From a virus: a stretch of 64,000 nucleotides of DNA. Numbering within the stretch: the stretch's first letter is position 1; every line of letters starts with the position of its first letter. The stretch covers positions 2,813 through 66,812 of IMG/VR virus record IMGVR_UViG_3300046804_005087; one strand, written 5' to 3'. Positions 1 to 64,000 of the stretch are shown piece by piece. Both the position numbers and the translations under genes were made by a program. The notes below the pieces were generated by a model. That model searched no databases, was not told where the DNA came from, and saw only the letters and a program-made list of their open reading frames with translations.

Positions 1-55
1 TAGGGCGTTTGGTATTTTAGGGATGTTGACAGTAAGGTGGTTGATTGTGTAGAAT
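1..55 (+). promoter_or_regulatory. Dispersed module, partial copy 0: sigma70-type promoter TTGACA(26-31)-18 bp-TAGAAT(50-55)
   Basis: Reverse complement of the promoter half of the copies at 8.6, 19.0, 37.5 and 51.2 kb; truncated by the window start. Confidence 0.8.
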
Positions 56-87
56 TGGGGTTATAGCAAACAACAGAGGTTTTTCAA

Positions 88-348
88 ATGGCTTTATATG
101 CTTTAGTCTCAGGCAATCAAGTTATGTATTCCGACGGAACGAAAGTGACCGTCAAACCTAAAAAACAATCTCCACGCAAAAAAGCTATCAAGGTCGGATC
201 AACTGTAATGGTTAATTTTGATTCCGAATGTATTGCTGTTACTACTGCAAAACGTCCAGATGGCTGGTTTGAATTTGAAATTATTCAAGGAAAAGACAAA
301 AACAAAAAAAGTGCGTGTCACAAAAAGCTTTTAACGTTAATTGACTAA
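88..348 (+). CDS. Hypothetical phage protein (probable early gene)
   Basis: ORF with GAGG SD directly downstream of a module promoter. Confidence 0.65.
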   Translation: MALYALVSGNQVMYSDGTKVTVKPKKQSPRKKAIKVGSTVMVNFDSECIAVTTAKRPDGWFEFEIIQGKDKNKKSACHKKLLTLID

Positions 349-1874
349 TTCTCTAAGTCTTCCCCCGCTTCAAGTAGCCGCAAAATCGACTCATAATCAG
401 AGTCACTAAGGGGCAAGTCATAACTACTGCCAATTCGAGATAGTTTATCGGAGTCCTCTAACGTAGTGGACTCTGTTTCTGCCATATCCTGTCCATCTTG
501 ACTATTTTGAGCATCGTCCTCTGGCTCATTAGTCTCACCCATAGCCGCTTCAATTTCTGCCATATCGTCCTCATCTAGTGTGATGTTTACCCCGAACTGA
601 CTACCACCGAACCGGGATTCTAGGATGGTTTCCGCCGGTAGTCCCAAAGCCGCGTACTTCTCATCAGCCTCAGCATAGATTTTATACTCATCCGCACGAT
701 CACGGTCAGATTTAACCAGGATAGATGGATAGGCGATTTCATACGCTAGGCGATCGCCAGTAATGCTAGGCATAATCAAATCGGTTAACCGACATAGGTA
801 GGGCGTAATGATATCGCTCTGGTAGTTACCGACCATTTCTGCCCATTGCTCATGATCGGATTTCCCCGACTCACTCATTGCCCCCTGTTTAGTCGAACCT
901 AACAACCGACTACGGGTAATGCGACTACATGCCACAAACATATCAATTACTAAGTTAACTAGGCTATCAATACCACTGAAGGAACGGTTGATAAACCCCG
1001 CATCTTCCCTGGCGGCGTCCAAAACCATGAGATTAATTGACGACAAACCGACTTTAAAAAGCTCTAATCTGGTTTGGATATCTTTCTGTTTACCCTGTAG
1101 CACCATATCGGCTAGACCATCCATCTTGTACCAGAAACCCGATGCTGATTGTAGATAATTAGACGCGGCTTTACTGGTTAACGTCATGTCGCTAAAACTG
1201 TCAATTAACACCTCAATGACAGACCGATCTTTAAAATCATTGCGGTATAGCATCTCCCCTGTCAGTTCAACACCATAGAATCGTAATACTCTATCAGGAT
1301 GAATCTCAGGTACATAGCTAAAGTAGCCAGGTTTGAGGTCATCCATCATAGCGGTGTAGTGGGGGTCTTTGCCGTAGTAGCCGCGATTATAACTAATCCT
1401 ATCCCGTCCAAAGATAGCGCCGCTTCTGACCCCCTTGACGCTCTCTAAATCGACGGGCTCACTCAATTCTTTACCGTCGTCAATGTCTAAAACGATATGA
1501 CAGTTCCCTTCAACATTGGCAATGATTAGCGCTTTTTTAATAGCATTTAGCCCATAGTGTTTAAAGCCGGCAATATCATAAAATACAATCTCATCTAATC
1601 GTTGCTTAATCTCCGTTCCCAGATCTGTATCTTCTTCAAACTGCCATTCAGGGCATTGTCGCAAACTATCGACGGGGTAAGCCGTGCAAGCCGTGTTAAT
1701 CAGGGGATTTATGAATAATTCGTAAGCCTCATCTAGGGTTAGTCTAGGTTGGTAATTGACTGCAATGTTATTGGCTAAGCCTAGTCCATTAACGGTGTTG
1801 CTAACAGCACTAATCGCCCTCCCAAATACCCCATTGGCATCATTTAACCAGCTAACATGAAATGTATCAGTCAT
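345..1874 (-). CDS. Portal protein (DUF1073/HI1409-like)
   Basis: 509 aa; motifs IHPDRVLRF, RSFSGI, ITRSRLLG, GKSD typical of this portal family; adjacent to terminase. Confidence 0.8.
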   Translation of the reverse strand: MTDTFHVSWLNDANGVFGRAISAVSNTVNGLGLANNIAVNYQPRLTLDEAYELFINPLINTACTAYPVDSLRQCPEWQFEEDTDLGTEIKQRLDEIVFYDIAGFKHYGLNAIKKALIIANVEGNCHIVLDIDDGKELSEPVDLESVKGVRSGAIFGRDRISYNRGYYGKDPHYTAMMDDLKPGYFSYVPEIHPDRVLRFYGVELTGEMLYRNDFKDRSVIEVLIDSFSDMTLTSKAASNYLQSASGFWYKMDGLADMVLQGKQKDIQTRLELFKVGLSSINLMVLDAAREDAGFINRSFSGIDSLVNLVIDMFVACSRITRSRLLGSTKQGAMSESGKSDHEQWAEMVGNYQSDIITPYLCRLTDLIMPSITGDRLAYEIAYPSILVKSDRDRADEYKIYAEADEKYAALGLPAETILESRFGGSQFGVNITLDEDDMAEIEAAMGETNEPEDDAQNSQDGQDMAETESTTLEDSDKLSRIGSSYDLPLSDSDYESILRLLEAGEDLEN

Positions 1875-1908
1875 ACTATTAAAATAATCTTAATAGTATT
1901 ATTTTAAA

Positions 1909-2262
1909 ATGTCTAAACACTCTACTAATGATGACAATAAACATATTCAGTTAGAGATTGTCCCAACTGGTCAAACTGAGTTAGATTTTAACTTGGCTGA
2001 AATTACTCGCAAACACTACAAGATACAATCGTCGATTGTCGGTAAACTTTACAAGCAAGTCGATAAACACGCCGCGTCTGATTTGACTGTAGCGGAAGCA
2101 AAGCAGGTAGCGGATACAATTAGAAATTTATCTATATGGGCTTCCAACTTCCACGAAAAGTTAACAATTGTACAGCAGAATGAGGCTGAAAAGATTATTG
2201 CGTTAGGCGGTGCAATTGACTATGAAAATTTAACCCAGGAGCAAAAAGAACAATGGTTGTAA
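1909..2262 (+). CDS. Probable terminase small subunit
   Basis: Helical 117-aa ORF overlapping the terL start; C-terminal DYENLTQEQ. Confidence 0.55.
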   Translation: MSKHSTNDDNKHIQLEIVPTGQTELDFNLAEITRKHYKIQSSIVGKLYKQVDKHAASDLTVAEAKQVADTIRNLSIWASNFHEKLTIVQQNEAEKIIALGGAIDYENLTQEQKEQWL

Positions 2263-3833
2263 AGTCAATAGAATCAAGGATGGAAGATAGAAGACGGGTT
2301 AGATGGTATGGACATAATGTATTGGATGCCAGAAAGTTGCAGTTGGATACAATGAAAAATGATACTGTCTGGTTTATTAATAATTATGGTTACACAATCG
2401 ACCCTAGAGATGCTCACAATCCGTTAAAGCCTTTTCTTTTATTTCCTATCCAAGAAGACTTGGTAAGGTTTTTTGAAACTAATTACTACGATGGCAATTG
2501 GGCTATTTTAGAAAAATCTAGAGACGTTGGGGCGACTTGGATTTTATCGGCGGTACTGGTAAAACATTGGTTGTTTACCCCAAACTTTAAGGGCGCAGTA
2601 GGTAGCAGAAAATCAACGCTAGTCGATAAAGCAGGCGATCCTGACTGTATTTTTGAAAAGATTAGATTGTTTATTAAGAATTTACCGGACTGGTTACAAC
2701 CTAATGGGTGGGAAAACAAACCATCAAAAACAATGCTAATCTATAATCCTGACAACGGCGCAACTATAACCGGTGAGGGCGGATCGGAAATAGGGAGGGG
2801 CGGACGTACTGGTTTGTACTTCTTAGATGAAAGTGCATTTATTGAGCAGTCTCAAAAAGTGATGTCTGCCTTGTCAGCTAACACTAATTGTTTAATTCAA
2901 GTATCAACGCCTAACGGGTTAGACAATGCCTTTTACCGATATGTCAGTGAGGGGAAGATTCCTAAGTTTAGAATTCACTGGAAAGATGACCCCCGTAAAA
3001 ATCATTGGATTACTCCCGGCGGTGTAACCGGTAAAGGCTGGGATGCCCCTAAAGATGCTATTTATCCTTGGTATGAGCAAAAGTGTAAAGAGATTGGCGA
3101 TCCGGTTATTATCGCTCAAGAATTAGACCTTGATTATTCTGCTTCTGTTGAGGGGATCTATATCCCTGCTAAATGGGTGATGACCTGTATTAATGCTCAT
3201 CTAAGATACCCTGGCATCATTGACGCTGATCAGCCTATCTGTGCGGGTCTAGACGTTGCGGCGGGCGGTGCTAACCAGTCAGTTCTAATCATCCGTCAAC
3301 AGGGATTGGTAGCGCCTAAAATCTACCGTTGGGACAACCTTGATCCAACTCAGGTATCTTTTGTCGTTGACGATCTATTGCGGCGTTTAGGGGTTGAATA
3401 TCTATGTTTTGATGCCGATGGTGTGGGGGCGGGGGTCGGCAGCACGTTACGGTCAATTGCTGATAAATCCTACGTTATAACCCCATTCAATGGTGCGGGA
3501 AGTCCCGACGACTATACACTTTGGCAAGGGGAAAATAAAACTAGTAAGCAAAAGTTTGCTAACCGACGGGCGGAGGCTTGGGGGATACTACGGGAACGAA
3601 TTAGAAAAACCTACGAAATGAGTGAGGGGATTAACACCTATCCTGAAGATGAACTAATCTCAATTCCCAATGACCCTAACTTAATTATCGAGCTTAGTAA
3701 ATTGACAATTCGGTACAATAGTAGTGGCAAAATTCTACTACAACCTAAGAATGAATTGAATCGGTCGCCTGATACTGCTGACGCTTTAGTTTATTCGTTT
3801 GTTAAGCCGAGGGGTTTGGCTTGGTGGACATGA
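2253..3833 (+). CDS. terL: Terminase large subunit
   Basis: Walker A EKSRDVGATW, Walker B FLDES, STPNG coupling motif, nuclease GLDVA...SPDTADA. Confidence 0.92.
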   Translation: MVVKSIESRMEDRRRVRWYGHNVLDARKLQLDTMKNDTVWFINNYGYTIDPRDAHNPLKPFLLFPIQEDLVRFFETNYYDGNWAILEKSRDVGATWILSAVLVKHWLFTPNFKGAVGSRKSTLVDKAGDPDCIFEKIRLFIKNLPDWLQPNGWENKPSKTMLIYNPDNGATITGEGGSEIGRGGRTGLYFLDESAFIEQSQKVMSALSANTNCLIQVSTPNGLDNAFYRYVSEGKIPKFRIHWKDDPRKNHWITPGGVTGKGWDAPKDAIYPWYEQKCKEIGDPVIIAQELDLDYSASVEGIYIPAKWVMTCINAHLRYPGIIDADQPICAGLDVAAGGANQSVLIIRQQGLVAPKIYRWDNLDPTQVSFVVDDLLRRLGVEYLCFDADGVGAGVGSTLRSIADKSYVITPFNGAGSPDDYTLWQGENKTSKQKFANRRAEAWGILRERIRKTYEMSEGINTYPEDELISIPNDPNLIIELSKLTIRYNSSGKILLQPKNELNRSPDTADALVYSFVKPRGLAWWT

Positions 3834-3835
3834 GA

Positions 3836-3863
3836 ATCCCCTCACTTTTTAGGGTGAAGGGAT
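3836..3863. terminator. Hairpin between convergent terL and the HNH-helicase operon
   Basis: ATCCCCTCAC/GTGAAGGGAT inverted repeat. Confidence 0.5.
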
Positions 3864-3879
3864 TGGGTTTTGTCTGGTG

Positions 3880-4371
3880 TTAAGCAAAAAGTTGTGTCAC
3901 TACTTGTTTTTTCGAGTAAAGATAAAATCCATTTTTAGATCCTCGCTTTAGATATTTTAGGTATGGATGACCAGACAGTTTAGGATTGCTTACAGCAGAC
4001 GAATAAAATACGTTAACTAGCTGAGATTGAAAGTTGTGGGTCTTTGTCATCCACTCAATTTCGGGAATTCGCTTCATCCAATTGGTAAAGTCAATTGGAC
4101 GAAATTCTTTGTTTCCGATAAATTCAAAGAACTTCCGAAAAAAGTCTTTTTCATCTAACTTTGAAACGATGTCAAGATAACTCATACTTTTTGCATCATC
4201 GTTATATGAATAGCTTTCCCAGCAATCTGTGATGTTGATTGGCGTTTCGGCAATGTTAGACTCCTTTGCTTTTAACTCATTGATAACATCTTGTAATGCT
4301 TCAATGTCTTTGTGGTTTACAGCATCAGCAGCAGCATTCCATAAAGCGTTGATTACGTAATTGTTAGCCAC
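3880..4371 (-). CDS. Hypothetical protein (possible C-terminal winged-helix), last gene of four-gene operon
   Basis: 163-aa ORF, GTG start with AAAGGA SD. Confidence 0.65.
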   Translation of the reverse strand: MANNYVINALWNAAADAVNHKDIEALQDVINELKAKESNIAETPINITDCWESYSYNDDAKSMSYLDIVSKLDEKDFFRKFFEFIGNKEFRPIDFTNWMKRIPEIEWMTKTHNFQSQLVNVFYSSAVSNPKLSGHPYLKYLKRGSKNGFYLYSKKQVVTQLFA

Positions 4372-4398
4372 GGTAGTTTCCTTTGTTGTTTGCGTTAA

Positions 4399-5277
4399 CT
4401 AAAATTCTTGAGCAAGGTAATCGCAAAGATTCGTGTACAAATCCCGCAATTGTTTATCGCTTAAAGTCTGATAAAGCTTGGATGCTATATCGCCCCCCGT
4501 ATTAACCGATGGCACAATATAACCCAGACTTTCCGCCATCTCATTTAGATAATCAACATCACATTTTGACTTGAGGTTATTTGCTAAAACCTCAGGCTCC
4601 CCAGGTAATGCAATCATCGCCTTGTCTTTAATGATTCCTAACTCGATTGCAGCGGCGCGAGCTGATTTGTACTTCTTACCCTTACCGATGTTTAACTCTT
4701 CACCTGGAAAGTCACGCTTAATGCGTCCCAATAGGTAGCCTTGCGATGTCCCTTGAGTCTTGGACTTTTGAGCTTCCTTTGTATCCTTATCGGAAATTAT
4801 TATATTATAATCTTTTCCGATACTGTGAATTGTACTCTGTGCGACCCCAATCTCATTGGCAATTTGCTGTTGAGTCATGCCATCTAATCGCATTTGTTGG
4901 ATTTTCATTTTGTCCTCTGGGGTTATTGTGGATGGTCGTCCTGGTTTGTTGATTGGTTCGATTGATTCTGGTACAGGGTTAAAGTTTTCTTGAGTGAATA
5001 GGTCTAGTAATTCTTTGGCGTATGGGTCAAACTTAGAGTTTTTGCTACAGGATTCAACGGTTAGGTAGATTGCCAAGGGATCGGTTTTTAGTCCGTCTTC
5101 GTGACCAATAAAATCTTTCAAGGAATCAAAATTGTAGGTTTCTCCTAGCCATTCATAATGTCGATGCCATCCTGACTGAATTAATTCACAGAATCCTTTA
5201 AACCATTCAACCGATAAATTAACACCGTCAGCATAAGCTCTGACATACATGAAAGTTTCATTGATTGAATTATCCAT
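4399..5277 (-). CDS. HTH DNA-binding protein
   Basis: GRP...GMTQQQIANEIGVAQSTIH (Hin/resolvase-type HTH); ATG at 5277 overlaps the helicase stop. Confidence 0.7.
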   Translation of the reverse strand: MDNSINETFMYVRAYADGVNLSVEWFKGFCELIQSGWHRHYEWLGETYNFDSLKDFIGHEDGLKTDPLAIYLTVESCSKNSKFDPYAKELLDLFTQENFNPVPESIEPINKPGRPSTITPEDKMKIQQMRLDGMTQQQIANEIGVAQSTIHSIGKDYNIIISDKDTKEAQKSKTQGTSQGYLLGRIKRDFPGEELNIGKGKKYKSARAAAIELGIIKDKAMIALPGEPEVLANNLKSKCDVDYLNEMAESLGYIVPSVNTGGDIASKLYQTLSDKQLRDLYTNLCDYLAQEF

Positions 5278-7234
5278 TGATGTTTTCCTCATAATATTTT
5301 CGTGCGGATTCAATCCATTTGACTCGCGTTGCTAACGTAGCCTGAGATAGTGATTGGATGCCAATCTTGCGATTAATAACTTGACTTACCACTCGATAGC
5401 CTTCATCGTCTTTTAAGTCTCGGTAAGCGTCTCCTAGTGGCGATTTAATAGAAGACCATCGAATGAGATTTGTTAGTCGCTTAATTTCTGCTTTTGCTTC
5501 TGCAATTTGGGCATCATAATCGATATTGATAGATGGTTCCTTGGGTGATTCATTACGACGTATTTCGCTAATTTCATCGGCATATTTATCTTTCAAGACA
5601 CGGATTCGCTCAATTACTGCTTTTTGTTGTGATTCCGAATTAGAACCGAGTACAGCGTCAATCCACTGACGGAACGCTGTTTGACCGCAAAATTCGGCAA
5701 TTACGGATGGGCAATCTTGTAAATATTTAATAGCTTCCTGAACATCTGAAGGAATTAAACAGCTATTTACAACTTCAACGTATCCATCAGTTTCTGTCAT
5801 GTAAGGCATAACGGGGCGATCCGTATCTACCAATGGATTGTCTTTGATGTTGTCTATGTTGTCATTGCCGGATTCATTGACTACCATCTTGATTTGTTTT
5901 TTCAAGTTAGCAGAAAGGTAAACAAAAGTAGGCTCAGCCGGAGCTACAATGTACCCTGATTTTGTCATGGTAGGAAAACCATCGTCATAATAAGAAAAAT
6001 CAATGCGCCGTCCTGATTGGTCATAAAGTTTGGGAATACGACGGGCGGCGCGAAAGATAACTTGAATGATATAAAGCATGGTAGATATTGCGCTTAAATA
6101 TCCCACTACTTTGATGGCAGGAATATCTACCCCTTCAGAAATCATACCAACAGAAACAATGGCATCTGGAACCTTTGGATTTGGCTTTTGCAATTCGTCT
6201 TGGATATGCTCAATTTTTTTGCTTGCTTTTGTGTCAATTTCATCAGTTCCAGAATGAATCACCTGCACAGTCCAAGCATATTTATCTCGTAGGTATTTGC
6301 CGATGTTATCAGCTTCGCGCTTGTTTCGGGCAACAACTAAGGCGATCACATGGGGACAATGCCATTGACGAGCTTGATCTAAGCGTTCTCGCACACGTTC
6401 CAATACCTTAATTGCAGTTTCATTTCGATAAACGTTTTCACATCCTACATGCTTGCCTAGGTCATTATTTTGTTGTGGGATAACCCGACTGCATTCTTCC
6501 CAGTCTTCATCGGTTAATGGAGGATTATATTCAGATACCACCTGTTTACTGTCTCCCATCCCCACATAGGCGCGGGAATGGATTAAGTCAAAATGCAATG
6601 GAACTGTCCCACGAGTAGGTGATTTTAAATCACTTGCGTAATTGTAAGAATAATCAGGAACTACAATGCCATTTTGGTAGTAATTGTTATTTTGCAGTAA
6701 AGCAATATAACCATCAGTACGCCACGGAGTACCTGATAGCATCAAAATGTTGTAAGAAATACTGGCGATAGATTCTAACGCATTCCCCCATTCCTTATCC
6801 CGTTCTGCGTGATGATACTCATCACAGATTAAAAGGATTCGAGAATTTGCAGGAATATTGTCTAATGAACGTTTTGCCCCAGCATAGGTGACAACACGAA
6901 AAACAACATCTTCTGTAAAGTTGTCAGATTCACCTGTGACGACAAATCCCAGGCTTTTAGCGGTTTTTACCCATCCTTTTTTAATAGATACGCTAGGAAC
7001 TAAGCAAATAACTACCGTATCAAGGTCACTACCTGATGTGTATTGAGCGGCGGCAAACAAACAACCAAGCATAGTTTTGCCGCCACCTGGGCACACTTCC
7101 GCTACAAATACGCGAGAGTCTTTATCTTTTTGGCGCTTATCTCGCAGTGACTTTAAAACCTCTTTTTGCCAGATACGTAAATCAATATTAGATGCTCGCT
7201 TTTCCACTTCTCGCTTGAAGTGATTGTCAATCAT
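5270..7234 (-). CDS. SF2 DExH helicase (ResIII-like)
   Basis: LRIWQ, CPGGGKT, DEYHH, LSGTP, MISEGVDIP, QVIFRAAR motifs; likely start ATG 7234 overlapping the HNH stop. Confidence 0.88.
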   Translation of the reverse strand: MIDNHFKREVEKRASNIDLRIWQKEVLKSLRDKRQKDKDSRVFVAEVCPGGGKTMLGCLFAAAQYTSGSDLDTVVICLVPSVSIKKGWVKTAKSLGFVVTGESDNFTEDVVFRVVTYAGAKRSLDNIPANSRILLICDEYHHAERDKEWGNALESIASISYNILMLSGTPWRTDGYIALLQNNNYYQNGIVVPDYSYNYASDLKSPTRGTVPLHFDLIHSRAYVGMGDSKQVVSEYNPPLTDEDWEECSRVIPQQNNDLGKHVGCENVYRNETAIKVLERVRERLDQARQWHCPHVIALVVARNKREADNIGKYLRDKYAWTVQVIHSGTDEIDTKASKKIEHIQDELQKPNPKVPDAIVSVGMISEGVDIPAIKVVGYLSAISTMLYIIQVIFRAARRIPKLYDQSGRRIDFSYYDDGFPTMTKSGYIVAPAEPTFVYLSANLKKQIKMVVNESGNDNIDNIKDNPLVDTDRPVMPYMTETDGYVEVVNSCLIPSDVQEAIKYLQDCPSVIAEFCGQTAFRQWIDAVLGSNSESQQKAVIERIRVLKDKYADEISEIRRNESPKEPSINIDYDAQIAEAKAEIKRLTNLIRWSSIKSPLGDAYRDLKDDEGYRVVSQVINRKIGIQSLSQATLATRVKWIESARKYYEENING

Positions 7235-7442
7235 TGGGATCGAATACATAATTAGATTTCCTTAAATTACATTCGGGACAGCTTGGAACTCCATTGTGTA
7301 GCGTAGTAGTTCCGCCCTTTGAATAAGGAATCACGTGGTCTATATGGCAAGTAGCGTCAACTTTTTTGCCGCAATAAGCACAGCGCCATTGGTGCTTGAT
7401 TAACAGCATAGTTTTTTCAGACTTACTAAAACAACGTCTCAA
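7227..7442 (-). CDS. HNH endonuclease
   Basis: CAYCG...HIDHVIPYSKGG...CPECNLRK; probable TTG start at 7442 (ORF track start 7496). Confidence 0.85.
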   Translation of the reverse strand: MRRCFSKSEKTMLLIKHQWRCAYCGKKVDATCHIDHVIPYSKGGTTTLHNGVPSCPECNLRKSNYVFDPND

Positions 7443-7574
7443 CCTAGAGAGCGGAAAAATTTCCGACTGACAAAGTGTCCTTCTGCATAAGCACATAAGC
7501 TATATTAACAACGCTCCAAATAAAATGACAACCAATAATGTCAGATATTTGCAGCCAATTTCAGTAAGCTTCAA

Positions 7575-7793
7575 TCATTTGCCATCCCTGAGCCGCTGAT
7601 AAAATTTGCCTTTGCGGTCATGGGAGAAAGTGGAGGGGAACCGTAGGTAAAGGGCGATCGCCTCCCTAATCAATTCCGACCGACTCATATCCTTTTGCCA
7701 ACATCGCTCATTCAATGCTTGGATAATGCCATCGTCTAGGGACACTGAAACTGGTTTTTTGGGATGGTCGGGCGTTAGTTTGGCTCTAGGCAT
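7575..7793 (-). CDS. Ribbon-helix-helix (CopG-like) regulator
   Basis: VSVSLD...MSRSELIREAI. Confidence 0.8.
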   Translation of the reverse strand: MPRAKLTPDHPKKPVSVSLDDGIIQALNERCWQKDMSRSELIREAIALYLRFPSTFSHDRKGKFYQRLRDGK

Positions 7794-7892
7794 AGGACGG
7801 GTGATTGATTGGGCTACAGATATTTTATTAATCTATGCCAACAAAAAAGACCCCGGAGGGTCTAGTTTCGTGCTCACCATTATGCGTTACGG

Positions 7893-8531
7893 CTATTTTA
7901 ACAACTTAAACTCAAGTACCCAAACCCAGGGGTTAGACGCCCAAGGATGTTTTTTGTTGTCACTGTCCCATAGATTTTGAAAAGCAGTACGCAATTCATG
8001 TCGGGGGTAGTCTAATCCTGGGCAAAAACTTTCCAGCCCTTCGGCCATCGCATCCTTTTCACTAATATCATTCAACCGTTCAACCCATACATCAGTAATC
8101 TCTAAAGTTATGCGAGATGCTGCGCGGGGCATGTGGATTGAAGGTTTCCATTTAACGGGTTTTCCCGTCCGTCCATCAATGCCAGCAATATAAACGTTAG
8201 CTTCAGGATAGAAAGTTTCGGTTTTATACTTAATATTGCCATCCGATAAGATAGCAAATGTTTCCCGCACCCATAATCGATCATCAACTTCTCCAAATGG
8301 GCATTTAATTTGTCGGCAATATTTCTTGTGAGGTTCACCTGGCACATGGGTTAGTGTTTCAAAATCCCGTGTTTCTGGATTGATTCGCTCAATTGTTTTA
8401 AAAACAACCGACTCACCTTTTTTGCTAACCATATCCGGCTGTGGCTTAACAACCCGCCGTGACTGTGTTTTACGCCCGTCAAGGATGGCGCGCACCATCT
8501 CGCCGCTAAATAAAATTGGTTTTTCTTTCAT
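7893..8531 (-). CDS. ASCH/PUA-like phage protein
   Basis: MKEKPILFSGEMVRAILDGRKTQSRR...WKPSIHMPR...NPWVWVLEF; start ATG 8531 after GAGG SD. Confidence 0.8.
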   Translation of the reverse strand: MKEKPILFSGEMVRAILDGRKTQSRRVVKPQPDMVSKKGESVVFKTIERINPETRDFETLTHVPGEPHKKYCRQIKCPFGEVDDRLWVRETFAILSDGNIKYKTETFYPEANVYIAGIDGRTGKPVKWKPSIHMPRAASRITLEITDVWVERLNDISEKDAMAEGLESFCPGLDYPRHELRTAFQNLWDSDNKKHPWASNPWVWVLEFKLLK

Positions 8532-8562
8532 ACCTACCTCAAATGTTTGCTCGATTTCTTCC

Positions 8563-8691
8563 ATTCTACACAATCAACTGCCTTACTGTCAAAACGCCAT
8601 TTTAGCCAGAATCCCTAAAACTCTGAAAGCCTTACCCTGTCTAGATTACAAGGTGTTTCACCCTCTTAAGGATATTATAGGGGGTGAAACA
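8563..8691 (-). repeat. Dispersed module copy A (promoter -35 8587-8592, -10 8563-8568; 36-bp palindrome 8655-8690)
   Basis: GTTTCACCCTCTTAAGGATATTATAGGGGGTGAAAC located 62 bp from TGTCAA. Confidence 0.9.
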
Positions 8692-8735
8692 GTGGGATTT
8701 AGGATGGTGATATAGGACTCTTACGGGAATAACTT

Positions 8736-9500
8736 ATGGGACGCCAACGCCAACGTCGAGTTGATACTGCTAGCTGGGATGACGTTGAGTCGTCCTATTT
8801 TTTTGACAACGTAGTGCCACTAGTCCCCAACCGCAAAACTTTCAAGCCTCTAACCCCTAATCACCATCGGTTAATCCACCATATCCGCAATAGTCCGATC
8901 ACGATAATCAATGGGCCCGCCGGTAGTCTCAAAACGTTTCTGAGCTTGCAGACCCTGATACAGCTAATCGACGATGGCACTTATGACAAAATTGTGTATA
9001 TCCGTCAGCGTATTCAACGCCCCCATGAGCCAGAATTGGGCTCTTTACCGGGCGATAAGAGTGAGAAGCTACACAAACTACTTGCGCCGATTTTGGATAA
9101 CCTGGAGGCGATTCTAAGTCCCTATGCAGTTGACGAATTCATCAAAACTAAAGTTGAATGTTCTGATATTGAATCGTTGCGGGGGCGATCACCGTTACGG
9201 TCTTGCCTATTCTGTGATGAGGCGCAAAACTGTGATTTAACAGCGCTAGAGACTATCATGACCCGTCGCACTGAATGTTCTAAATTAGTACTGGCTGGGG
9301 ATTTTAAAGGGCAACGGGATATTTTAGACCGGGAATTTGATGCTTTTGAGTTGGTTTGTAATGAATTTGAAGGCAAGTTTCCAATCATCCATCTAACAAA
9401 AAATGACATCCTACGGTCTGAGACTAACAAGGATGTCATCACGGGTTTTGAACGAATTAAAGAACGATTACAACTTATTGGTGTTTGTCCCCCTGCATAA
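8736..9500 (+). CDS. phoH: PhoH-like ATPase
   Basis: GPAGSLKT, LGSLPGD, LRGRS, DEAQN, AGD motifs. Confidence 0.9.
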   Translation: MGRQRQRRVDTASWDDVESSYFFDNVVPLVPNRKTFKPLTPNHHRLIHHIRNSPITIINGPAGSLKTFLSLQTLIQLIDDGTYDKIVYIRQRIQRPHEPELGSLPGDKSEKLHKLLAPILDNLEAILSPYAVDEFIKTKVECSDIESLRGRSPLRSCLFCDEAQNCDLTALETIMTRRTECSKLVLAGDFKGQRDILDREFDAFELVCNEFEGKFPIIHLTKNDILRSETNKDVITGFERIKERLQLIGVCPPA

Positions 9501-9657
9501 TTTTGTGGATATTAGCTTTAACCCGATTGCCTAACAAATCATAGGCATCGTTAACAATATCCTCGGCAAACTCAGAACGGATAGACTGCAACTCATCTTT
9601 AGTTTGAGCGTCAATCATGCGTTCAGCCGCATCTAAAACATAAGTAGTTCTGTTCAT
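9475..9657 (-). CDS. Hypothetical protein
   Basis: 60-aa ORF preceded by the CTAAGCAAGCA leader motif. Confidence 0.55.
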   Translation of the reverse strand: MNRTTYVLDAAERMIDAQTKDELQSIRSEFAEDIVNDAYDLLGNRVKANIHKIMQGDKHQ

Positions 9658-9798
9658 ATCAAATTAATTGTGCTTGCTTAGTGCCCACATTGTACACACT
9701 CAACCATTTTATCGTCAAGCGATGTCGTGGGGTCAAGGTAAAATAGTTGGGTATGTTATAATGGCGATCGCAAACTAACAAAATAGAGGGATAGTGTA

Positions 9799-10059
9799 AT
9801 GCCAAGACCGCCAAATCCTGACAATCCGCCTTGCGAGTCGTGCGGGTCTAACCGGGTTTCCGTTCACCGACATCTTGACAGCGGCAATACTCAGTACCGC
9901 TGTAACGAGTGCAAGAAAACTTGGACACCCAATAAAAAACCTCATGCCAGGGCGGGTAAGGGGAAATTAAAATACATGGATAGACCGTTGTCTAATGCCG
10001 AACATCAACGGCTATGGCGGCGGAAACAAAAGTTGTTAAAAAAGTTGAAGCCCGACTAA
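9799..10059 (+). CDS. Zinc-ribbon protein (InsA-like N-terminus)
   Basis: CESC...YRCNECKK; C-terminal PLSNAEHQRLWR. Confidence 0.7.
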   Translation: MPRPPNPDNPPCESCGSNRVSVHRHLDSGNTQYRCNECKKTWTPNKKPHARAGKGKLKYMDRPLSNAEHQRLWRRKQKLLKKLKPD

Positions 10060-10060
10060 C

Positions 10061-10459
10061 ATGAATTGTCCCCACTGTGGAAGTCCTAACACACTCAAAA
10101 AAGGCTATGATCGTTACTTTAGACAACGGTATCGCTGTAAAGAGTGTCATAAGGGATTTGGCGGTGGGGATAAACTAAAGCCGATTAAAACACTGCATTA
10201 TCATGCGTTAGTTGATTTATGCCCGCCTGCTAAGCAATCAAAGTCCCCAACGTTCACAACGCTGTCTGACAAGGTGACTTGTAGGATTTGCCGCAAGCAT
10301 TTAGACAATCGAGTAAATCCTGACGATTTAACCACTAACAAAAGTTTTAGCTTAACTCGGAAAGCGATTAAATTATTAGTGGCATCGTCAAAAGTTAAAG
10401 ATGTTAGTCAGTCAGCGTTAGTCAATCAATTAATTTTGGAGCATTTAAGCAATAGCTAG
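10061..10459 (+). CDS. Zinc-ribbon plus RHH-like protein
   Basis: MNCPHCGS...QRYRCKEC; C-terminal VSQSALVNQLI. Confidence 0.7.
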   Translation: MNCPHCGSPNTLKKGYDRYFRQRYRCKECHKGFGGGDKLKPIKTLHYHALVDLCPPAKQSKSPTFTTLSDKVTCRICRKHLDNRVNPDDLTTNKSFSLTRKAIKLLVASSKVKDVSQSALVNQLILEHLSNS

Positions 10460-10463
10460 TTAT

Positions 10464-10649
10464 TTGTTTATTTTTGAAGATATTAGTATCACGGCTTCAG
10501 ACTGTTTTGCAGACGATGATGTTTTTATGGTTCAATCTGGATATCTTGATATCATTGATATTTCAGACCCTCAAAAGCCTAAAAAGATGACATTTGACAG
10601 TGAGGAGAAATTGTCATTTGTTGATATCAATTCTGAAAGCATCGACTAA
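10464..10649 (+). CDS. Hypothetical acidic protein
   Basis: Short ORF continuing the operon. Confidence 0.35.
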   Translation: MFIFEDISITASDCFADDDVFMVQSGYLDIIDISDPQKPKKMTFDSEEKLSFVDINSESID

Positions 10650-11036
10650 TCGCCGTTGCCAGCGCCCCATGCTATCCAGTTCGGTAACGCCATGATGACT
10701 ATCGGCATGGATGAAACCAGTCCCGTTACTAATGCCTAGATGGTAGGGTATTTTCCCAAAACTAAATAACAATAAGTCCCCCGCGCTAATCTCAGTTAGG
10801 GGGATTTGTTTTAAGTATTGAATCGACTGCAAAAATATTAAAATCTCATCCCCTTCTGGCATCTTAGCATAACAGTTAATATCGCCAAACTCAAAACCCA
10901 AACTATCTTTAAATACCGCTTCAATAAACCGGACACAATCCACCCCATGACCTATTAATTTTTGATTATGTTGCCATGGAGTATTAAGCCATTTTCTAGC
11001 TTCGATTAAGATTCTTTGTTGATATTTTGAAACCAT
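10614..11036 (-). CDS. NlpC/P60 tail-associated peptidase
   Basis: ARKWLNTPWQH...GVDCV...GDLLLF...HLGI...FIHA. Confidence 0.88.
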   Translation of the reverse strand: MVSKYQQRILIEARKWLNTPWQHNQKLIGHGVDCVRFIEAVFKDSLGFEFGDINCYAKMPEGDEILIFLQSIQYLKQIPLTEISAGDLLLFSFGKIPYHLGISNGTGFIHADSHHGVTELDSMGRWQRRLVDAFRIDINK

Positions 11037-11632
11037 TGTAATCGCTTTAAGAACTCATCAAAATAAGCATCGATGATTGACGGTGCTTTTAGATTAAATA
11101 ACTGACAGTCCCCATTTTCTGGGATTATAACCACCGATGCTTGATTTACATTAACACAATCTAATTCTTTTAACGCATAACTATAGGCAGCAACTTGCAA
11201 TAGGTAGTTTTTAACTTGACTAGGGGACTTAGTTTTTTTAGCAGATTTCCAATCAAATAATATTAGGCGATCGCCATGATAGGCAAGACAATCGAGACTA
11301 CCACTAAAACCCAATTCAGAATACACTTGATGTTCCCACACAATAGGCTGAATGTGTTTCAAAACCGTATTCAAAAGCTTATCAAATAACTCCGATTGTT
11401 TGGCTTTTGTGTTGTTTAAAAAATAGGATTCAACGTCATCGTGTAATTTTAAACCACGGTCTAGACATCGTTTAGATTCTTCAGGATTATCTTCTCGCCA
11501 TTGCTTAAAATCATAGTCGCTAGTAGCGTTTAAAACTGTTGTCACTCCTGGTAACTCACCAATAGGAGTGACGTGATATCTTGCCCCTTTTTTGTAACTG
11601 TACTTAGCCTCACGACGGGGTAGTTTAATCAT
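11006..11632 (-). CDS. PD-(D/E)XK exonuclease (phage MGME1/Cas4-like)
   Basis: LPGVTTVL, RGLKLH, GSLDCL, DWKS, YLLQVAAY. Confidence 0.85.
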   Translation of the reverse strand: MIKLPRREAKYSYKKGARYHVTPIGELPGVTTVLNATSDYDFKQWREDNPEESKRCLDRGLKLHDDVESYFLNNTKAKQSELFDKLLNTVLKHIQPIVWEHQVYSELGFSGSLDCLAYHGDRLILFDWKSAKKTKSPSQVKNYLLQVAAYSYALKELDCVNVNQASVVIIPENGDCQLFNLKAPSIIDAYFDEFLKRLQWFQNINKES

Positions 11633-11745
11633 AGCAATATAGATAGTTTGCTAGACTATATTAAACAAAAAGCGAGGTCAATAACCCCGCCTCCAATCAG
11701 CTACTGTAACTCTTTCTTCGTCCTAGAAAGGTTTACCTTTTTATT

Positions 11746-12186
11746 TTAATCAAACTGATTGGGTTTGTCTTTAACTTCTTGGTAGTATTGCCAGTAAAAC
11801 TGAGTCGGATCTTGTGGGCCAACGGCTTCAATTGCTTTGCGACAAATTGACTCAAAAATCACAGAGATTTCTAACAATTCGGCATCAGCGGCAATCTTAG
11901 AAACCATATTAGCCGTGCGAGTGTAAATCAGATTTAACCCTTTAGCAAAACTACCGGGAATCCCGGCAATATTTGCCGCAATGTCGATAAACCGTAGGCG
12001 GTATTGAATCTGATTAATAACGGGTAAATCTTCATCATTGTACTCTTCGGCGTCTAAATTCAGGGCGTTAATTGCCGCCTCTAAACTTGCAAATTCAGCC
12101 GTCAGGTCTACCCCTTTAGGAGTGTTTTTCTTAGCCTGATTCAATCCTTGAATCATTTGATTGCGCCAACGTTCTAACATGCTCAT
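11746..12186 (-). CDS. Hypothetical protein (probable late gene)
   Basis: 146-aa ORF with GAGG SD and TTAAGATAG motif upstream. Confidence 0.65.
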   Translation of the reverse strand: MSMLERWRNQMIQGLNQAKKNTPKGVDLTAEFASLEAAINALNLDAEEYNDEDLPVINQIQYRLRFIDIAANIAGIPGSFAKGLNLIYTRTANMVSKIAADAELLEISVIFESICRKAIEAVGPQDPTQFYWQYYQEVKDKPNQFD

Positions 12187-12267
12187 AAAATCCTCAAAAC
12201 AAAGTAACCTACATTCCTATCTTAATGTCTGCCCCATAACAGATATGTGCTGACAAAATAACTAAAA

Positions 12268-12417
12268 TCATTTCGCTTTGGTGTTTTTAGGTGGGTGTCC
12301 GTTTTTATCCCATCCATATCTAAGCATCCGCTCATACTCACCTGGAATAGGTTTCAAAGCAAGTGGAATGTCGTTGTGATAGTTCCATTGGTAACGTAGA
12401 TCAATGTTTTCAGCCAT
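12268..12417 (-). CDS. Small hypothetical protein (49 aa)
   Basis: MAENIDLRYQW... with GAGG upstream; not in the ORF track. Confidence 0.4.
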   Translation of the reverse strand: MAENIDLRYQWNYHNDIPLALKPIPGEYERMLRYGWDKNGHPPKNTKAK

Positions 12418-12447
12418 TATGTTTAGCCTCGAATTACAGAAACAACA

Positions 12448-12909
12448 TCACAATAGAACAGATTGAAACCCATTGTTAGTCAATGTATCTTGAATTTCTG
12501 TTAGCATTTCATCCGTTAAAATTAACCCAACTTCACGAGCTGCTAACAAAAGACCGCTTACAGCCATTTGCAAAGCTGCTAATTTATCAAAATTTGTCGG
12601 GTCATCTTTTCCGCGTTCAATGGTTAACCCCACGGCTGCCATTGCCCACGCTATACCAGGATGAGTAATAGAATTGCTATACAAAAATCGGTAAGTTTGT
12701 GACAATCGCAATTGATCGTAAAAGCCGTTCCAATCAGCCGATGGCGCTTGAATAAGCGGATCGGGCTCAGGCATAATTTCATAATGCCCCGCATCATAAG
12801 CCGCCTGCAAAATTGACAGCGTAGGTTCACTATATGCCGACAAATCAGGCACACCATTTATTACTACAACAAGAGTTTTTGTGTTGTATGAATGCAATAA
12901 AATAATCAT
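12448..12909 (-). CDS. Probable tail-fibre-associated protein/chaperone
   Basis: ATGA-coupled to the upstream fibre-like gene; PEPDP linker then helical domain. Confidence 0.5.
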   Translation of the reverse strand: MIILLHSYNTKTLVVVINGVPDLSAYSEPTLSILQAAYDAGHYEIMPEPDPLIQAPSADWNGFYDQLRLSQTYRFLYSNSITHPGIAWAMAAVGLTIERGKDDPTNFDKLAALQMAVSGLLLAAREVGLILTDEMLTEIQDTLTNNGFQSVLL

Positions 12910-13535
12910 GGTGCGATCCCTCTTAAAGTATAAGTCCAACTTAATCGTGCTGCATTCAAAATTGGAGAACCCACTACATTGTTAACGTACAAAAATGCAC
13001 CAGTCGAAGTATTAACCCCTGTGTTGACTACCGAATTCACTGGATAACGTAATTGTCTGCCAAATGGATTTGTAGTAATTAGTTTTGCTGTAGTATCTAC
13101 TGTGACAATATAAGCTCCCGTATTTAAGGTAACTATCCCAACGTGTAAATCAAACTTATTGTTACTATCTAATGTGGTAGTGCTCCCACTGCCATATCCC
13201 CTAACAGTCCACGCTTCCACATAAATATTATTGTTAAACCCAAATGGCAATCCTTTACCAACTACTCCAACAGGGGAGAAAAGCGTTCCGTTTGTTAACG
13301 TGTAGTTTTGCGCGGTGGTTCCGCTGCTCCACTCCATTTCGTAAAATTGATTTGTCAACCAATAAGTCCCATTCCAAAACCAACTGTAACCACTGCTTGG
13401 GTTGTACCACGTGTCACCAATAACTAAAGACTCGCCGCCAAGTCTTGTAGTAGGCTTAGTTACCCTAACAAAATTAGCGACACCTCCAATAATGCCGCCG
13501 TCAACGATTACCGACGGCTTGATGATTGTACTCAT
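12906..13535 (-). CDS. Tail fibre/receptor-binding-like protein
   Basis: GDTWYNPSSG.SWFWNGTYW fibre motif; G/T/N-rich beta composition. Confidence 0.65.
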   Translation of the reverse strand: MSTIIKPSVIVDGGIIGGVANFVRVTKPTTRLGGESLVIGDTWYNPSSGYSWFWNGTYWLTNQFYEMEWSSGTTAQNYTLTNGTLFSPVGVVGKGLPFGFNNNIYVEAWTVRGYGSGSTTTLDSNNKFDLHVGIVTLNTGAYIVTVDTTAKLITTNPFGRQLRYPVNSVVNTGVNTSTGAFLYVNNVVGSPILNAARLSWTYTLRGIAP

Positions 13536-15112
13536 TATTTGTACCTCACGCTGATATGAATAGGGGTGGTAGGGGCGGTGGTTGAATTGTCAGCTAAACC
13601 AGTCACGCAAGCAATAGAAATAGCCGTAGAAAACACTTCAAACGGCACTAATCCAGGCTCTAATAAAAACAGTCCTGGCGTTATGCCATCACTAGGGGGG
13701 ACAAGAATTGTTAGGGTAATAGGGGAAGTTCCAACCACAACAGAACCAGCGGTAATGTTAAAAAATTTGACATAGACTGGAACGGTATTTATATTGATGA
13801 AATTCCAGCCCATTACACCACCCGCACTACTTTTGATTGATTGTGGCGTGGATGATAGCGCAGTGTTTCTATAGCATAAAAACCCCGCTTCCGAGGCTAA
13901 CGTTACGTTGCTTAGCGCTGCAACAATAGCTTTTAGTCTATCTAATAGAGTAAATTGCGTTGGATTTGTTTGAACCTCACCAATCTGATTAGCAATTCCA
14001 CTGGCAACGCCATCACTTGCAAGCGTTACAGCTAAAGAATTAGCCGCAGTTTTAGCACCTAATGAAGACGGAAATAAAGCGATTAATGATGTGATTCTTT
14101 GGGCGATTCTTTGCAGTCGTCCATTTAACCCGGACGATGCCGTATCTGAGGACGGGGGCGGCTCTGTTAAGTCGCCGATGCGTGTATTAGTTAATACTTG
14201 GTTGGTTGTAGTTGACAAACCAGAAAAATCTAATCGATTATCAAGCAAGTCGGCAAGTGCTTTAAATCTGCCTAGGATTGTGTAAGCCGTCGGAGTCAAT
14301 TGAACTTCGCCAATCAAGCCAGTTACAGTTGTTAGTCGCTGAGCTAATCGTTGCAATCGCCCATTTAATCCTGACAATGCCGTATCTGTTGCGGGGGGAG
14401 CCTCGTCTCTTGCCCCAATCTGTGAATTATTTGTGTCTTGATTTGCTTTAGTTGCGAGGGCAGATATATCAAGTGGGACTTGTTCTTGAGTTTTAACAAT
14501 TAGTCCCTGTAATTGTGCCAATGTTAATGGCTGGCTTAGCTCTGTTTTGACTTTTAACCTATCACCATCCCAGGCAAATAAATCACCAAAAGCGACTAAG
14601 TTTTGATCTTCTGTTTTAACAGTTAACGCTTGCAATTCTGTGAGGGTTAGGGGCTGATTTAATTCTGTTTTGACCTTTAATCTGTCTTCCAGAAATGTAA
14701 GCTTATCTAATATCGCCTGAATAGCCGTTAAAACCGTCGCACTTTCTAACTCCATCAATGTTAAAGGTTGACTTAATTCGGTTTTAACCAGTAGACGATC
14801 GCCATCAAACACAAACTCTGGCATGGCATCAACGATCGCCGCCAAGGTCGCCTCATTCAACTCGGTGGAGTAGGTAACAGCCGGATCAATCGAAGTTAGT
14901 AGGCGATCGCCGCTTAAAACCAACTGAGGGAGTTTATCTTTCAACGCCGCTAGTGTCGATTCGGTGGCCAATAGCTCATGGTCAACCAGCTTAAACTTGC
15001 TGATATAGGGCTCTAAATCCGTTCCCGTCCCCTCTGCCAACAGATAGATAATTGTTACGCCATCAGCGCCTATAGCCTGTAAATTAGCCACTAAAATACC
15101 CTCCGCAACCAA
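13535..15112 (-). CDS. Tail fibre-like structural protein with internal repeats
   Basis: 3x DRL(L/K)VKTEL(S/N)QPLTL, 2x DTA.SGLNGRLQR, 2x IGEVQ..PT; beta-rich C-terminus. Confidence 0.65.
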   Translation of the reverse strand: MVAEGILVANLQAIGADGVTIIYLLAEGTGTDLEPYISKFKLVDHELLATESTLAALKDKLPQLVLSGDRLLTSIDPAVTYSTELNEATLAAIVDAMPEFVFDGDRLLVKTELSQPLTLMELESATVLTAIQAILDKLTFLEDRLKVKTELNQPLTLTELQALTVKTEDQNLVAFGDLFAWDGDRLKVKTELSQPLTLAQLQGLIVKTQEQVPLDISALATKANQDTNNSQIGARDEAPPATDTALSGLNGRLQRLAQRLTTVTGLIGEVQLTPTAYTILGRFKALADLLDNRLDFSGLSTTTNQVLTNTRIGDLTEPPPSSDTASSGLNGRLQRIAQRITSLIALFPSSLGAKTAANSLAVTLASDGVASGIANQIGEVQTNPTQFTLLDRLKAIVAALSNVTLASEAGFLCYRNTALSSTPQSIKSSAGGVMGWNFININTVPVYVKFFNITAGSVVVGTSPITLTILVPPSDGITPGLFLLEPGLVPFEVFSTAISIACVTGLADNSTTAPTTPIHISVRYK

Positions 15113-15378
15113 CTAAGAACTTTAGACAAATTAAGTACCATGTTTGTTTTAGCCGGTGTAACCTTGACTTCCCGACTGGCTATCAATTGATAGGCTTGAC
15201 GCCCTGCTAAGGCTTCAATTGCATCAGCATCGGTGGCAAATTGGGGCAAGTTTAAATCATCAAAAATCAGCGTTACCGAATTGGGTAAAAGTACCGTCGT
15301 CGTAAATTGATTAATAGCGATCGCCGTTTTAGTGGGGGCAAAATTCAGACGGGTATAGGTAGGGGAAATGTCAATCAT
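15091..15378 (-). CDS. Hypothetical virion-associated protein
   Basis: Coupled within the fibre operon. Confidence 0.55.
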   Translation of the reverse strand: MIDISPTYTRLNFAPTKTAIAINQFTTTVLLPNSVTLIFDDLNLPQFATDADAIEALAGRQAYQLIASREVKVTPAKTNMVLNLSKVLSWLRRVF

Positions 15379-15766
15379 TTTCTGTCACCTCTGGCATTAC
15401 CTGAACGAATCCCACTGCCAAGGAATAAACCACGCCATCCAAGGCAATTTGCCAGTCCCACACATAGCAATTTTTAAGGCTAGGCGTTTTAGTTCCCCCT
15501 TGATATTCTGTTACCGGCAAAAGCAGGGTTTTAGCTGGCGTTAGGTATGGGTGAAACGTTGTTAAATCGGCTTCAGCGTCATAGGTAGCGGCGGAATGGT
15601 CAAAAGTCGCCAGAAGTTCACCCTCAGCAACTAAGTAATTTGTGCGGATCTCAGACTTTGGAGTCCACAGCGTCCAATCCCCCGACAATTCAGGCTTCCA
15701 GAGGTCAAACGTTGCCCCCCGGATAATCGCCAAATCGTCAATTAAATCAACCTTTTGCCGTGCCAT
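15371..15766 (-). CDS. Fibre/baseplate adaptor-like protein
   Basis: IRGATF...YVWD...GFVQVMPEVT pattern of phage fibre-attachment proteins. Confidence 0.55.
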   Translation of the reverse strand: MARQKVDLIDDLAIIRGATFDLWKPELSGDWTLWTPKSEIRTNYLVAEGELLATFDHSAATYDAEADLTTFHPYLTPAKTLLLPVTEYQGGTKTPSLKNCYVWDWQIALDGVVYSLAVGFVQVMPEVTEND

Positions 15767-15795
15767 ACCTAAACCTAGACGACCCTACTACTATC

Positions 15796-16824
15796 TTAAA
15801 AATCGTCCCAGCCGCTAACACCTGACGACATAACATAGCTAGTAACAGTAGCCTCAAAGAAATTGGCTTTAGTATGAGCTTGTTTACCGGTATCCGCAAA
15901 GTTTTCTAGGTGTCCATAGGGTGACTGATTAAAGCCTGGGAAAATTTCATCTAAGCCAATTGCTTTTAGTCGTTTATTAGCAAGAAACTTAACGTACTTT
16001 TCAGTTGAATCTTCTTTGATGCCTAAAATGTCATTACCAATAATATGGTTAGTCCAATTGATTTCTTGCTTAGCCGCCTCAGCAAAAATTTCATAAATCT
16101 GGTCAAGGGATGGCTTGAACGTGACGATCGCCTCTGGTAAAATCTTTTGATATAACCGAACGTGGCTTAACTCATCGCGATTAATCATGCGAAAAATATC
16201 GGCACTACCCGCCATTAATTGACGACTAGCTAAATTATAAAAGTAATTAAATCCAGTGTAAAAATAAAGCCCCTCCAACACGTAATCTGCCAGCAATGCA
16301 ATAAAATAGTTTTCATCACTAGGGTCATCCACATACTTTTGATATAAGCCTGCAATATACTGGCATCGCTCTAAAAGCACCTTATCTTCCCGCCAAAAGT
16401 CATAAACTTTATCTCGTTTTTCTGTTGGGATAATAGTTTCAATCATGTATTGATAGCTCTGGTTATGCATTCCTTCTTGGCTAATTTGTTCTGCCATGCA
16501 CAGACTAATTTCGGGGGCAGTAACTGGTAGTTTTAAATGGGGAATGTTGCAAGTTTGCACAGAATCTAGGAAGGTTAAATAGGATAAAATACCATCAAAA
16601 GCCCGACTTTCACTATCGGTTAAATTGTTATAATCGGTAACATCAGCAGTCAGATCAATCCGTTGCGGGATCCAGAAATTCTCACGCATTTGTTGATATA
16701 AACTAACTGCCCATTGATACCGGACATCATTAAGTTGCATAAGATTTGTTGTTTCCCCAAACCACACAGTCCGAGACTCAATAGCATCGTTACCAGATGG
16801 ATTAAAAATAGGTGTTGATTGCAT
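15796..16824 (-). CDS. nrdB: Class I ribonucleotide reductase beta subunit
   Basis: ENFWIP, LDSVQ, QEGMHNQSY, LEGLYFY, RDELSH, NFFE; cyanobacterial-type N-terminus. Confidence 0.95.
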   Translation of the reverse strand: MQSTPIFNPSGNDAIESRTVWFGETTNLMQLNDVRYQWAVSLYQQMRENFWIPQRIDLTADVTDYNNLTDSESRAFDGILSYLTFLDSVQTCNIPHLKLPVTAPEISLCMAEQISQEGMHNQSYQYMIETIIPTEKRDKVYDFWREDKVLLERCQYIAGLYQKYVDDPSDENYFIALLADYVLEGLYFYTGFNYFYNLASRQLMAGSADIFRMINRDELSHVRLYQKILPEAIVTFKPSLDQIYEIFAEAAKQEINWTNHIIGNDILGIKEDSTEKYVKFLANKRLKAIGLDEIFPGFNQSPYGHLENFADTGKQAHTKANFFEATVTSYVMSSGVSGWDDF

Positions 16825-16865
16825 GACAATAAAAGCAAATAAATTATCTAATTGTTAATCTTGAT

Positions 16866-17126
16866 TCAACTTACCTCGTATTGTTTAGCCCATTTAGCTA
16901 CATCAGAATTAAATTCTTCAATAATAGGCTTTATTCTTACTTCGGAATCTACGCAAATATTAAAATTCTTTATCCAATCAATTCCTTTTTGAGCAATGCT
17001 AATTTGTCGCTTATACTCATTGACCGGACGAGTTTTTTTCATTGCAAGTGATTCAATGGTCGCCAATGTACAATCAGTCATATAAACCAATGCATAGTCT
17101 GGGCTTGAAATATGTAAGGGACTCAT
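16866..17126 (-). CDS. Hypothetical phage protein
   Basis: ATGA-coupled to the endolysin. Confidence 0.6.
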   Translation of the reverse strand: MSPLHISSPDYALVYMTDCTLATIESLAMKKTRPVNEYKRQISIAQKGIDWIKNFNICVDSEVRIKPIIEEFNSDVAKWAKQYEVS

Positions 17127-18604
17127 AAATTAATAGGAGGGACGTTAATTTCAAAATGGAAGTGATGGTGATGACCTCGAACTGACCGACATAATTCTTT
17201 TTGAATTAGATGAGGGTCGTTAAAATAAATGCTTGATTTTTTAACCGTAGGACAGGCATTGATAGATCGCAACATTGCCTCAGCGGTTACTCTATCGTAA
17301 TTACTGCTTAGATAGTCAATACCCCCATTACCGCCATCTTTACGGGGCAAAAATACATCGCATGACATACCTGTTTCATGCCCAGCATGGTCGGGCGTAT
17401 TGCCGCCGTGGGGAAGGCTAATGTCATTAATAGAAAACAGCGCGGCGTTAGGTTTTTTGCTGCGATAATTGTCATGGTAATGTTTAGCAATCCACAGAAT
17501 AGCGCCCGCCATCCAATTAGTACCGTAGTCATGATGGTCATGAGTTTCTTCTAACTCTTGATTGCGATAACTGATTGCTTTATTTGTGTTAGGCATAATT
17601 TGCCAGCGTGGGGCATTATCTGCATTTAACCACTGATGGGTTTTAGCATTAACATCTACCCGACCATCACTGTTAACCGTTGTTTGCCCATTGATAATCG
17701 ACTGGAATAATCGAATTATTTGAATGGTTTTAGCGCCTACTTTTCCGTCAACATCACCAATGGGATAACCTAATTCTTTTAACTTGGTTTGCACTTGGAT
17801 GACATCATCTTTATTGTTTTTGCCCCCATTGCCAACGCTACCCGATAATTTAATATCTGCTTTTACCGGCTCAGGCTTAACAGTAGCAAAAACCTCAATA
17901 TTAAACGATTGGCTATCATCTCCACTACTGAAAGTAATTTGGCGATCGCCAGGGGTATTCAACACAAGGTCATAATCTATTAGCCCATCCTGTACTTGAC
18001 AATCGGGTAATTCAAAACGACTATCTGCCATCACAGTTAACAAGGCATTAGGATCACCGTAGTATTTCCCGATGACAGTTACAGGCTCACCTACACTGGC
18101 TTTGGCAGGGTAGTTAATCAGGTCAATTTGGCTAGGTGCAACAGGGTTTGCAGACTCAATTGGCTCTAACCACAATTTCCCTTCTTCTGTACGGCGGTTA
18201 ACCAGTCCTGACAGTGTTTTACCACCTCCCTTGACATACAGCATCATTGCCGTTGGTACACCCGCTAAATCGCTTTGTAACGCCCGGGTAATCGTCTCAA
18301 ACCCCTTAGCGCCATAAAAGCCCGCGCCCAGATTCCACGCAAAGGACAATAGCGCCCCCTGTTGATTGCGATTCAGCGATCGCCATATGGGGATTTTCTG
18401 CAACTCTGGCAAAAAGTCGTCTTTAATTTGTTGCCTCAATAACTTATCGGCTTCCACTTCATTGGCTAATTTGTCGCCCCGCTTAACCGCCCTGCCATTA
18501 ATGCGAGTCGAACCGTATCCCACTGTATAAACCTTGGCGGGACATAGGTACGCATTTAGTCGCAAGCCCTCCCATTTTTTGATTAACTCAATACCCTTAT
18601 CCAC
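17123..18604 (-). CDS. Multi-domain endolysin: GH24 lysozyme + PG-binding + MepA-like peptidase
   Basis: WEGLRLNAYLCPA.VYTVGYG...GLVNRR.EE; DVIQVQTKL.ELGY...DG; DHAGHETG.SCD...HHHHFH. Confidence 0.9.
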   Translation of the reverse strand: MDKGIELIKKWEGLRLNAYLCPAKVYTVGYGSTRINGRAVKRGDKLANEVEADKLLRQQIKDDFLPELQKIPIWRSLNRNQQGALLSFAWNLGAGFYGAKGFETITRALQSDLAGVPTAMMLYVKGGGKTLSGLVNRRTEEGKLWLEPIESANPVAPSQIDLINYPAKASVGEPVTVIGKYYGDPNALLTVMADSRFELPDCQVQDGLIDYDLVLNTPGDRQITFSSGDDSQSFNIEVFATVKPEPVKADIKLSGSVGNGGKNNKDDVIQVQTKLKELGYPIGDVDGKVGAKTIQIIRLFQSIINGQTTVNSDGRVDVNAKTHQWLNADNAPRWQIMPNTNKAISYRNQELEETHDHHDYGTNWMAGAILWIAKHYHDNYRSKKPNAALFSINDISLPHGGNTPDHAGHETGMSCDVFLPRKDGGNGGIDYLSSNYDRVTAEAMLRSINACPTVKKSSIYFNDPHLIQKELCRSVRGHHHHFHFEINVPPINL

Positions 18605-18656
18605 AACAAAACCCTATAGTTAGCCTACAGGGTTATCTTAAAAACTGGGTTTAGGA

Positions 18657-19004
18657 CTATACGATTTTGTTTAGATGCCATTCGTCATCCGTATCGTAGT
18701 TGAACAAAAATTCAGTGATACCTAAACGATTAACAAAGTCTTTTGCAATTTCACTTAAATCCGTATCTGAGAAAGACGGAATGTCAAAGTAGGCGGAGTA
18801 ATATTCTTTTTCAAGACGATTAACCCATGTTAGCGCTTTAGCGCCCGTACAAACGGGGTTTCTGAACTGAATGAATGTGTCGATTTTAGTCGCCTCCCAT
18901 TCCACGTTTTCAATATCCGGCGTCGCCACCGCTTCTTGGGCGGCGCGAAAAACTTGCTTGATTGGAATCTGGGACTTGAATTTGACAGTAGCCATTATGG
19001 TCAT
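18657..19004 (-). CDS. Hypothetical protein (probable early gene)
   Basis: ATG 19004 after GAGG SD downstream of module copy B promoter. Confidence 0.65.
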   Translation of the reverse strand: MTIMATVKFKSQIPIKQVFRAAQEAVATPDIENVEWEATKIDTFIQFRNPVCTGAKALTWVNRLEKEYYSAYFDIPSFSDTDLSEIAKDFVNRLGITEFLFNYDTDDEWHLNKIV

Positions 19005-19038
19005 AAAACTTACCTCAAATGTTTGCTCAATTTCCCTC

Positions 19039-19168
19039 ATTCTACACAACCAACCGCCTTACTGTCAACACACCCGAAACCTCAAAAACCCTAAAACTTT
19101 AAAACCCTTGCCCTGCCTAGGTTTCAAGGTGTTTCACCCTCTTAAGGAATCTATAAGGGGTGAAACAC
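19039..19168 (-). repeat. Dispersed module copy B (-35 19063-19068, -10 19039-19044; palindrome 19131-19166)
   Basis: GTTTCACCCTCTTAAGGAATCTATAAGGGGTGAAAC, 62-bp spacing. Confidence 0.9.
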
Positions 19169-19214
19169 TCCGATTCGGTGACTAAGATATGTTGTGTGTT
19201 GATTGAGGGCGGTG

Positions 19215-19634
19215 ATGCTTAAGCGACTAGGAAGGATTCGACTACCGGCATATTTAACGGGGCGACATTTGGCAAATCAGCAACGTTTAAATCCAATTAG
19301 GTCGCTGCCCAGGAATGACGTAAATAACAGAGATATATCAGATCAGATCGGGGTTTTATGGTGTTGGGATGTTGATTATCACGTTGATTCTGATCTGCAA
19401 ACCACTACTCTCATCGTCCTAGACAGCAATAAGCACGCGTTGCACGTTGAAAATTACGGCTCTTTGGAATTAAGCCGTGGTGATGTGGTTGCATTTTATG
19501 CTCATGAACGTCATGCCCTTACCAGATCGAATAACCGTAGAGCTTTGTTTAGTGCGCTTTATATCGACACTGGTTGCTATGGATATAGCCACACGTTAGA
19601 TAGGGCTAAAGAGTTGCTTAAAATGGCATTATGA
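19215..19634 (+). CDS. Cupin/2OG-Fe(II) oxygenase-like protein
   Basis: YHVD...GDVVAF.AHERHA (HxD...H triad). Confidence 0.55.
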   Translation: MLKRLGRIRLPAYLTGRHLANQQRLNPIRSLPRNDVNNRDISDQIGVLWCWDVDYHVDSDLQTTTLIVLDSNKHALHVENYGSLELSRGDVVAFYAHERHALTRSNNRRALFSALYIDTGCYGYSHTLDRAKELLKMAL

Positions 19635-20029
19635 GACGAATCAAACACCACTACCGTTTGAAACAAAAATTGCTTGCAGGCGTAGACGCGGTTAACAACG
19701 CCTACCAGTCTGCAATGACCACGGTTATTTCAGAGCCCCGTCAATGGACATACGGGTTTGGTACCACCTATCGGCAAAATGGGGAGGTAATTGAGGGGAG
19801 TTTTCGCAATATTGTCGATTTAGCTAATCTCAAAAATTCCCAATCGATGATCCGCGAGGGGATGCGGACTACCTACCAGTGGGATGGTATGGGTGAAACG
19901 CCCCCAATCATTGTCCACGAAGGCGCTACGCTGCCCAGTGGAAAACAAATACCACCCCGTCGGTGGACTGAGGTGGCAGCGGATGAGCTTGACTGGCAAG
20001 CGGCGTTTGTATCTGGGTTTAATGCGTGA
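19631..20029 (+). CDS. Tail completion/neck protein (HK97 gp10-like)
   Basis: RNIVDLANLKNS...VHEGAT...PPRRW. Confidence 0.65.
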   Translation: MRRIKHHYRLKQKLLAGVDAVNNAYQSAMTTVISEPRQWTYGFGTTYRQNGEVIEGSFRNIVDLANLKNSQSMIREGMRTTYQWDGMGETPPIIVHEGATLPSGKQIPPRRWTEVAADELDWQAAFVSGFNA

Positions 20030-20031
20030 TT

Positions 20032-20367
20032 TTAGAGCTTAGACACTTTTACACTGACACGCCCCTGGGATGGCTTAGCGATGCGTTTAAACGCGGCTTT
20101 GGACAGGTCTATTGAACAGTTACCGCACCGGTCGGTGATGGTTACGATAACAGATTTGCCAGTACGCCGGTTAGTCACCTTGACCCGTTGCCCTAGTCGG
20201 TAACGGTTACTCGCAGCGGTCATCGCATTAGGGTTGTAACGCGCCCCATTTGCCATTTTGCGCCCCGATAAACTGGGATGGTAGTAGGTAGCAGTTTGGG
20301 CGTTGATCGGGGCGTGGGGCAGTAGAATTGACGCGCCTAGAATAATAGCAATGAGTCTGTTTTGCAT
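20032..20367 (-). CDS. RlpA-like double-psi beta-barrel lytic transglycosylase with signal peptide
   Basis: ATYY...MANGARYN..MTAA...VKVTN...VTITDR..IDLS.AAF. Confidence 0.88.
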   Translation of the reverse strand: MQNRLIAIILGASILLPHAPINAQTATYYHPSLSGRKMANGARYNPNAMTAASNRYRLGQRVKVTNRRTGKSVIVTITDRCGNCSIDLSKAAFKRIAKPSQGRVSVKVSKL

Positions 20368-20432
20368 GATGTTTGCTTAGCTAAATTACAAACATTTTAA
20401 ACATAGTTAATCATTTTACGCAACTGGTTATT

Positions 20433-20648
20433 ATGGCTGTACCACCTCCTGACTACGAAGAACACGAATTAAGACGACCGTGGCATTTTCAGTTCCCCAA
20501 GATTGAAGACTGGGCATATTTACTAGTCTTAGGAACTATCTGTGTTGGGGTCAGTAATGGCGACCTAAACAATTTAGGTCAACAATTAACTGGGGCGGCG
20601 CTAGCGGCTTTTAACCATATTGTTAAAGACCGAAAAGATAACGATTAA
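20433..20648 (+). CDS. Small membrane protein (holin-like)
   Basis: Two hydrophobic segments and a charged C-terminus. Confidence 0.4.
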   Translation: MAVPPPDYEEHELRRPWHFQFPKIEDWAYLLVLGTICVGVSNGDLNNLGQQLTGAALAAFNHIVKDRKDND

Positions 20649-20657
20649 AATGATGCT

Positions 20658-20828
20658 ATGAAACGTATTAAGCACCACTATCGACTAAAGGAAAAACTCA
20701 TCGCAAAGGTAGACGATGCTAACAATGTCTATCAGTCTACAGTAGAAGATGTTGTACCAGAAATATCGCAATGGCTTCAACTCGCTAATACAATGCAAGG
20801 TTTGGCAAATATTAAAAAGTCCCCGTAG
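20658..20828 (+). pseudogene. Truncated paralog of 19631-20029
   Basis: MKRIKHHYRLKEKLIAKVDDANNVYQS vs MRRIKHHYRLKQKLLAGVDAVNNAYQS; ends after 56 aa. Confidence 0.65.
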
Positions 20829-20846
20829 TGGGGGACTGGTTATGGA

Positions 20847-21548
20847 CTAATGCTTAATTACCAGCGTTGTAGTTTCCGGTAGATTAGCGTCTGGGTAGCA
20901 CAATCGCCATACGTCATGAGAATACAAGTTCTTCCACTCAAAACGAGGGCAGGGAACTCGCTTAATTTCCTTTTTGAGAAACAGACTCATTGCTTTTAGC
21001 TTGCGCCATTTAAACTTTGTTTCAGAGACATCATTAAACTTGGCGATACGGACAATGGAACTGTAATCGAACAACTCATCAACAGCTTCTGACAACAGTT
21101 CATTTTCTTGCTCTAGCAGTTCCTTTTCAGCCTGTGCCTTCTCAAGTTCTAACTGCAATCGCCCCGCTTCTAACAATGCTTCCCCGTAGGATTTCGGGAT
21201 ATTGGCGATCGCCGTTGACTGGACTTCAAACCCTGCTAGTTTGTGCAACGAAGCACGAATTCCTAGTTTAGAAAACTTTTTTAGCAGTGACGGATTGTCT
21301 TTTTCTAGCCAATCAGCCATTGTATTTTCGTCGATGAGCCGTACTCCTTGAATCCCTTGCCCTGTCTGGATTTCAGCCGATTTAAAGTTGTCTTTCCGTA
21401 CCCCTCCCATCCGTGACGATATGGTGGTTTTTGGGACACCACTCATTCGGGAATAGCCTGCTTGAGTCGCAAAGCTTTCGCCGGTTTGGGTATTGATGAC
21501 CAATTCAATCCCATCTTTGTCAAAACGTTCGTAACTTACAATACTCAT
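20847..21548 (-). CDS. Antirepressor-like DNA-binding protein (paralog 1)
   Basis: N-domain shared with 50311-51039; IPKSYGEALL coiled coil typical of Rha/KilAC-type antirepressors. Confidence 0.7.
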   Translation of the reverse strand: MSIVSYERFDKDGIELVINTQTGESFATQAGYSRMSGVPKTTISSRMGGVRKDNFKSAEIQTGQGIQGVRLIDENTMADWLEKDNPSLLKKFSKLGIRASLHKLAGFEVQSTAIANIPKSYGEALLEAGRLQLELEKAQAEKELLEQENELLSEAVDELFDYSSIVRIAKFNDVSETKFKWRKLKAMSLFLKKEIKRVPCPRFEWKNLYSHDVWRLCYPDANLPETTTLVIKH

Positions 21549-21689
21549 CAGGTTTTCTCCTATGTAGTTTAGGGGTTAACTAAAGTCCTCCAGGTGAGAC
21601 TGGGGGCACTACTCTATCTTAATTGCTTGCCCTAGACTCAAACATTTGATAAACGCAGGCACAAAAAAACACCACACGCCACACGCCGC

Positions 21690-21926
21690 TTAATCAAACG
21701 TCACGCCAAAGTCAACGCCTAGCACAGACTCAATTTTTTGAAGTGTTTCAAGCGGTATTGATTGCTTTCCCGATTCAATTCGATACCAATTAGCAGTAGT
21801 CATCCCAGCCAAGCCACAAATCTGCGTGATGGTTCGATCATCGTTTAGCCTAGCTTGCTTGATTCTTTCGTTCAACGCCGGGACTTGCACCCGCACAGTC
21901 TTAACTACTTCCATTGTCACTGGCAT
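21690..21926 (-). CDS. XRE-family HTH regulator
   Basis: RIKQAR...ICGLAGMTTANWYRIESG...LQKIESVLGV. Confidence 0.85.
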   Translation of the reverse strand: MPVTMEVVKTVRVQVPALNERIKQARLNDDRTITQICGLAGMTTANWYRIESGKQSIPLETLQKIESVLGVDFGVTFD

Positions 21927-21948
21927 GATGGAACACCTCAATCTTACT

Positions 21949-22035
21949 AAACTTATCGCCTCTATTATAACTCAAGGCGTTAAAAAGGAAACTTATAAAG
22001 TTGCGCTTGACAAACTTAGGTTATGGGTGTTTAAT
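21949..22035. promoter_or_regulatory. Divergent promoters with repeated AAACTTA operator-like sites
   Basis: TTGACA(22007)-17-TTTAAT(22030) rightward; TATAAT (21964-21969) leftward; AAACTTA at 21949, 21989, 22012. Confidence 0.6.
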
Positions 22036-22165
22036 GAAAAGTATGGAAACGGACAGCACACCGCAAGCCAAAAGTTAACTAAAGTGCGGATACGACAAAG
22101 CGACCGCCGCCCGTAGGAAGAACGCGATCGCCCTGAAAAACCAATTACAAAAAAGGTCTACGACT

Positions 22166-22414
22166 ATGTTAAGCCAAATCGATCAGTATCTGCCAGAGTC
22201 CGAGTCTATCCAAGAGACCGCCTACCGCTACACCGAGCATCTAGAAAATGAACGCATTAACGGCGAATGGGAGGCGATGACCGCGCCCTATGGTGTATTT
22301 GCCGATAAATCTCCCGAATGGTGGGAGGGATTTCTGACCGCATTAGCCCGTCGCAATGGGGTCAATGTTGCGGTATTAAACCAGCCTGCCCCTTGTGACG
22401 ATGACTGGTTTTAG
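22166..22414 (+). CDS. Hypothetical protein
   Basis: ORF downstream of the promoter. Confidence 0.6.
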   Translation: MLSQIDQYLPESESIQETAYRYTEHLENERINGEWEAMTAPYGVFADKSPEWWEGFLTALARRNGVNVAVLNQPAPCDDDWF

Positions 22415-22462
22415 TCGCCCTGGCAGCTAAGCAAATTAATTTAAACCATTACCGGGGGCGTA

Positions 22463-22690
22463 ATGCCCCTTACTACCATGACTAAAGTTGAACTGAATCG
22501 CATCTTAAAATCAGCCGGTCTTGACCCAAAAGCCTACAAATGCAAAAAGGAAACCTACTGGAAAATTTATCCCCAACCATACGAGAAGCCTCGTTTTGCT
22601 GAAAATATGGAGAGCTTAAAGGCTTATCTATCTAACAACGGGATTAAGTTTTTCGACAAATATGCCGACTGTTTTCAAATTTACGCCTAG
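22463..22690 (+). CDS. Hypothetical protein
   Basis: Preceded by GCTAAGCAAA and AAACCATTACCGGGG leader motifs. Confidence 0.6.
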   Translation: MPLTTMTKVELNRILKSAGLDPKAYKCKKETYWKIYPQPYEKPRFAENMESLKAYLSNNGIKFFDKYADCFQIYA

Positions 22691-22725
22691 CAAACCATTA
22701 CCGGGGCATCGCGCCCCTTAACACC

Positions 22726-23418
22726 ATGTTGACAATCACAGAACAAACTCAAGTCAAAAAATGGCTCCAAGCCGAATTAGACGGTGAACAATTCTCGGTA
22801 GACTTCGATGTTGCCTGGGTTATGGCAGGGTACAGCCGGAAAGACCATGCAAAACGTCGGCTAACTAATCAGTCATCTTTCTTAATTAAAGGGGAAGATT
22901 ACATGATTAACCCAAATGATGATCTACTCCCCCAATCGGGGGAATGGACGTCAGAAGGGCGTTTGAGTGACCGTATAGTATTATCATGTGACGCTTTTAA
23001 ACATTTTTGTTTAATGGCACAAACCACCAAAGGACGTGAAATCCGACAGTATTTCATCGAAGTAGAGAAAGCTTTTAACGCTGGCTACTCTGATGAGTTA
23101 CCCTCACGAGATATGTTAAATCGTGAAATTCAATGGTTACGGGATGAGTTAGCCAAATCCTATGCCGAAAAGTACAACGAACCTAAAAAGTTCCGTATTC
23201 ACTACCTCGAAACTGATACCCACTACGTTTACACATTGGTCTGTGTGCTTGGCGATCGCCGTTACGTTGAACTGATGAGCCATTCAATTCCCACGGTTAT
23301 CAAGGACAGCTTTAAACAGTCCTTGATGACACAATTTTATGCCCTGGTAGATTTATTAAACGCCATGAGTCGGGACTACAAGCCAGCGTTAAAAGGGACA
23401 GTTTACAGTTACAAATAG
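22726..23418 (+). CDS. AntA/AntB-like antirepressor
   Basis: VDFDVAW..AGYSRK.HAKR...DAFKHFCLMAQT.KG.EIRQYFIEVEK. Confidence 0.75.
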   Translation: MLTITEQTQVKKWLQAELDGEQFSVDFDVAWVMAGYSRKDHAKRRLTNQSSFLIKGEDYMINPNDDLLPQSGEWTSEGRLSDRIVLSCDAFKHFCLMAQTTKGREIRQYFIEVEKAFNAGYSDELPSRDMLNREIQWLRDELAKSYAEKYNEPKKFRIHYLETDTHYVYTLVCVLGDRRYVELMSHSIPTVIKDSFKQSLMTQFYALVDLLNAMSRDYKPALKGTVYSYK

Positions 23419-23451
23419 CAACGATCACGATCACTAAATTCAGAGGACAAA

Positions 23452-23709
23452 ATGAACAATCTTTATTCTTTATCCCAAGATTATGACCGTCTGCTTGATT
23501 TTTTAGACGACGGAGTTTTGATTGCCGCATTTGTTGACGGCGACATTGTAAAAGCCATCAAAATGAATCAAGACGATGAAGTAGACGATTTAAGCTGGTA
23601 TTCGATTGGAGTGCGCGGATTAACTTATTTTACAGGTGATTCCCGTAAAAAAATTATTGATTATTGCCAGCAAAAAAACCTTAAATGGATTGTTCCAATT
23701 GGACGCTAA
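23452..23709 (+). CDS. Hypothetical protein
   Basis: ORF with GAGGA SD. Confidence 0.6.
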   Translation: MNNLYSLSQDYDRLLDFLDDGVLIAAFVDGDIVKAIKMNQDDEVDDLSWYSIGVRGLTYFTGDSRKKIIDYCQQKNLKWIVPIGR

Positions 23710-23793
23710 ACAAAAAGGGGGACAGCCCCCCTGTTACCAACTCACGAAAATCAATCATATTGTTATTTTAAGCCCCCATTTAGGGGGATTTTT

Positions 23794-26700
23794 TTATCTC
23801 ATTTTACGCCGATAAACCCGTGCCCCCTCATCCTGAATCTGAGACTGGGAACGTCGGAAACTATCAGCATTAGGCGTGACCACGGTATAAGACTGGGTAA
23901 AGTTATTGACTACCTGATTGCGTTGATTAGAAATAGCTTGACGGGTCTGGGGACTAGGCAGCATTGTCTCCATGCCCCAATTACCGCGATAGTTGCGACT
24001 ATCGTTATAGAGTCGGTCAGTGCCATTAGCAAAACTAGGAATGTTGTCCCATACCCCCGTCCGTTTCAAAGCCCGAAACTTTTGAGCGTCGCCATTGAGC
24101 GTGGACAGGATAGCTTCCCCCTGATTGACTACGGCTAACATTGGCTGTTGCCCCGTTTGGGCTTTTTCCTTGGCCATCACCGCGTCTATGCCGTTAGCAA
24201 AATTCAAAATATCAACGTTGTCAATCCCTTCAGCAAAATTCAAGATGTCAACTTCATCAGTCCCCATAGCAAATGCCGGTAACTGTACGGTATCGCCGGT
24301 ATAACCTGAAGTGGGGATGAAAGCGCTAGCTGCGTTAGCCGCTCCAAACCCACCTGTAAACAGACCGGTTAACCCATCGGCAATCGTCCCAAATAATCCA
24401 CCACCACCCGCTTGCATCGCAAACTGATAAAGCGATTGAGTTGCAATCTGGAGAGCGTTCACAAATTGTAATAACGCCGATTGCTCCATACTGATACTGG
24501 TATTGGTGAAGCCTGTTAACGCTCCGGTAGCAGCCGTTAACCCCACTCCCATTTGTTCGGTCATCGTGGGGATAATGTCAGTGGCGTTATTCAGTGATTC
24601 AGTAAAGGGAACAATGGGATTTTGTTGATCCGTAGTCAGGGTAGCAGTCCCTAACTGAGTAGCAGTTTTAAACACCGAACCGGCATCAAAGCCCCCGCCA
24701 TTCTCCGGGGTAGGCATATTGGGGGAACTGTAACCAAACATGTCGGCTGTCCACTGGCTTAGGGTGTTCGTGACGGGTTTGAGTACCAGTTGGTCAAATA
24801 TCTGACTTGCCATTACATCAAGCAATTTAGTAAATGCCTGGGTAAAGTTGTTAGTCTGGAAAATCGCCTCTTTAAGATTGGCTCCCAATTCTTGAATAAA
24901 GGGGATAGCTTCTCGGAAAGACTTCTGATAATTAATCTCTGCTAATTCCTTCGATTGGGCGATAAAATCAGCTTGCGCTTGCCCCGTTAACCCCAAAGTT
25001 TTAGCCTCAGCTAACGCCCGTTGTTGAACAGTATCCAGTGCCATTTTGGCTTGAATAATCGCCCCGTCATTGACCAACGTACCGCCCAAATCGTAACGTG
25101 CTCCACTGATAGAAGCCATCAAACTAGCCGCTTTATCTAGGTAGTTTAGTTGCTTCTCAAGATAAGCATTATTAAACGCATTAGCCGCGGCAATGTCACG
25201 GGTCGCTAATAGCTGTTGTTTTTGGGTTTCCAGGATGCCAGATTGTGCATCGTATTGGTCAATCAATGCCCCAATCTTGTCATATTCTGACTGTAACAAA
25301 TCAGTGTTTAATCTAAGCTTTTTACCTTCCAAAATAGCCCATTGCTTAGTAGCTTTGAGGGTTTCCTTTTCTGCCACAAACAAAGCTATCTCACGCTGTT
25401 TATCTTCAATAGACCGTATTTGTTGAGTATAGTTCTGGAAGGTATCAATGCCAGATTGCCGCGCAGATTCCATGATGGTTAAAAACCCTTTGGCATTACG
25501 GGTCATCTGCAAAATAGATAGGGATTGGTCATTGATTGTACGGTCAGTCTCAATAACCGTGCGTTGCAGTTGGATACTAAATCCCGTTACATCATCAATT
25601 AGTTGGGCAAACTTCTCAATACTGTCTTGCTGAATCCCAGCCATCCGCATTTGAATTAATTGCTGATTTAATGCCGTTAGCCGGTTAGCCTGTTGGATTA
25701 ACGGATCGGTATTAACTTGTACCGGCTTAGGCAATGCCTGACCAGCATCAAAGCCTTGTAACTGTACCTGACTAGGATTTAATTCCCGGTTAACAGTATT
25801 CATAAATGACTGTTGTTTGACCGTGGATAGATTAAATGGCTGAGCCGTTAACGGTTGGTAATCAATTGCCTGGGGTTTGGCAGTAACAGCCGGGACGGGT
25901 TTGGTTGGTTTAGCTGTTTGGGGATTGCTAGGCTTAGCCGTGGTTTGATTGACTGGCTTATTAGATTGAACGGTTACAGTGTCGGCTTGGACAGTAAAAC
26001 CATTAGCCTTAGCGGCATTATTAAACTGCTTTTGAATCCGTTCATCACCATAGGAATTGTTAGCTAATTTAACCGCAACATCAGCTAAGTTTGTGCCCTT
26101 TGGCAAAAAGTCTTTATTGTTACGGGTGAAGGTACGTGCAAACTCTAAAAGAGTTTCTGGCTTATTGCCCATCAATCCCTCTAGTGTGTTACCAATACTG
26201 TCAATTAATCCCCCTAATTGTGCAGTCTGTCCAAGTTCAATCCCTTCAGGAATACCAAAGTTGAGCTTAGATTGCAGTCCTAGTGATCGCCGCCGCTGAA
26301 TGGTTTCATTGATGGCATCCCCAGCACGGTTAGGGGAGATAGAAGCACGATTGCCACCTGTGCCGGCATAACGTGATTGTCCGGTAGTCCGACCCGCTTC
26401 TGGGTATGCTAAGCCGATGCTAGCCCATTCCCGTGCTGATGATTGGATCGCCTCAGTTAACGACCCATTACGACCACTAGATAAAATGTAATTGCCAAGT
26501 TGAGGACGTTTATTTTTGATTAAGTCAATTGCCAATAAATGCTGGGTTTCGGGCGTAAATGGTGCATTTTCTAATCCTGTACGTTTTGCCGCACTTTTTA
26601 ACGTGGAAGGAATAAACTGATAGGCTCCTACCGCATATAATTGACCGGCATTTTGTTTGGCGATAATTTGATTAACAGTTATTTGCTCAATTGGTTTTTT

Positions 26701-29700
26701 AAACAATGACTGTAAGTTTTGACCGCTACTATCACCAGCTCGACCGCGATTAAAGGAACCATAGCCACCTTCCCCACTACGAATCAAACGTAACAAAGGC
26801 TCGAACGATTGAATTTCAAGAGACTGGTTAGATTGCGGTTGCCATTGGTTTTGTTGTGGCTTAGGTTGCTGTACTCGCTGTGATTGGTACGGATTGCTAG
26901 CCTTATTAACCAATCCACCATAGGCATTAGTGTACTGGTCGAGAATATAGCCGCCATTTTGATTAGCGTTCATTGCCCCGTTAAAAATACGGGGATCGCC
27001 AGGGGCGTAATCAGACGGGTTGAATTGCTGCAATTGTTGTGTAACCTGTTCCCAACTTCTTACCGGCTTAGCCGTATCATATTCAGGTTCATAAACGACT
27101 TGCCCATTGTCACCAACATAAACTTCCCCTTTAGAACTCTGGGTCGGCAATGCCATTTCATCAGTCCACAAACTAGGATTGTTATTATTAATTGTCGTCT
27201 GATTTGTTGCCTGATTATAAATAATTGATGACTTTGCACCGTAATTATTAGCTTGGGGAATCGCCGTGTTAGGACTGTAATTAAACTTACTACCAAGGGC
27301 GTTAGTTAATGTCTTAGACTCAGGGCTAGATTTATCATTGCGAGTAATCGTCCGGTATAAATCTTCAAACGCCCGCCGTAGATTATTAGTCGAATCGGTT
27401 AAGCCCCGTTGCAAGTCAACATAAGAACGATTTAACTGCCTTACTTGGCTGTCATATTCCCGTACATTTTCAATGTATTGTTCTTCGATTTGGCGTACCT
27501 GACGTAATCGACTAATCCGTTCTTTTTCCAGATTTAAGACATCGATCTTGATTTGTCGTTCATTGGTTTGATTACTAAATAACGATTCAGTAAATCGCAA
27601 CACCATCGCATTTAATTGACGGGCGGCGCTGTTAGAATTGCCAGGGGTAATGCTTAGGTTTTGGGTACGGAGCTTGGATAATTCTATGTTGCCTTTGGCA
27701 TCTTCTAAAGACTTTTGGACTGTTTCAATTTGAATGTTAAAATCAGCGCCTAGGTCTTGATAGGACTCGATTAGGTTGCGATTAGATAAGCGTAATTGAC
27801 GACTTGTTTCTGCTACCTGAAGCCCAAAATCTTCAATAGAGCGTTGATCTTGGATAGCTTGCTGTTCAATTTGCCGGTTAAGATCATAGACCTGGCGGGC
27901 GGTAGTCCTGAAATAGTCCTCTATTGTAAAGTCCATTTTAAGGTCATATTCAGCCTTAGCAATACTACTTGCCAGTCCAGACAATTCAACAGATTGTTCT
28001 CTTACTGTTTTTCTTAATTCTTCAATTTTGGCGCGTTTTTCTGATACATCACCAACGTTAGAAATTGATAAGGCTTTGCGTAATGCAAGGTCGTTTTCTC
28101 GCAGTGCATTAGCTGTTATTTCGTAATCACGTCGGTAGCTTTCTAACGCCACTAACTGACTTTTACGATTAACTACCATTGACCCACCGCCCTCTTTATA
28201 AATTTGGGTGTTTGTCATATTAGTTTGGATTGTATTTTGCGATTTTAGCCGGTCTAACTGGGACTGTACATCTAAAATTTTATTTAATACCCGATCCCAC
28301 GCATCTTCTAACGGCTTAGCAATATCACTAATGCCTTGACCCGCAAAATAGTTTTTAATGTCATCAGCCAACTGTTTAACAGGTTCTAACGCTGCATTAG
28401 CTCTTTCTTGAGCAGCCAATGGTAAACCAGAGTTTTTAATTGCCGCCGTTGCCGATTCTACATATTGACTTAAATCCTTAGAGTAGGAATCAAGGTCAAT
28501 AAATGGCTTAGCTAGTTCTTTTCGCGTCTTTAACAGATTGTTTAAATCTTTGTCAATAGACTGTATTTGTAATCGAGCTTGAGCAGTATTCTCTAGTCCT
28601 AGATTAGTCCGTTGGTCTGACAACTGATTACGTTTAGCGTCAATATCTTTTATTTGTTGAACAGCATTTAAGCCAGTATTGCTTAATGGTTTTGACAAAT
28701 CATTAACATCAAAAAGGGTGTTATCTTTTTGCAGTCTTTCTTTAATGTTTTTGTAATCCTGCTCATAACCAATCAACGTATCTAGCAATTGATTTTCTGC
28801 CATCGTAGGCGGCAATCCAACTTGCTGGGGAAAATAATCTTGAATACCTAATCGTTTAGAAGCTTCAATTCTGTCTTTCGTATTTTCCATTATAGCCGGA
28901 CGATTTAACTCTGCCCAAAAATTCATTAACGGGTTTTTAGTGTCTTTGGCTATTTTTTTTAGACGTTCGTATCCTGTGATTAATTGTTTAAATTTTTCTC
29001 TTTGTTGCAGAATAAAGTCATCAGACTTAAATGATTTCTCAGTGCGTCCAAAAAAGATAGTTTCAAAACTTAACTCTAACCCCTTAGATGGCAACTTGAT
29101 TGAGTTAATTTTTGAGTTAGTATCTTTAGCTTGCTCACCCAATGATTTTAAAGCCGACTTCATTGCATCGGTAGAACCAATTAAAGCGTTACGTGCCTTG
29201 TTAGATTCAGCTTCGATATTGTTAGAAAAGTCACTACGGGCAAATGCCATTACTCCTATTGCCAAAGCAGCCTCAGCGGCAATCATCGCTGTTCCCATTG
29301 CCAATCGTTGCGCCGCCATCTGTTTAGTGCGACGATTCAATAGCTCATCACGTTTAGCTTGATAACGAACTAACGCATCTTTTTCAGGATTCAAATTACC
29401 ATCTCCCATCATGGATTCACGACGGGCTTGGTATTCCTGTTTGAGCTGTCTTAATTCCTGTTGATTGTCAGCAATAGCCTTTTCTCTTGATATAGTCGAG
29501 CCGGTAGCCCGTGAATAATCAGACTGATAATTCCGAATGATTGATTCCCGTTTTTGCTTATATTGCATTAACGTATCAAGCGATGAGTCTAACTCTTTTC
29601 GTAATACGCTAAATTCACTACCAAATCGACTCATTACGTCTGTTTTTGTGACCCCTGACAATGAAATCAGCGTGCCACCAAAAAGGTCGTCTATTGTCCG

Positions 29701-32700
29701 TTTCATTGTACTTGCATTAATTACGGCATCTTTAACGGCTTTGCCCCATCGTCCTAATGCCATTGTCAAATTATTTAAAGTTGGCATTACAAACATATTT
29801 CCTAATACTCGCACCTGTTCAAACATCAAAACAAGTGCAGTCATTTCAATGACACCACTGGGAATTGTTTTAATGAAAGATTTTAGCCCATCCGTAATAG
29901 CAGAAAATGGATTGCCTCGCTCAATAAAGGGATCAAACATTGCCCCCATACCACCATCGCGCATCCCTCGGTCAATGCCAGTAAATAATGCCGTAAACAT
30001 ATTGCCGACACCTTTACTCATGTTTTCCATGACACTATTTTTAGCACCTAGGACATCATCCATAACATCGGCAATTGTTCCAATTAAAAAAGGAGTTAAC
30101 GTGCCTAGCGTATTTTTGAAAACAGAGAATAATAGGTTACTTCCCCCCTTAGCGATATTGGCGATCGCTGGGGTTTTCATGATGTAACTAACACCAATCC
30201 CAATAGACGCCCAAACGGCAATTAAACCCGAAACAGCTAATGTATTAAGAATTTTAAAATTGCTATTTACTAAACCTAAAACATTAGCCCAAGTTGATTT
30301 AACAGTAGTAAATAATCCACCGTAAGTATCAGCAAAATTCTTATTTAACTTAAAGTTGAGATTCTGAATTCTTGTAGTAGCACTAGCATAGTTGTCCCCC
30401 ATAGACAGCGCCGCTGTTCCAAAGTCCTCTTTTAAGACTTTACTAACAGCCCCGACCCATTTTTCCGTGCCAATAGCACCACGGCTTACCATTTCATCTA
30501 ATCCCGCCGTTGTAGTATTTAACGCCTTGGCAAATACAGACATCGCCGGAGGGAATCGCTCACCCAATTGTTGACGTAGTTCTTCCATGCTGATTTTGCC
30601 TTTGCTTAGCATTTGAGTATATGCCATGAAGATTAAATCAGCATCTTGAGTGCTTAATCCTAACGCTCGAATGGAGGCAGAAATACCTTCAAATAGGTCT
30701 AACATTTCCTGTCCGGTCAGATTAGTATTTCGAGCGGCGATCGCCATTTGGCTAAAGTTTTGTACCGCTGGCTCAATAGGAATCGAATACTTTTCAGCAA
30801 TGCCTGTTACCTGGCTTTGTTTTGCCCCTCCTAACGTTGTGTTTCCTTCGAGAGTAGTAAAGCGTTGTTTAATTGGTTCTTGCTGCATTAAAGCCTGATC
30901 TATGCGTTGCACAATCGGCGCAATTAACGTACCAATACCCAGACTAGCCATTGCCGCAGGGATCAAGGGCATAGCCAAAGGCGCGGCGGCGATCGCAGGG
31001 GCAAGACCAGGAGCAAACGTAGTAGCACCGGCTACGGCAAACGTCATAATCTGGTCAATCAACCCATTGGCTGCTTCACCTTTAAGTTTTAATCCCTTAA
31101 TCAAAGATGACTTAAGCGTCCCAAAGAAGTTATCGAAATACTCCTCAGTTCCTTCTACGGCTAAATTACCAGCATGATTACCCAATGCGGTAAATTGGCG
31201 ATTAAACCGAGTGTTAAGGTTTTTAATTTCATTGTCTATCGCTTTAATTTGGACGGTATCAACTCCATTCGCTTTTTTTGACAATTTTAACCGTATATCT
31301 TTTAAATAGTTAATAGTTAAGATAACTTCTTTTTTGATAGATTCTAATTCTTCTTTTGAATCAGAACTATCAATTTTTTGTAAAAGCTCTTGTCTTGCCT
31401 TTTTGTTTGTGCGTGAGCGTTTATGACCGGCAACTTCATAAAAAGGTACGTTGACAGGCTTGGAATTAATATTGTAATCTAGCCGTCTTTTCCGTTTTTC
31501 CCCGGTCGCATTAGTTGGAGCTTCTAACGGACTCGATAATAATTGAGTTTGTTCATTATCATTGTTAACAACTGAATGAAGTTTTGGGATTGGGAATTTC
31601 TCATAATCAAATCCCATTCTGCCAGCCTCGTTTTTAGACTGAGTAAATAGCTTGACACTATTCGCCGTTATCGACTCAATTTGTTTATTGACAAAGCTTG
31701 CTGTTTTTTTCCAGTTTTCTCGAATCCAATGGGTCGGGCCAGGTGAACCCTCAGACAAATTCTTTTGCAACGGATAGGCTTGTTTTTTCGCCGTTTCCGT
31801 CATTTCTACCATGTCAATCTGTACAGCATTAGCTGTTTTATCCCAATTCTGCTCAATAGCCTGATTAGGCTGAGATTGAATTTGTTTAACATCAATAGAG
31901 TTCACTAACTGCATTTTTTTAGTAAGTTTAGTAAACACTCTATCTGTTGCCTCTTCCAATTCATATATAGATACAGTTAAAGCTTCAACACTATTTTTTG
32001 TATCAACAAATATAGTCTGCTTTGAAACACCAGTAACTTTATAGTTTCCTGACACTAACGACTTTTTTTCTTTTTTGTAATCATAATCAGGGTCATCAGC
32101 TAACCCAATAGCATTGTAAGGAATGTCAAAACCTTTTCGTGGATTTTTAATGCGATAAATGCTGTCGCCTTTTTGTAGATTGACCGACCCTTGATTTAAT
32201 CCAACACCAGACAATACAGACACTAAGTCACCAGTAAATGACTTGGGATTGGCAAAGTTAACCTTATCACCTAGTGAATGATTTGCATCGCCGGGATGCA
32301 TTCTGATTAAATTGCTGTAATTAGTTTTACTGACAAGTGAAAGTAACTTCAAGTTTTCATTGTTTGCGATTTTATTGTTAGAACTTGACACTACTCTTCT
32401 ACGAATAGCCTTTAATGTATCTGGGTTTAAAGATTCGCTACCGTTGGCAGTAAAAAGTTTAGTGGCATTATTTGATAACGCACTTAGTTTTTGCATTATC
32501 TTTTTTTCTGCCTGTGTCAATGACTCACTAGCCCCAATCTCTAAACCTTGACCGATGGCTTCTCCAACCTTAATAAACTTTTTAGATGGCGAATGACTAT
32601 CAATGGCTTTTTTGGCAACATCAATAGACTGAGTCATTGTCGATTCTACAGACTCAAAAACGATATTTTTATTGGCATTAACACCACTTCCTACACCATC

Positions 32701-35079
32701 AGGAATTGACTTACCAACACTACCGGCATCCCGTTTTAATTTAGAAACATCAGGCATTTCTACAGCATTAGCATCAAGCGTTATGCCCTTAAATGCCGAC
32801 TCATCCATCTTGTATTTTTTAACATCAAAACCAAACCCTTTCCCCTGCTCTTCTAATCGTTTAATTAAGTCACCAAACGCCTTAGCAATAGAACCAATAT
32901 CACCTTTCATTCTTTCCATTGGCTCAATGCTTCCCCGCATTTTACCTAGGAACTCAAACTTTAATTTCTGAGCTGCTTTATATTGTGCTTCCCAGTCACT
33001 TTTGACAGTAGACTGCATGACAGGATCTAGCTGTTTAAACTCAGCCGGTTTAAGCTGTTTTAGCCCCGGTAATTGTACAGACTGAGGGATAAAATCCCCC
33101 TGATTAGCCCGTTCAACATTAGCCGCTTTAGGTAGATATTCTCCGATTAATTTACGTTGACTCTCAGGCAACGTAGGCAAATAAGTATCAAGGTTTTGCG
33201 CTTTTTCAATTAATCTACTTACTTTACTAGATGCAACCTTGCCAGCATTTTCAATCTGCCCTAAAAACCTAGGTTGATTGGGAGATGGCTCTAACACTTG
33301 CTCGACTTTTTGAGATGCTTTTTGAACGCTTTTTTCTGCTATTACACGCATCCCTTGACCGCCTAAAAGACTAGCGCCACCTGCGCCAATCATTGCACCC
33401 CCAGACGTCAAAAACTGATGAACATTTGTGACTACGGCTTGAATCTCACCAATAATATCAGCCGCTAAAGGAGCCCCAAATCTTGCAGGTAATACTGATG
33501 TAATTTTTGTGACAACCCCTACTACATTTTGCAAAAACTCAACTTCTAATGGATTAATTCCCTTTGCCACGGCATCACTCACCATATGCATAACAACCTG
33601 GGCGATTTGATGCCCACCAGGTAACTGAGACAACCCAGCAATCGCCGCTGTAGGAATGGCGACTTTTGCTGTAGTTTGAATAGCAGACTTAGCCTTGTCA
33701 GGGATTCCCATCGGGTCTAAAGCGAATACTCCAGACTCAACAGATTTTAACCCCTTATAAGACAAATTTCCCGCCCCAATCGCACCTCTTACTGCTGTCT
33801 TGGCAGATTCAACTAAAACGTTTAAGACATTATCTTTTGAGTCTTGAATTGCAATCTTCCCTTTTTCCGTCACCAATTTCATTGACGTTTTAGGATGCAA
33901 TAAATAATCGCGCATCGTTGGATTTTCTGACGTTTTAGCGATTAAACGACTATCTACTTTTGCGCTTTTTTGATATTGAATTAACTGGTCACGATAGCCT
34001 TGCATAACAGGATCGTCACCAACATCACCCATAACTTTTAATTGTTCAGAAATATCATTCTTGATTTTCCGAACTTGTCCATAGTCATTACTGTTAACTG
34101 CCAAATCTAACCGATTCGACAATTCACTAATCAACTTTTCTGATTCACGATACTGCTTTAACTTGCTTGAGATTTGACTGGAAACGACATTTAACGTTGC
34201 AGAAAGTTTAGCAATAGCGTCAACCTGTAAATTGACTTGATTTCCCATTGCAATCACTTCGGCGTTAGACGGGATACCCCTTGCGCTAATTGTTTGATTA
34301 GCATTTCTTAAATTCTGCTTAATATCCTTAGATTGTCTTTTTAAATCATTAATAACAGATTTTTCTTGACTCAACCCTTTAGACTGAGATGCAACACTAG
34401 AAACATCAGACAATAAAGAATCAATGCTATCCATTTTATCCTGGTATTTCTTGACCCTTCCAAGCTCATCCTTTTTAGCTTTTACGTTTGGGAAAGCATA
34501 AGAAACTGTAGCGTTAGCCGCTTTTTTGCCAGCATCTTTTAAATCAAAGTTAAAATCCTCGCCAATAACAGAAGCAAACCCATTAAATAATTCTTTGGAT
34601 ATAGACTGTCCAAATCCTTCAAAAAAACCACGACCGATACCAGCAAACGGAGCGGTAATAACATCACCCAGTTTGTCAACTACTTTTTCAACCTCACTAG
34701 TTAACTTATCTTCAATTTCGCCATACAACGTATCGCCATAATTACCTTGACCGGATTTAGAGCCAGAACGATCTCGATTTTTCTTTTTTGCTTCTAATTC
34801 ATTTAATTTTTTATTTGCATCTTCAATTTCCGAATCATCAACCTTAACCGCAATTGGGTTATTTTCAAACAAGTCAACAGTTTCAAATAAATGATTTTGC
34901 TTAACATCTAAAAGCTCATTTAGCTCGTGTAAATTATCTAACTCAACCTTAGGTTTTATAGGACTCCCCTTTTCAACCATCGCTAGTTTTTTAATCGCCT
35001 TTCTGACCGCCGCGTCAATGTCACGACTTAACTTACTGTCATCAGCAACTAATTCTAAAACCAGCGTTTCCAGATTCAT
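23794..35079 (-). CDS. Tape measure protein with muramidase domain
   Basis: 3761 aa helical; tape-measure motif QMLSKGKISMEELRQQLGE; SHSPS; lysozyme-like SGEG...AVGAYQF...EWAS; C-terminal TPNADSFRRSQSQI. Confidence 0.93.
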   Translation of the reverse strand: MNLETLVLELVADDSKLSRDIDAAVRKAIKKLAMVEKGSPIKPKVELDNLHELNELLDVKQNHLFETVDLFENNPIAVKVDDSEIEDANKKLNELEAKKKNRDRSGSKSGQGNYGDTLYGEIEDKLTSEVEKVVDKLGDVITAPFAGIGRGFFEGFGQSISKELFNGFASVIGEDFNFDLKDAGKKAANATVSYAFPNVKAKKDELGRVKKYQDKMDSIDSLLSDVSSVASQSKGLSQEKSVINDLKRQSKDIKQNLRNANQTISARGIPSNAEVIAMGNQVNLQVDAIAKLSATLNVVSSQISSKLKQYRESEKLISELSNRLDLAVNSNDYGQVRKIKNDISEQLKVMGDVGDDPVMQGYRDQLIQYQKSAKVDSRLIAKTSENPTMRDYLLHPKTSMKLVTEKGKIAIQDSKDNVLNVLVESAKTAVRGAIGAGNLSYKGLKSVESGVFALDPMGIPDKAKSAIQTTAKVAIPTAAIAGLSQLPGGHQIAQVVMHMVSDAVAKGINPLEVEFLQNVVGVVTKITSVLPARFGAPLAADIIGEIQAVVTNVHQFLTSGGAMIGAGGASLLGGQGMRVIAEKSVQKASQKVEQVLEPSPNQPRFLGQIENAGKVASSKVSRLIEKAQNLDTYLPTLPESQRKLIGEYLPKAANVERANQGDFIPQSVQLPGLKQLKPAEFKQLDPVMQSTVKSDWEAQYKAAQKLKFEFLGKMRGSIEPMERMKGDIGSIAKAFGDLIKRLEEQGKGFGFDVKKYKMDESAFKGITLDANAVEMPDVSKLKRDAGSVGKSIPDGVGSGVNANKNIVFESVESTMTQSIDVAKKAIDSHSPSKKFIKVGEAIGQGLEIGASESLTQAEKKIMQKLSALSNNATKLFTANGSESLNPDTLKAIRRRVVSSSNNKIANNENLKLLSLVSKTNYSNLIRMHPGDANHSLGDKVNFANPKSFTGDLVSVLSGVGLNQGSVNLQKGDSIYRIKNPRKGFDIPYNAIGLADDPDYDYKKEKKSLVSGNYKVTGVSKQTIFVDTKNSVEALTVSIYELEEATDRVFTKLTKKMQLVNSIDVKQIQSQPNQAIEQNWDKTANAVQIDMVEMTETAKKQAYPLQKNLSEGSPGPTHWIRENWKKTASFVNKQIESITANSVKLFTQSKNEAGRMGFDYEKFPIPKLHSVVNNDNEQTQLLSSPLEAPTNATGEKRKRRLDYNINSKPVNVPFYEVAGHKRSRTNKKARQELLQKIDSSDSKEELESIKKEVILTINYLKDIRLKLSKKANGVDTVQIKAIDNEIKNLNTRFNRQFTALGNHAGNLAVEGTEEYFDNFFGTLKSSLIKGLKLKGEAANGLIDQIMTFAVAGATTFAPGLAPAIAAAPLAMPLIPAAMASLGIGTLIAPIVQRIDQALMQQEPIKQRFTTLEGNTTLGGAKQSQVTGIAEKYSIPIEPAVQNFSQMAIAARNTNLTGQEMLDLFEGISASIRALGLSTQDADLIFMAYTQMLSKGKISMEELRQQLGERFPPAMSVFAKALNTTTAGLDEMVSRGAIGTEKWVGAVSKVLKEDFGTAALSMGDNYASATTRIQNLNFKLNKNFADTYGGLFTTVKSTWANVLGLVNSNFKILNTLAVSGLIAVWASIGIGVSYIMKTPAIANIAKGGSNLLFSVFKNTLGTLTPFLIGTIADVMDDVLGAKNSVMENMSKGVGNMFTALFTGIDRGMRDGGMGAMFDPFIERGNPFSAITDGLKSFIKTIPSGVIEMTALVLMFEQVRVLGNMFVMPTLNNLTMALGRWGKAVKDAVINASTMKRTIDDLFGGTLISLSGVTKTDVMSRFGSEFSVLRKELDSSLDTLMQYKQKRESIIRNYQSDYSRATGSTISREKAIADNQQELRQLKQEYQARRESMMGDGNLNPEKDALVRYQAKRDELLNRRTKQMAAQRLAMGTAMIAAEAALAIGVMAFARSDFSNNIEAESNKARNALIGSTDAMKSALKSLGEQAKDTNSKINSIKLPSKGLELSFETIFFGRTEKSFKSDDFILQQREKFKQLITGYERLKKIAKDTKNPLMNFWAELNRPAIMENTKDRIEASKRLGIQDYFPQQVGLPPTMAENQLLDTLIGYEQDYKNIKERLQKDNTLFDVNDLSKPLSNTGLNAVQQIKDIDAKRNQLSDQRTNLGLENTAQARLQIQSIDKDLNNLLKTRKELAKPFIDLDSYSKDLSQYVESATAAIKNSGLPLAAQERANAALEPVKQLADDIKNYFAGQGISDIAKPLEDAWDRVLNKILDVQSQLDRLKSQNTIQTNMTNTQIYKEGGGSMVVNRKSQLVALESYRRDYEITANALRENDLALRKALSISNVGDVSEKRAKIEELRKTVREQSVELSGLASSIAKAEYDLKMDFTIEDYFRTTARQVYDLNRQIEQQAIQDQRSIEDFGLQVAETSRQLRLSNRNLIESYQDLGADFNIQIETVQKSLEDAKGNIELSKLRTQNLSITPGNSNSAARQLNAMVLRFTESLFSNQTNERQIKIDVLNLEKERISRLRQVRQIEEQYIENVREYDSQVRQLNRSYVDLQRGLTDSTNNLRRAFEDLYRTITRNDKSSPESKTLTNALGSKFNYSPNTAIPQANNYGAKSSIIYNQATNQTTINNNNPSLWTDEMALPTQSSKGEVYVGDNGQVVYEPEYDTAKPVRSWEQVTQQLQQFNPSDYAPGDPRIFNGAMNANQNGGYILDQYTNAYGGLVNKASNPYQSQRVQQPKPQQNQWQPQSNQSLEIQSFEPLLRLIRSGEGGYGSFNRGRAGDSSGQNLQSLFKKPIEQITVNQIIAKQNAGQLYAVGAYQFIPSTLKSAAKRTGLENAPFTPETQHLLAIDLIKNKRPQLGNYILSSGRNGSLTEAIQSSAREWASIGLAYPEAGRTTGQSRYAGTGGNRASISPNRAGDAINETIQRRRSLGLQSKLNFGIPEGIELGQTAQLGGLIDSIGNTLEGLMGNKPETLLEFARTFTRNNKDFLPKGTNLADVAVKLANNSYGDERIQKQFNNAAKANGFTVQADTVTVQSNKPVNQTTAKPSNPQTAKPTKPVPAVTAKPQAIDYQPLTAQPFNLSTVKQQSFMNTVNRELNPSQVQLQGFDAGQALPKPVQVNTDPLIQQANRLTALNQQLIQMRMAGIQQDSIEKFAQLIDDVTGFSIQLQRTVIETDRTINDQSLSILQMTRNAKGFLTIMESARQSGIDTFQNYTQQIRSIEDKQREIALFVAEKETLKATKQWAILEGKKLRLNTDLLQSEYDKIGALIDQYDAQSGILETQKQQLLATRDIAAANAFNNAYLEKQLNYLDKAASLMASISGARYDLGGTLVNDGAIIQAKMALDTVQQRALAEAKTLGLTGQAQADFIAQSKELAEINYQKSFREAIPFIQELGANLKEAIFQTNNFTQAFTKLLDVMASQIFDQLVLKPVTNTLSQWTADMFGYSSPNMPTPENGGGFDAGSVFKTATQLGTATLTTDQQNPIVPFTESLNNATDIIPTMTEQMGVGLTAATGALTGFTNTSISMEQSALLQFVNALQIATQSLYQFAMQAGGGGLFGTIADGLTGLFTGGFGAANAASAFIPTSGYTGDTVQLPAFAMGTDEVDILNFAEGIDNVDILNFANGIDAVMAKEKAQTGQQPMLAVVNQGEAILSTLNGDAQKFRALKRTGVWDNIPSFANGTDRLYNDSRNYRGNWGMETMLPSPQTRQAISNQRNQVVNNFTQSYTVVTPNADSFRRSQSQIQDEGARVYRRKMR

Positions 35080-35128
35080 AATGCCAACCTAAAAGCTTAA
35101 ACTAACCCTCATTATCTATCTTAAAACC

Positions 35129-35410
35129 CTAACTCACGTGCATCGTCCCGTCCTTAAAAATTAATTGCAACATCGTATTTTTTTCGGTCTCAGTCACGAC
35201 CACCAATGGCACGTTACGCTCTTGGCAATCTAACACCTGATCGACTAGCGCACCAAAGTCTTGCAACTTTACTACAACTATTTCATTTTCAGATTCTCCA
35301 ATGTAATCATTGTTTGATTTTTCTATTCTATTCAACCTATAGCTACCGCCAAAAATGAATCCTAGAATAAAAATAGTGGCTCCAATAAACAATCCTAATA
35401 AAAAACCCAT
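35129..35410 (-). CDS. Small membrane protein
   Basis: N-terminal transmembrane helix. Confidence 0.6.
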   Translation of the reverse strand: MGFLLGLFIGATIFILGFIFGGSYRLNRIEKSNNDYIGESENEIVVVKLQDFGALVDQVLDCQERNVPLVVVTETEKNTMLQLIFKDGTMHVS

Positions 35411-35459
35411 TTTAAATTGTGTATTTGTATTTTGAATTTATCAACTTAGGAATATTCTA

Positions 35460-35828
35460 ATGATTGGCATTCCTAACGCAATTATTAAAATCCCAGTCTT
35501 CCCCACTTCCCCGGTTAATTTTGACCCCTACACCGGTGAGCCGATATTTGCCGCCCCTACAATCAACACTATCAGGGCCTGTCTGGAAGAAAAAACACCG
35601 CCTAGGGAACAATCACTACCGGGACAGGATACGGCGATCGCCTATTTAGCCGGGAGAATCCAAGGTAAAGCACCACAGTTTCTAACAGTCCGAAACTTTT
35701 ATAACATCACCATCACGTTACAGAATCAAACAGTTGACGGGCGATTCTATTTGACCACAACGCCTAAAAGCCGACTAGGACTCGATTCTGTGTTTGGGGT
35801 AGCCATTTACGGTTGGCTGGTTTTGTAA
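35460..35828 (+). CDS. Probable head-closure/head-tail joining protein
   Basis: 122 aa with DPYTGEP motif and beta-rich composition. Confidence 0.5.
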   Translation: MIGIPNAIIKIPVFPTSPVNFDPYTGEPIFAAPTINTIRACLEEKTPPREQSLPGQDTAIAYLAGRIQGKAPQFLTVRNFYNITITLQNQTVDGRFYLTTTPKSRLGLDSVFGVAIYGWLVL

Positions 35829-35904
35829 ACCTTCAAGCAAACTACTGACAAAATACCGTTTGTGTGCTTATGATGGGAGAAGCAAACTTTAGGAGGGTTT
35901 AAAA

Positions 35905-36636
35905 TTGAGCGTTTTACAATGGTCGGCAACTGAAATCCGCATTCACGAACTCGCTAAGCGGGTTTGTGAACTGTACAATAACGCTGAACTCAAAAAACTT
36001 ACCAAGGTGAGTCCCCAGACCATCCGTCGGTGGGCCCAGGGTTGGGAGGATAAGGGGAATAGACCTACTGAATCAACCGCGATGTGTTTACCGGCGATTC
36101 TGGCAGTCAGTGAGAATAATTATCAACGGTATTTAAATGGGGACATAACCCTAGATGAATTTTGGGATCTCAAGGGCAGTGCCAAAATAACAGCCGGCAC
36201 TGAAATTACGGTAGAGTCAGTCCTAAACGACGCCAAACGACTATCTACAAGTGACTTGCTCAAGTTAATGTCCAATCTGTTTTTAATCATCGTTCCCAAG
36301 GAATTAAACGAATTACAAGCCGAACCCCAAACTGAGTCCCCTAGATGGGTGGAGTTGAATGAAACGGCAAAAAAGCGTCTAAGCACCCTACTGAATCTGT
36401 CCAATCTTTACCTTGAGCAGACCTATCAATCCATCATTGAAGCGGGGGCAGACAAAGGGTTGGTAGAAGACATGACCAATGGAGGATTTAAAAACAATTA
36501 CACCGAACCTATTTACTATACTCTACTCCCTTTCCTATGCCACTGCTCAAAATGGCACGGGGTTGTACCCTCCGATGCTAACCCCGCTCAGTACTTTGAT
36601 TCTGTCGAACAATTGGAAGCTTCACTTAATAGCTAA
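35905..36636 (+). CDS. HTH transcriptional regulator (repressor-like)
   Basis: ELKKLTKVSPQTIRRWAQG...RP; AGGAGG SD. Confidence 0.6.
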   Translation: MSVLQWSATEIRIHELAKRVCELYNNAELKKLTKVSPQTIRRWAQGWEDKGNRPTESTAMCLPAILAVSENNYQRYLNGDITLDEFWDLKGSAKITAGTEITVESVLNDAKRLSTSDLLKLMSNLFLIIVPKELNELQAEPQTESPRWVELNETAKKRLSTLLNLSNLYLEQTYQSIIEAGADKGLVEDMTNGGFKNNYTEPIYYTLLPFLCHCSKWHGVVPSDANPAQYFDSVEQLEASLNS

Positions 36637-37361
36637 ATACTAGCTAACACTTTTTCCTTGCCTTGACGACAGATTTCATCTAACTTTTCCCAGTTCACGC
36701 CTAACGTTAGCATCGCCATTAACGGTTCTTCAGTGAGTGCCGTATATTCCCGGTCGTCTAACACATCGGCGCAACGGACGCTTAGTAGTTTTGGCTCATC
36801 GTTGTCCAACACGTCGAATACGTCTACTACGTCACCGTCGTTGGCTTTTAACTGGGTTACAAACCGATATTTGTAATCTCGTTCATTTGATGGCGGTTTA
36901 ATTTGGCGATCGCCCTGAGCTTCCTCCTGAATTAGTGCTTTTATCCACCGATACGCATAGCTAGAAAATTTAATCTCCTTGCCGTCCACTACTGGCTCAT
37001 ACAGGTACAGAGCATAGATTAAGCCGATATGCCCCGCTTGAATTAAATCATCGGGGTTTAATTTGTTATTGCGGCGGTGTTTGCGGTGCGCCTCACTAAT
37101 CACCATGGCGGTGTTATGGGCAATGAGTTGATGCATGGCCTTTTCTGCCCTGAGTATCTCTGGGGTGTTTTTAATTCTTGCCCGCGCCGCCCGTAGTTTC
37201 AATTTTTTCCATCCCCCGCCAAAAGATTTTTTAACTTCCAGAGATAGTGCATCCTTCAACGGCTTAAAATCCTGCCACAATTGCCGCTGCTCAATTTTAG
37301 TTAACGAGCGTAGTTTGATGCGAGAAGCCATAATCCCTGTAACTCGTAATGTCTGAATCAT
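36633..37361 (-). CDS. Phage sigma70-family factor with degenerate region 4
   Basis: Region 2 LIAHN..MV...DDLIQAGHIGL..A...FSSYAYRWIK; C-terminal LDDRE...LGVNWEKLDEI. Confidence 0.88.
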   Translation of the reverse strand: MIQTLRVTGIMASRIKLRSLTKIEQRQLWQDFKPLKDALSLEVKKSFGGGWKKLKLRAARARIKNTPEILRAEKAMHQLIAHNTAMVISEAHRKHRRNNKLNPDDLIQAGHIGLIYALYLYEPVVDGKEIKFSSYAYRWIKALIQEEAQGDRQIKPPSNERDYKYRFVTQLKANDGDVVDVFDVLDNDEPKLLSVRCADVLDDREYTALTEEPLMAMLTLGVNWEKLDEICRQGKEKVLASI

Positions 37362-37466
37362 AACACAGTTTGATAGTGTACACCGCTATTATGCCAAACC
37401 CACTCAATTATTTCAATTATTTCCAATCATTTTATTTATCACCAATTGCCGACAATCCTAATCCAC

Positions 37467-37595
37467 AATCTACACAATCAACCACCTTACTGTCAATATC
37501 CCAAAATACCTGAAACCCCTAAAATCTTGAAACCCTTACCAGTCAAGGATTGTAAGGTGTTTCACCCTCTTAAGGAATTTATAGGGGGTGAAACA
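37467..37595 (-). repeat. Dispersed module copy C (-35 37491-37496; palindrome 37559-37594), pointing at the sigma gene
   Basis: GTTTCACCCTCTTAAGGAATTTATAGGGGGTGAAAC, 62-bp spacing. Confidence 0.9.
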
Positions 37596-37608
37596 GTGGG
37601 GTTTTAGC

Positions 37609-37763
37609 AAAAAAAATACCCCTCTAGGGGGTGACAAATACATAAAGGGCATGGCTAGGATTCAGGAGGTTTCAGCCTACGTTGTAAATCCCCTTTCCAT
37701 CGGCGGATGCGGGTAGTTAGAACTTTTTTGTTCTCCGTTGCATCCTGACGATGGCGGGCCATG
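37609..37763 (-). ncRNA. Candidate structured ncRNA (three-way junction) with intrinsic terminator
   Basis: TACAAT -10 at 37769-37774; three complementary stems; ACCCC/GGGGT-T8 terminator. Confidence 0.5.
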
Positions 37764-37807
37764 ATGCTATTGTAATCAGGGTCATTAGGTGAGATAGGCA
37801 TAATTAC

Positions 37808-38932
37808 TTATTTAATGACTTGGACAGGCATTAATAGGAATAGGCTGTTATCGGAGCCGGTAAAAATGATGGGTTGGTTGGCTTGGTTGATTTTCAGCTT
37901 AATTTCCTTGCCCCCGACAGCGTTAATGCCGTTAACAACGTATTTAAAATTCATGCCAATCTGAGTTGGGGAATCCTTGTCACCGTAGTGATTGCCAGTA
38001 GTCGTGCAGGGAATGGATTCAGTTCCCTGTCCAATCTCACTGGAGGCGGTTTCAATGACCAGCTCTGGGGCTTCTGTCGTGTCATTAACGGTCATCGTGA
38101 TCACATTGTTTTTAGGGTCGGCAAATGCCGTTAACCGGGAAATAGCGGATTTGAGTTTGCTAGCCTCGACCGTAACCACCCATTCAAATTGAACTGGGAC
38201 TAACTGCGAAACTTTAGGAAATGCACCGTCTAGAATGCGAGAAATAATAGTTAGGTCGCCTGCAAAAAACTTAACCTGTTGTTCTCCCAATACCATCTCA
38301 ATATCGCTATCTGTACTTTTAGCGACCGATAGCAGCGCCTTCGTGGGGATTGTGACTGACAGGTCGTCTTGGCAACCGTCTGACCAGTAACGGGCTAATG
38401 TGTGCCCATTGGTGGCATTAAAATACAGCGTTCCCTTGTCAGTAGCCAGATTAATCCCACACAAAATCTGCTTAGTCTCATCAGTGGAAGCCGACGATGC
38501 GACAGCGGCGATCGCCTCACGCAATGTATCCCCTGACAATTTAATTGCCTCCCCTTCCAATTGGGGTAATTCAGGATAATCATTAGAGGGTAAACAACTT
38601 AAATCATAGTGTCCCGTATCGGACTGAATACTAAGTTTTAGGCTATCATCGGACTCTGTAAAAGATAGCAAAATATCGCCATCTAACTTAGAGACAATGC
38701 TAGAAAATAACTGATACGGCACACAAACATCCGTCGGCACCTCCCCTTGGTAATCAACCGCAAACCCTTTGTAGATAGCAGTTTTGAGGTCAAATCCACA
38801 GACCCGTCCGGTATCGCCATTGGCGTACAGTCTGACACAGGCAAGAATGGGATGGGTCGGTTTAATCGCAATGGCTTGCCCAACGATAACCAGAGCATTA
38901 TTGAGCGTTTTAGCGTTAACGTAGAATTTCAT
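37808..38932 (-). CDS. dnaN: DNA polymerase III beta sliding clamp
   Basis: PTHPILA, GFDL, DYPELP, STDETKQILCG, ATNGH.LA, SRILDG.FP, LLMPV. Confidence 0.95.
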   Translation of the reverse strand: MKFYVNAKTLNNALVIVGQAIAIKPTHPILACVRLYANGDTGRVCGFDLKTAIYKGFAVDYQGEVPTDVCVPYQLFSSIVSKLDGDILLSFTESDDSLKLSIQSDTGHYDLSCLPSNDYPELPQLEGEAIKLSGDTLREAIAAVASSASTDETKQILCGINLATDKGTLYFNATNGHTLARYWSDGCQDDLSVTIPTKALLSVAKSTDSDIEMVLGEQQVKFFAGDLTIISRILDGAFPKVSQLVPVQFEWVVTVEASKLKSAISRLTAFADPKNNVITMTVNDTTEAPELVIETASSEIGQGTESIPCTTTGNHYGDKDSPTQIGMNFKYVVNGINAVGGKEIKLKINQANQPIIFTGSDNSLFLLMPVQVIK

Positions 38933-38963
38933 TTGTTTTTAAAAATCGGCACGTCACTATACT

Positions 38964-38987
38964 AAAAAACCCGCCACTATGGACGGG
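38964..38987 (-). terminator. Intrinsic terminator
   Basis: CCCGTCCATAGTGGCGGG-T6 on the minus strand. Confidence 0.65.
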
Positions 38988-38993
38988 ATAAAT

Positions 38994-39397
38994 TTACTTT
39001 TTGCGATTAAATTGTTTACCACAGTCACGACATAACCATTGCTGACGGTTGTATGGCGTTATGCCGTTTTTGACGGTGTTTAGGCTGTCGCAGTTTGGAC
39101 AGACTTTTTTGGGAACTCAATAGGGTACATGACTTTTTCCCAAAACTCCATACGTGCTGGGCTTTGATCCTGGGATTCAATCAACATGAGTACGTTAAAT
39201 AAGCCCGTGCAATCTGACAGGGAGTTAAAAACAAAATCTTTACCTGCCCGAATCCAGTGGGCTTCCCCTTCGGTTAAGTATGTTGCCCACGATTTTAGGG
39301 CTAAGGATGCATGAGGGTGGCTGGTTTCTACAGTGAAATGAAAGTGTTCGATTTCATTGTTTATTTTTGCCATGATGCCAAATTTGATGATTCCCAT
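38994..39397 (-). CDS. Hypothetical protein (0-frame stop 39080) with -1 frameshift extension encoding a zinc ribbon
   Basis: A_AAA_AAG at 39110-39104; -1 frame reads VCPNCDSLNTVKNG...QQWLCRDCGKQF to the stop at 38994. Confidence 0.65.
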
Positions 39398-39460
39398 AGT
39401 TTTTTCTGTGGTTGGTTTGATTGTGCCCCTACTTAGCGAGAGAGGCGATCGCCAAATTAA

Positions 39461-39607
39461 TTATTCAAGATCATCTAAAAACTTCAAGACATTTTCAATT
39501 AGTGATGCCAATTTGTCGCTTTCATTGTGGTTAAGATTTTCAATTTTACCGGCATTAAGTTGGTCTTGAATGCCGTCTAACAATTCGTAAAGTTCGGATG
39601 CGGTCAT
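39461..39607 (-). CDS. Small acidic hypothetical protein (48 aa)
   Basis: MTASELYELLDG...; same AAAGGA leader as 39674-39874. Confidence 0.65.
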   Translation of the reverse strand: MTASELYELLDGIQDQLNAGKIENLNHNESDKLASLIENVLKFLDDLE

Positions 39608-39673
39608 GGTAGTTATCCTTTAGTGGTTGGTTTACGTTACCCATGCTTAGCGAGAGGGGCGATCGCCGGTTGA

Positions 39674-39874
39674 TTATTCAATGTTAGATTCTACATACTG
39701 AGTAATCAGCTCAGCTAAATTGTCGGGAGCTGGAGTGCCGTTATCATCCGACTCCCACCATTTTTCAGTCATTAATTGATTGACTGCTTTTTCTACGTCA
39801 CCATCAAACGGCTTTACAAATTCAGCGGTGGTGATTTGTCCAACAAATAGCTCGTATGCAGTGAAAGCGTCCAT
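39674..39874 (-). CDS. Small acidic hypothetical protein
   Basis: AAAGGA SD; first gene of a small-gene cluster. Confidence 0.65.
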   Translation of the reverse strand: MDAFTAYELFVGQITTAEFVKPFDGDVEKAVNQLMTEKWWESDDNGTPAPDNLAELITQYVESNIE

Positions 39875-39977
39875 GGTAGTTATCCTTTAGTGGTTGGTTT
39901 GCTTAGCGGGCTTGGCGTGTTTCGCTTGCCTCCATGTAATTACTATCTCACCCCTCCCCATGCCTATCATGTTGTAT

Positions 39978-40001
39978 TGTGACACTTTCCAAACTGTCAC
40001 A
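39978..40001. promoter_or_regulatory. Palindromic operator TGTGACA-N10-TGTCACA
   Basis: Perfect 7-bp arms upstream of the small-gene cluster. Confidence 0.6.
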
Positions 40002-40056
40002 TCCCGACCCTGTCAATTAGTTGCCATTGTTTCAAGTGAGTCGCTATAATGGGAAG

Positions 40057-40130
40057 GATTAGTTTCATTTGATATGGTTTGGTACGACTTCTATTTCCAC
40101 CGTCCCCACCGCAGCGAGGGGATTTTTTTT
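40057..40130 (+). ncRNA. Candidate sRNA 2
   Basis: TTGCCA(40021)-18-TATAAT(40045) followed by TCCCC/GGGGA-T8 terminator; no substantial ORF between. Confidence 0.5.
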
Positions 40131-40199
40131 GCCTGTAGTGTTGCAATCAACTAGAGTTGTCTATAATATTTGATAGAAGTCTCCCCCCCCCTGCATCAA

Positions 40200-43100
40200 A
40201 TGCAATTAATCAAAACAAGCAAAACTAATCCTTGCCCTGTATGCGAGACGACTAAGGGAAAATGCCGGACTAGGGATGACGGGCATGTCCAGTGTATGAA
40301 TTTCCCTGATGGTGGGGGAAATCCGCTGTATAAATACGTTGGGCTAACCTCTAACGGACTGTGGGGAATGTATTTTCCCCTAGGGAATGACGATTTTGAC
40401 CGTAGTGAATGGCAGCGTAAGAAACTTGAGAGGGAAGAAAGAGAGGCGGAACGGGAGAGACAGCGCCGGGAAAAATGCTTAGACGCCCAGAGTCGAGATA
40501 CTGAGATTCGTAAGGTGTTAGAGCAGTTGGCATTGAATGATGGCGATCGCCGTTATTTGTTGGGTCGGGGCGTACCGCTAGCCATCATTGAGCGATGCCG
40601 GTCTGTGGTGCAGTGGCAGAATTTATCTGAGGCTGTCCACGTTAGTTTGCCGGGGGTGAGCAAATACGGGAATCGGTTGAACACGCCTAATGATGGGATT
40701 TTAGTGGCAGTGCCCGACGGGAACGGCTATTTGGCAACGTTGCGACTGCATGACCGTTATACACCTGATAGAAAATATACCTGGCTAAGCAGCAAATCGA
40801 GAGGGATTGATCCGCGCTTACCCAATAAAGAATATCCAATCGGGTATTACGAACCGGCAAAAATCACAGATCATACTCGCATTGGATTGTGTGAGGGCAT
40901 GGAGTGGAAAGCCGCTGTCGCCGCCAATCGGTTAGGGTTTCCGGTGATCGGCTTTAGCGGTTGCGTGTTTTCCGGCTCAATGTCCCAGGCTAAAGCGCTG
41001 ATTGGCGACAAAACCCCCGTGTTGATTGCCGATGCCGGAGCGGTTAAAAATCCCCACGTACTCCATGCTTACACTACAACTGTCGAGATTTTTGACTTCC
41101 ATAATTTGTCAATGGAAGTGGCGTGGTGGGGACAGGTTAAAAAATCTGATGGTGACATCGATGAGATACCAGGCGATCGCCCTATTGAATTTATCTCCGT
41201 CCAAGAATTTAATAATATTGCCAATCAGAAACCAGCTAAAAATACATTTTACCAAGCTTGTATTAATCTGACTAACAAGCTAATGGGGACAGCGACCGGG
41301 GCGAAAAAACTAGCCCAACGGCTAAAAACGGGTTTAATCCGCTCAGAAGTTGATCAATATTACAAGCCGGGGGAAGGGAGTAAACTGTACGGAAAATTAG
41401 TCAGAAGCGGGCATAAATATATTTTGGACAATAGCCCAACCGGGACAGGTAAAACCCATACAGTGAGCCAGCTTAAACAGGGTGAGTGTTTCCTACAACC
41501 GGACAATGGGGATGAGGTGAGAACTCGCATTGTGTACTGCCCCCCTAGCCATCGTAATCCTACCAATGCTCAAATTGAGGAAGACTGGTTTGAGACGGCG
41601 GCCCGTAATAATGGTTATTATTTGAACTATTGCAAAACAACAGACCTAGGCAGTCCCTATCGTGAATCGTTGCAGGGATTAGGGAAAGTGGACGATCACG
41701 AACGAACTGAGAGTAATTGTCATTTAGCTGACAAATTTATGCAGTATTACGCCGCCGGTCGGGATACTAAGGGGATATGTGGTGGGTGCGAGTACCGAGA
41801 GAAATGTGCAGTTAAAAAAGGGGATGGGTTTGGGTATATTTCAGAGTCGAAAAAGTGGATTGCAGAACCATTAATCAGAACTTCTACCCAGTGGGTGGAT
41901 AAGGAGAAAGTAGAAGCCGCCGCAACGGGTTTAATATTAGATGAGGCGGGACAGGTACAGTGGACGGTTGAAAGAACTGTAACCATGAAGCAACTGGTAA
42001 AACTGTTAGGTTTGATTCGTGATAAGGATGAAAAATTACATGATAAATTGGAACCATTAAAAAATGGTTTACGAAATTTATCTGATTATAACGTTCCTAA
42101 CTGGGGATACAATACACGCCAAATAATTGATGCACTATTTTTAGATGATAGGCTATTGTATGAGCTAGGAACTATCGCCGCGATTGAGGCTGAAAATATT
42201 GACAAAAAACAAGTACAGCCAGTCTTTTTGGTGGATTTACTTGAGATTCTTTTTGGTAAAAAACAGGGGTCTTTGTTGTTAACCGAAGACGCCTTGACCA
42301 TTAAGATTCAGAATCATCGCTTAGTACAAGCTTGCCACGCGGCTAAGTGGGTAATATGTCAGGATGCAACATGGTCGAAACAACACATGGCGATCGCCCT
42401 GGGTATTCCTGAGTCTGAGATTTACGTTATTTCCCAAGAGCCGCAAACTATCACGAACCTAACTATTGAACAGTGGAAGGGGGCGGGAATTTTAGGTAAT
42501 AGTCGTACTGACAATCAATTAGAACGGTGTGGGATAATTCGCAAAGATTACGAAACCCAGTATGGCTCGAAGGTTGGGTTTATTGATTGGAAACGTTATG
42601 GGAGTCCGAGTGACTTAGTCCACTGTGGCGATAGTCGGGGTAGTAATGCGTACAAAGAAAAGGAGTTAGTGGTATCGTTTGGATTGTCCCGTCCTAATAT
42701 GAGCGCGGTTCGTTTGGAGTATGAAACCCTAACCGGTAACGTGATTGAAGGCATAGAAGATAAGCAGTTTAGTGAATTTTATAACCATGTTGTGGCGGCT
42801 AATTTGGTACAGGAAATTGGACGATTACGGGCTAACAGACGACAGGATCAGAAGTTAACCTTTGTGTTGATTGGGGATGGGGATGTAGGTTTTTTGGAGG
42901 AGTTGGGTTTTGATTTAGTGATTGGTGACATTGCCGAAAAATATCCTGATATTGACTGGGGATGGAAGGGATTTAGTAAGCGCTATTTAAATCTAGCCAT
43001 GCGGATTTGTCGGGCGGTGGGGCGTGAGAAATGGCTAGGTTTATCGTTACGGAAATGTGCAGAACTGTTAGACCGTAGTGCGGGATCTGTCTCGAAGTGG

Positions 43101-43427
43101 GTGAGACGTTGGTTTGGGGTGGAGGGCGATACCGGCGGCGTGGCGTTTGAACGGTTTCGAGAATTAGTCTACGCCGCAATCTACGGCACCAATGGCAATG
43201 TCAAGCCGTTGTCAGAAGAAGAAGAAATATATGTTAACGCCATATCTGAGCTTTTACCTCAAATCAAGACAACCGGACTAAATTTAGGAAGTGAACTCAA
43301 ATGGCTGATTGATGTATGTGGATGGACTGTATTTTTAGAAACAGTAAAACGGCTAGAAAAAGACTACTCTATTAAGCTGATAGCCCGTATTTTTGACGTT
43401 GCCCTGAGTACGGAAACGGTTGCTTAA
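40200..43427 (+). CDS. Primase-helicase replication protein (Zn finger, Toprim/DUF3854-like, helicase, C-terminal HTH)
   Basis: CPVC..C, LCEGMEWKA, ADAG, GDIDE, SPTGTGKT, ILDEA, QEIGRLR, LRKCAELLDRSAGSVSKW. Confidence 0.85.
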   Translation: MQLIKTSKTNPCPVCETTKGKCRTRDDGHVQCMNFPDGGGNPLYKYVGLTSNGLWGMYFPLGNDDFDRSEWQRKKLEREEREAERERQRREKCLDAQSRDTEIRKVLEQLALNDGDRRYLLGRGVPLAIIERCRSVVQWQNLSEAVHVSLPGVSKYGNRLNTPNDGILVAVPDGNGYLATLRLHDRYTPDRKYTWLSSKSRGIDPRLPNKEYPIGYYEPAKITDHTRIGLCEGMEWKAAVAANRLGFPVIGFSGCVFSGSMSQAKALIGDKTPVLIADAGAVKNPHVLHAYTTTVEIFDFHNLSMEVAWWGQVKKSDGDIDEIPGDRPIEFISVQEFNNIANQKPAKNTFYQACINLTNKLMGTATGAKKLAQRLKTGLIRSEVDQYYKPGEGSKLYGKLVRSGHKYILDNSPTGTGKTHTVSQLKQGECFLQPDNGDEVRTRIVYCPPSHRNPTNAQIEEDWFETAARNNGYYLNYCKTTDLGSPYRESLQGLGKVDDHERTESNCHLADKFMQYYAAGRDTKGICGGCEYREKCAVKKGDGFGYISESKKWIAEPLIRTSTQWVDKEKVEAAATGLILDEAGQVQWTVERTVTMKQLVKLLGLIRDKDEKLHDKLEPLKNGLRNLSDYNVPNWGYNTRQIIDALFLDDRLLYELGTIAAIEAENIDKKQVQPVFLVDLLEILFGKKQGSLLLTEDALTIKIQNHRLVQACHAAKWVICQDATWSKQHMAIALGIPESEIYVISQEPQTITNLTIEQWKGAGILGNSRTDNQLERCGIIRKDYETQYGSKVGFIDWKRYGSPSDLVHCGDSRGSNAYKEKELVVSFGLSRPNMSAVRLEYETLTGNVIEGIEDKQFSEFYNHVVAANLVQEIGRLRANRRQDQKLTFVLIGDGDVGFLEELGFDLVIGDIAEKYPDIDWGWKGFSKRYLNLAMRICRAVGREKWLGLSLRKCAELLDRSAGSVSKWVRRWFGVEGDTGGVAFERFRELVYAAIYGTNGNVKPLSEEEEIYVNAISELLPQIKTTGLNLGSELKWLIDVCGWTVFLETVKRLEKDYSIKLIARIFDVALSTETVA

Positions 43428-43459
43428 TATAGCCACTGTAATCAATTAATCTATACGCG

Positions 43460-43879
43460 GTGAAAAACTTTTTAGGATTTGACTTTTTTTGCGAACAGAC
43501 AGTAGACGGTTTATGGACTGGCTACGGCACAAATGGCAGTGTCAAGCTCGAAACAGTGACAGAGCCAAGCTTAGATAGTTTGTATTCTGTTTTTGAGCGT
43601 CAAGCTGTAGTATATCAGTGTCAAGCTGATATGGGGGCATCGTGGGTAACGCTAAAAGACGATTCTGGGGCGGTTGTTTACGTTAACTTGCCCTGCCAAG
43701 CGTTATCAGCAGAAGTCTCCCAATTAGCGGTTGATATTAACCAAGAAAAGACTGCTATTTATGACGGGATTTTTGATAACAAAAAAGCACAGTATCGGGT
43801 TAACGTGCGCCCCTTTAAACACTATGCTTTATGTAAGTTAATTGGTATTTATACTGAGCCTAATTTGTTAAAGCTTTAG
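43460..43879 (+). CDS. Hypothetical protein
   Basis: 139-aa ORF after the primase. Confidence 0.55.
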   Translation: MKNFLGFDFFCEQTVDGLWTGYGTNGSVKLETVTEPSLDSLYSVFERQAVVYQCQADMGASWVTLKDDSGAVVYVNLPCQALSAEVSQLAVDINQEKTAIYDGIFDNKKAQYRVNVRPFKHYALCKLIGIYTEPNLLKL

Positions 43880-44295
43880 AGGTCAAACTTTTTGCAAGCT
43901 TGCTGATAAAGTAAGTCGCCATGTTCTGAGTTTTGCTCATAACAATAAGCAAGTATTTTAGCGTGCCAACGGATATAGATTTTAACTTGCTCAGTGTCAA
44001 TTTGAGCATGGCTTTTATGATTCGTTGTAACTGCATTGGTTTGCGTTGGCTGGTTAACTGGGACAAATTCCCCATCTTCCATAATGTGGGTAATGCTGTA
44101 AAAATTGCCGTTTTTAGACACCATAATCATGTCCCCTTCTCTAAGGTCTAAAAATAGGCGATCGCCATCTTTACCGTAGAGAGTGATAGGGGTATTGTCC
44201 TCTAAATAGGCTTTTACAATGAGTCCCGGTTCACCGTCTTTTTTTCTAATATATTGCTGGGCTGATTGGCTAATGATGGCGGTAATTTCTGACAT
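43876..44295 (-). CDS. Hypothetical protein (possible OB-fold)
   Basis: 139-aa ORF with TTAAGATAG motif upstream. Confidence 0.55.
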   Translation of the reverse strand: MSEITAIISQSAQQYIRKKDGEPGLIVKAYLEDNTPITLYGKDGDRLFLDLREGDMIMVSKNGNFYSITHIMEDGEFVPVNQPTQTNAVTTNHKSHAQIDTEQVKIYIRWHAKILAYCYEQNSEHGDLLYQQACKKFDL

Positions 44296-44333
44296 AATTA
44301 ATGTTTAGAATAGACACAGCTATCTTAAAAATT

Positions 44334-45686
44334 ATGTCTGAATTAAACATCTATCAAAACCAACCTTATCCTACAGAGCCGATGCTTAGCGTATCGGTAG
44401 AATGGGTTACACAAATTAGTGAGAATCGGTCGGGTAAAGAGAATAGAATCCCTAAAATAACCGAGCCACAATATAGCATTGAAGGGTCTGATTTTGTTTT
44501 AAAAGATGAGGATTTCGCCGTATTTGTGCAAGCTTTTATTAACGCTGAGGGTAAAAATAATGCGTTTCCTTTTAAGTGTCCTTTGGATTACTATTGCACA
44601 AAAGATGGGGAGTTTTATGATTCTGCTAGTTTTCAGCGGGGCATTTTAGTCCCAATTGATAGTCTGAATTATCAAATTGTTAAACAGTATCGGGTCGGGG
44701 CAGTTAATGCTTACAAAACAATTACATTGCCGGTAGACGGAACAATTCATGTTTATGCGGGCAACACAGAGGTATTTCCAACTGTCAATTTATCGACAGG
44801 TATAGTTACTTTTGCATCGTCTCCAACCGGGGCATTGAGTGTGGAGTGTGAGTTTCGTTTACCGATGCGGTTTGATATAGACGATAACCAGCTAAACCAA
44901 ATTAAACGAGCTGTCAATTCTATTTATTCAGCCAACGATACCAGTCTATATTTAGCAGTTAATTTTAGACTATTAGAAGATATGAATTATGAGCGTAAAA
45001 CACCTTTGATTTTTTATGATTGGACTGGTAGCTTAGGGTATAATTTTGATGGGCATCCTTTGGCGGATATTGCCTATTCTGACCGCAGTTTAACCCGCAT
45101 TCAATCGTCAGATAATAAACGGGAATTGCGAGATGGATTAGGGGTATTTAGAAAAAAATATGCAATTGCCAATAACAACATGAACTGGAATGCTACCCAA
45201 AAGTATTTTAATCTGTTTATGGCGTGCAAAGGGCGTTTATTGCCGTTTACGTTTGAAGGGCAAACCGTTAGGTTGGATAGCGATGTTTTTAGCGTTTCAA
45301 TGATTGGTTATAATAATGTAACAAAAATAAATCCACCGCCAATAATCATTGAAAACGACACATCAAGCTTTAGCTTTGATCTTGGCAGTCCTCCCAATGG
45401 TCGATATCCAAGAACAGTAGTCGCTCCCGAAACTGTACAGAACTACGTCAGCCAAGGTTATACAGCAAAGGCATATTTAACCAGTGCAACATGGGATAAC
45501 GGGTTTATTGCTGTTGAAGGTGGATACTCCGTTGGTCAACCCGGTGATTCGTGGCCTGACTTGGGTAGTTTTTCGGGGCAATATTTATACTTTGGAGAGG
45601 GGACGGAAATTGATGTTTTGATTGTACAAGAATCAGGCGGCCCATGTTATTTTTACGGGACGGTGACATGGGAATTGACACGATAA
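44334..45686 (+). CDS. DUF2460 (GTA-like distal tail) protein
   Basis: SGKENR, F.FKCPLDY, YQIVKQY, TGIVTF..P, EFRLPMRFD; second degenerate copy of the domain. Confidence 0.8.
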   Translation: MSELNIYQNQPYPTEPMLSVSVEWVTQISENRSGKENRIPKITEPQYSIEGSDFVLKDEDFAVFVQAFINAEGKNNAFPFKCPLDYYCTKDGEFYDSASFQRGILVPIDSLNYQIVKQYRVGAVNAYKTITLPVDGTIHVYAGNTEVFPTVNLSTGIVTFASSPTGALSVECEFRLPMRFDIDDNQLNQIKRAVNSIYSANDTSLYLAVNFRLLEDMNYERKTPLIFYDWTGSLGYNFDGHPLADIAYSDRSLTRIQSSDNKRELRDGLGVFRKKYAIANNNMNWNATQKYFNLFMACKGRLLPFTFEGQTVRLDSDVFSVSMIGYNNVTKINPPPIIIENDTSSFSFDLGSPPNGRYPRTVVAPETVQNYVSQGYTAKAYLTSATWDNGFIAVEGGYSVGQPGDSWPDLGSFSGQYLYFGEGTEIDVLIVQESGGPCYFYGTVTWELTR

Positions 45687-45779
45687 TCAGCAGTCCAATC
45701 CCGTATATGTCAACACCAGGGGCGGAAGGAATTTTAAGCCCACGGGGGATAATAACGGCAACTCCTATTAATTGATCAA

Positions 45780-46649
45780 CTAGACTAATGTTCTGCCATT
45801 GCCATTATTGTAAAGATAATCAATCTCTTCTTGATTTAAAATACCTGCTATTATATAAAATTCGTCAATGTATCCATTCAATTGAGTTGTTGGAACAGAC
45901 CCAGCATAGCCAGCTAATCTAAAATTCGGGGCAGTCCCCCAAAAATCAGTACCACTAGGGAATGTGCTGCTGGTATTTTCTAAAACCCCATTAATATATA
46001 GCCTTAAAAATGTATCATTTTTTTCATATACTAAGTGATACCAAGTGTTAATAGACAATAATTGAGTAGAGTTTGCGGTCACGATAATTCTTTGATTGTT
46101 TGCAAGTGCGTAATATGTAGCAATAGATGGAGATAAACCTGTATTGTTTGCTCCACAACCAATACCATTGTCGGACACAAGTTGGGCTTGATATATTCCC
46201 CAAGGGCCCGCATAATTAAAGCTATTCCAGCGACACCAGCAGGAAATCGTGTAAATGTTGGCGGTTCGTAAAGTTTCATTGATTCTAATACTTGCCGCTG
46301 AATTATTCCCCCCTGTATAGGACAAAGCGTTCCCTATTTTTGAAACGGAGTTTTGAACTGTTCCAGCAACCGTAAAATTACTGTAGCCACTAGCTTTAAT
46401 GTCTGAAGTAGTAGAATTTCCAGACCATCCCCATAAAGTTTTAGATCGTAAAATATCTAAAATAGTTGGCGGCGGCGGCAATGAAATAACTTGATAGTTT
46501 ATTGTTTTGTTTTGTCTGTCTGCCAATCCATTTCTAAGTTTTTGAGTGTGAATGATGCCGGTGCCAGGTGTTGCAATAATTTTGCTCCCAACACTTAACC
46601 CAGTCCTGATAATCTTGCCGCATTTATTGCCAACCTTATGAATAGTCAT
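45780..46649 (-). CDS. LamG/concanavalin-like structural protein
   Basis: TISCW...NTWYHLV...LYING...GYIDEF...EIDYLYN. Confidence 0.8.
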   Translation of the reverse strand: MTIHKVGNKCGKIIRTGLSVGSKIIATPGTGIIHTQKLRNGLADRQNKTINYQVISLPPPPTILDILRSKTLWGWSGNSTTSDIKASGYSNFTVAGTVQNSVSKIGNALSYTGGNNSAASIRINETLRTANIYTISCWCRWNSFNYAGPWGIYQAQLVSDNGIGCGANNTGLSPSIATYYALANNQRIIVTANSTQLLSINTWYHLVYEKNDTFLRLYINGVLENTSSTFPSGTDFWGTAPNFRLAGYAGSVPTTQLNGYIDEFYIIAGILNQEEIDYLYNNGNGRTLV

Positions 46650-46993
46650 AGCGTAATCACAAAATAATCAATACTAATTTTTGCGTCCGTTGTAGTCGTT
46701 GCGCCGCCTCTTAATTCGTCCCCAGCCTCAAGGTAGAAAGTCATTAATTCAACCGGGGGAATGTTGCCAGATGTGGCGTTATTAGCGGCAATGGGGTAAG
46801 TATTTAAAAGTTCATAGGTAGCGTTTGCAGAGCTATCAAACCGGCTTAATGTTACTGTTCCTGCCGTTGCGCCATTACTAATAGTGATATGGTCAATCTT
46901 GATTCTAGTCCCCGCAGATGCGGTTAACAATGCCGTGGTTAACGTGCTATTCAAAACAGCCCCTTTAAATTGTGGATCGGAAATTGTAGACAT
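46646..46993 (-). CDS. Small virion structural protein
   Basis: Jelly-roll-like pattern ...LEAGDELR; coupled within the tail operon. Confidence 0.55.
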   Translation of the reverse strand: MSTISDPQFKGAVLNSTLTTALLTASAGTRIKIDHITISNGATAGTVTLSRFDSSANATYELLNTYPIAANNATSGNIPPVELMTFYLEAGDELRGGATTTTDAKISIDYFVITL

Positions 46994-49815
46994 TAGAAAT
47001 AAACCTCGAAAAATTTAACAGATTCGTAATCGCGGTACAGGTAATCTTTATCATTAATCACAAAATCCGTTAATGATTCCCCTGTGCCGGTAGGATTGGT
47101 AACGGTGACTTTTCCCGTGGTAGTTCCAACGCCGATACTACCAGTGATAACGCTATCAGAAATAACGCTAAAACTTGTAAGCGAAACACCGTTAATTGCC
47201 GCTGTTGTAGCGCTGGTAAAACCCGACCCGTAGATTGTAATTGCATTGCCTACTTGTCCACTCCTCGGAGAAAAATCAATAACACTAGGGGCTGGGTCAT
47301 AAAGAGTAGGAGTAAGAGAAATACTGTAACCATAGCCGCGCCCGACCTCACTGGATAACTGATATACTTTTATCGTAATTGTGGACTGGGTAACACTAAA
47401 ATCTGTTATCTGTTCACTAGCTAAATACCTAACTGTTGACTCACTACTGGTTAACGTTCTGGCAACTGTTACGCCATCATAAATATCAACCTCAAACGAT
47501 TGAGGAATTAACGCATTTAAGCCCGTATTGTTAGCCGTCCAATTAATGGTAATGTTACCCGCGCTGTCTTTTGTTGCCATAACACCCGACGGGGCATAAG
47601 GCTTGTAATAAGTGCCCTGTATGGTGTGATTGGTAACTGTTAGGATATCCACTAAGCCAACGTTGTTAAGCACGGCTTTAAGGTCAATTTGTGCCCCGAT
47701 TAGCGTTTGATTAATAGGCAAACTAATTAGAGCGTTGGTAGTCCCCTTGGCAATGTAAACCGCCTCACCGTTACTATGGGCAGTGCGCGGTGTACCATTA
47801 ACGCCCCGTTGTAAATAGCTAATTTGATAGGTGTTCGGAGCGGTTAAAACAACATTTCTTGTTACTACCTGTTCACCACCAATCAGCAATATTATTTCCT
47901 GATTATCAAACTGTGATTGACTTAGGGCTTCTAATTTCCCCTCACTCATTATCACCGTGGCAGTGTTTACCGTATCTAATCCACTGGTTAATGGTAATGA
48001 CCCCGATAACGTCCCCTTAGCCGTGGGGAGTAGCGCTGTGGTGATTGCTTGGTAGGTTCCCCCGTTGAATCTTCCGTAAACCGTTGTAGCGCCAAAGTCA
48101 TCCCCATCCCTGGCGATCGCCGCATAGATACAAGGTAAATCTGTCGTCCTAATCCTGTTAGTTTCAACGACTGAAATTACCGGTTCCCCATAGTCAGGCT
48201 GTTCATTATTTGGATTATTTGTAACAATCGTATAGTCAGGATTAGAGCCGTAGTAAACTGTAATTGAATCGCCATTTTGAATATCACTACTCGGTAAAAT
48301 TGTTATCTGTCCCGTCGTGGTATTAACACTATAATCAACCCCTTCAATATACGTTATTGCCCCATTAGCGCTTACAATAGAAACGTCTGTGTTAATGTTT
48401 GGCGTTAGCTGAATTGCGCCCCCATTCCAGACAGTTGAGTTAACCCGACTAACGGTAGGTTGTGCGGTAAAGGCATTAGTATCAAAGCTATAAAGTTCAA
48501 TCTCCCCAATCAGATTAGCACCGTAAACAATGGAGGCAATGTTAAAACTAACCGCCCCCTGTCCTTCAATTAATGGTAAAGCGACCCGAAACGATTCTGT
48601 TAGGTTTATGGCATCTTCTGGCAATAGATTAACGGTAAATCGTCTAGCCCATAGCCACGCAAATTGTAGATATTTCCACGTCCACCATTTAGCATCGTCA
48701 GGGGTTAAAAATAGAATTGAATTGATAGATTTAGGATTGTAATGCGTTGCCAATGGATAATAGCGCGTCTCATTATCCCCATTAAAATCATCGTTTAAAT
48801 TGGTGTAATTCAGCGTCACCGATGACGGCAATTCTGAGATATCCGGCATAATCTCCTCATACGGATCGCCGGGTTCTGAGCCGTAATCAATCGCGGCTAA
48901 TTGATTAAAATTAAGGTTAGTCGTTGCGGTTGTATTCTCTGGTAATTGAAAGACAATTGCGCCGGTATTATCAAGGTAACTAAATAGAAAATGACGCTGT
49001 ACAATCTCATTGATAAACTCTGCGGCGGTCTGCCCATCTTGTCTAAAAATAGCATTGATTTTGAGATTAACCGCGCCGTTAGTGACTGAGTTTAAAAGTC
49101 CACTACATTTAACGTCAACATTCCGAACTAACCCCACACTTTCAGCAACTTCATAAATAACATTATCAATACGATTTTTATTATTATCTTCACGTCTAAC
49201 AATAACGTCAATAGTACTGGGCAGTTCACCATTAAATTCATCTAAGGGGAAGTCGTCAACGACACAATAGCAAATACCTTTCATATTGCGATCGCCGTTT
49301 TCATTCCCTTCAAAACTTTGTATTGTGGGGTCAATTACTTGGTCAAATCCGCCAATGTGAATTGTTAGGTAATTCTCTAACTTGTAATCATTATCTGCCA
49401 CCGTAGAAGGCAATTCTCCATCACGGTTATACCAAATCGTGTCGTTAAATTTAATCTGTCTAATGTCGTCAATTTGCCCTTCACAAACAGCAAAAGCAAA
49501 CGTCCCAAAATATTTATAGGTATTAGTCTGAGTGACAGTCCTTCGTCTCCCGCCCTTACCGCCGCCGCTGGCTTGGCTTTCCGTTGTGGTGACAACTTCT
49601 TGCCGCCTAGATGGTGCCCAAAATATCGGACAGCCTTTAATCTGTACTCTACCGTAAACTTTAGACAGTGACCATCCCGCGCCGGTTTTACGGGTAGAAA
49701 CGTCTTCAATCTTGCCAACATTATTCTCATTAAAAATCGTCTTTGTAGGAGTTAACGCCCCCGACAAAGCCGATAAACCAACACTTACAGCAGTCCCAAT
49801 CGCAGCAGTCGCCAT
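46993..49815 (-). CDS. Tail tip/host-specificity protein (GTA megatron/Phage-tail_3-like) with IPT/TIG domain
   Basis: VYGRV, SGGGKGG, AFAVCEG, LQRGVNGT, C-terminal FSPRSGQVG..TIYGSGF. Confidence 0.85.
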   Translation of the reverse strand: MATAAIGTAVSVGLSALSGALTPTKTIFNENNVGKIEDVSTRKTGAGWSLSKVYGRVQIKGCPIFWAPSRRQEVVTTTESQASGGGKGGRRRTVTQTNTYKYFGTFAFAVCEGQIDDIRQIKFNDTIWYNRDGELPSTVADNDYKLENYLTIHIGGFDQVIDPTIQSFEGNENGDRNMKGICYCVVDDFPLDEFNGELPSTIDVIVRREDNNKNRIDNVIYEVAESVGLVRNVDVKCSGLLNSVTNGAVNLKINAIFRQDGQTAAEFINEIVQRHFLFSYLDNTGAIVFQLPENTTATTNLNFNQLAAIDYGSEPGDPYEEIMPDISELPSSVTLNYTNLNDDFNGDNETRYYPLATHYNPKSINSILFLTPDDAKWWTWKYLQFAWLWARRFTVNLLPEDAINLTESFRVALPLIEGQGAVSFNIASIVYGANLIGEIELYSFDTNAFTAQPTVSRVNSTVWNGGAIQLTPNINTDVSIVSANGAITYIEGVDYSVNTTTGQITILPSSDIQNGDSITVYYGSNPDYTIVTNNPNNEQPDYGEPVISVVETNRIRTTDLPCIYAAIARDGDDFGATTVYGRFNGGTYQAITTALLPTAKGTLSGSLPLTSGLDTVNTATVIMSEGKLEALSQSQFDNQEIILLIGGEQVVTRNVVLTAPNTYQISYLQRGVNGTPRTAHSNGEAVYIAKGTTNALISLPINQTLIGAQIDLKAVLNNVGLVDILTVTNHTIQGTYYKPYAPSGVMATKDSAGNITINWTANNTGLNALIPQSFEVDIYDGVTVARTLTSSESTVRYLASEQITDFSVTQSTITIKVYQLSSEVGRGYGYSISLTPTLYDPAPSVIDFSPRSGQVGNAITIYGSGFTSATTAAINGVSLTSFSVISDSVITGSIGVGTTTGKVTVTNPTGTGESLTDFVINDKDYLYRDYESVKFFEVYF

Positions 49816-49873
49816 AATAAATTTAACCCTCTTAGGTCTATCTTAAAGAGGGTTAAAATGCCAAAATTATTGA

Positions 49874-50257
49874 TTAATTGGTGTAAACAGTTTTCACGGT
49901 CAATGGGTCTAACTCTACGTTAATCCATTGCTGTTGATATTTTTTGATGTCATCATCATTTAATCCAAATTCAATAGCATCAGTGTATGGCGGAGAACCT
50001 GTTACGCTACGCAAATAAGCAACTTCAAACATTGCCCATTCAGACGATAAAGCCTCAACATAACAAGCATCTTTCTTGAAGTTATCAGGCAAGCTTAGTT
50101 CGATGACGACTAGCTCAATCGGTTCTAAATTGCCAGCTAATTCAACTGCTTTCTCTACTAAGGGATGATAGCAATTGCTAATGCCAGTCATTGCTTTTAC
50201 TGCCTTTGCATAGTCCTTTGCCGATTGTTTTTGAAGTATTGATTTATGGTCTAGCAT
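49874..50257 (-). CDS. Hypothetical protein
   Basis: 127-aa ORF. Confidence 0.55.
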   Translation of the reverse strand: MLDHKSILQKQSAKDYAKAVKAMTGISNCYHPLVEKAVELAGNLEPIELVVIELSLPDNFKKDACYVEALSSEWAMFEVAYLRSVTGSPPYTDAIEFGLNDDDIKKYQQQWINVELDPLTVKTVYTN

Positions 50258-50310
50258 GATAATCCCCGCCCAATATAGAGCGGGTGATAGGTTGGCAGAT
50301 GTTTGATTAA

Positions 50311-51039
50311 TTAGCGCGTGAAATAGCGATGGATAGCAGTATCTAGATGTTCGGTAATTTCATAGTGATTGACAGAATACCGCCCTACTTGCTCACTGAA
50401 TGCCGGTTCAATTTGAGATTTTACAAACTTTCCTAACTGTTTACCGTCGCCAATTTGCGTGTCAGAATAACCCAACGCTTTAGCCCGTACTTTGACGATA
50501 GTATATTGCTTGGGCTTTTCTGCTACTGGCAAGTATTTTAGATTTTGCTCCAAGCTAATCTGATCGACTAACGCATCCTTGAGTAAATGCTTCAAGATGC
50601 CCTCACTGAGCGATTCAAGCTTGCTTGCCGCTTCGATGTAGTCAACAGCGTCACGGGTTGGCAAAATCCGTTCTACTGGCTGTTGTGCTTCGATGATTGC
50701 ACTAGACGTAATCTCAAACCCTGCTAGCTTATGCATAAACACTCGGACTCCCAGCTTTAATAGTTGAGTTGCCATAGTGGGATTATCCTTAGGTAGCCAT
50801 TCAGCAATCAAGTCTTCATCAATCAAGTTGACAGTCCGCAACCCTTGCGGTGTCTGGACTTCAGCCGTTTTAGTCTCGCCTTGGTTGACAGTTTGACTGT
50901 ACCGTTTTGATATTGCCTGCTTAGTGAGTCCGCTCATCCGAGCATAGCCTGCTTGGGTTGCAAAACTTTCACCTGTCTGGGTATTGATAACTAATTCAAT
51001 CCCATCTTTGTCAAAACGTTCGTAACTTACAATATTCAC
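50311..51039 (-). CDS. Antirepressor-like DNA-binding protein (paralog 2)
   Basis: N-domain near-identical to 20847-21548; different C-terminus. Confidence 0.7.
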   Translation of the reverse strand: MNIVSYERFDKDGIELVINTQTGESFATQAGYARMSGLTKQAISKRYSQTVNQGETKTAEVQTPQGLRTVNLIDEDLIAEWLPKDNPTMATQLLKLGVRVFMHKLAGFEITSSAIIEAQQPVERILPTRDAVDYIEAASKLESLSEGILKHLLKDALVDQISLEQNLKYLPVAEKPKQYTIVKVRAKALGYSDTQIGDGKQLGKFVKSQIEPAFSEQVGRYSVNHYEITEHLDTAIHRYFTR

Positions 51040-51194
51040 AAGGTTTTCTCCTAACGATTCTAGGGGTTAACTAAAGCCCTCCAGTCTCACCTGGGGGCAT
51101 ACAGTCTATTATAGCCGCCAAACAAAAAGCCCCTAGTCAAATGGATGACCGGGAGCTTTTTGTTGAGTAGGAATATTTACGCTTGTTAGTAAAA

Positions 51195-51318
51195 ACACAA
51201 TCAACCGTCTTACTGTCAACGCCCCTAAAATACCAAATTCCCTAAAATCCTGAAACCTAGACAGGATAAGGATTCCAGGGTGTTTCACCCTCTTAAGGAA
51301 TTTATAGGGGGTGAAACA
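51195..51318 (-). repeat. Dispersed module copy D (-35 51214-51219, -10 degenerate; palindrome 51282-51317)
   Basis: Palindrome identical to copy C; 62-bp spacing. Confidence 0.9.
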
Positions 51319-51360
51319 GTGGGGAATTAGGATAGTGGCAACTGATAACATGAGGTTCTG

Positions 51361-51933
51361 ATGACGGTTTTAGTTGATCACGAAATAGCGTCTCTGGCCA
51401 GAGGGGAGATACCGATTCACATTTTGGTGGACTACTCACACAGAGGCCATAACCTAAGCCCGCGTATTTTGCCCCTGGTAAAGCCGTTTGACCCCGACCT
51501 AGTCAATCCCCATAGTCTCGACCTACGGATAGGGGAGACGGCTAAATTGCGGGTGATGGGGGGGTATAAGGAAATCGACCTATCTGGCTACTGTGCGGAT
51601 AGACCCTACATGATGATTCCAGGCGATCGCCTATTGGTGGCAAGCCTGGAAACATTCAACATCCCAATATTTCTCGAAGCGACCTTTTATCTGAAAAGCT
51701 CACGGGGGCGGGAATGGTATGGGCACCAATTAGCAGGCTACATTGACGCGGGGTGGCACGGGTCAAAACTGACCATGGAGATTACCAATGATGACATTGA
51801 GCCGTTGCCCCTATACTTTGGGATGAAATTTGGGCAGTTAGCTTTCCGATTGCTGAATAGTATTTCCAGCAAATCTTACGCTAAAGTAGGTCGTTACAAT
51901 AACGATGTATGTGTTATGGAGAGTAAGGGTTGA
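51361..51933 (+). CDS. dcd: dCTP deaminase
   Basis: NPHSLDLR, KSSRGRE, AGYIDAGWHG..TMEI, GQL, GRY. Confidence 0.9.
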   Translation: MTVLVDHEIASLARGEIPIHILVDYSHRGHNLSPRILPLVKPFDPDLVNPHSLDLRIGETAKLRVMGGYKEIDLSGYCADRPYMMIPGDRLLVASLETFNIPIFLEATFYLKSSRGREWYGHQLAGYIDAGWHGSKLTMEITNDDIEPLPLYFGMKFGQLAFRLLNSISSKSYAKVGRYNNDVCVMESKG

Positions 51934-52066
51934 TGGCTAGTTTTATTTACTGTTTTTATATGTGGCTCACTCATTTATTGGCAACAGACTCTAACTCTTT
52001 TTGGTGGATATTAAACGGGCATCTGTTTCAAATAAATCAACGAATAGAAACTTTTGAGAAAGACTA

Positions 52067-52408
52067 ATGACTGGTATCTACAAAACCCGTGCTAATTATC
52101 AAAATAAAACTGTTGACTATCAATCTTTGATTAGCGCTGAATGCGACAAGGTTAAGGATATGTTGCTAGAAAAAAACCGTAAATACGGCAATAGTGCTTT
52201 AGACCCTAAACGGATATTTTCTAGCGCCGATCCTATTGAACAAATTAACGTCAGAATTGACGACAAACTAAGCCGCATCGCTTCTAATCAATCTGACGAC
52301 ACAGAAGACGCTGAGCTTGATTTGATTGGTTATCTAATTCTTAAACGGGTCGCTAAACAACGAAATAACGAATTGCAGAACTTGTTTGGAGCAAACCATG
52401 ATACCTAA
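52067..52408 (+). CDS. DUF1599 (nucleotide-modification-associated) protein
   Basis: LEKNRKYGNS...VRIDDKLSR...DLIGY. Confidence 0.75.
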   Translation: MTGIYKTRANYQNKTVDYQSLISAECDKVKDMLLEKNRKYGNSALDPKRIFSSADPIEQINVRIDDKLSRIASNQSDDTEDAELDLIGYLILKRVAKQRNNELQNLFGANHDT

Positions 52409-52601
52409 AGAATGCCAAGAATTAACATTAGAGCAAAGCTTAGAAATGCGTATGATTGCAGACAATGTAGCTAAAATGCCCGCTGATGAGCTACGCACTC
52501 ATATTTTATGGTTGTCTAAAATGCTGATGATTAAAGGCAACATCTTAAAATATTTTATGAGCAAGGAATTAAAAGTTAATCTCAAAAGTGCTAAAAAATA
52601 A
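52398..52601 (+). CDS. nblA: Phycobilisome degradation protein NblA
   Basis: ELTLEQ..MR.....V..M...E.......M.IK.N helix-loop-helix pattern; GGAG SD. Confidence 0.75.
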   Translation: MIPKECQELTLEQSLEMRMIADNVAKMPADELRTHILWLSKMLMIKGNILKYFMSKELKVNLKSAKK

Positions 52602-53260
52602 TGGCTTATAGTCTATCGGATTTAGTTTACTCAGAACGTCAGCGGCGATACCTGTTTCCGTCCGGTAGGCTAGTGCCAGAATCGCAAGTTAATAAATACA
52701 TCAAGTCGTTTCAGGCAGTCTATCTTAAGCGGGTTGTTGACGACACTAACGCTCTGGTTAACGGTAATTTAACCGCTAGGGAGTGGGAAGAAAAAACTGC
52801 GTTAAATATTAAAGATGTCCACGTTGCTTTAATGCGGTTTGGTCGGGGTGGAAAAGACAAAGCCTACGCGATGCAATACCTAGACGTTGCTAACGAATTA
52901 AGAACGAATCAGTACCCTGCATTCAGATTGTTAGTGCAAGATTTAAGGGATGGTAAATTGTCCCGTAAAATGCTCGATTATCGCCTCTCACGGTTTATTC
53001 AAAGTAGTCGGGTATCGTATGAAATGGGGCGGCGTTCCTATGCAATTTATGATGATAAAAATACCCATGCTTTGCGTAAATTAGACGCCCAAGCCAAACA
53101 CTGTGAAGACTGCGTTAGATACGCTGCAATGGGCATTAGACCGATTGGACAATTACCAGTACCGGGGCAAGCGTGTAAGTGTGCCCAGGCTTGTAAATGC
53201 TCGATTTACTATGGTAGTGAGATGAGTTTAATTGAGTTGAAAAATGGATGGCTAGCCTAA
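52601..53260 (+). CDS. Minor head/MuF-like morphogenesis protein
   Basis: AKHCEDC...LPVPGQACKC...CKC C-terminus. Confidence 0.7.
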   Translation: MAYSLSDLVYSERQRRYLFPSGRLVPESQVNKYIKSFQAVYLKRVVDDTNALVNGNLTAREWEEKTALNIKDVHVALMRFGRGGKDKAYAMQYLDVANELRTNQYPAFRLLVQDLRDGKLSRKMLDYRLSRFIQSSRVSYEMGRRSYAIYDDKNTHALRKLDAQAKHCEDCVRYAAMGIRPIGQLPVPGQACKCAQACKCSIYYGSEMSLIELKNGWLA

Positions 53261-53745
53261 TTGCTACAACAATCGACAAAGTTCAAACGATGACAGCAAT
53301 TCCTGTCAATCATGATTCTGACGTTCAACCTTCGGAGTTGTCATGGGAGGCGTTAGGCGCTATAGTTGGCTTGTTAGTTCCTGTCTTGACTGTATGCGTT
53401 TTATTTGGTAGTATTCAGGCTAATTTAAGCTTTGTTAAAGAGTCAATAGTAGAATTTAAAAATAGAGAAAAAGAAAAAGAAGAAAAGCATAGCAAGACCG
53501 TCAATGACTTAAAAAATGAAATTCATTCTACAGAAAAATCCTTATTAGAAAAACTCGAAGAATACCAAGAAGAGACAGAAATTAATCAAAAAGAAAAACG
53601 TGAAGAGTTTAAAGAATATTTATTAATGCATTTAAAAGAATTAATATTACCTCTGCATCGGGAAATTGATCAATTAAAAATCCTTCACCAGCGCCGGGAC
53701 GAGACTTTAAACGACCTCAAGCGAAAAGTGAAGGACTTAGAGTAA
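53248..53745 (+). CDS. Membrane-anchored coiled-coil protein
   Basis: One transmembrane helix followed by an E/K-rich coiled coil. Confidence 0.6.
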   Translation: MASLIATTIDKVQTMTAIPVNHDSDVQPSELSWEALGAIVGLLVPVLTVCVLFGSIQANLSFVKESIVEFKNREKEKEEKHSKTVNDLKNEIHSTEKSLLEKLEEYQEETEINQKEKREEFKEYLLMHLKELILPLHREIDQLKILHQRRDETLNDLKRKVKDLE

Positions 53746-53754
53746 GATTAAAAT

Positions 53755-53814
53755 ATAGAGTATTGACCTCTATGTTTGCTTAGCTGCCGCCTTCGCTACG
53801 TTGGGCGGCTTTTT
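53755..53814 (+). ncRNA. Candidate trans-acting antisense sRNA 1
   Basis: TAAGAT -10 (53743-53748), 5' hairpin ATAGAG/CTCTAT, seed GTTTGCTTAGCT, GCCGCC/GGCGGC-T5 terminator. Confidence 0.6.
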
Positions 53815-54126
53815 CTCGCTTGATAATCCCAATGACTTCATTGATTAGCTCAGAAGTAGGGTTTAAATCCATGTGGCGTATCGCCCGTTTAGCTGTTTCG
53901 GTTAAGCGCTGTTCTGCATAGAAGTCCCGGTGTTTTAGCGCGTCTTCAACGGTGTCCAAATGCCAGTTGCCCCAGCCATCGCCTTGCTGGTAGCCAGAAT
54001 CACGGTAGAATTTTTTACCATTAGCAACTAACGTAACTTTGTTAACTTTTCGACTGTAGCGATTGTAAAATCTTGACCAATAATCAACGCTACAGTATCG
54101 CCTTTTTGTAAATGTTCAAAGCTCAT
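53780..54126 (-). pseudogene. Frameshifted homolog of 55382-55729
   Basis: MSFEHLQKGDTV...TVE then one base short at 54047-54050, continuing KVNKVTLVANGKKFYRDSG... Confidence 0.55.
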
Positions 54127-54143
54127 TGTAATTACCTCTATCG

Positions 54144-54392
54144 TTAAAATTCTAACTTGCTTAATTTGTGAATTTGCTTTTTTAGTGAAGCAACTTTTAG
54201 ATCACGAATTTTGTTGGCTTGCTTCAATGCATCTTCTTTGTTAAAAAATGCCTGATTTCCAAAAAACAGCATCCATCCTTTAGGAAAACTGTCATCGTAA
54301 CAGATAATGGCTTTGTCGCTATAAACCTTCCCAGGATATTCAAGGATTCCACGGGTTAATGCGTATTTTGTGACATAAACTTTTTGCATCAT
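54144..54392 (-). CDS. Hypothetical phage protein
   Basis: VYVTKYALTRGI... conserved-looking small phage protein. Confidence 0.65.
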   Translation of the reverse strand: MMQKVYVTKYALTRGILEYPGKVYSDKAIICYDDSFPKGWMLFFGNQAFFNKEDALKQANKIRDLKVASLKKQIHKLSKLEF

Positions 54393-54410
54393 GTTTGCCT
54401 TTAGTTTTGA

Positions 54411-55382
54411 TTAATTTAAAACCGCTTCGATGATTTTTTGCATCATGAGCGGGGGAACGGCATTACCGATCATTTTGGTGTCTAATTTTAGATCGCCACT
54501 AAATTGATACCAATCAGGAATAGTTTGCCAACGGGCTAAGCATTGAGTATTAGCTTCGTAGGGTTGACCATCAATAACAATTGTGGCTTGTTTAGGAGAT
54601 ACCCTTACTTTGCCTGACATCGCCTTGATCGTGAACATCGGCTGATGTGCAAAACGGATTGTGTTGTTTGGGATGCCGTCTTTTTTCCTGGATCCGCTTC
54701 GTTGAATGACAAAATCCCCCATCCATTTCAGAAGCGTTGTGTGAACGGCGCCAGCGCCCTTGTGGTAATTGATGATCGACTCTTTTTGCCAATTGGTTAA
54801 TGTTGTTAGTTTGAGAGTGGGGATTAGATCGGCGATCGCCTCATACCAGTTAATAGGCTTTTGGTTTTTCCATTCAATATTATACAGTCCTTGTATTTTT
54901 CCCCAATGCTTTGAGGCGACTAAAAATAATCGTTTACGTGATTGTGGTACGCCATAATCAGAGCAGTCAAGCAAGGACTGTCCAACATAATAATCATTGT
55001 TTTTTAAGCAACGTTTAATGTTGGCAAGCGATTTGAAACTGGCATATCCTGCCACATTTTCCAGGCTAAAATAATCAGGTTTTAGCGTTTCAATCGCCCG
55101 ACAAATAGCATTAGCCAATTCAATGTCTTCTGAGGTTTCTTTACCATTCTTAGCCCGTGATGCGTTGATACATGGCGGGGAAGCATGGAGCCAGTCGGGG
55201 CTATTAAGAGTTTGCCAATACAATGACTTAACATCAATCGTGTAAGTGTGATGTTCAAAATTATTGCAGGCAATCTCAGCAATATTATCGTCAATCTCAA
55301 CGCCCCAGATGGGTGTTAACCCTGCTTGCATAGCGCCTATATCCGCGCCGCCCATGCCTGTAAAAAGACTAGCAAATTTCAT
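54411..55382 (-). CDS. DNA (cytosine-5) methyltransferase
   Basis: SLFTGMGG, SPPC, ENV, QSRKR, GNAV. Confidence 0.93.
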   Translation of the reverse strand: MKFASLFTGMGGADIGAMQAGLTPIWGVEIDDNIAEIACNNFEHHTYTIDVKSLYWQTLNSPDWLHASPPCINASRAKNGKETSEDIELANAICRAIETLKPDYFSLENVAGYASFKSLANIKRCLKNNDYYVGQSLLDCSDYGVPQSRKRLFLVASKHWGKIQGLYNIEWKNQKPINWYEAIADLIPTLKLTTLTNWQKESIINYHKGAGAVHTTLLKWMGDFVIQRSGSRKKDGIPNNTIRFAHQPMFTIKAMSGKVRVSPKQATIVIDGQPYEANTQCLARWQTIPDWYQFSGDLKLDTKMIGNAVPPLMMQKIIEAVLN

Positions 55383-55729
55383 TAGTTAGATTCCTCAAAT
55401 TGACTGATTAATTGTTTAATTTGTTTCAACTGTTCAAGGCTTAATTGACGAGAGCGAGAATGATAAAGGCTAAAATAGTCATCAAATTCATGAATTAGGT
55501 TAGTCCTTTGAAACTCATCCAAGTATTCTTGCTGAGTTTTGTAAATCTTGATTAATGGGGTATAGTCCCCAGCATCTTCAAGCATTGTTTCTTTATAGAA
55601 TCGAGCGCGAAAGACATCTAAGTAAAAATACTTTCTGCCTATCCGTGTTACTGTGGCGAATCCTGTTTCTTTTTTATTCCATTTTTTTACCCAAAAAACA
55701 GTGTCGCCAACTTTCAAATCAAACATCAC
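55382..55729 (-). CDS. Hypothetical beta-barrel phage protein
   Basis: LKVGDTV...VTRIGRKY. Confidence 0.65.
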   Translation of the reverse strand: MMFDLKVGDTVFWVKKWNKKETGFATVTRIGRKYFYLDVFRARFYKETMLEDAGDYTPLIKIYKTQQEYLDEFQRTNLIHEFDDYFSLYHSRSRQLSLEQLKQIKQLISQFEESN

Positions 55730-57267
55730 ATAACCTCTAGTATTTGTTGGGGTGGATAACAGCCAAATTCAGCTTTGAATTCTTTGTTTATCCAGCTATA
55801 ATCTTTATCTTTTTTGATGGCGATCGCCTCAAGATATGCTAAGTAAGCCAACATAGATTTTTCGTTGCGTTCACCATTGAATACCGCGCCTAATGACCAT
55901 TGAGCGCTGGGCCATTGGTTAGGGTGAAGTTCTTTGAATTTAGCCATAGCATAACCGGGGGCGATCCCTTTTTTGAATGCTTCTTTTTTCCATTCCCGAT
56001 ACAGTTGACCGGACAATGGGAAATCACATTCAACAGTTCGTAACTCAACTAAATTACTTTCCTGTTTAACTTTTTCTCTTAGTGGATATTCATGTCCACA
56101 TTCAGGACAGGTCATATCAAAAGTGCGGTGTAGGTGTCCACATTCAGGGCATTCTTTAACCGGCGGGTCGCCTTTTTCTCCCTGTTTAGCTTGAATTAAA
56201 GCAAAATCAGAGGGAGTTAAATCTTCAATAAAACCGTGGCGCTCAATGTTGCCAGCTTGGTCTAAAACTAAACACTCTGTTTTACCCTCAGATAACCGCA
56301 ATCCCCGTCCTAATTGCTGAACGTAAATGGCTTTTGATTTGGTGGGACGGGCTAGGATGACACACTCAATATTAGGTACATCAAACCCTTCCGAGAGTGC
56401 ATTACAACACGTTAGCACTGTCAATTTCCCGCTCTTTAAATTAGCATATAACGGTTCACGAATCTTAACGGGGCACATATCCCCACTGACATAATTAGCC
56501 GCTACACCTGCATTTTCAAAGGCTTTTGCCATGTGCTTAGCATGGGCAACGTCAACGCAAAAGACGATAGTGGTTAACCCATTAGCTAATCGTTGCCATT
56601 CACTGACCGCCTTGTTAACAATGCCCTCGTCATTACAAAGTACCGAAAGGTCATCTAAAGCAAATTCACCTGCAACGGTTTTGACTCCGTTCAAATCAGC
56701 GCCGCTTAGCCCAAAACATCGGGGTCTAACTAAAAACCCCATCTCTATTAATTGAGACGGTACAGGGGCTAAAACTAGAGCGTTAAATAAATCTCCCATT
56801 TCTTCACGTTTAGACAATCGCCACGGGGTAGCAGTTAACCCAATGGTAATTTTATGATGGTTGTTTTGAATCATTGACCGTCCACTTTTACGCCATGCGG
56901 TCAGGTGTGCTTCATCATAAACCGCAACATCATCAACCAATGTCAGGGCAGATTTACGACGCTCTAAAGTTTGCATCGAAACTACTTGGCAGGGGTTGTC
57001 AGAATCACAATCCATCCCGCCAGAAACTGCACTGGATTTGATGCCGTATTTCTCAAATCGGGCTATAGTCTGACGGACTAAATTATCTCGATGAACCATG
57101 AATGCAACACGGCGATCGCGGCTAAGAATATCCGCAACCATTGACGCCGCAACTTCCGTTTTACCACTGCCCGTACTGGCGCAAAGTAGTATTTTATTTT
57201 GACCATCACGGATATGGTCGTAAACCTGACGCTTTACGTCTAATTGGTAATCTCTGAGTTTGAGCAT
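55726..57267 (-). CDS. SF2 helicase (RadD/UvsW-like) with C-terminal Zn finger
   Basis: LRDYQ, TGSGKT, DEAH, TATP, SEGFD, QQLGRGLR, CPECG x2; start ATG 57267. Confidence 0.9.
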   Translation of the reverse strand: MLKLRDYQLDVKRQVYDHIRDGQNKILLCASTGSGKTEVAASMVADILSRDRRVAFMVHRDNLVRQTIARFEKYGIKSSAVSGGMDCDSDNPCQVVSMQTLERRKSALTLVDDVAVYDEAHLTAWRKSGRSMIQNNHHKITIGLTATPWRLSKREEMGDLFNALVLAPVPSQLIEMGFLVRPRCFGLSGADLNGVKTVAGEFALDDLSVLCNDEGIVNKAVSEWQRLANGLTTIVFCVDVAHAKHMAKAFENAGVAANYVSGDMCPVKIREPLYANLKSGKLTVLTCCNALSEGFDVPNIECVILARPTKSKAIYVQQLGRGLRLSEGKTECLVLDQAGNIERHGFIEDLTPSDFALIQAKQGEKGDPPVKECPECGHLHRTFDMTCPECGHEYPLREKVKQESNLVELRTVECDFPLSGQLYREWKKEAFKKGIAPGYAMAKFKELHPNQWPSAQWSLGAVFNGERNEKSMLAYLAYLEAIAIKKDKDYSWINKEFKAEFGCYPPQQILEVM

Positions 57268-57352
57268 ACTTCTCCTTTTGGCGTTTGCCACTGCCACGAC
57301 TAGCCATGATGGGGACAGTAACAAACGCTTATTTAATTGCTAGATGTTTGAT

Positions 57353-58120
57353 TTAGAAGGGCACAGAATCAATCTCTGCGTCACTTAAAGCCGACTCAGC
57401 TTCGACTTTGGGTAATTCAGTTTTTTGCAACGGCATTGCATCCATCGCACGTTCCCATGCCGTTTGTAATTCCGCGAGGTCGGTTGACGCTGGGATTTCT
57501 AATTCAATGCCGCGATTAGTAGCTTCCTTTGTAGCACTATCGAGATTGTCGATTAGCCGCTGTAATGCTTTATCGTGCCATTCGGGGTCGTTTGGATATG
57601 CTCCGTAAACATTGGCATCGAGATTAATTGAGGCACTAGAAAATGCTTCTTTGATAGATTTATCTAGCTTGGATTTGATAGCCATCACAGAATATTCTGT
57701 GTCTTGTCCATTACCACTTTTCTTAATTTTGATGTCGCATTCACTAAGAGGACCGGCATCTGGATCAGCGTCATATGCAGCCAATGTTTTTTGAATAGTT
57801 GCCTGGGGGATTTCTAAAACCTTTAAATCCTGGTCAAGGTAAGACCACACCAAACAGAACCATACGTGTTTCCATTTTTCTTGCTTGCCAAATTTATCAA
57901 ATTGACGACCACAAAACGGTAAGCGTACAGGTTCTTGCTGTTTTCCGTCTACAACGGCACGATACAGAATCGGCTTATTATCTGCCCCCCATGTACGGTA
58001 AATCAAACGCAGTCCTAAAATTCGGAATTTGTTATCTCCATTTTGGAGCTTCATGAAAATTGACTGACCATTACTTGAACCAACTTGCTCAATATCGTAT
58101 CCGGTAGGTAGTAACCCCAT
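57353..58120 (-). CDS. Single-stranded DNA-binding protein-like
   Basis: FMKL..G.NKFRIL...DIKIKKSG.G.DTEYSV; acidic DSVPF tail; GGAGG SD. Confidence 0.7.
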   Translation of the reverse strand: MGLLPTGYDIEQVGSSNGQSIFMKLQNGDNKFRILGLRLIYRTWGADNKPILYRAVVDGKQQEPVRLPFCGRQFDKFGKQEKWKHVWFCLVWSYLDQDLKVLEIPQATIQKTLAAYDADPDAGPLSECDIKIKKSGNGQDTEYSVMAIKSKLDKSIKEAFSSASINLDANVYGAYPNDPEWHDKALQRLIDNLDSATKEATNRGIELEIPASTDLAELQTAWERAMDAMPLQKTELPKVEAESALSDAEIDSVPF

Positions 58121-58209
58121 AAATGCCTCCACTAGGCTGATTAGGTATAAAGCTATATTAGCAAGCACACAACTAAAAGACAAGCATTTGATTGATGTGA
58201 TTTCCGACT

Positions 58210-58337
58210 GTCAACCCTGTTATAAATATCTAAGAAGGGGTTAACACCATGTAACCTAATCAGGGTAAGGGTTTTAGAATTTTAGGGATTTTAGTCAAAA
58301 TGGGGCATTGACAGTAAGATAGTTAGCGCTGTAATAT
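58210..58337 (+). repeat. Dispersed module copy E (inverted, divergent palindrome 58210-58245; -35 58308-58313, -10 58332-58337)
   Basis: GTCAACCCTGTTATAAATATCTAAGAAGGGGTTAAC, 62-bp spacing, CAGGGTAAGGGTTTT and TTTTAGGG retained. Confidence 0.8.
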
Positions 58338-58372
58338 GATTAACAGCTAAGCAAATGTATGGAGTGTCTACC

Positions 58373-58825
58373 GTGTTAAGCACACAATTTGTAATCAAAT
58401 CTAAGGTCAACGGCTTTCTATTAGCCGAGTTCTGGCTACAGTCTGAAACCCCCCTATCCGTCCAAGAGTGCCGCAATGCGGTTAAGTCTTTGGGATGGGA
58501 ACCCAGTGATGTGCGATGGGACTGCCCAAAATGCGTAGAGTTAGATGAAAGCCACCCCGGCACGATGACCCTGATTGATGCCTTTATCCCTTTATCCCAA
58601 AAAGTACGCCAGCTAGATAATGGTGAGCGTCAATGGAACGCTACAGGATGGCATGAATATACATCCTTAGACGGTTGCATTACGGCGCTAAGCGCCCGTG
58701 CGATCGCCCTAGATTGGGCACTGTTTGACGGGTTTGATGAGGAATTCGCACGGCAAAACATCAAAGTTAACGTTCGATACGTTGACAAGATCGAGTATCC
58801 AGTTAGCGATAACGTGCCTTTTTAA
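58373..58825 (+). CDS. Hypothetical protein (probable early gene)
   Basis: GTG start after GGAG SD downstream of module promoter. Confidence 0.6.
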   Translation: MLSTQFVIKSKVNGFLLAEFWLQSETPLSVQECRNAVKSLGWEPSDVRWDCPKCVELDESHPGTMTLIDAFIPLSQKVRQLDNGERQWNATGWHEYTSLDGCITALSARAIALDWALFDGFDEEFARQNIKVNVRYVDKIEYPVSDNVPF

Positions 58826-58865
58826 ATCAAACATTTATCGCCCTGGCAAGCGTCAGGGTAAAACT

Positions 58866-58997
58866 ATGTACCTGTCTAATCCCCATCCTGTCACCCGCAT
58901 TAAACAGACCGCTAAATCTAGTTACTACCGAGCTTCTGTCAGGCTCGGTTTTAAATTAGTGGCGATCGCCCTAGCAAAAACATTAATCAAAGGCTAA
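58866..58997 (+). CDS. Small hypothetical protein
   Basis: 43-aa ORF within the operon. Confidence 0.35.
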   Translation: MYLSNPHPVTRIKQTAKSSYYRASVRLGFKLVAIALAKTLIKG

Positions 58998-59004
58998 GCA
59001 AACC

Positions 59005-61317
59005 ATGAACTATCAAGATTTTTTGTCCAATAAGCTGTCTAAAGTTACGCCGTCTGGGTTTGATATTGCCCTTAATGACCTTCCTGATTGTCTTTTTGAT
59101 TATCAAAAATTTGTAGTGCAGTTAGCATTGCAAAAGGGTAAGTTTGCCATATTTGCCGGGACAGGTTTAGGAAAGTCTCTCATGCAATTAGTTTGGGCGT
59201 TAGAAGTTAATCGTCACACTAACCGCCCCGTTCTGATTCTTGCTCCCTTAGCAGTAGCTAAACAAACGGCAGGGGATGAGTGTACAAAGTGGGGGATTAA
59301 CGCCCAATACTGCGAGTCTCAAGCCGACGTAATCAATGGCATCAACATCACCAATTATGAGAAGTTAGGCAAGTTTAGTCCTGATACTTTTGCTGGTATT
59401 GTATTGGATGAAAGTTCAATCCTTAAGGGATTTAACGGCAAAATGCGGAGTCAATTAATTGAGGCTTTTGAATATACTCCTTATAAGTTGGCTTGCACTG
59501 CTACCCCTAGCCCTAATGACTACATTGAATTAGGGAACCATTGCGAGTTTTTAAACGTGATGAGCCGTGATGAGATGTTAGCGACGTTTTTTGTTCACGA
59601 TGGCAAAGTGTCGTTAACTGATGAGATTTGGAAACTCAAAAATCACGGCAAAATTAAATTTTGGGAATGGCTTGCATCATGGTCTGTTATGTTTCAGAAA
59701 CCTAGTCATTTAGGTTTTAGTGATGATAATTACCAACTCCCTAAACTCATTGAGCATGAGCTAACAATTGAGTCTGGTATTGTACGGGAAGGTGAACTGT
59801 TCACCATGGAGGCACGGGGATTAATTGAGCAACGCCATGCTAAACGCTCAACTATTGACGACCGTGTTAAAGCTGCCGCCGATTTGATTAATGCTAGTGA
59901 TGAACAGTGGCTTGTCTGGTGCGATCTTAACGATGAATCCGCCGCCCTAGCCGCCGCTATTAACGATTGTGTTGAGGTTAAAGGGTCTGATAAAGACTCC
60001 CATAAAGAGAACGCCGCCATTGACTTTGCACATGGCAAAATCAAAGTCTTAGTTTCAAAAGCTTCTATTTTTGGATTTGGGCTAAACTTTCAATCTTGCC
60101 ACAATATGCTATTTGTCGGGCTTTCTAATTCTTTTGAGTTAACCTATCAAGCCGTCCGGCGGTGCTACAGGTTTGGGCAAACTCAAGATGTAAATGTCTA
60201 TTATGTAGCCGTTGACATTGAGGGAGCCGTCCTTAAAAATATTCAGAAAAAACATCGTAAGTTTGAAGAAATGCAAGCTAACATTGCCAGTCATTTCTTA
60301 TCTGCCTATCACGCCATCACTGCTAAAAAAGACTACGATCTTACTAAAGCCATGACTAGCCCTATTCTCGAAGTTAAAGACGGTTTATGCCTTGACCAAA
60401 AACATGGGCAAAACTATTCTAGTTTCCAAGGTGATTGTGTTGAATTGATTAAAGCCGTCCCTGATGACAGTATCGGTTACTCTATTTTTAGCCCACCTTT
60501 TGCGAATCTTTTTACTTATTCCGATTCTCTTCACGATATGGGGAATGTTACCAGTGACGACCAATTTACGGAGCATTACAAATTCCTTTTGAGTGAACTT
60601 TATCGCGTTATGATGCCCGGTCGGCTGGTATCCGTTCACTGCCAAGATTTAATTGCCACTAAGACTAAAGACGGCTTTATTGGCATTAAAGACTTCTCTG
60701 GTTTAATGATTCAGTTAATGCAAGAATTAGGGTTTGTTTATCACAGTCGCGTCACTATCTGGAAAGATCCGGTTTGTCAAATGCAACGACTCAAACCCAT
60801 TGGTTTACTTCACAAACAAGTAGAAAAAGACTCAAGTTTAAGCCGTCAAGGATTACCTGATTACCTGGTAACATTCCGCAAGCCAGGAGAAAATACAGAG
60901 CCAATCGAAGGGCGTTTAGTTGAGTTTTACGGGGAAGATTTGCCTCCTATCAGCAATGATCCTAAATGGCATTCTATTAACGTGTGGCAGCGGTACGCTA
61001 GCCCTGTATGGATGGATATTGTCCAAAATGATACTTTAAACTTTCGTGAGGCTAAGGAAGATGATGATCATAAGCATATTTGTCCCTTACAATTGACGGT
61101 TATCCGTCGGGCTTTGCAGCTATGGTCTAACCATGGCGATGTTGTTTTGAGTCCCTTTGCTGGTATTGGTTCGGAGGGTTATGTCAGCTTAGATATGGAT
61201 CGCAAGTTTGTAGGCTTTGAGCTTAAAAAATCTTACTGGGATTGCCAAGTTAAAAACCTAGAATATATCGAAAACAAACCTAAACAACTTGCATTGTCAG
61301 ATTTGATTGCCGTCTAA
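59005..61317 (+). CDS. SNF2-like helicase fused to amino (N4C/N6A) DNA methyltransferase
   Basis: GTGLGKS, LDES, TATP, QAVRRCYRFGQ; FSPPF, HICP, SPFAGIGS. Confidence 0.9.
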   Translation: MNYQDFLSNKLSKVTPSGFDIALNDLPDCLFDYQKFVVQLALQKGKFAIFAGTGLGKSLMQLVWALEVNRHTNRPVLILAPLAVAKQTAGDECTKWGINAQYCESQADVINGINITNYEKLGKFSPDTFAGIVLDESSILKGFNGKMRSQLIEAFEYTPYKLACTATPSPNDYIELGNHCEFLNVMSRDEMLATFFVHDGKVSLTDEIWKLKNHGKIKFWEWLASWSVMFQKPSHLGFSDDNYQLPKLIEHELTIESGIVREGELFTMEARGLIEQRHAKRSTIDDRVKAAADLINASDEQWLVWCDLNDESAALAAAINDCVEVKGSDKDSHKENAAIDFAHGKIKVLVSKASIFGFGLNFQSCHNMLFVGLSNSFELTYQAVRRCYRFGQTQDVNVYYVAVDIEGAVLKNIQKKHRKFEEMQANIASHFLSAYHAITAKKDYDLTKAMTSPILEVKDGLCLDQKHGQNYSSFQGDCVELIKAVPDDSIGYSIFSPPFANLFTYSDSLHDMGNVTSDDQFTEHYKFLLSELYRVMMPGRLVSVHCQDLIATKTKDGFIGIKDFSGLMIQLMQELGFVYHSRVTIWKDPVCQMQRLKPIGLLHKQVEKDSSLSRQGLPDYLVTFRKPGENTEPIEGRLVEFYGEDLPPISNDPKWHSINVWQRYASPVWMDIVQNDTLNFREAKEDDDHKHICPLQLTVIRRALQLWSNHGDVVLSPFAGIGSEGYVSLDMDRKFVGFELKKSYWDCQVKNLEYIENKPKQLALSDLIAV

Positions 61318-61398
61318 AATCAAACACCTGATAATTTTGCAGATATCCCTCCAATTGGGGGGATTTTTAGTATAGTTGCGTCCAGTATTTTTATAAAA

Positions 61399-61590
61399 AT
61401 GTTTGTCCCTACAACAAAAGCCCTTAACGAATTAAATCTAAATATTAGTCGTCAACACCTATACCACCTAATTAAAAGTGGTGAGTTAGAAAATGGTAAA
61501 CATTATATTGACGTTCGGAGTCCTAATAGTAAAAGACCCACCTATCGGGTCTGTGTATCGGAATTGCAAAACTATTTTGAGGTTCGATAA
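61399..61590 (+). CDS. Excisionase-like HTH protein
   Basis: LNISRQHLYHLIKSGEL..GKHY...RPTYR. Confidence 0.65.
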   Translation: MFVPTTKALNELNLNISRQHLYHLIKSGELENGKHYIDVRSPNSKRPTYRVCVSELQNYFEVR

Positions 61591-61847
61591 TGTTTTCAGT
61601 TTTAGAGCACAAAACTAACGGGGAGCGGTCTTTGGTGTTGTGGGATTGCCAATTTATTAGAGGCGAAACGGCACTACATTGTGGGTTAGTTTGGATTGAT
61701 AAATCCTGTAATTATAGTCGCGTCCAATTAATACCCAGGATGGCGACTAGTCCGATTATTATCATTGACTTCCCCTCTGCATTAAGGGGGTTAGCCACAA
61801 CTCAGGTCATCCCTGACGTGATTTTTAGAATAGAATCGATAAATTAA
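61590..61847 (+). CDS. Hypothetical protein
   Basis: Coupled ORF. Confidence 0.45.
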   Translation: MFSVLEHKTNGERSLVLWDCQFIRGETALHCGLVWIDKSCNYSRVQLIPRMATSPIIIIDFPSALRGLATTQVIPDVIFRIESIN

Positions 61848-61860
61848 TTAATGGTGATTT

Positions 61861-62966
61861 ATGACCGCTTGCACCCTACAGCCTGTAGAACAAATTGATA
61901 GCACGTTAATTAACTGGTTAAAAAGTCGGTTAGCTAACAAAAAAATTCCTTTTGCACTGTTTAACTTTAGTGATACCCCTGATTGGTCAGATTGTGAAAC
62001 CGTTGAAGTGGCAGGATTACAGATTCCTAAATTAGGAGAGTTAACCACTATTGAGCGGATTGTATTAGATAACGTAGCTGACAATCAGATTGAATCTTCC
62101 ACGCGGTTACAATTAACATTGCGACAATTAGCAAAAGCCCTGGCTACCTATTGGGATGTTATTTGCGAGCAAATCGACTTTAACACGCCGGAAGAAAAGA
62201 ACGCGGTTAAAACACTAAAAGCACTTAAACCCGTGCAATTGTCTGGTTATATTTTCCCTGCGGATAGTGTCGAATATCGTTTAGTTAGTGCCACAGTTGC
62301 GTACCAAGAATTTCAGTCCGAGCATTTAGAAGAAATTACCCAAGCGCTCAATATTGCTATTGAGATGCAAGATGGCAGTTTTTCTAATCTAATGCGGATT
62401 GCATTTTTTCTTGCCAGTCGGTTAGGTTCTGCATGGTTAAATCCCGTCAAATTACAACGGCTTACTGAATCTAAAGCACAGGCATTACTTGATTTCGTTG
62501 CCCTTGAATCCAACAACGGGGAAGACATTCCTGATATTAAAAAAGCGGATGGTGACGCCAAAGAAACCGAGGGAAAGTAAACCCATACCAGGGCTATTGT
62601 GAGGAGTATTGGGAGATTGCCCAGGCGTTTTCTCAGGATCCTCGTTTTAGCCCTGGTAGGTATGGACACCAGCCGCGATGGTTAATCAGGCAAGCGCTAA
62701 ACTCAATTTGCGATCGCCGCAATTTAGAGCAACAAAGTACAGTTAGATTAACCTATACTGTCATGGGGATGTTTGGGAAGCCTAAAATCGAAGTTGACGA
62801 TCTATTCCCTCACCCCCTGCATTGGCGGATTAAGACTAGCGGTAAGCGCCTGCCCATTACCAAACGGACTGCCCAAATAGTATTGGCGACCCTCAACGAT
62901 TACCCGGAAACCAAACCGGCATTGTCAAAAATTATGATCGACCTACAAGCGGCAATTATCACTTAA
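61861..62966 (+). CDS. Tail assembly chaperone pair G (61861-62580) / GT (-1 frameshift to 62966)
   Basis: G_GGA_AAG at 62571-62577 immediately before the stop; -1 frame open through to 62966. Confidence 0.8.
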
Positions 62967-62971
62967 ACATC

Positions 62972-63196
62972 ATGCAAACAGACATTACTTTGTTAACCAA
63001 AGCATTAGGCAATCAAGTTCGATACACCAAAATTGTTATCAACGGTGTTGAGGTTGCTTGCGACAATGTAGACATTTACGATAAAGACGGGATCTTCAAC
63101 GTTTCTGTTTCACTTTATCCATCATCGTTAATCGTATTACCTGAATCAGAGGTGAACGCAGCTACGCATTTACTAAATCAAAAGGCTTCTAACTAA
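62972..63196 (+). CDS. Hypothetical protein
   Basis: 74-aa ORF. Confidence 0.45.
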   Translation: MQTDITLLTKALGNQVRYTKIVINGVEVACDNVDIYDKDGIFNVSVSLYPSSLIVLPESEVNAATHLLNQKASN

Positions 63197-63511
63197 GGCG
63201 ATCGCCTCATCACTCGAATAGCACACTTCTACTCTGTACCCTGCTTTCTTTAGGCGGGGTATTATTTTTTTCTGACTGTCCGATAGCGTACCCTTGCCAT
63301 ATTTCATTTCTATATATAGTCGCAATTCTGGGATAAACAGGTCAGGCACGCCCGCCAATGCCCCCTCCGACTTTAATTTATTCCACTGTTTAATCCGTTG
63401 AGTTTGCGACCCTGCGAGGTTAGCACCGTTGGGGATGGAGTGGATTAGAAGGTCGGGGTAGTTGATTTTGATCCAGGTTACGAATTTTGTCTGCTCTAAA
63501 TGTTCACTCAT
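63173..63511 (-). CDS. VRR-NUC nuclease
   Basis: SEH.EQ...HSIPNG...GVPDL...IEMK..KG.LS..Q. Confidence 0.88.
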   Translation of the reverse strand: MSEHLEQTKFVTWIKINYPDLLIHSIPNGANLAGSQTQRIKQWNKLKSEGALAGVPDLFIPELRLYIEMKYGKGTLSDSQKKIIPRLKKAGYRVEVCYSSDEAIALVRSLLI

Positions 63512-63522
63512 GCCTTGCACCA

Positions 63523-63595
63523 TAAGGGTTTGAGGCTATTTTAAAAACTGGTTTGGCAAAAAAATTGACAGTAAGATGGTTAACTGTGTTATATT
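63523..63595 (+). promoter_or_regulatory. Dispersed module partial copy F (promoter half only)
   Basis: TTGACAGTAAGATGGTT at 63565; TAAGGGTTT 42 bp upstream as in copy E; palindrome absent. Confidence 0.7.
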
Positions 63596-63630
63596 GATAT
63601 TCAGTTAAGCAAGCAACCACAGAGACAATT

Positions 63631-64000
63631 ATGAACACTACAGCCATCGCTCAACATCTTAATATTGCTTCCCAAGCAATCCTCGAGGTGCAAGAGTGGG
63701 CACAAGTTTATTGGGTGCGCTTCCAAGGTGGTTGCCGTTTCGTGTCCAAAAAACTTATCAAAATGGAGGAAATTGGCAACCGATGGAAAAAAGGCGAATA
63801 TGATCGCATCTATTTTCAGCCATCGGTCATTGCAAAGTCCTTAAAACTGAGCAACAGCAAGGCCCGCCAAATCAACTCAAACAAATTTTACTACGACATC
63901 AAAACGGGGCGGTTCCAATGTGCTATCTCCGGTAGCGGAACACATGGAGTGACCGATACCCCTATTTCTGGCAACGGAACCAAAAACCCACCCTACTGGG
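63631..64000 (+). CDS. Hypothetical protein (partial, runs off the window)
   Basis: MNTTAIAQHLNI... open to the window end. Confidence 0.6.
   Translation, partial: MNTTAIAQHLNIASQAILEVQEWAQVYWVRFQGGCRFVSKKLIKMEEIGNRWKKGEYDRIYFQPSVIAKSLKLSNSKARQINSNKFYYDIKTGRFQCAISGSGTHGVTDTPISGNGTKNPPYW

Follow-up and report, generated by a model that had tools for sequence, protein, structure and literature searches.

We identified, in an uncultured freshwater cyanophage equipped with nblA and a sigma factor of its own, a conserved intergenic cassette whose central segment is the reverse complement of a short sequence box recurring at the start of the phage's own gene leaders (Table 1). The anti-leader segment, ACCTCTATGTTTGCTTAGCTGCC, mirrors the leader box AG(C/T)TAAGCAAAC, and in the 64,000-nucleotide stretch of DNA analysed here (the window) the box always lies in sense orientation within the first bases of about six strong and five weaker leaders, belonging mostly to small genes with sigma-70-type promoters. 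The segment is flanked by a motif of a putative late-type promoter class and by an intrinsic terminator, and from this arrangement we slightly favor a model in which a late-expressed small RNA or 3′-UTR RNA base-pairs with early mRNAs at their 5′ ends.

Anatomy of a cassette at the end of the nblA operon

A first-pass annotation had described a unit of about 60 nt composed of a TAAGAT −10 element, an ATAGAG/CTCTAT hairpin, an antisense segment and an intrinsic terminator, and we located all of these elements in the sequence (Table 1). TAAGAT is not kept in the related phage L008, which reads TAATCT. The inner stem ATAGAG/CTCTAT of hairpin 1 is formed by 53755–53760 and 53768–53773; the stem is one pair longer in L008, and two loop bases (53764 and 53766) are missing in contigs of two metagenome runs. 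In predicted folds, hairpin 1 would sequester the anti-Shine-Dalgarno half only if transcription began upstream, as in operon read-through, and the hiding of half of the seed in a read-through RNA counts against a small-RNA reading. The seed core is unpaired in the folds and likewise in a 55-nt form starting at about 53761. The terminator works on the plus strand only, as the minus strand has no U-run after the stem, and the fold reported with the terminator hairpin (53786–53809) has a z-score of −3.6, with none of 200 shuffled sequences as stable. Plus strands fold better than minus strands in four of four phage spacers (−22.7 vs −17.5, −28 vs −20.8, −26 vs −22 and −27.6 vs −25.1 kcal/mol).

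No ORF inside the cassette is conserved among the four phages compared. On the minus strand, the box copy is preceded by no −10 element in any of the four, and no start codon follows its Shine-Dalgarno-like GAGG. Rfam searches of the whole window returned no match at the gathering score and, at E values up to 1, only a chance 16-bit match to a Giardia snRNA model. Three other readings of this region were rejected: a lost or hidden minus-strand gene behind the orphan copy, with no promoter or small ORF conserved in the four spacers; a MotA box or −35 element at TTTGCTTA on the plus strand, with no suitably spaced −10; and 5′–3′ self-pairing of the operon, whose own leader (51330–51361) lacks the box. 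The convergent ProQ_C-like ORF, split in the record, has an intact 118-aa form in L008 that scores 25.8 bits on PF24203 (Phage_ProQ_C_like), below the 27-bit cut-off, and an extra T after 54046 is present in all four metagenome runs compared.

Table 1. Coordinates of the cassette, its neighbors and the leader boxes in the window
Feature	Position	Strand	Details
ORF-free cassette	53748–53814	+	promoter-like 9-mer, hairpin, segment ACCTCTATGTTTGCTTAGCTGCC, intrinsic terminator
Promoter-like 9-mer TTAAAATAT	53748–53756	+	TTAAGATAG class; −10 hexamer TAAAAT 53749–53754; implied start ~53761
TAAGAT, alternative −10	53743–53748	+	overlaps TAA stop of ORF 53248–53745
Hairpin 1 (AAAUAUAGAG / CUCUAUGUUU)	53751–53777	+	predicted fold; one U-G pair
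Anti-leader segment ACCTCTATGTTTGCTTAGCTGCC	53766–53788	+	core 53774–53785 is the complement of AGCTAAGCAAAC; CCTCT is anti-Shine-Dalgarno
Rho-independent terminator	53786–53814	+	stem-loop 53786–53809; U5 at 53810–53814
Upstream operon	51361–53745	+	dCTP-deaminase-like gene, 113-aa ORF, NblA, 219-aa protein, 165-aa coiled-coil protein; 3′ UTR is the cassette
Convergent ProQ_C-like ORF	53780–54126	−	split in record; stop is TAA inside box copy; tail encoded by terminator
Box before DPBB/RlpA-like gene 20032–20367	20369–20382	−	14/14 Watson-Crick pairs
Box before small gene 22463–22690	22422–22436	+	14 Watson-Crick pairs (22422–22435) plus one G-U
Box before 58355/58373–58825	58344–58359	+	7 nt after module promoter −10; 12 Watson-Crick pairs (58344–58355), 16 with G-U
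Box abutting ATG of helicase-methylase gene 59005–61317	58992–59003	+	11 pairs (58993–59003)
Box before small gene 39674–39874	39897–39907	−	11 pairs
Box variant CAGTTAAGCAAGCA before gene starting at 63631	63602–63615	+	after module promoter; 14 pairs including 2 G-U
Box variant CTAAGCAAGCA before 9475–9657	9671–9681	−	7 nt after TACAAT; 11 pairs including 1 G-U
Short box GAGCAAACAT + GAGGT before 7893–8531	8536–8552	−	after module promoter; 9 pairs (8543–8551)
Short box TTGAGCAAACAT + GAGGT before 18657–19004	19012–19030	−	after module promoter; 9 pairs (19019–19027)
Short box AGCAAACA + AGAGGT before 88–348	65–80	+	after module promoter

The 9-mer at the head of the cassette belongs to a class that otherwise precedes virion genes and is a putative late-type promoter motif: exact copies of TTAAGATAG number seven in the window against 0.59 expected, and six of them precede virion-type genes. 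Agreement with this 9-mer at the cassette is 9/9 in the relative G001, 8/9 in contigs of three metagenome runs, 7/9 in the window and in the relative G002, and 6/9 in L008, the promoter status of the class being itself predicted. The run contigs carry the change A53752G, which gives TTAAGATAT, while the corresponding site reads TTAAAATAA and cAAAGATAG in G002 and TTAGAATAT in L008; AAGATAG and TGTTT are 9 nt apart in both G002 and G001. Twelve freshwater metagenomes are listed as sequencing runs and contigs of four were compared with the window, with the differences cited being the best supported among those listed (590 further), such that the lack of a listed difference at 53757–53821 does not amount to identity. 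No −35 element lies ahead of the window's promoter-like motif, which together with its 7/9 agreement counts against a small-RNA reading. The upstream operon has its own promoter motif, TTAGGATAG, at about 51327. Because both the cassette and its operon carry this motif of the virion genes, the RNA would be expected when the late class fires; the late expression proposed at first pass fits this motif, with the timing itself a prediction.

A sense-oriented box at the 5′ ends of phage leaders

Complementary sites in phage leaders are present at the positions first proposed and far exceed chance. The rest of the 66.8-kb genome contains five exact complements of 53755–53792 of at least 11 nt where 0.73 are expected (2 of 500 shuffles), each of them in a sense-strand leader, and three of at least 12 nt where 0.17 are expected (0 of 500 shuffles). 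Allowing at most one mismatch, GCTAAGCAAAC matches 10 times where 1.46 matches are expected, a count reached in none of 100 shuffles; AGCTAAGCAAA occurs exactly four times (0.09 expected), and GCAAAC is found in 10 of 92 leader windows (1.66 expected). A TAnnnT hexamer ends 10–13 nt before GCAAAC in 8 of 24 box leaders, compared with about two expected, and this spacing puts the box at about +1 to +12 of the mRNA. The distance from box to start codon varies from 1 to 50 nt, with the Shine-Dalgarno sequence separate from the box. As had been suggested for five of the genes, the box accompanies a dispersed promoter module, five of seven copies of which carry it. At the helicase-methylase gene, a contig of one metagenome run, with a loose end at 58969, reads AGCTAAGC at 58992–59003.

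The original estimate of at least ten target genes depends on roughly six strong and five moderate sites; the shortest "targets" are at chance level. Of 300 shuffled seeds, 19, 35 and 68 did as well as the short matches at nblA, 3880–4371 and 22726–23418, respectively. The U/G-rich strand pairs promiscuously once G-U pairs are allowed: with G-U pairs free, start regions contain 15 runs of 10 or more where 10.9 are expected, a count matched in 20 of 100 shuffles (not significant), and the weak targets proposed at first pass were for this reason not counted. The argument that target variants favor changes tolerated by G-U wobble proved to be an effect of base composition, as A or C occupies 10 positions of the 14-nt core and G or T the other 4, and leader rows that differ at no more than three positions contain nine compatible and two incompatible transitions alongside nine transversions. 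Whole-leader duplex energies (RNA.duplexfold, 75-nt start regions) yielded implausible long-loop structures and no usable contrast, and site duplex energies were computed at sites preselected for holding the motif.

Conservation and covariation in related phages

The cassette is found at the corresponding position downstream of the conserved 219-aa gene in each of L008 (96%), G002 (81%) and G001 (73%). The ORF immediately upstream of it is only 24% identical in G001 and absent in G002. A terminator is present in all four spacers, with a stem nearly identical to the window's in L008 and unrelated stems in G002 and G001. A four-way alignment shows the core TGCTTA(G/A)C and the promoter-like TTA..AT to be invariant; the anti-box, which in G002 reads …GCTTAACT, is the only conserved internal sequence of the cassette, and the spacer flanking the core is diverged and unalignable. 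Conservation of the core between the window's phage (G000) and L008 may be partly coding, because the last codons of the convergent ORF overlap it in both. The G002 element lacks the anti-Shine-Dalgarno CCUC, a point against the small-RNA reading. In G001, two different anti-leader blocks lie next to each other; they are unmatched to targets because this genome is an 18-kb fragment without box-bearing leaders.

Element and leaders covary between phages, a property that had been named as a check on the original proposal. In four orthologous gene pairs between G000 and G002 (40–77% protein identity) both members carry the box and the rest of the leader has diverged. These box-keeping G002 orthologs include the counterpart of the DPBB/RlpA-like gene (77% identity), 12115–12570 for the gene at 58355/58373–58825 and 6388–6594 for the gene at 9475–9657. 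Boxes in G000 read AGCTAAGC and its element has AGCT, whereas boxes in G002 read AGTTAAGC (five of five strong copies) and its element has AACT. The covarying positions are box position 3 (C/T) and the base after GCAAACA (T/A), which is T in the G000 element and three of its leaders and A in the G002 element and leaders. The cassette tracks each phage's box variant in this one G000/G002 contrast, since only two genomes hold both element and targets.

The more distant relatives G003–G005 (39–53% identity in the 219-aa protein) show no recognizable cassette after that gene and no box excess. Searches with the 165-aa protein and of genome contigs found no relatives, a TerL search contributed a single 5.8-kb contig, which stops short of the cassette region, and among GenBank phages Synechococcus phage S-CBS4 and Cylindrospermopsis phages were the only matches, with identities of about 30%, and there was no DNA match.

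Candidate mechanism, alternatives and known systems

The cassette probably makes a small RNA that acts jointly on the box genes, because the non-coding stretch between the late-type motif and the terminator mirrors the early-leader box. In this model, 53748–53814 would encode a plus-strand non-coding RNA of about 55 nt, assuming a start near 53761 directed by the TTAAAATAT motif, and the same sequence would double as the 3′ UTR of the operon that contains nblA and the 219-aa gene. In this RNA the 5′ portion, UAUUGACCUCUAUGUUUGCUUAGCU, is predicted to be single-stranded and to be followed by the terminator hairpin, leaving a seed that would pair with the leader box AG(C/U)UAAGCAAAC and in some genes also with the nearby AGAGG Shine-Dalgarno sequence. 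The box would fall within the first ~12 bases of mRNAs made from sigma-70-type promoters (TTGACA-17-TAGAAT), for which the A of AGCUAAGC, 7 nt downstream of the −10, is the predicted start. The RNA would accumulate when the virion-gene promoter class fires, and pairing with the short leaders would block ribosome access and/or trigger decay, with post-transcriptional shut-off of the early gene set as the outcome. We infer production of a short RNA, its action in trans, the repressive direction and the timing from these features of the sequence.

Temporal control of phage genes is usually credited to proteins, including sigma factors, repressors and anti-terminators, and across the literature listings, abstracts and passages on related systems that we covered, no single phage RNA is described that turns off its own phage's early mRNA set through a shared leader box. 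A broader version of the model holds that one small RNA with its own late-class promoter motif is a master anti-leader that pairs with the 5′-terminal box of about ten early mRNAs, turns the early set off at late onset, also explains the start-associated sequences (SAS) of Cluster K mycobacteriophages and represents a widespread undescribed class of phage riboregulators; this version is tentative, and we give it somewhat less than even credence. If correct, the small-RNA model would provide a simple and testable early-to-late switch in an uncultured freshwater cyanophage, a compact pair of box and seed RNA reusable in cyanobacterial synthetic biology, and a concrete hypothesis for SAS function in mycobacteriophages, some of which are used in therapy.

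The main, though unlikely, alternative is that a phage or host protein recognizes the box as an asymmetric site on DNA, an operator at +1 to +12 resembling the stoperators of mycobacteriophage L5, and that 53774–53785 is one more such site, oriented with the convergent minus-strand operon, with no trans-acting RNA. The boxes overlap predicted transcription start sites and all point in the direction of transcription; the orphan copy points the same way as the minus-strand genes whose ends lie there. Sites and orphan also covary as the sites of one protein would: the covariation fits a DNA-level site equally well, and conservation and covariation would look alike if the box were a protein's DNA or RNA site and the cassette an extra copy. 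An XRE-type HTH gene is present in both G000, with the HTH protein encoded at 21690–21941, and G002, but the G002 box is not a palindrome, the kind of site that XRE repressors usually bind; an integrase has a weak match in G002, and none was found in G000. The stoperators offer a precedent (PMC3203893), yet the orphan here also mirrors the leader spacer and Shine-Dalgarno sequence (ATAGAGG in G000 and L008, CAGAGG in G001), which a DNA operator does not need, and it is always bracketed by the promoter-class motif and a plus-strand terminator. The adjacent, differing anti-leader blocks of G001 likewise speak against a protein-DNA site, and an orphan minus-strand copy read by a protein, which the first-pass annotation had set against its own proposal, is weakened.

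Less probable again is that the box acts in the mRNA itself, as a translation enhancer, as a stabilizer of the 5′ end or as the target of an RNA-binding protein, for example a ProQ_C-like one, with the cassette copy a decoy or inverted-leader relic that takes no part in regulatory pairing. Such an explanation, of the SAS type, agrees with the position of the box at the mRNA 5′ end in many leaders and with the single reversed copy, not at a gene start, that Cluster K1 phages have according to Pope et al. 2011 (PMC3203893). PF24203 genes adjoin the cassette, two in G000 and one in G001, but none was found in G002 despite the presence of the cassette there. A relic, moreover, would not have retained its core, nor would it follow the box variants from phage to phage in otherwise unalignable spacers, and the minus-strand copy lacks a promoter and a start codon, as described above. 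That the cassette is a mere operon 3′ UTR with a terminator, and its likeness to the leaders a coincidence without function, is very improbable: a terminator is expected anyway between convergent operons and promiscuous pairing comes easily to a U/G-rich strand, but against this stand the three exact complements of at least 12 nt, a number reached in none of 500 shuffles, and a core kept in four otherwise diverged spacers that tracks each phage's box variant.

Read as a pairing RNA, the cassette can be compared with MicL and DapZ of enterobacteria, 3′-UTR-derived sRNAs transcribed from a promoter of their own that lies within or past the upstream ORF. Shared features are the location at an operon 3′ end, a terminator in common with the mRNA, a single-stranded seed upstream of it and several translation-initiation targets; in contrast, MicL and DapZ are host-encoded, Hfq-dependent and directed at host mRNAs, whereas here a phage RNA would act on its own phage's leaders in a cyanobacterial host. 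Features of 3′-UTR-type sRNAs present here comprise a Rho-independent 3′ terminator, a conserved single-stranded seed and start-region complementarity beyond chance, the last not with free G-U pairs. Phages themselves supply the c4 antisense RNA, which is cut from its operon's transcript, and the L5 stoperators, 13-bp asymmetric sites of the immunity repressor on DNA. The c4 RNA of phages P1/P7 (immI; Citron and Schuster 1990, cited in PMC8198154) is, like our candidate, a phage-encoded antisense RNA against ribosome-binding regions of its own phage's mRNA that blocks expression, but it acts within its own operon and for immunity, whereas the candidate RNA would have many unlinked targets and possibly its own promoter. 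The stoperators, mentioned in the SAS paper (PMC3203893), share dispersed asymmetric sites oriented with transcription, the strong copies here being sense to the downstream gene and the orphan sense to the convergent minus-strand operon. They differ in being DNA sites of an immunity repressor, and the reversed copy here mirrors the Shine-Dalgarno region and is flanked by RNA signals.

The closest published parallel is Cluster K SAS. Both are asymmetric repeats of 12–14 nt with about 10–20 copies in one orientation, both stand ahead of siphovirus non-structural genes and are kept at orthologous genes, and the single reversed copy away from gene starts is present here as well. The function of SAS is described as unknown, with an RNA or a protein partner left open by the authors (PMC3203893), and a 2025 paper still calls for SAS tests (PMC12699233). 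The sequences are unrelated, GGGATAGGAGCCC for SAS and AGCTAAGCAAAC for the box, and SAS contains the Shine-Dalgarno sequence 3–7 bp from the start codon, whereas our box lies at the mRNA 5′ end apart from it. In the cyanophage, the reversed copy sits in a conserved cassette between a putative promoter and a terminator.

The cassette and its locus

The phage whose 66.8-kb IMG/VR virus record contains the window as bases 2813-66812 is a siphovirus-type cyanophage that encodes a portal, a large terminase, a 3761-aa tape measure and a lysozyme among its virion and lysis proteins, together with NblA, a C5 methylase, a dCTP-deaminase-like protein and a protein with sigma-70 region 2. Its GenBank relatives, Synechococcus phage S-CBS4 and Cylindrospermopsis phages, are all distant. 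The cassette is an ORF-free plus-strand stretch in the spacer separating two convergent gene groups (table), and the parts named by the first-pass annotation, a promoter-like motif, a hairpin, an anti-leader segment (the seed) and a terminator, were all found in place. The plus-strand RNA of 53746-53816 folds at -22.7 kcal/mol (z-score -3.6, equalled by 0 of 200 shuffles) into a 10-bp hairpin, an 8-nt linker GCUUAGCU, and a terminator hairpin followed by U5. Scanning 52800-54600 for terminator-like sites returned a single one, that of the cassette, on the plus strand. The minus strand was searched for a -10 before the reversed box copy, a start codon after the GAGG of that copy and a U-run after the cassette hairpin, and none was found; searches of the window and cassette sequence against Rfam families gave no match.

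The convergent ORF beside the cassette is split in the window record, either because this phage has a frameshift or because the assembly is wrong; contigs from all four metagenome runs compared with the window carry an extra T after 54046. The version in the relative L008 is intact (118 aa) and weakly matches PF24203 (Phage_ProQ_C_like; 25.8 bits, cut-off 27). A clear Phage_ProQ_C_like protein (63.5 bits) is encoded two genes from the cassette, the relative G001 also encodes one, and none was found in the 72.7-kb contig of the relative G002. A tie between the ProQ_C-like protein and the candidate RNA is possible, since one report links the C-terminal Tudor domain of ProQ to RNA duplexing (PMC9977716). 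Contigs from three runs carry 230-246 other letters in place of the 82-aa ORF, C5 methylase and ProQ_C-like gene, a stretch that looks like a swappable module adjoining the cassette.

Coordinates of features in the window and, where named, in related contigs
Feature	Position	Strand
Divergent promoter pair, box variant on each side	9640-9800	
Genes of the divergent pair	9475-9657; 9799-10059	-; +
Same divergent-promoter arrangement in G002	6300-6390	
TTAAGATAG copies before virion-type genes	12217-12225, 15791-15799, 21614-21622	-
TTAAGATAG copies before virion-type genes	35116-35124, 44320-44328, 49838-49846	-
Sigma-like protein	36633-37361	
Related leaders of three tandem small genes	39426-39453, 39640-39667, 39897-39908	-
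Operon on one side of cassette	51361-53745	+
219-aa protein, directly upstream of cassette region	52601-53260	
Exact TTAAGATAG, antisense within 219-aa gene	52720-52728	-
Cassette	53748-53814	+
Cassette motif TTAAAATAT	53748-53756	+
10-bp hairpin	53751-53777	+
Terminator hairpin	53786-53809	+
Minus-strand genes on other side of cassette: split ProQ_C-like ORF (53780-54126), 82-aa ORF, methylase		-
Parts of the split ORF	54028-54126; 53780-53959	-
82-aa ORF, C5 methylase and ProQ_C-like gene, replaced in three runs	54140-55724	
Clear Phage_ProQ_C_like protein	55382-55729	-
Phage_ProQ_C_like protein of G001	G001:C1:16077-16403	
Sequence with tRNA-like T-arm	L026:4090-4170	

The leader box and two classes of leader

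The segment had been proposed to complement many gene leaders, and its reverse complement, the leader box, is indeed strongly over-represented in the window's phage. GCTAAGCAAAC occurs 10 times with at most one mismatch (1.46 expected) and exact AGCTAAGCAAA four times (0.09 expected). Exact complements of 53755-53792 number five at 11 nt or longer (0.73 expected; 2 of 500 shuffles) and three at 12 nt or longer (0.17 expected; 0 of 500), and all five long matches lie in sense orientation a short way 5′ of start codons. When 6-mers are counted without bias across 92 leader windows, the top two are TAAGAT (11 leaders, 1.07 expected) and GCAAAC (10 leaders, 1.66 expected). Duplexes with short segments of 11 leaders have energies of -15 to -29 kcal/mol, which 0-1 of 300 shuffled seeds reach, in a test that is partly circular because the sites were chosen for holding the motif. 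The leader of 9799-10059 gives -16.2 kcal/mol, reached by 5 of 300 shuffled seeds, and those of 3880-4371 and 22726-23418 pair no better than chance in the same test. Short matches had also been counted as targets, a claim not supported for nblA, whose leader pairs at chance level relative to shuffled seeds.

That target variants are mostly A>G or C>U holds true, but this bias is uninformative as evidence for G-U pairing because A or C stands at 10 positions of the 14-nt core and G or T at 4. Of the changes at leader sites with up to 3 mismatches, 9 are transitions compatible with G-U pairing, 2 are incompatible transitions and 9 are transversions; the counts are 18, 7 and 31 with up to 4 mismatches, and 45, 25 and 196 at chance sites outside leaders. 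When G-U pairs are freely allowed the genome-wide signal is gone, with 15 start-region runs of at least 10 versus 10.9 (20 of 100 shuffles).

Box genes mostly encode small proteins of unknown function, along with a DPBB/RlpA-like protein and a helicase-methylase. The dispersed module is a near-consensus TTGACA-17-TAGAAT promoter, and of its seven copies, five have AGCAAAC or AGCTAAGCAAA next. Of the 24 box-bearing leaders of the window's phage, 8 have a TAnnnT hexamer whose last base lies 10-13 nt 5′ of GCAAAC, against about 2 expected from a per-offset background of 0.02; in G002, 4 of 25 leaders show the 13-nt spacing (0.5 expected). From this spacing in both phages, the full box 12-mer is predicted to start about 7 nt past the -10, at or adjoining the transcription start. 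Virion genes are instead preceded, 22-36 nt 5′ of the start, by the 9-mer TTAAGATAG or near variants. The window has 7 exact copies of TTAAGATAG (0.59 expected), six of them before virion-type genes; TTAATATAG, TTAAAATAG, TTATGATAG and TTAGGATAG precede virion-type genes of the window's phage, G002 and G001. The two classes hardly overlap, and we infer that the box class is early and the TTAAGATAG class late. TTAAGATAG probably serves as the -10 region in a class of promoters specific to the phage, read perhaps by the phage's sigma-like protein. The antisense copy in the 219-aa gene may have arisen by chance or may be an antisense promoter.

The related leaders of three tandem small genes carry a HIP1 site (GGCGATCGCC) and CGCTAAG(C/T)A, and the box seems to spread together with small duplicated genes. 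Within the divergent pair, the plus-strand product has a weak zinc-ribbon match.

The cassette in related phages

The 219-aa protein identified three relatives, L008 (96% identity, 2.3-kb contig), G002 (81%, 72.7-kb contig) and G001 (73%, 18-kb fragment). The post-operon spacer of all three contains, in common order, a TTA..AT motif, a hairpin, a U/G-rich block with TGCTTA(G/A)C and an intrinsic terminator, and in all four phages the spacer folds more stably on the plus than on the minus strand. Outside these blocks the spacers are unalignable. Terminator stems of G002 and G001 are unlike that of the window, and that of L008 is nearly identical. The convergent gene varies among phages, the upstream ORF of G001 (176 aa) is only 24% identical to the 165-aa ORF of the window, and G002 has no counterpart of it. 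A tRNA-like T-arm (GGTTCGAGTCC) lies 3′ of a distant 219-aa homologue in contig L026.

G001 carries exact TTAAGATAG two bases past the stop codon of its upstream ORF. The corresponding motif is TTAGAATAT in L008 and TTAAAATAA in G002, with cAAAGATAG further on, and AAGATAG lies 9 nt from the seed TGTTT in both G002 and G001. Three other metagenome runs have contigs that differ from the window by about 3% over 1-1.9 kb, and in these A53752G turns the window motif into TTAAGATAT. If TAAAAT serves as the -10, the window RNA would start near 53761 and extend about 55 nt, with its first 25 nt, which precede the terminator, predicted to be entirely single-stranded. Upstream-started RNAs, for example from operon read-through, would have the anti-SD half hidden in hairpin 1.

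A check for covariation in relatives, which the first-pass annotation had proposed, found that element and boxes track each other. G002 has its own box set at orthologous genes, and four G000/G002 pairs (G000 being the window's phage) carry the box in both members at 40-77% protein identity with otherwise diverged leaders. Most G000 boxes are AGCTAAGCAAA(C/T), with …GCTTAGCT in the G000 element, whereas all five strong boxes of G002 are AGTTAAGCAA, with …GCTTAACT in the G002 element. Past the core, the G000 element complements GCAAACAT, matching three G000 leaders, and the G002 element complements GCAAACAA, matching G002 leaders. CCTCT, the complement of the AGAGG Shine-Dalgarno sequence of many box leaders, is present in the elements of G000, L008 and G001 and absent from that of G002. 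G001 has two tandem anti-leader blocks, which cannot be matched to targets because the 18-kb fragment lacks the early region. At the sequence level, this single comparison of two genomes shows joint evolution of element and boxes and does not imply a mode of interaction.

Readings of the cassette

The cassette is a real, conserved feature. Its only conserved interior mirrors the phage's own leader box and Shine-Dalgarno sequence, with a promoter-class motif on one side and a terminator on the other. Because it is conserved yet has no ORF, the simplest account, to which we give moderate credence, is that a plus-strand RNA is the functional product and would pair with the 5′ ends of box mRNAs. 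Such pairing would repress translation, with or without decay, the expected sign of effect given leaders only 20-35 nt long. The main rival, that the box is a DNA site recognised by a protein at the transcription start and that the reversed copy in the cassette is one more such site, has a precedent in the L5 stoperators; we consider it unlikely. Quite unlikely, in our judgement, is that the box acts within the mRNA, where a protein or the ribosome would recognise it. The start-associated sequences (SAS) of Cluster K mycobacteriophages have been read in this way, and in 2025 their function still awaited a test (PMC12699233).

We regard the cassette as a well-founded, unproven candidate phage regulatory RNA with a multi-gene regulon, one that would extend two known kinds, base-pairing sRNAs and SAS-like leader repeats. 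The SAS of Cluster K mycobacteriophages are the closest published parallel to the leader box and cassette, and the P1/P7 c4 RNA, as described in PMC8198154, is the closest characterised phage antisense regulator to the candidate RNA.
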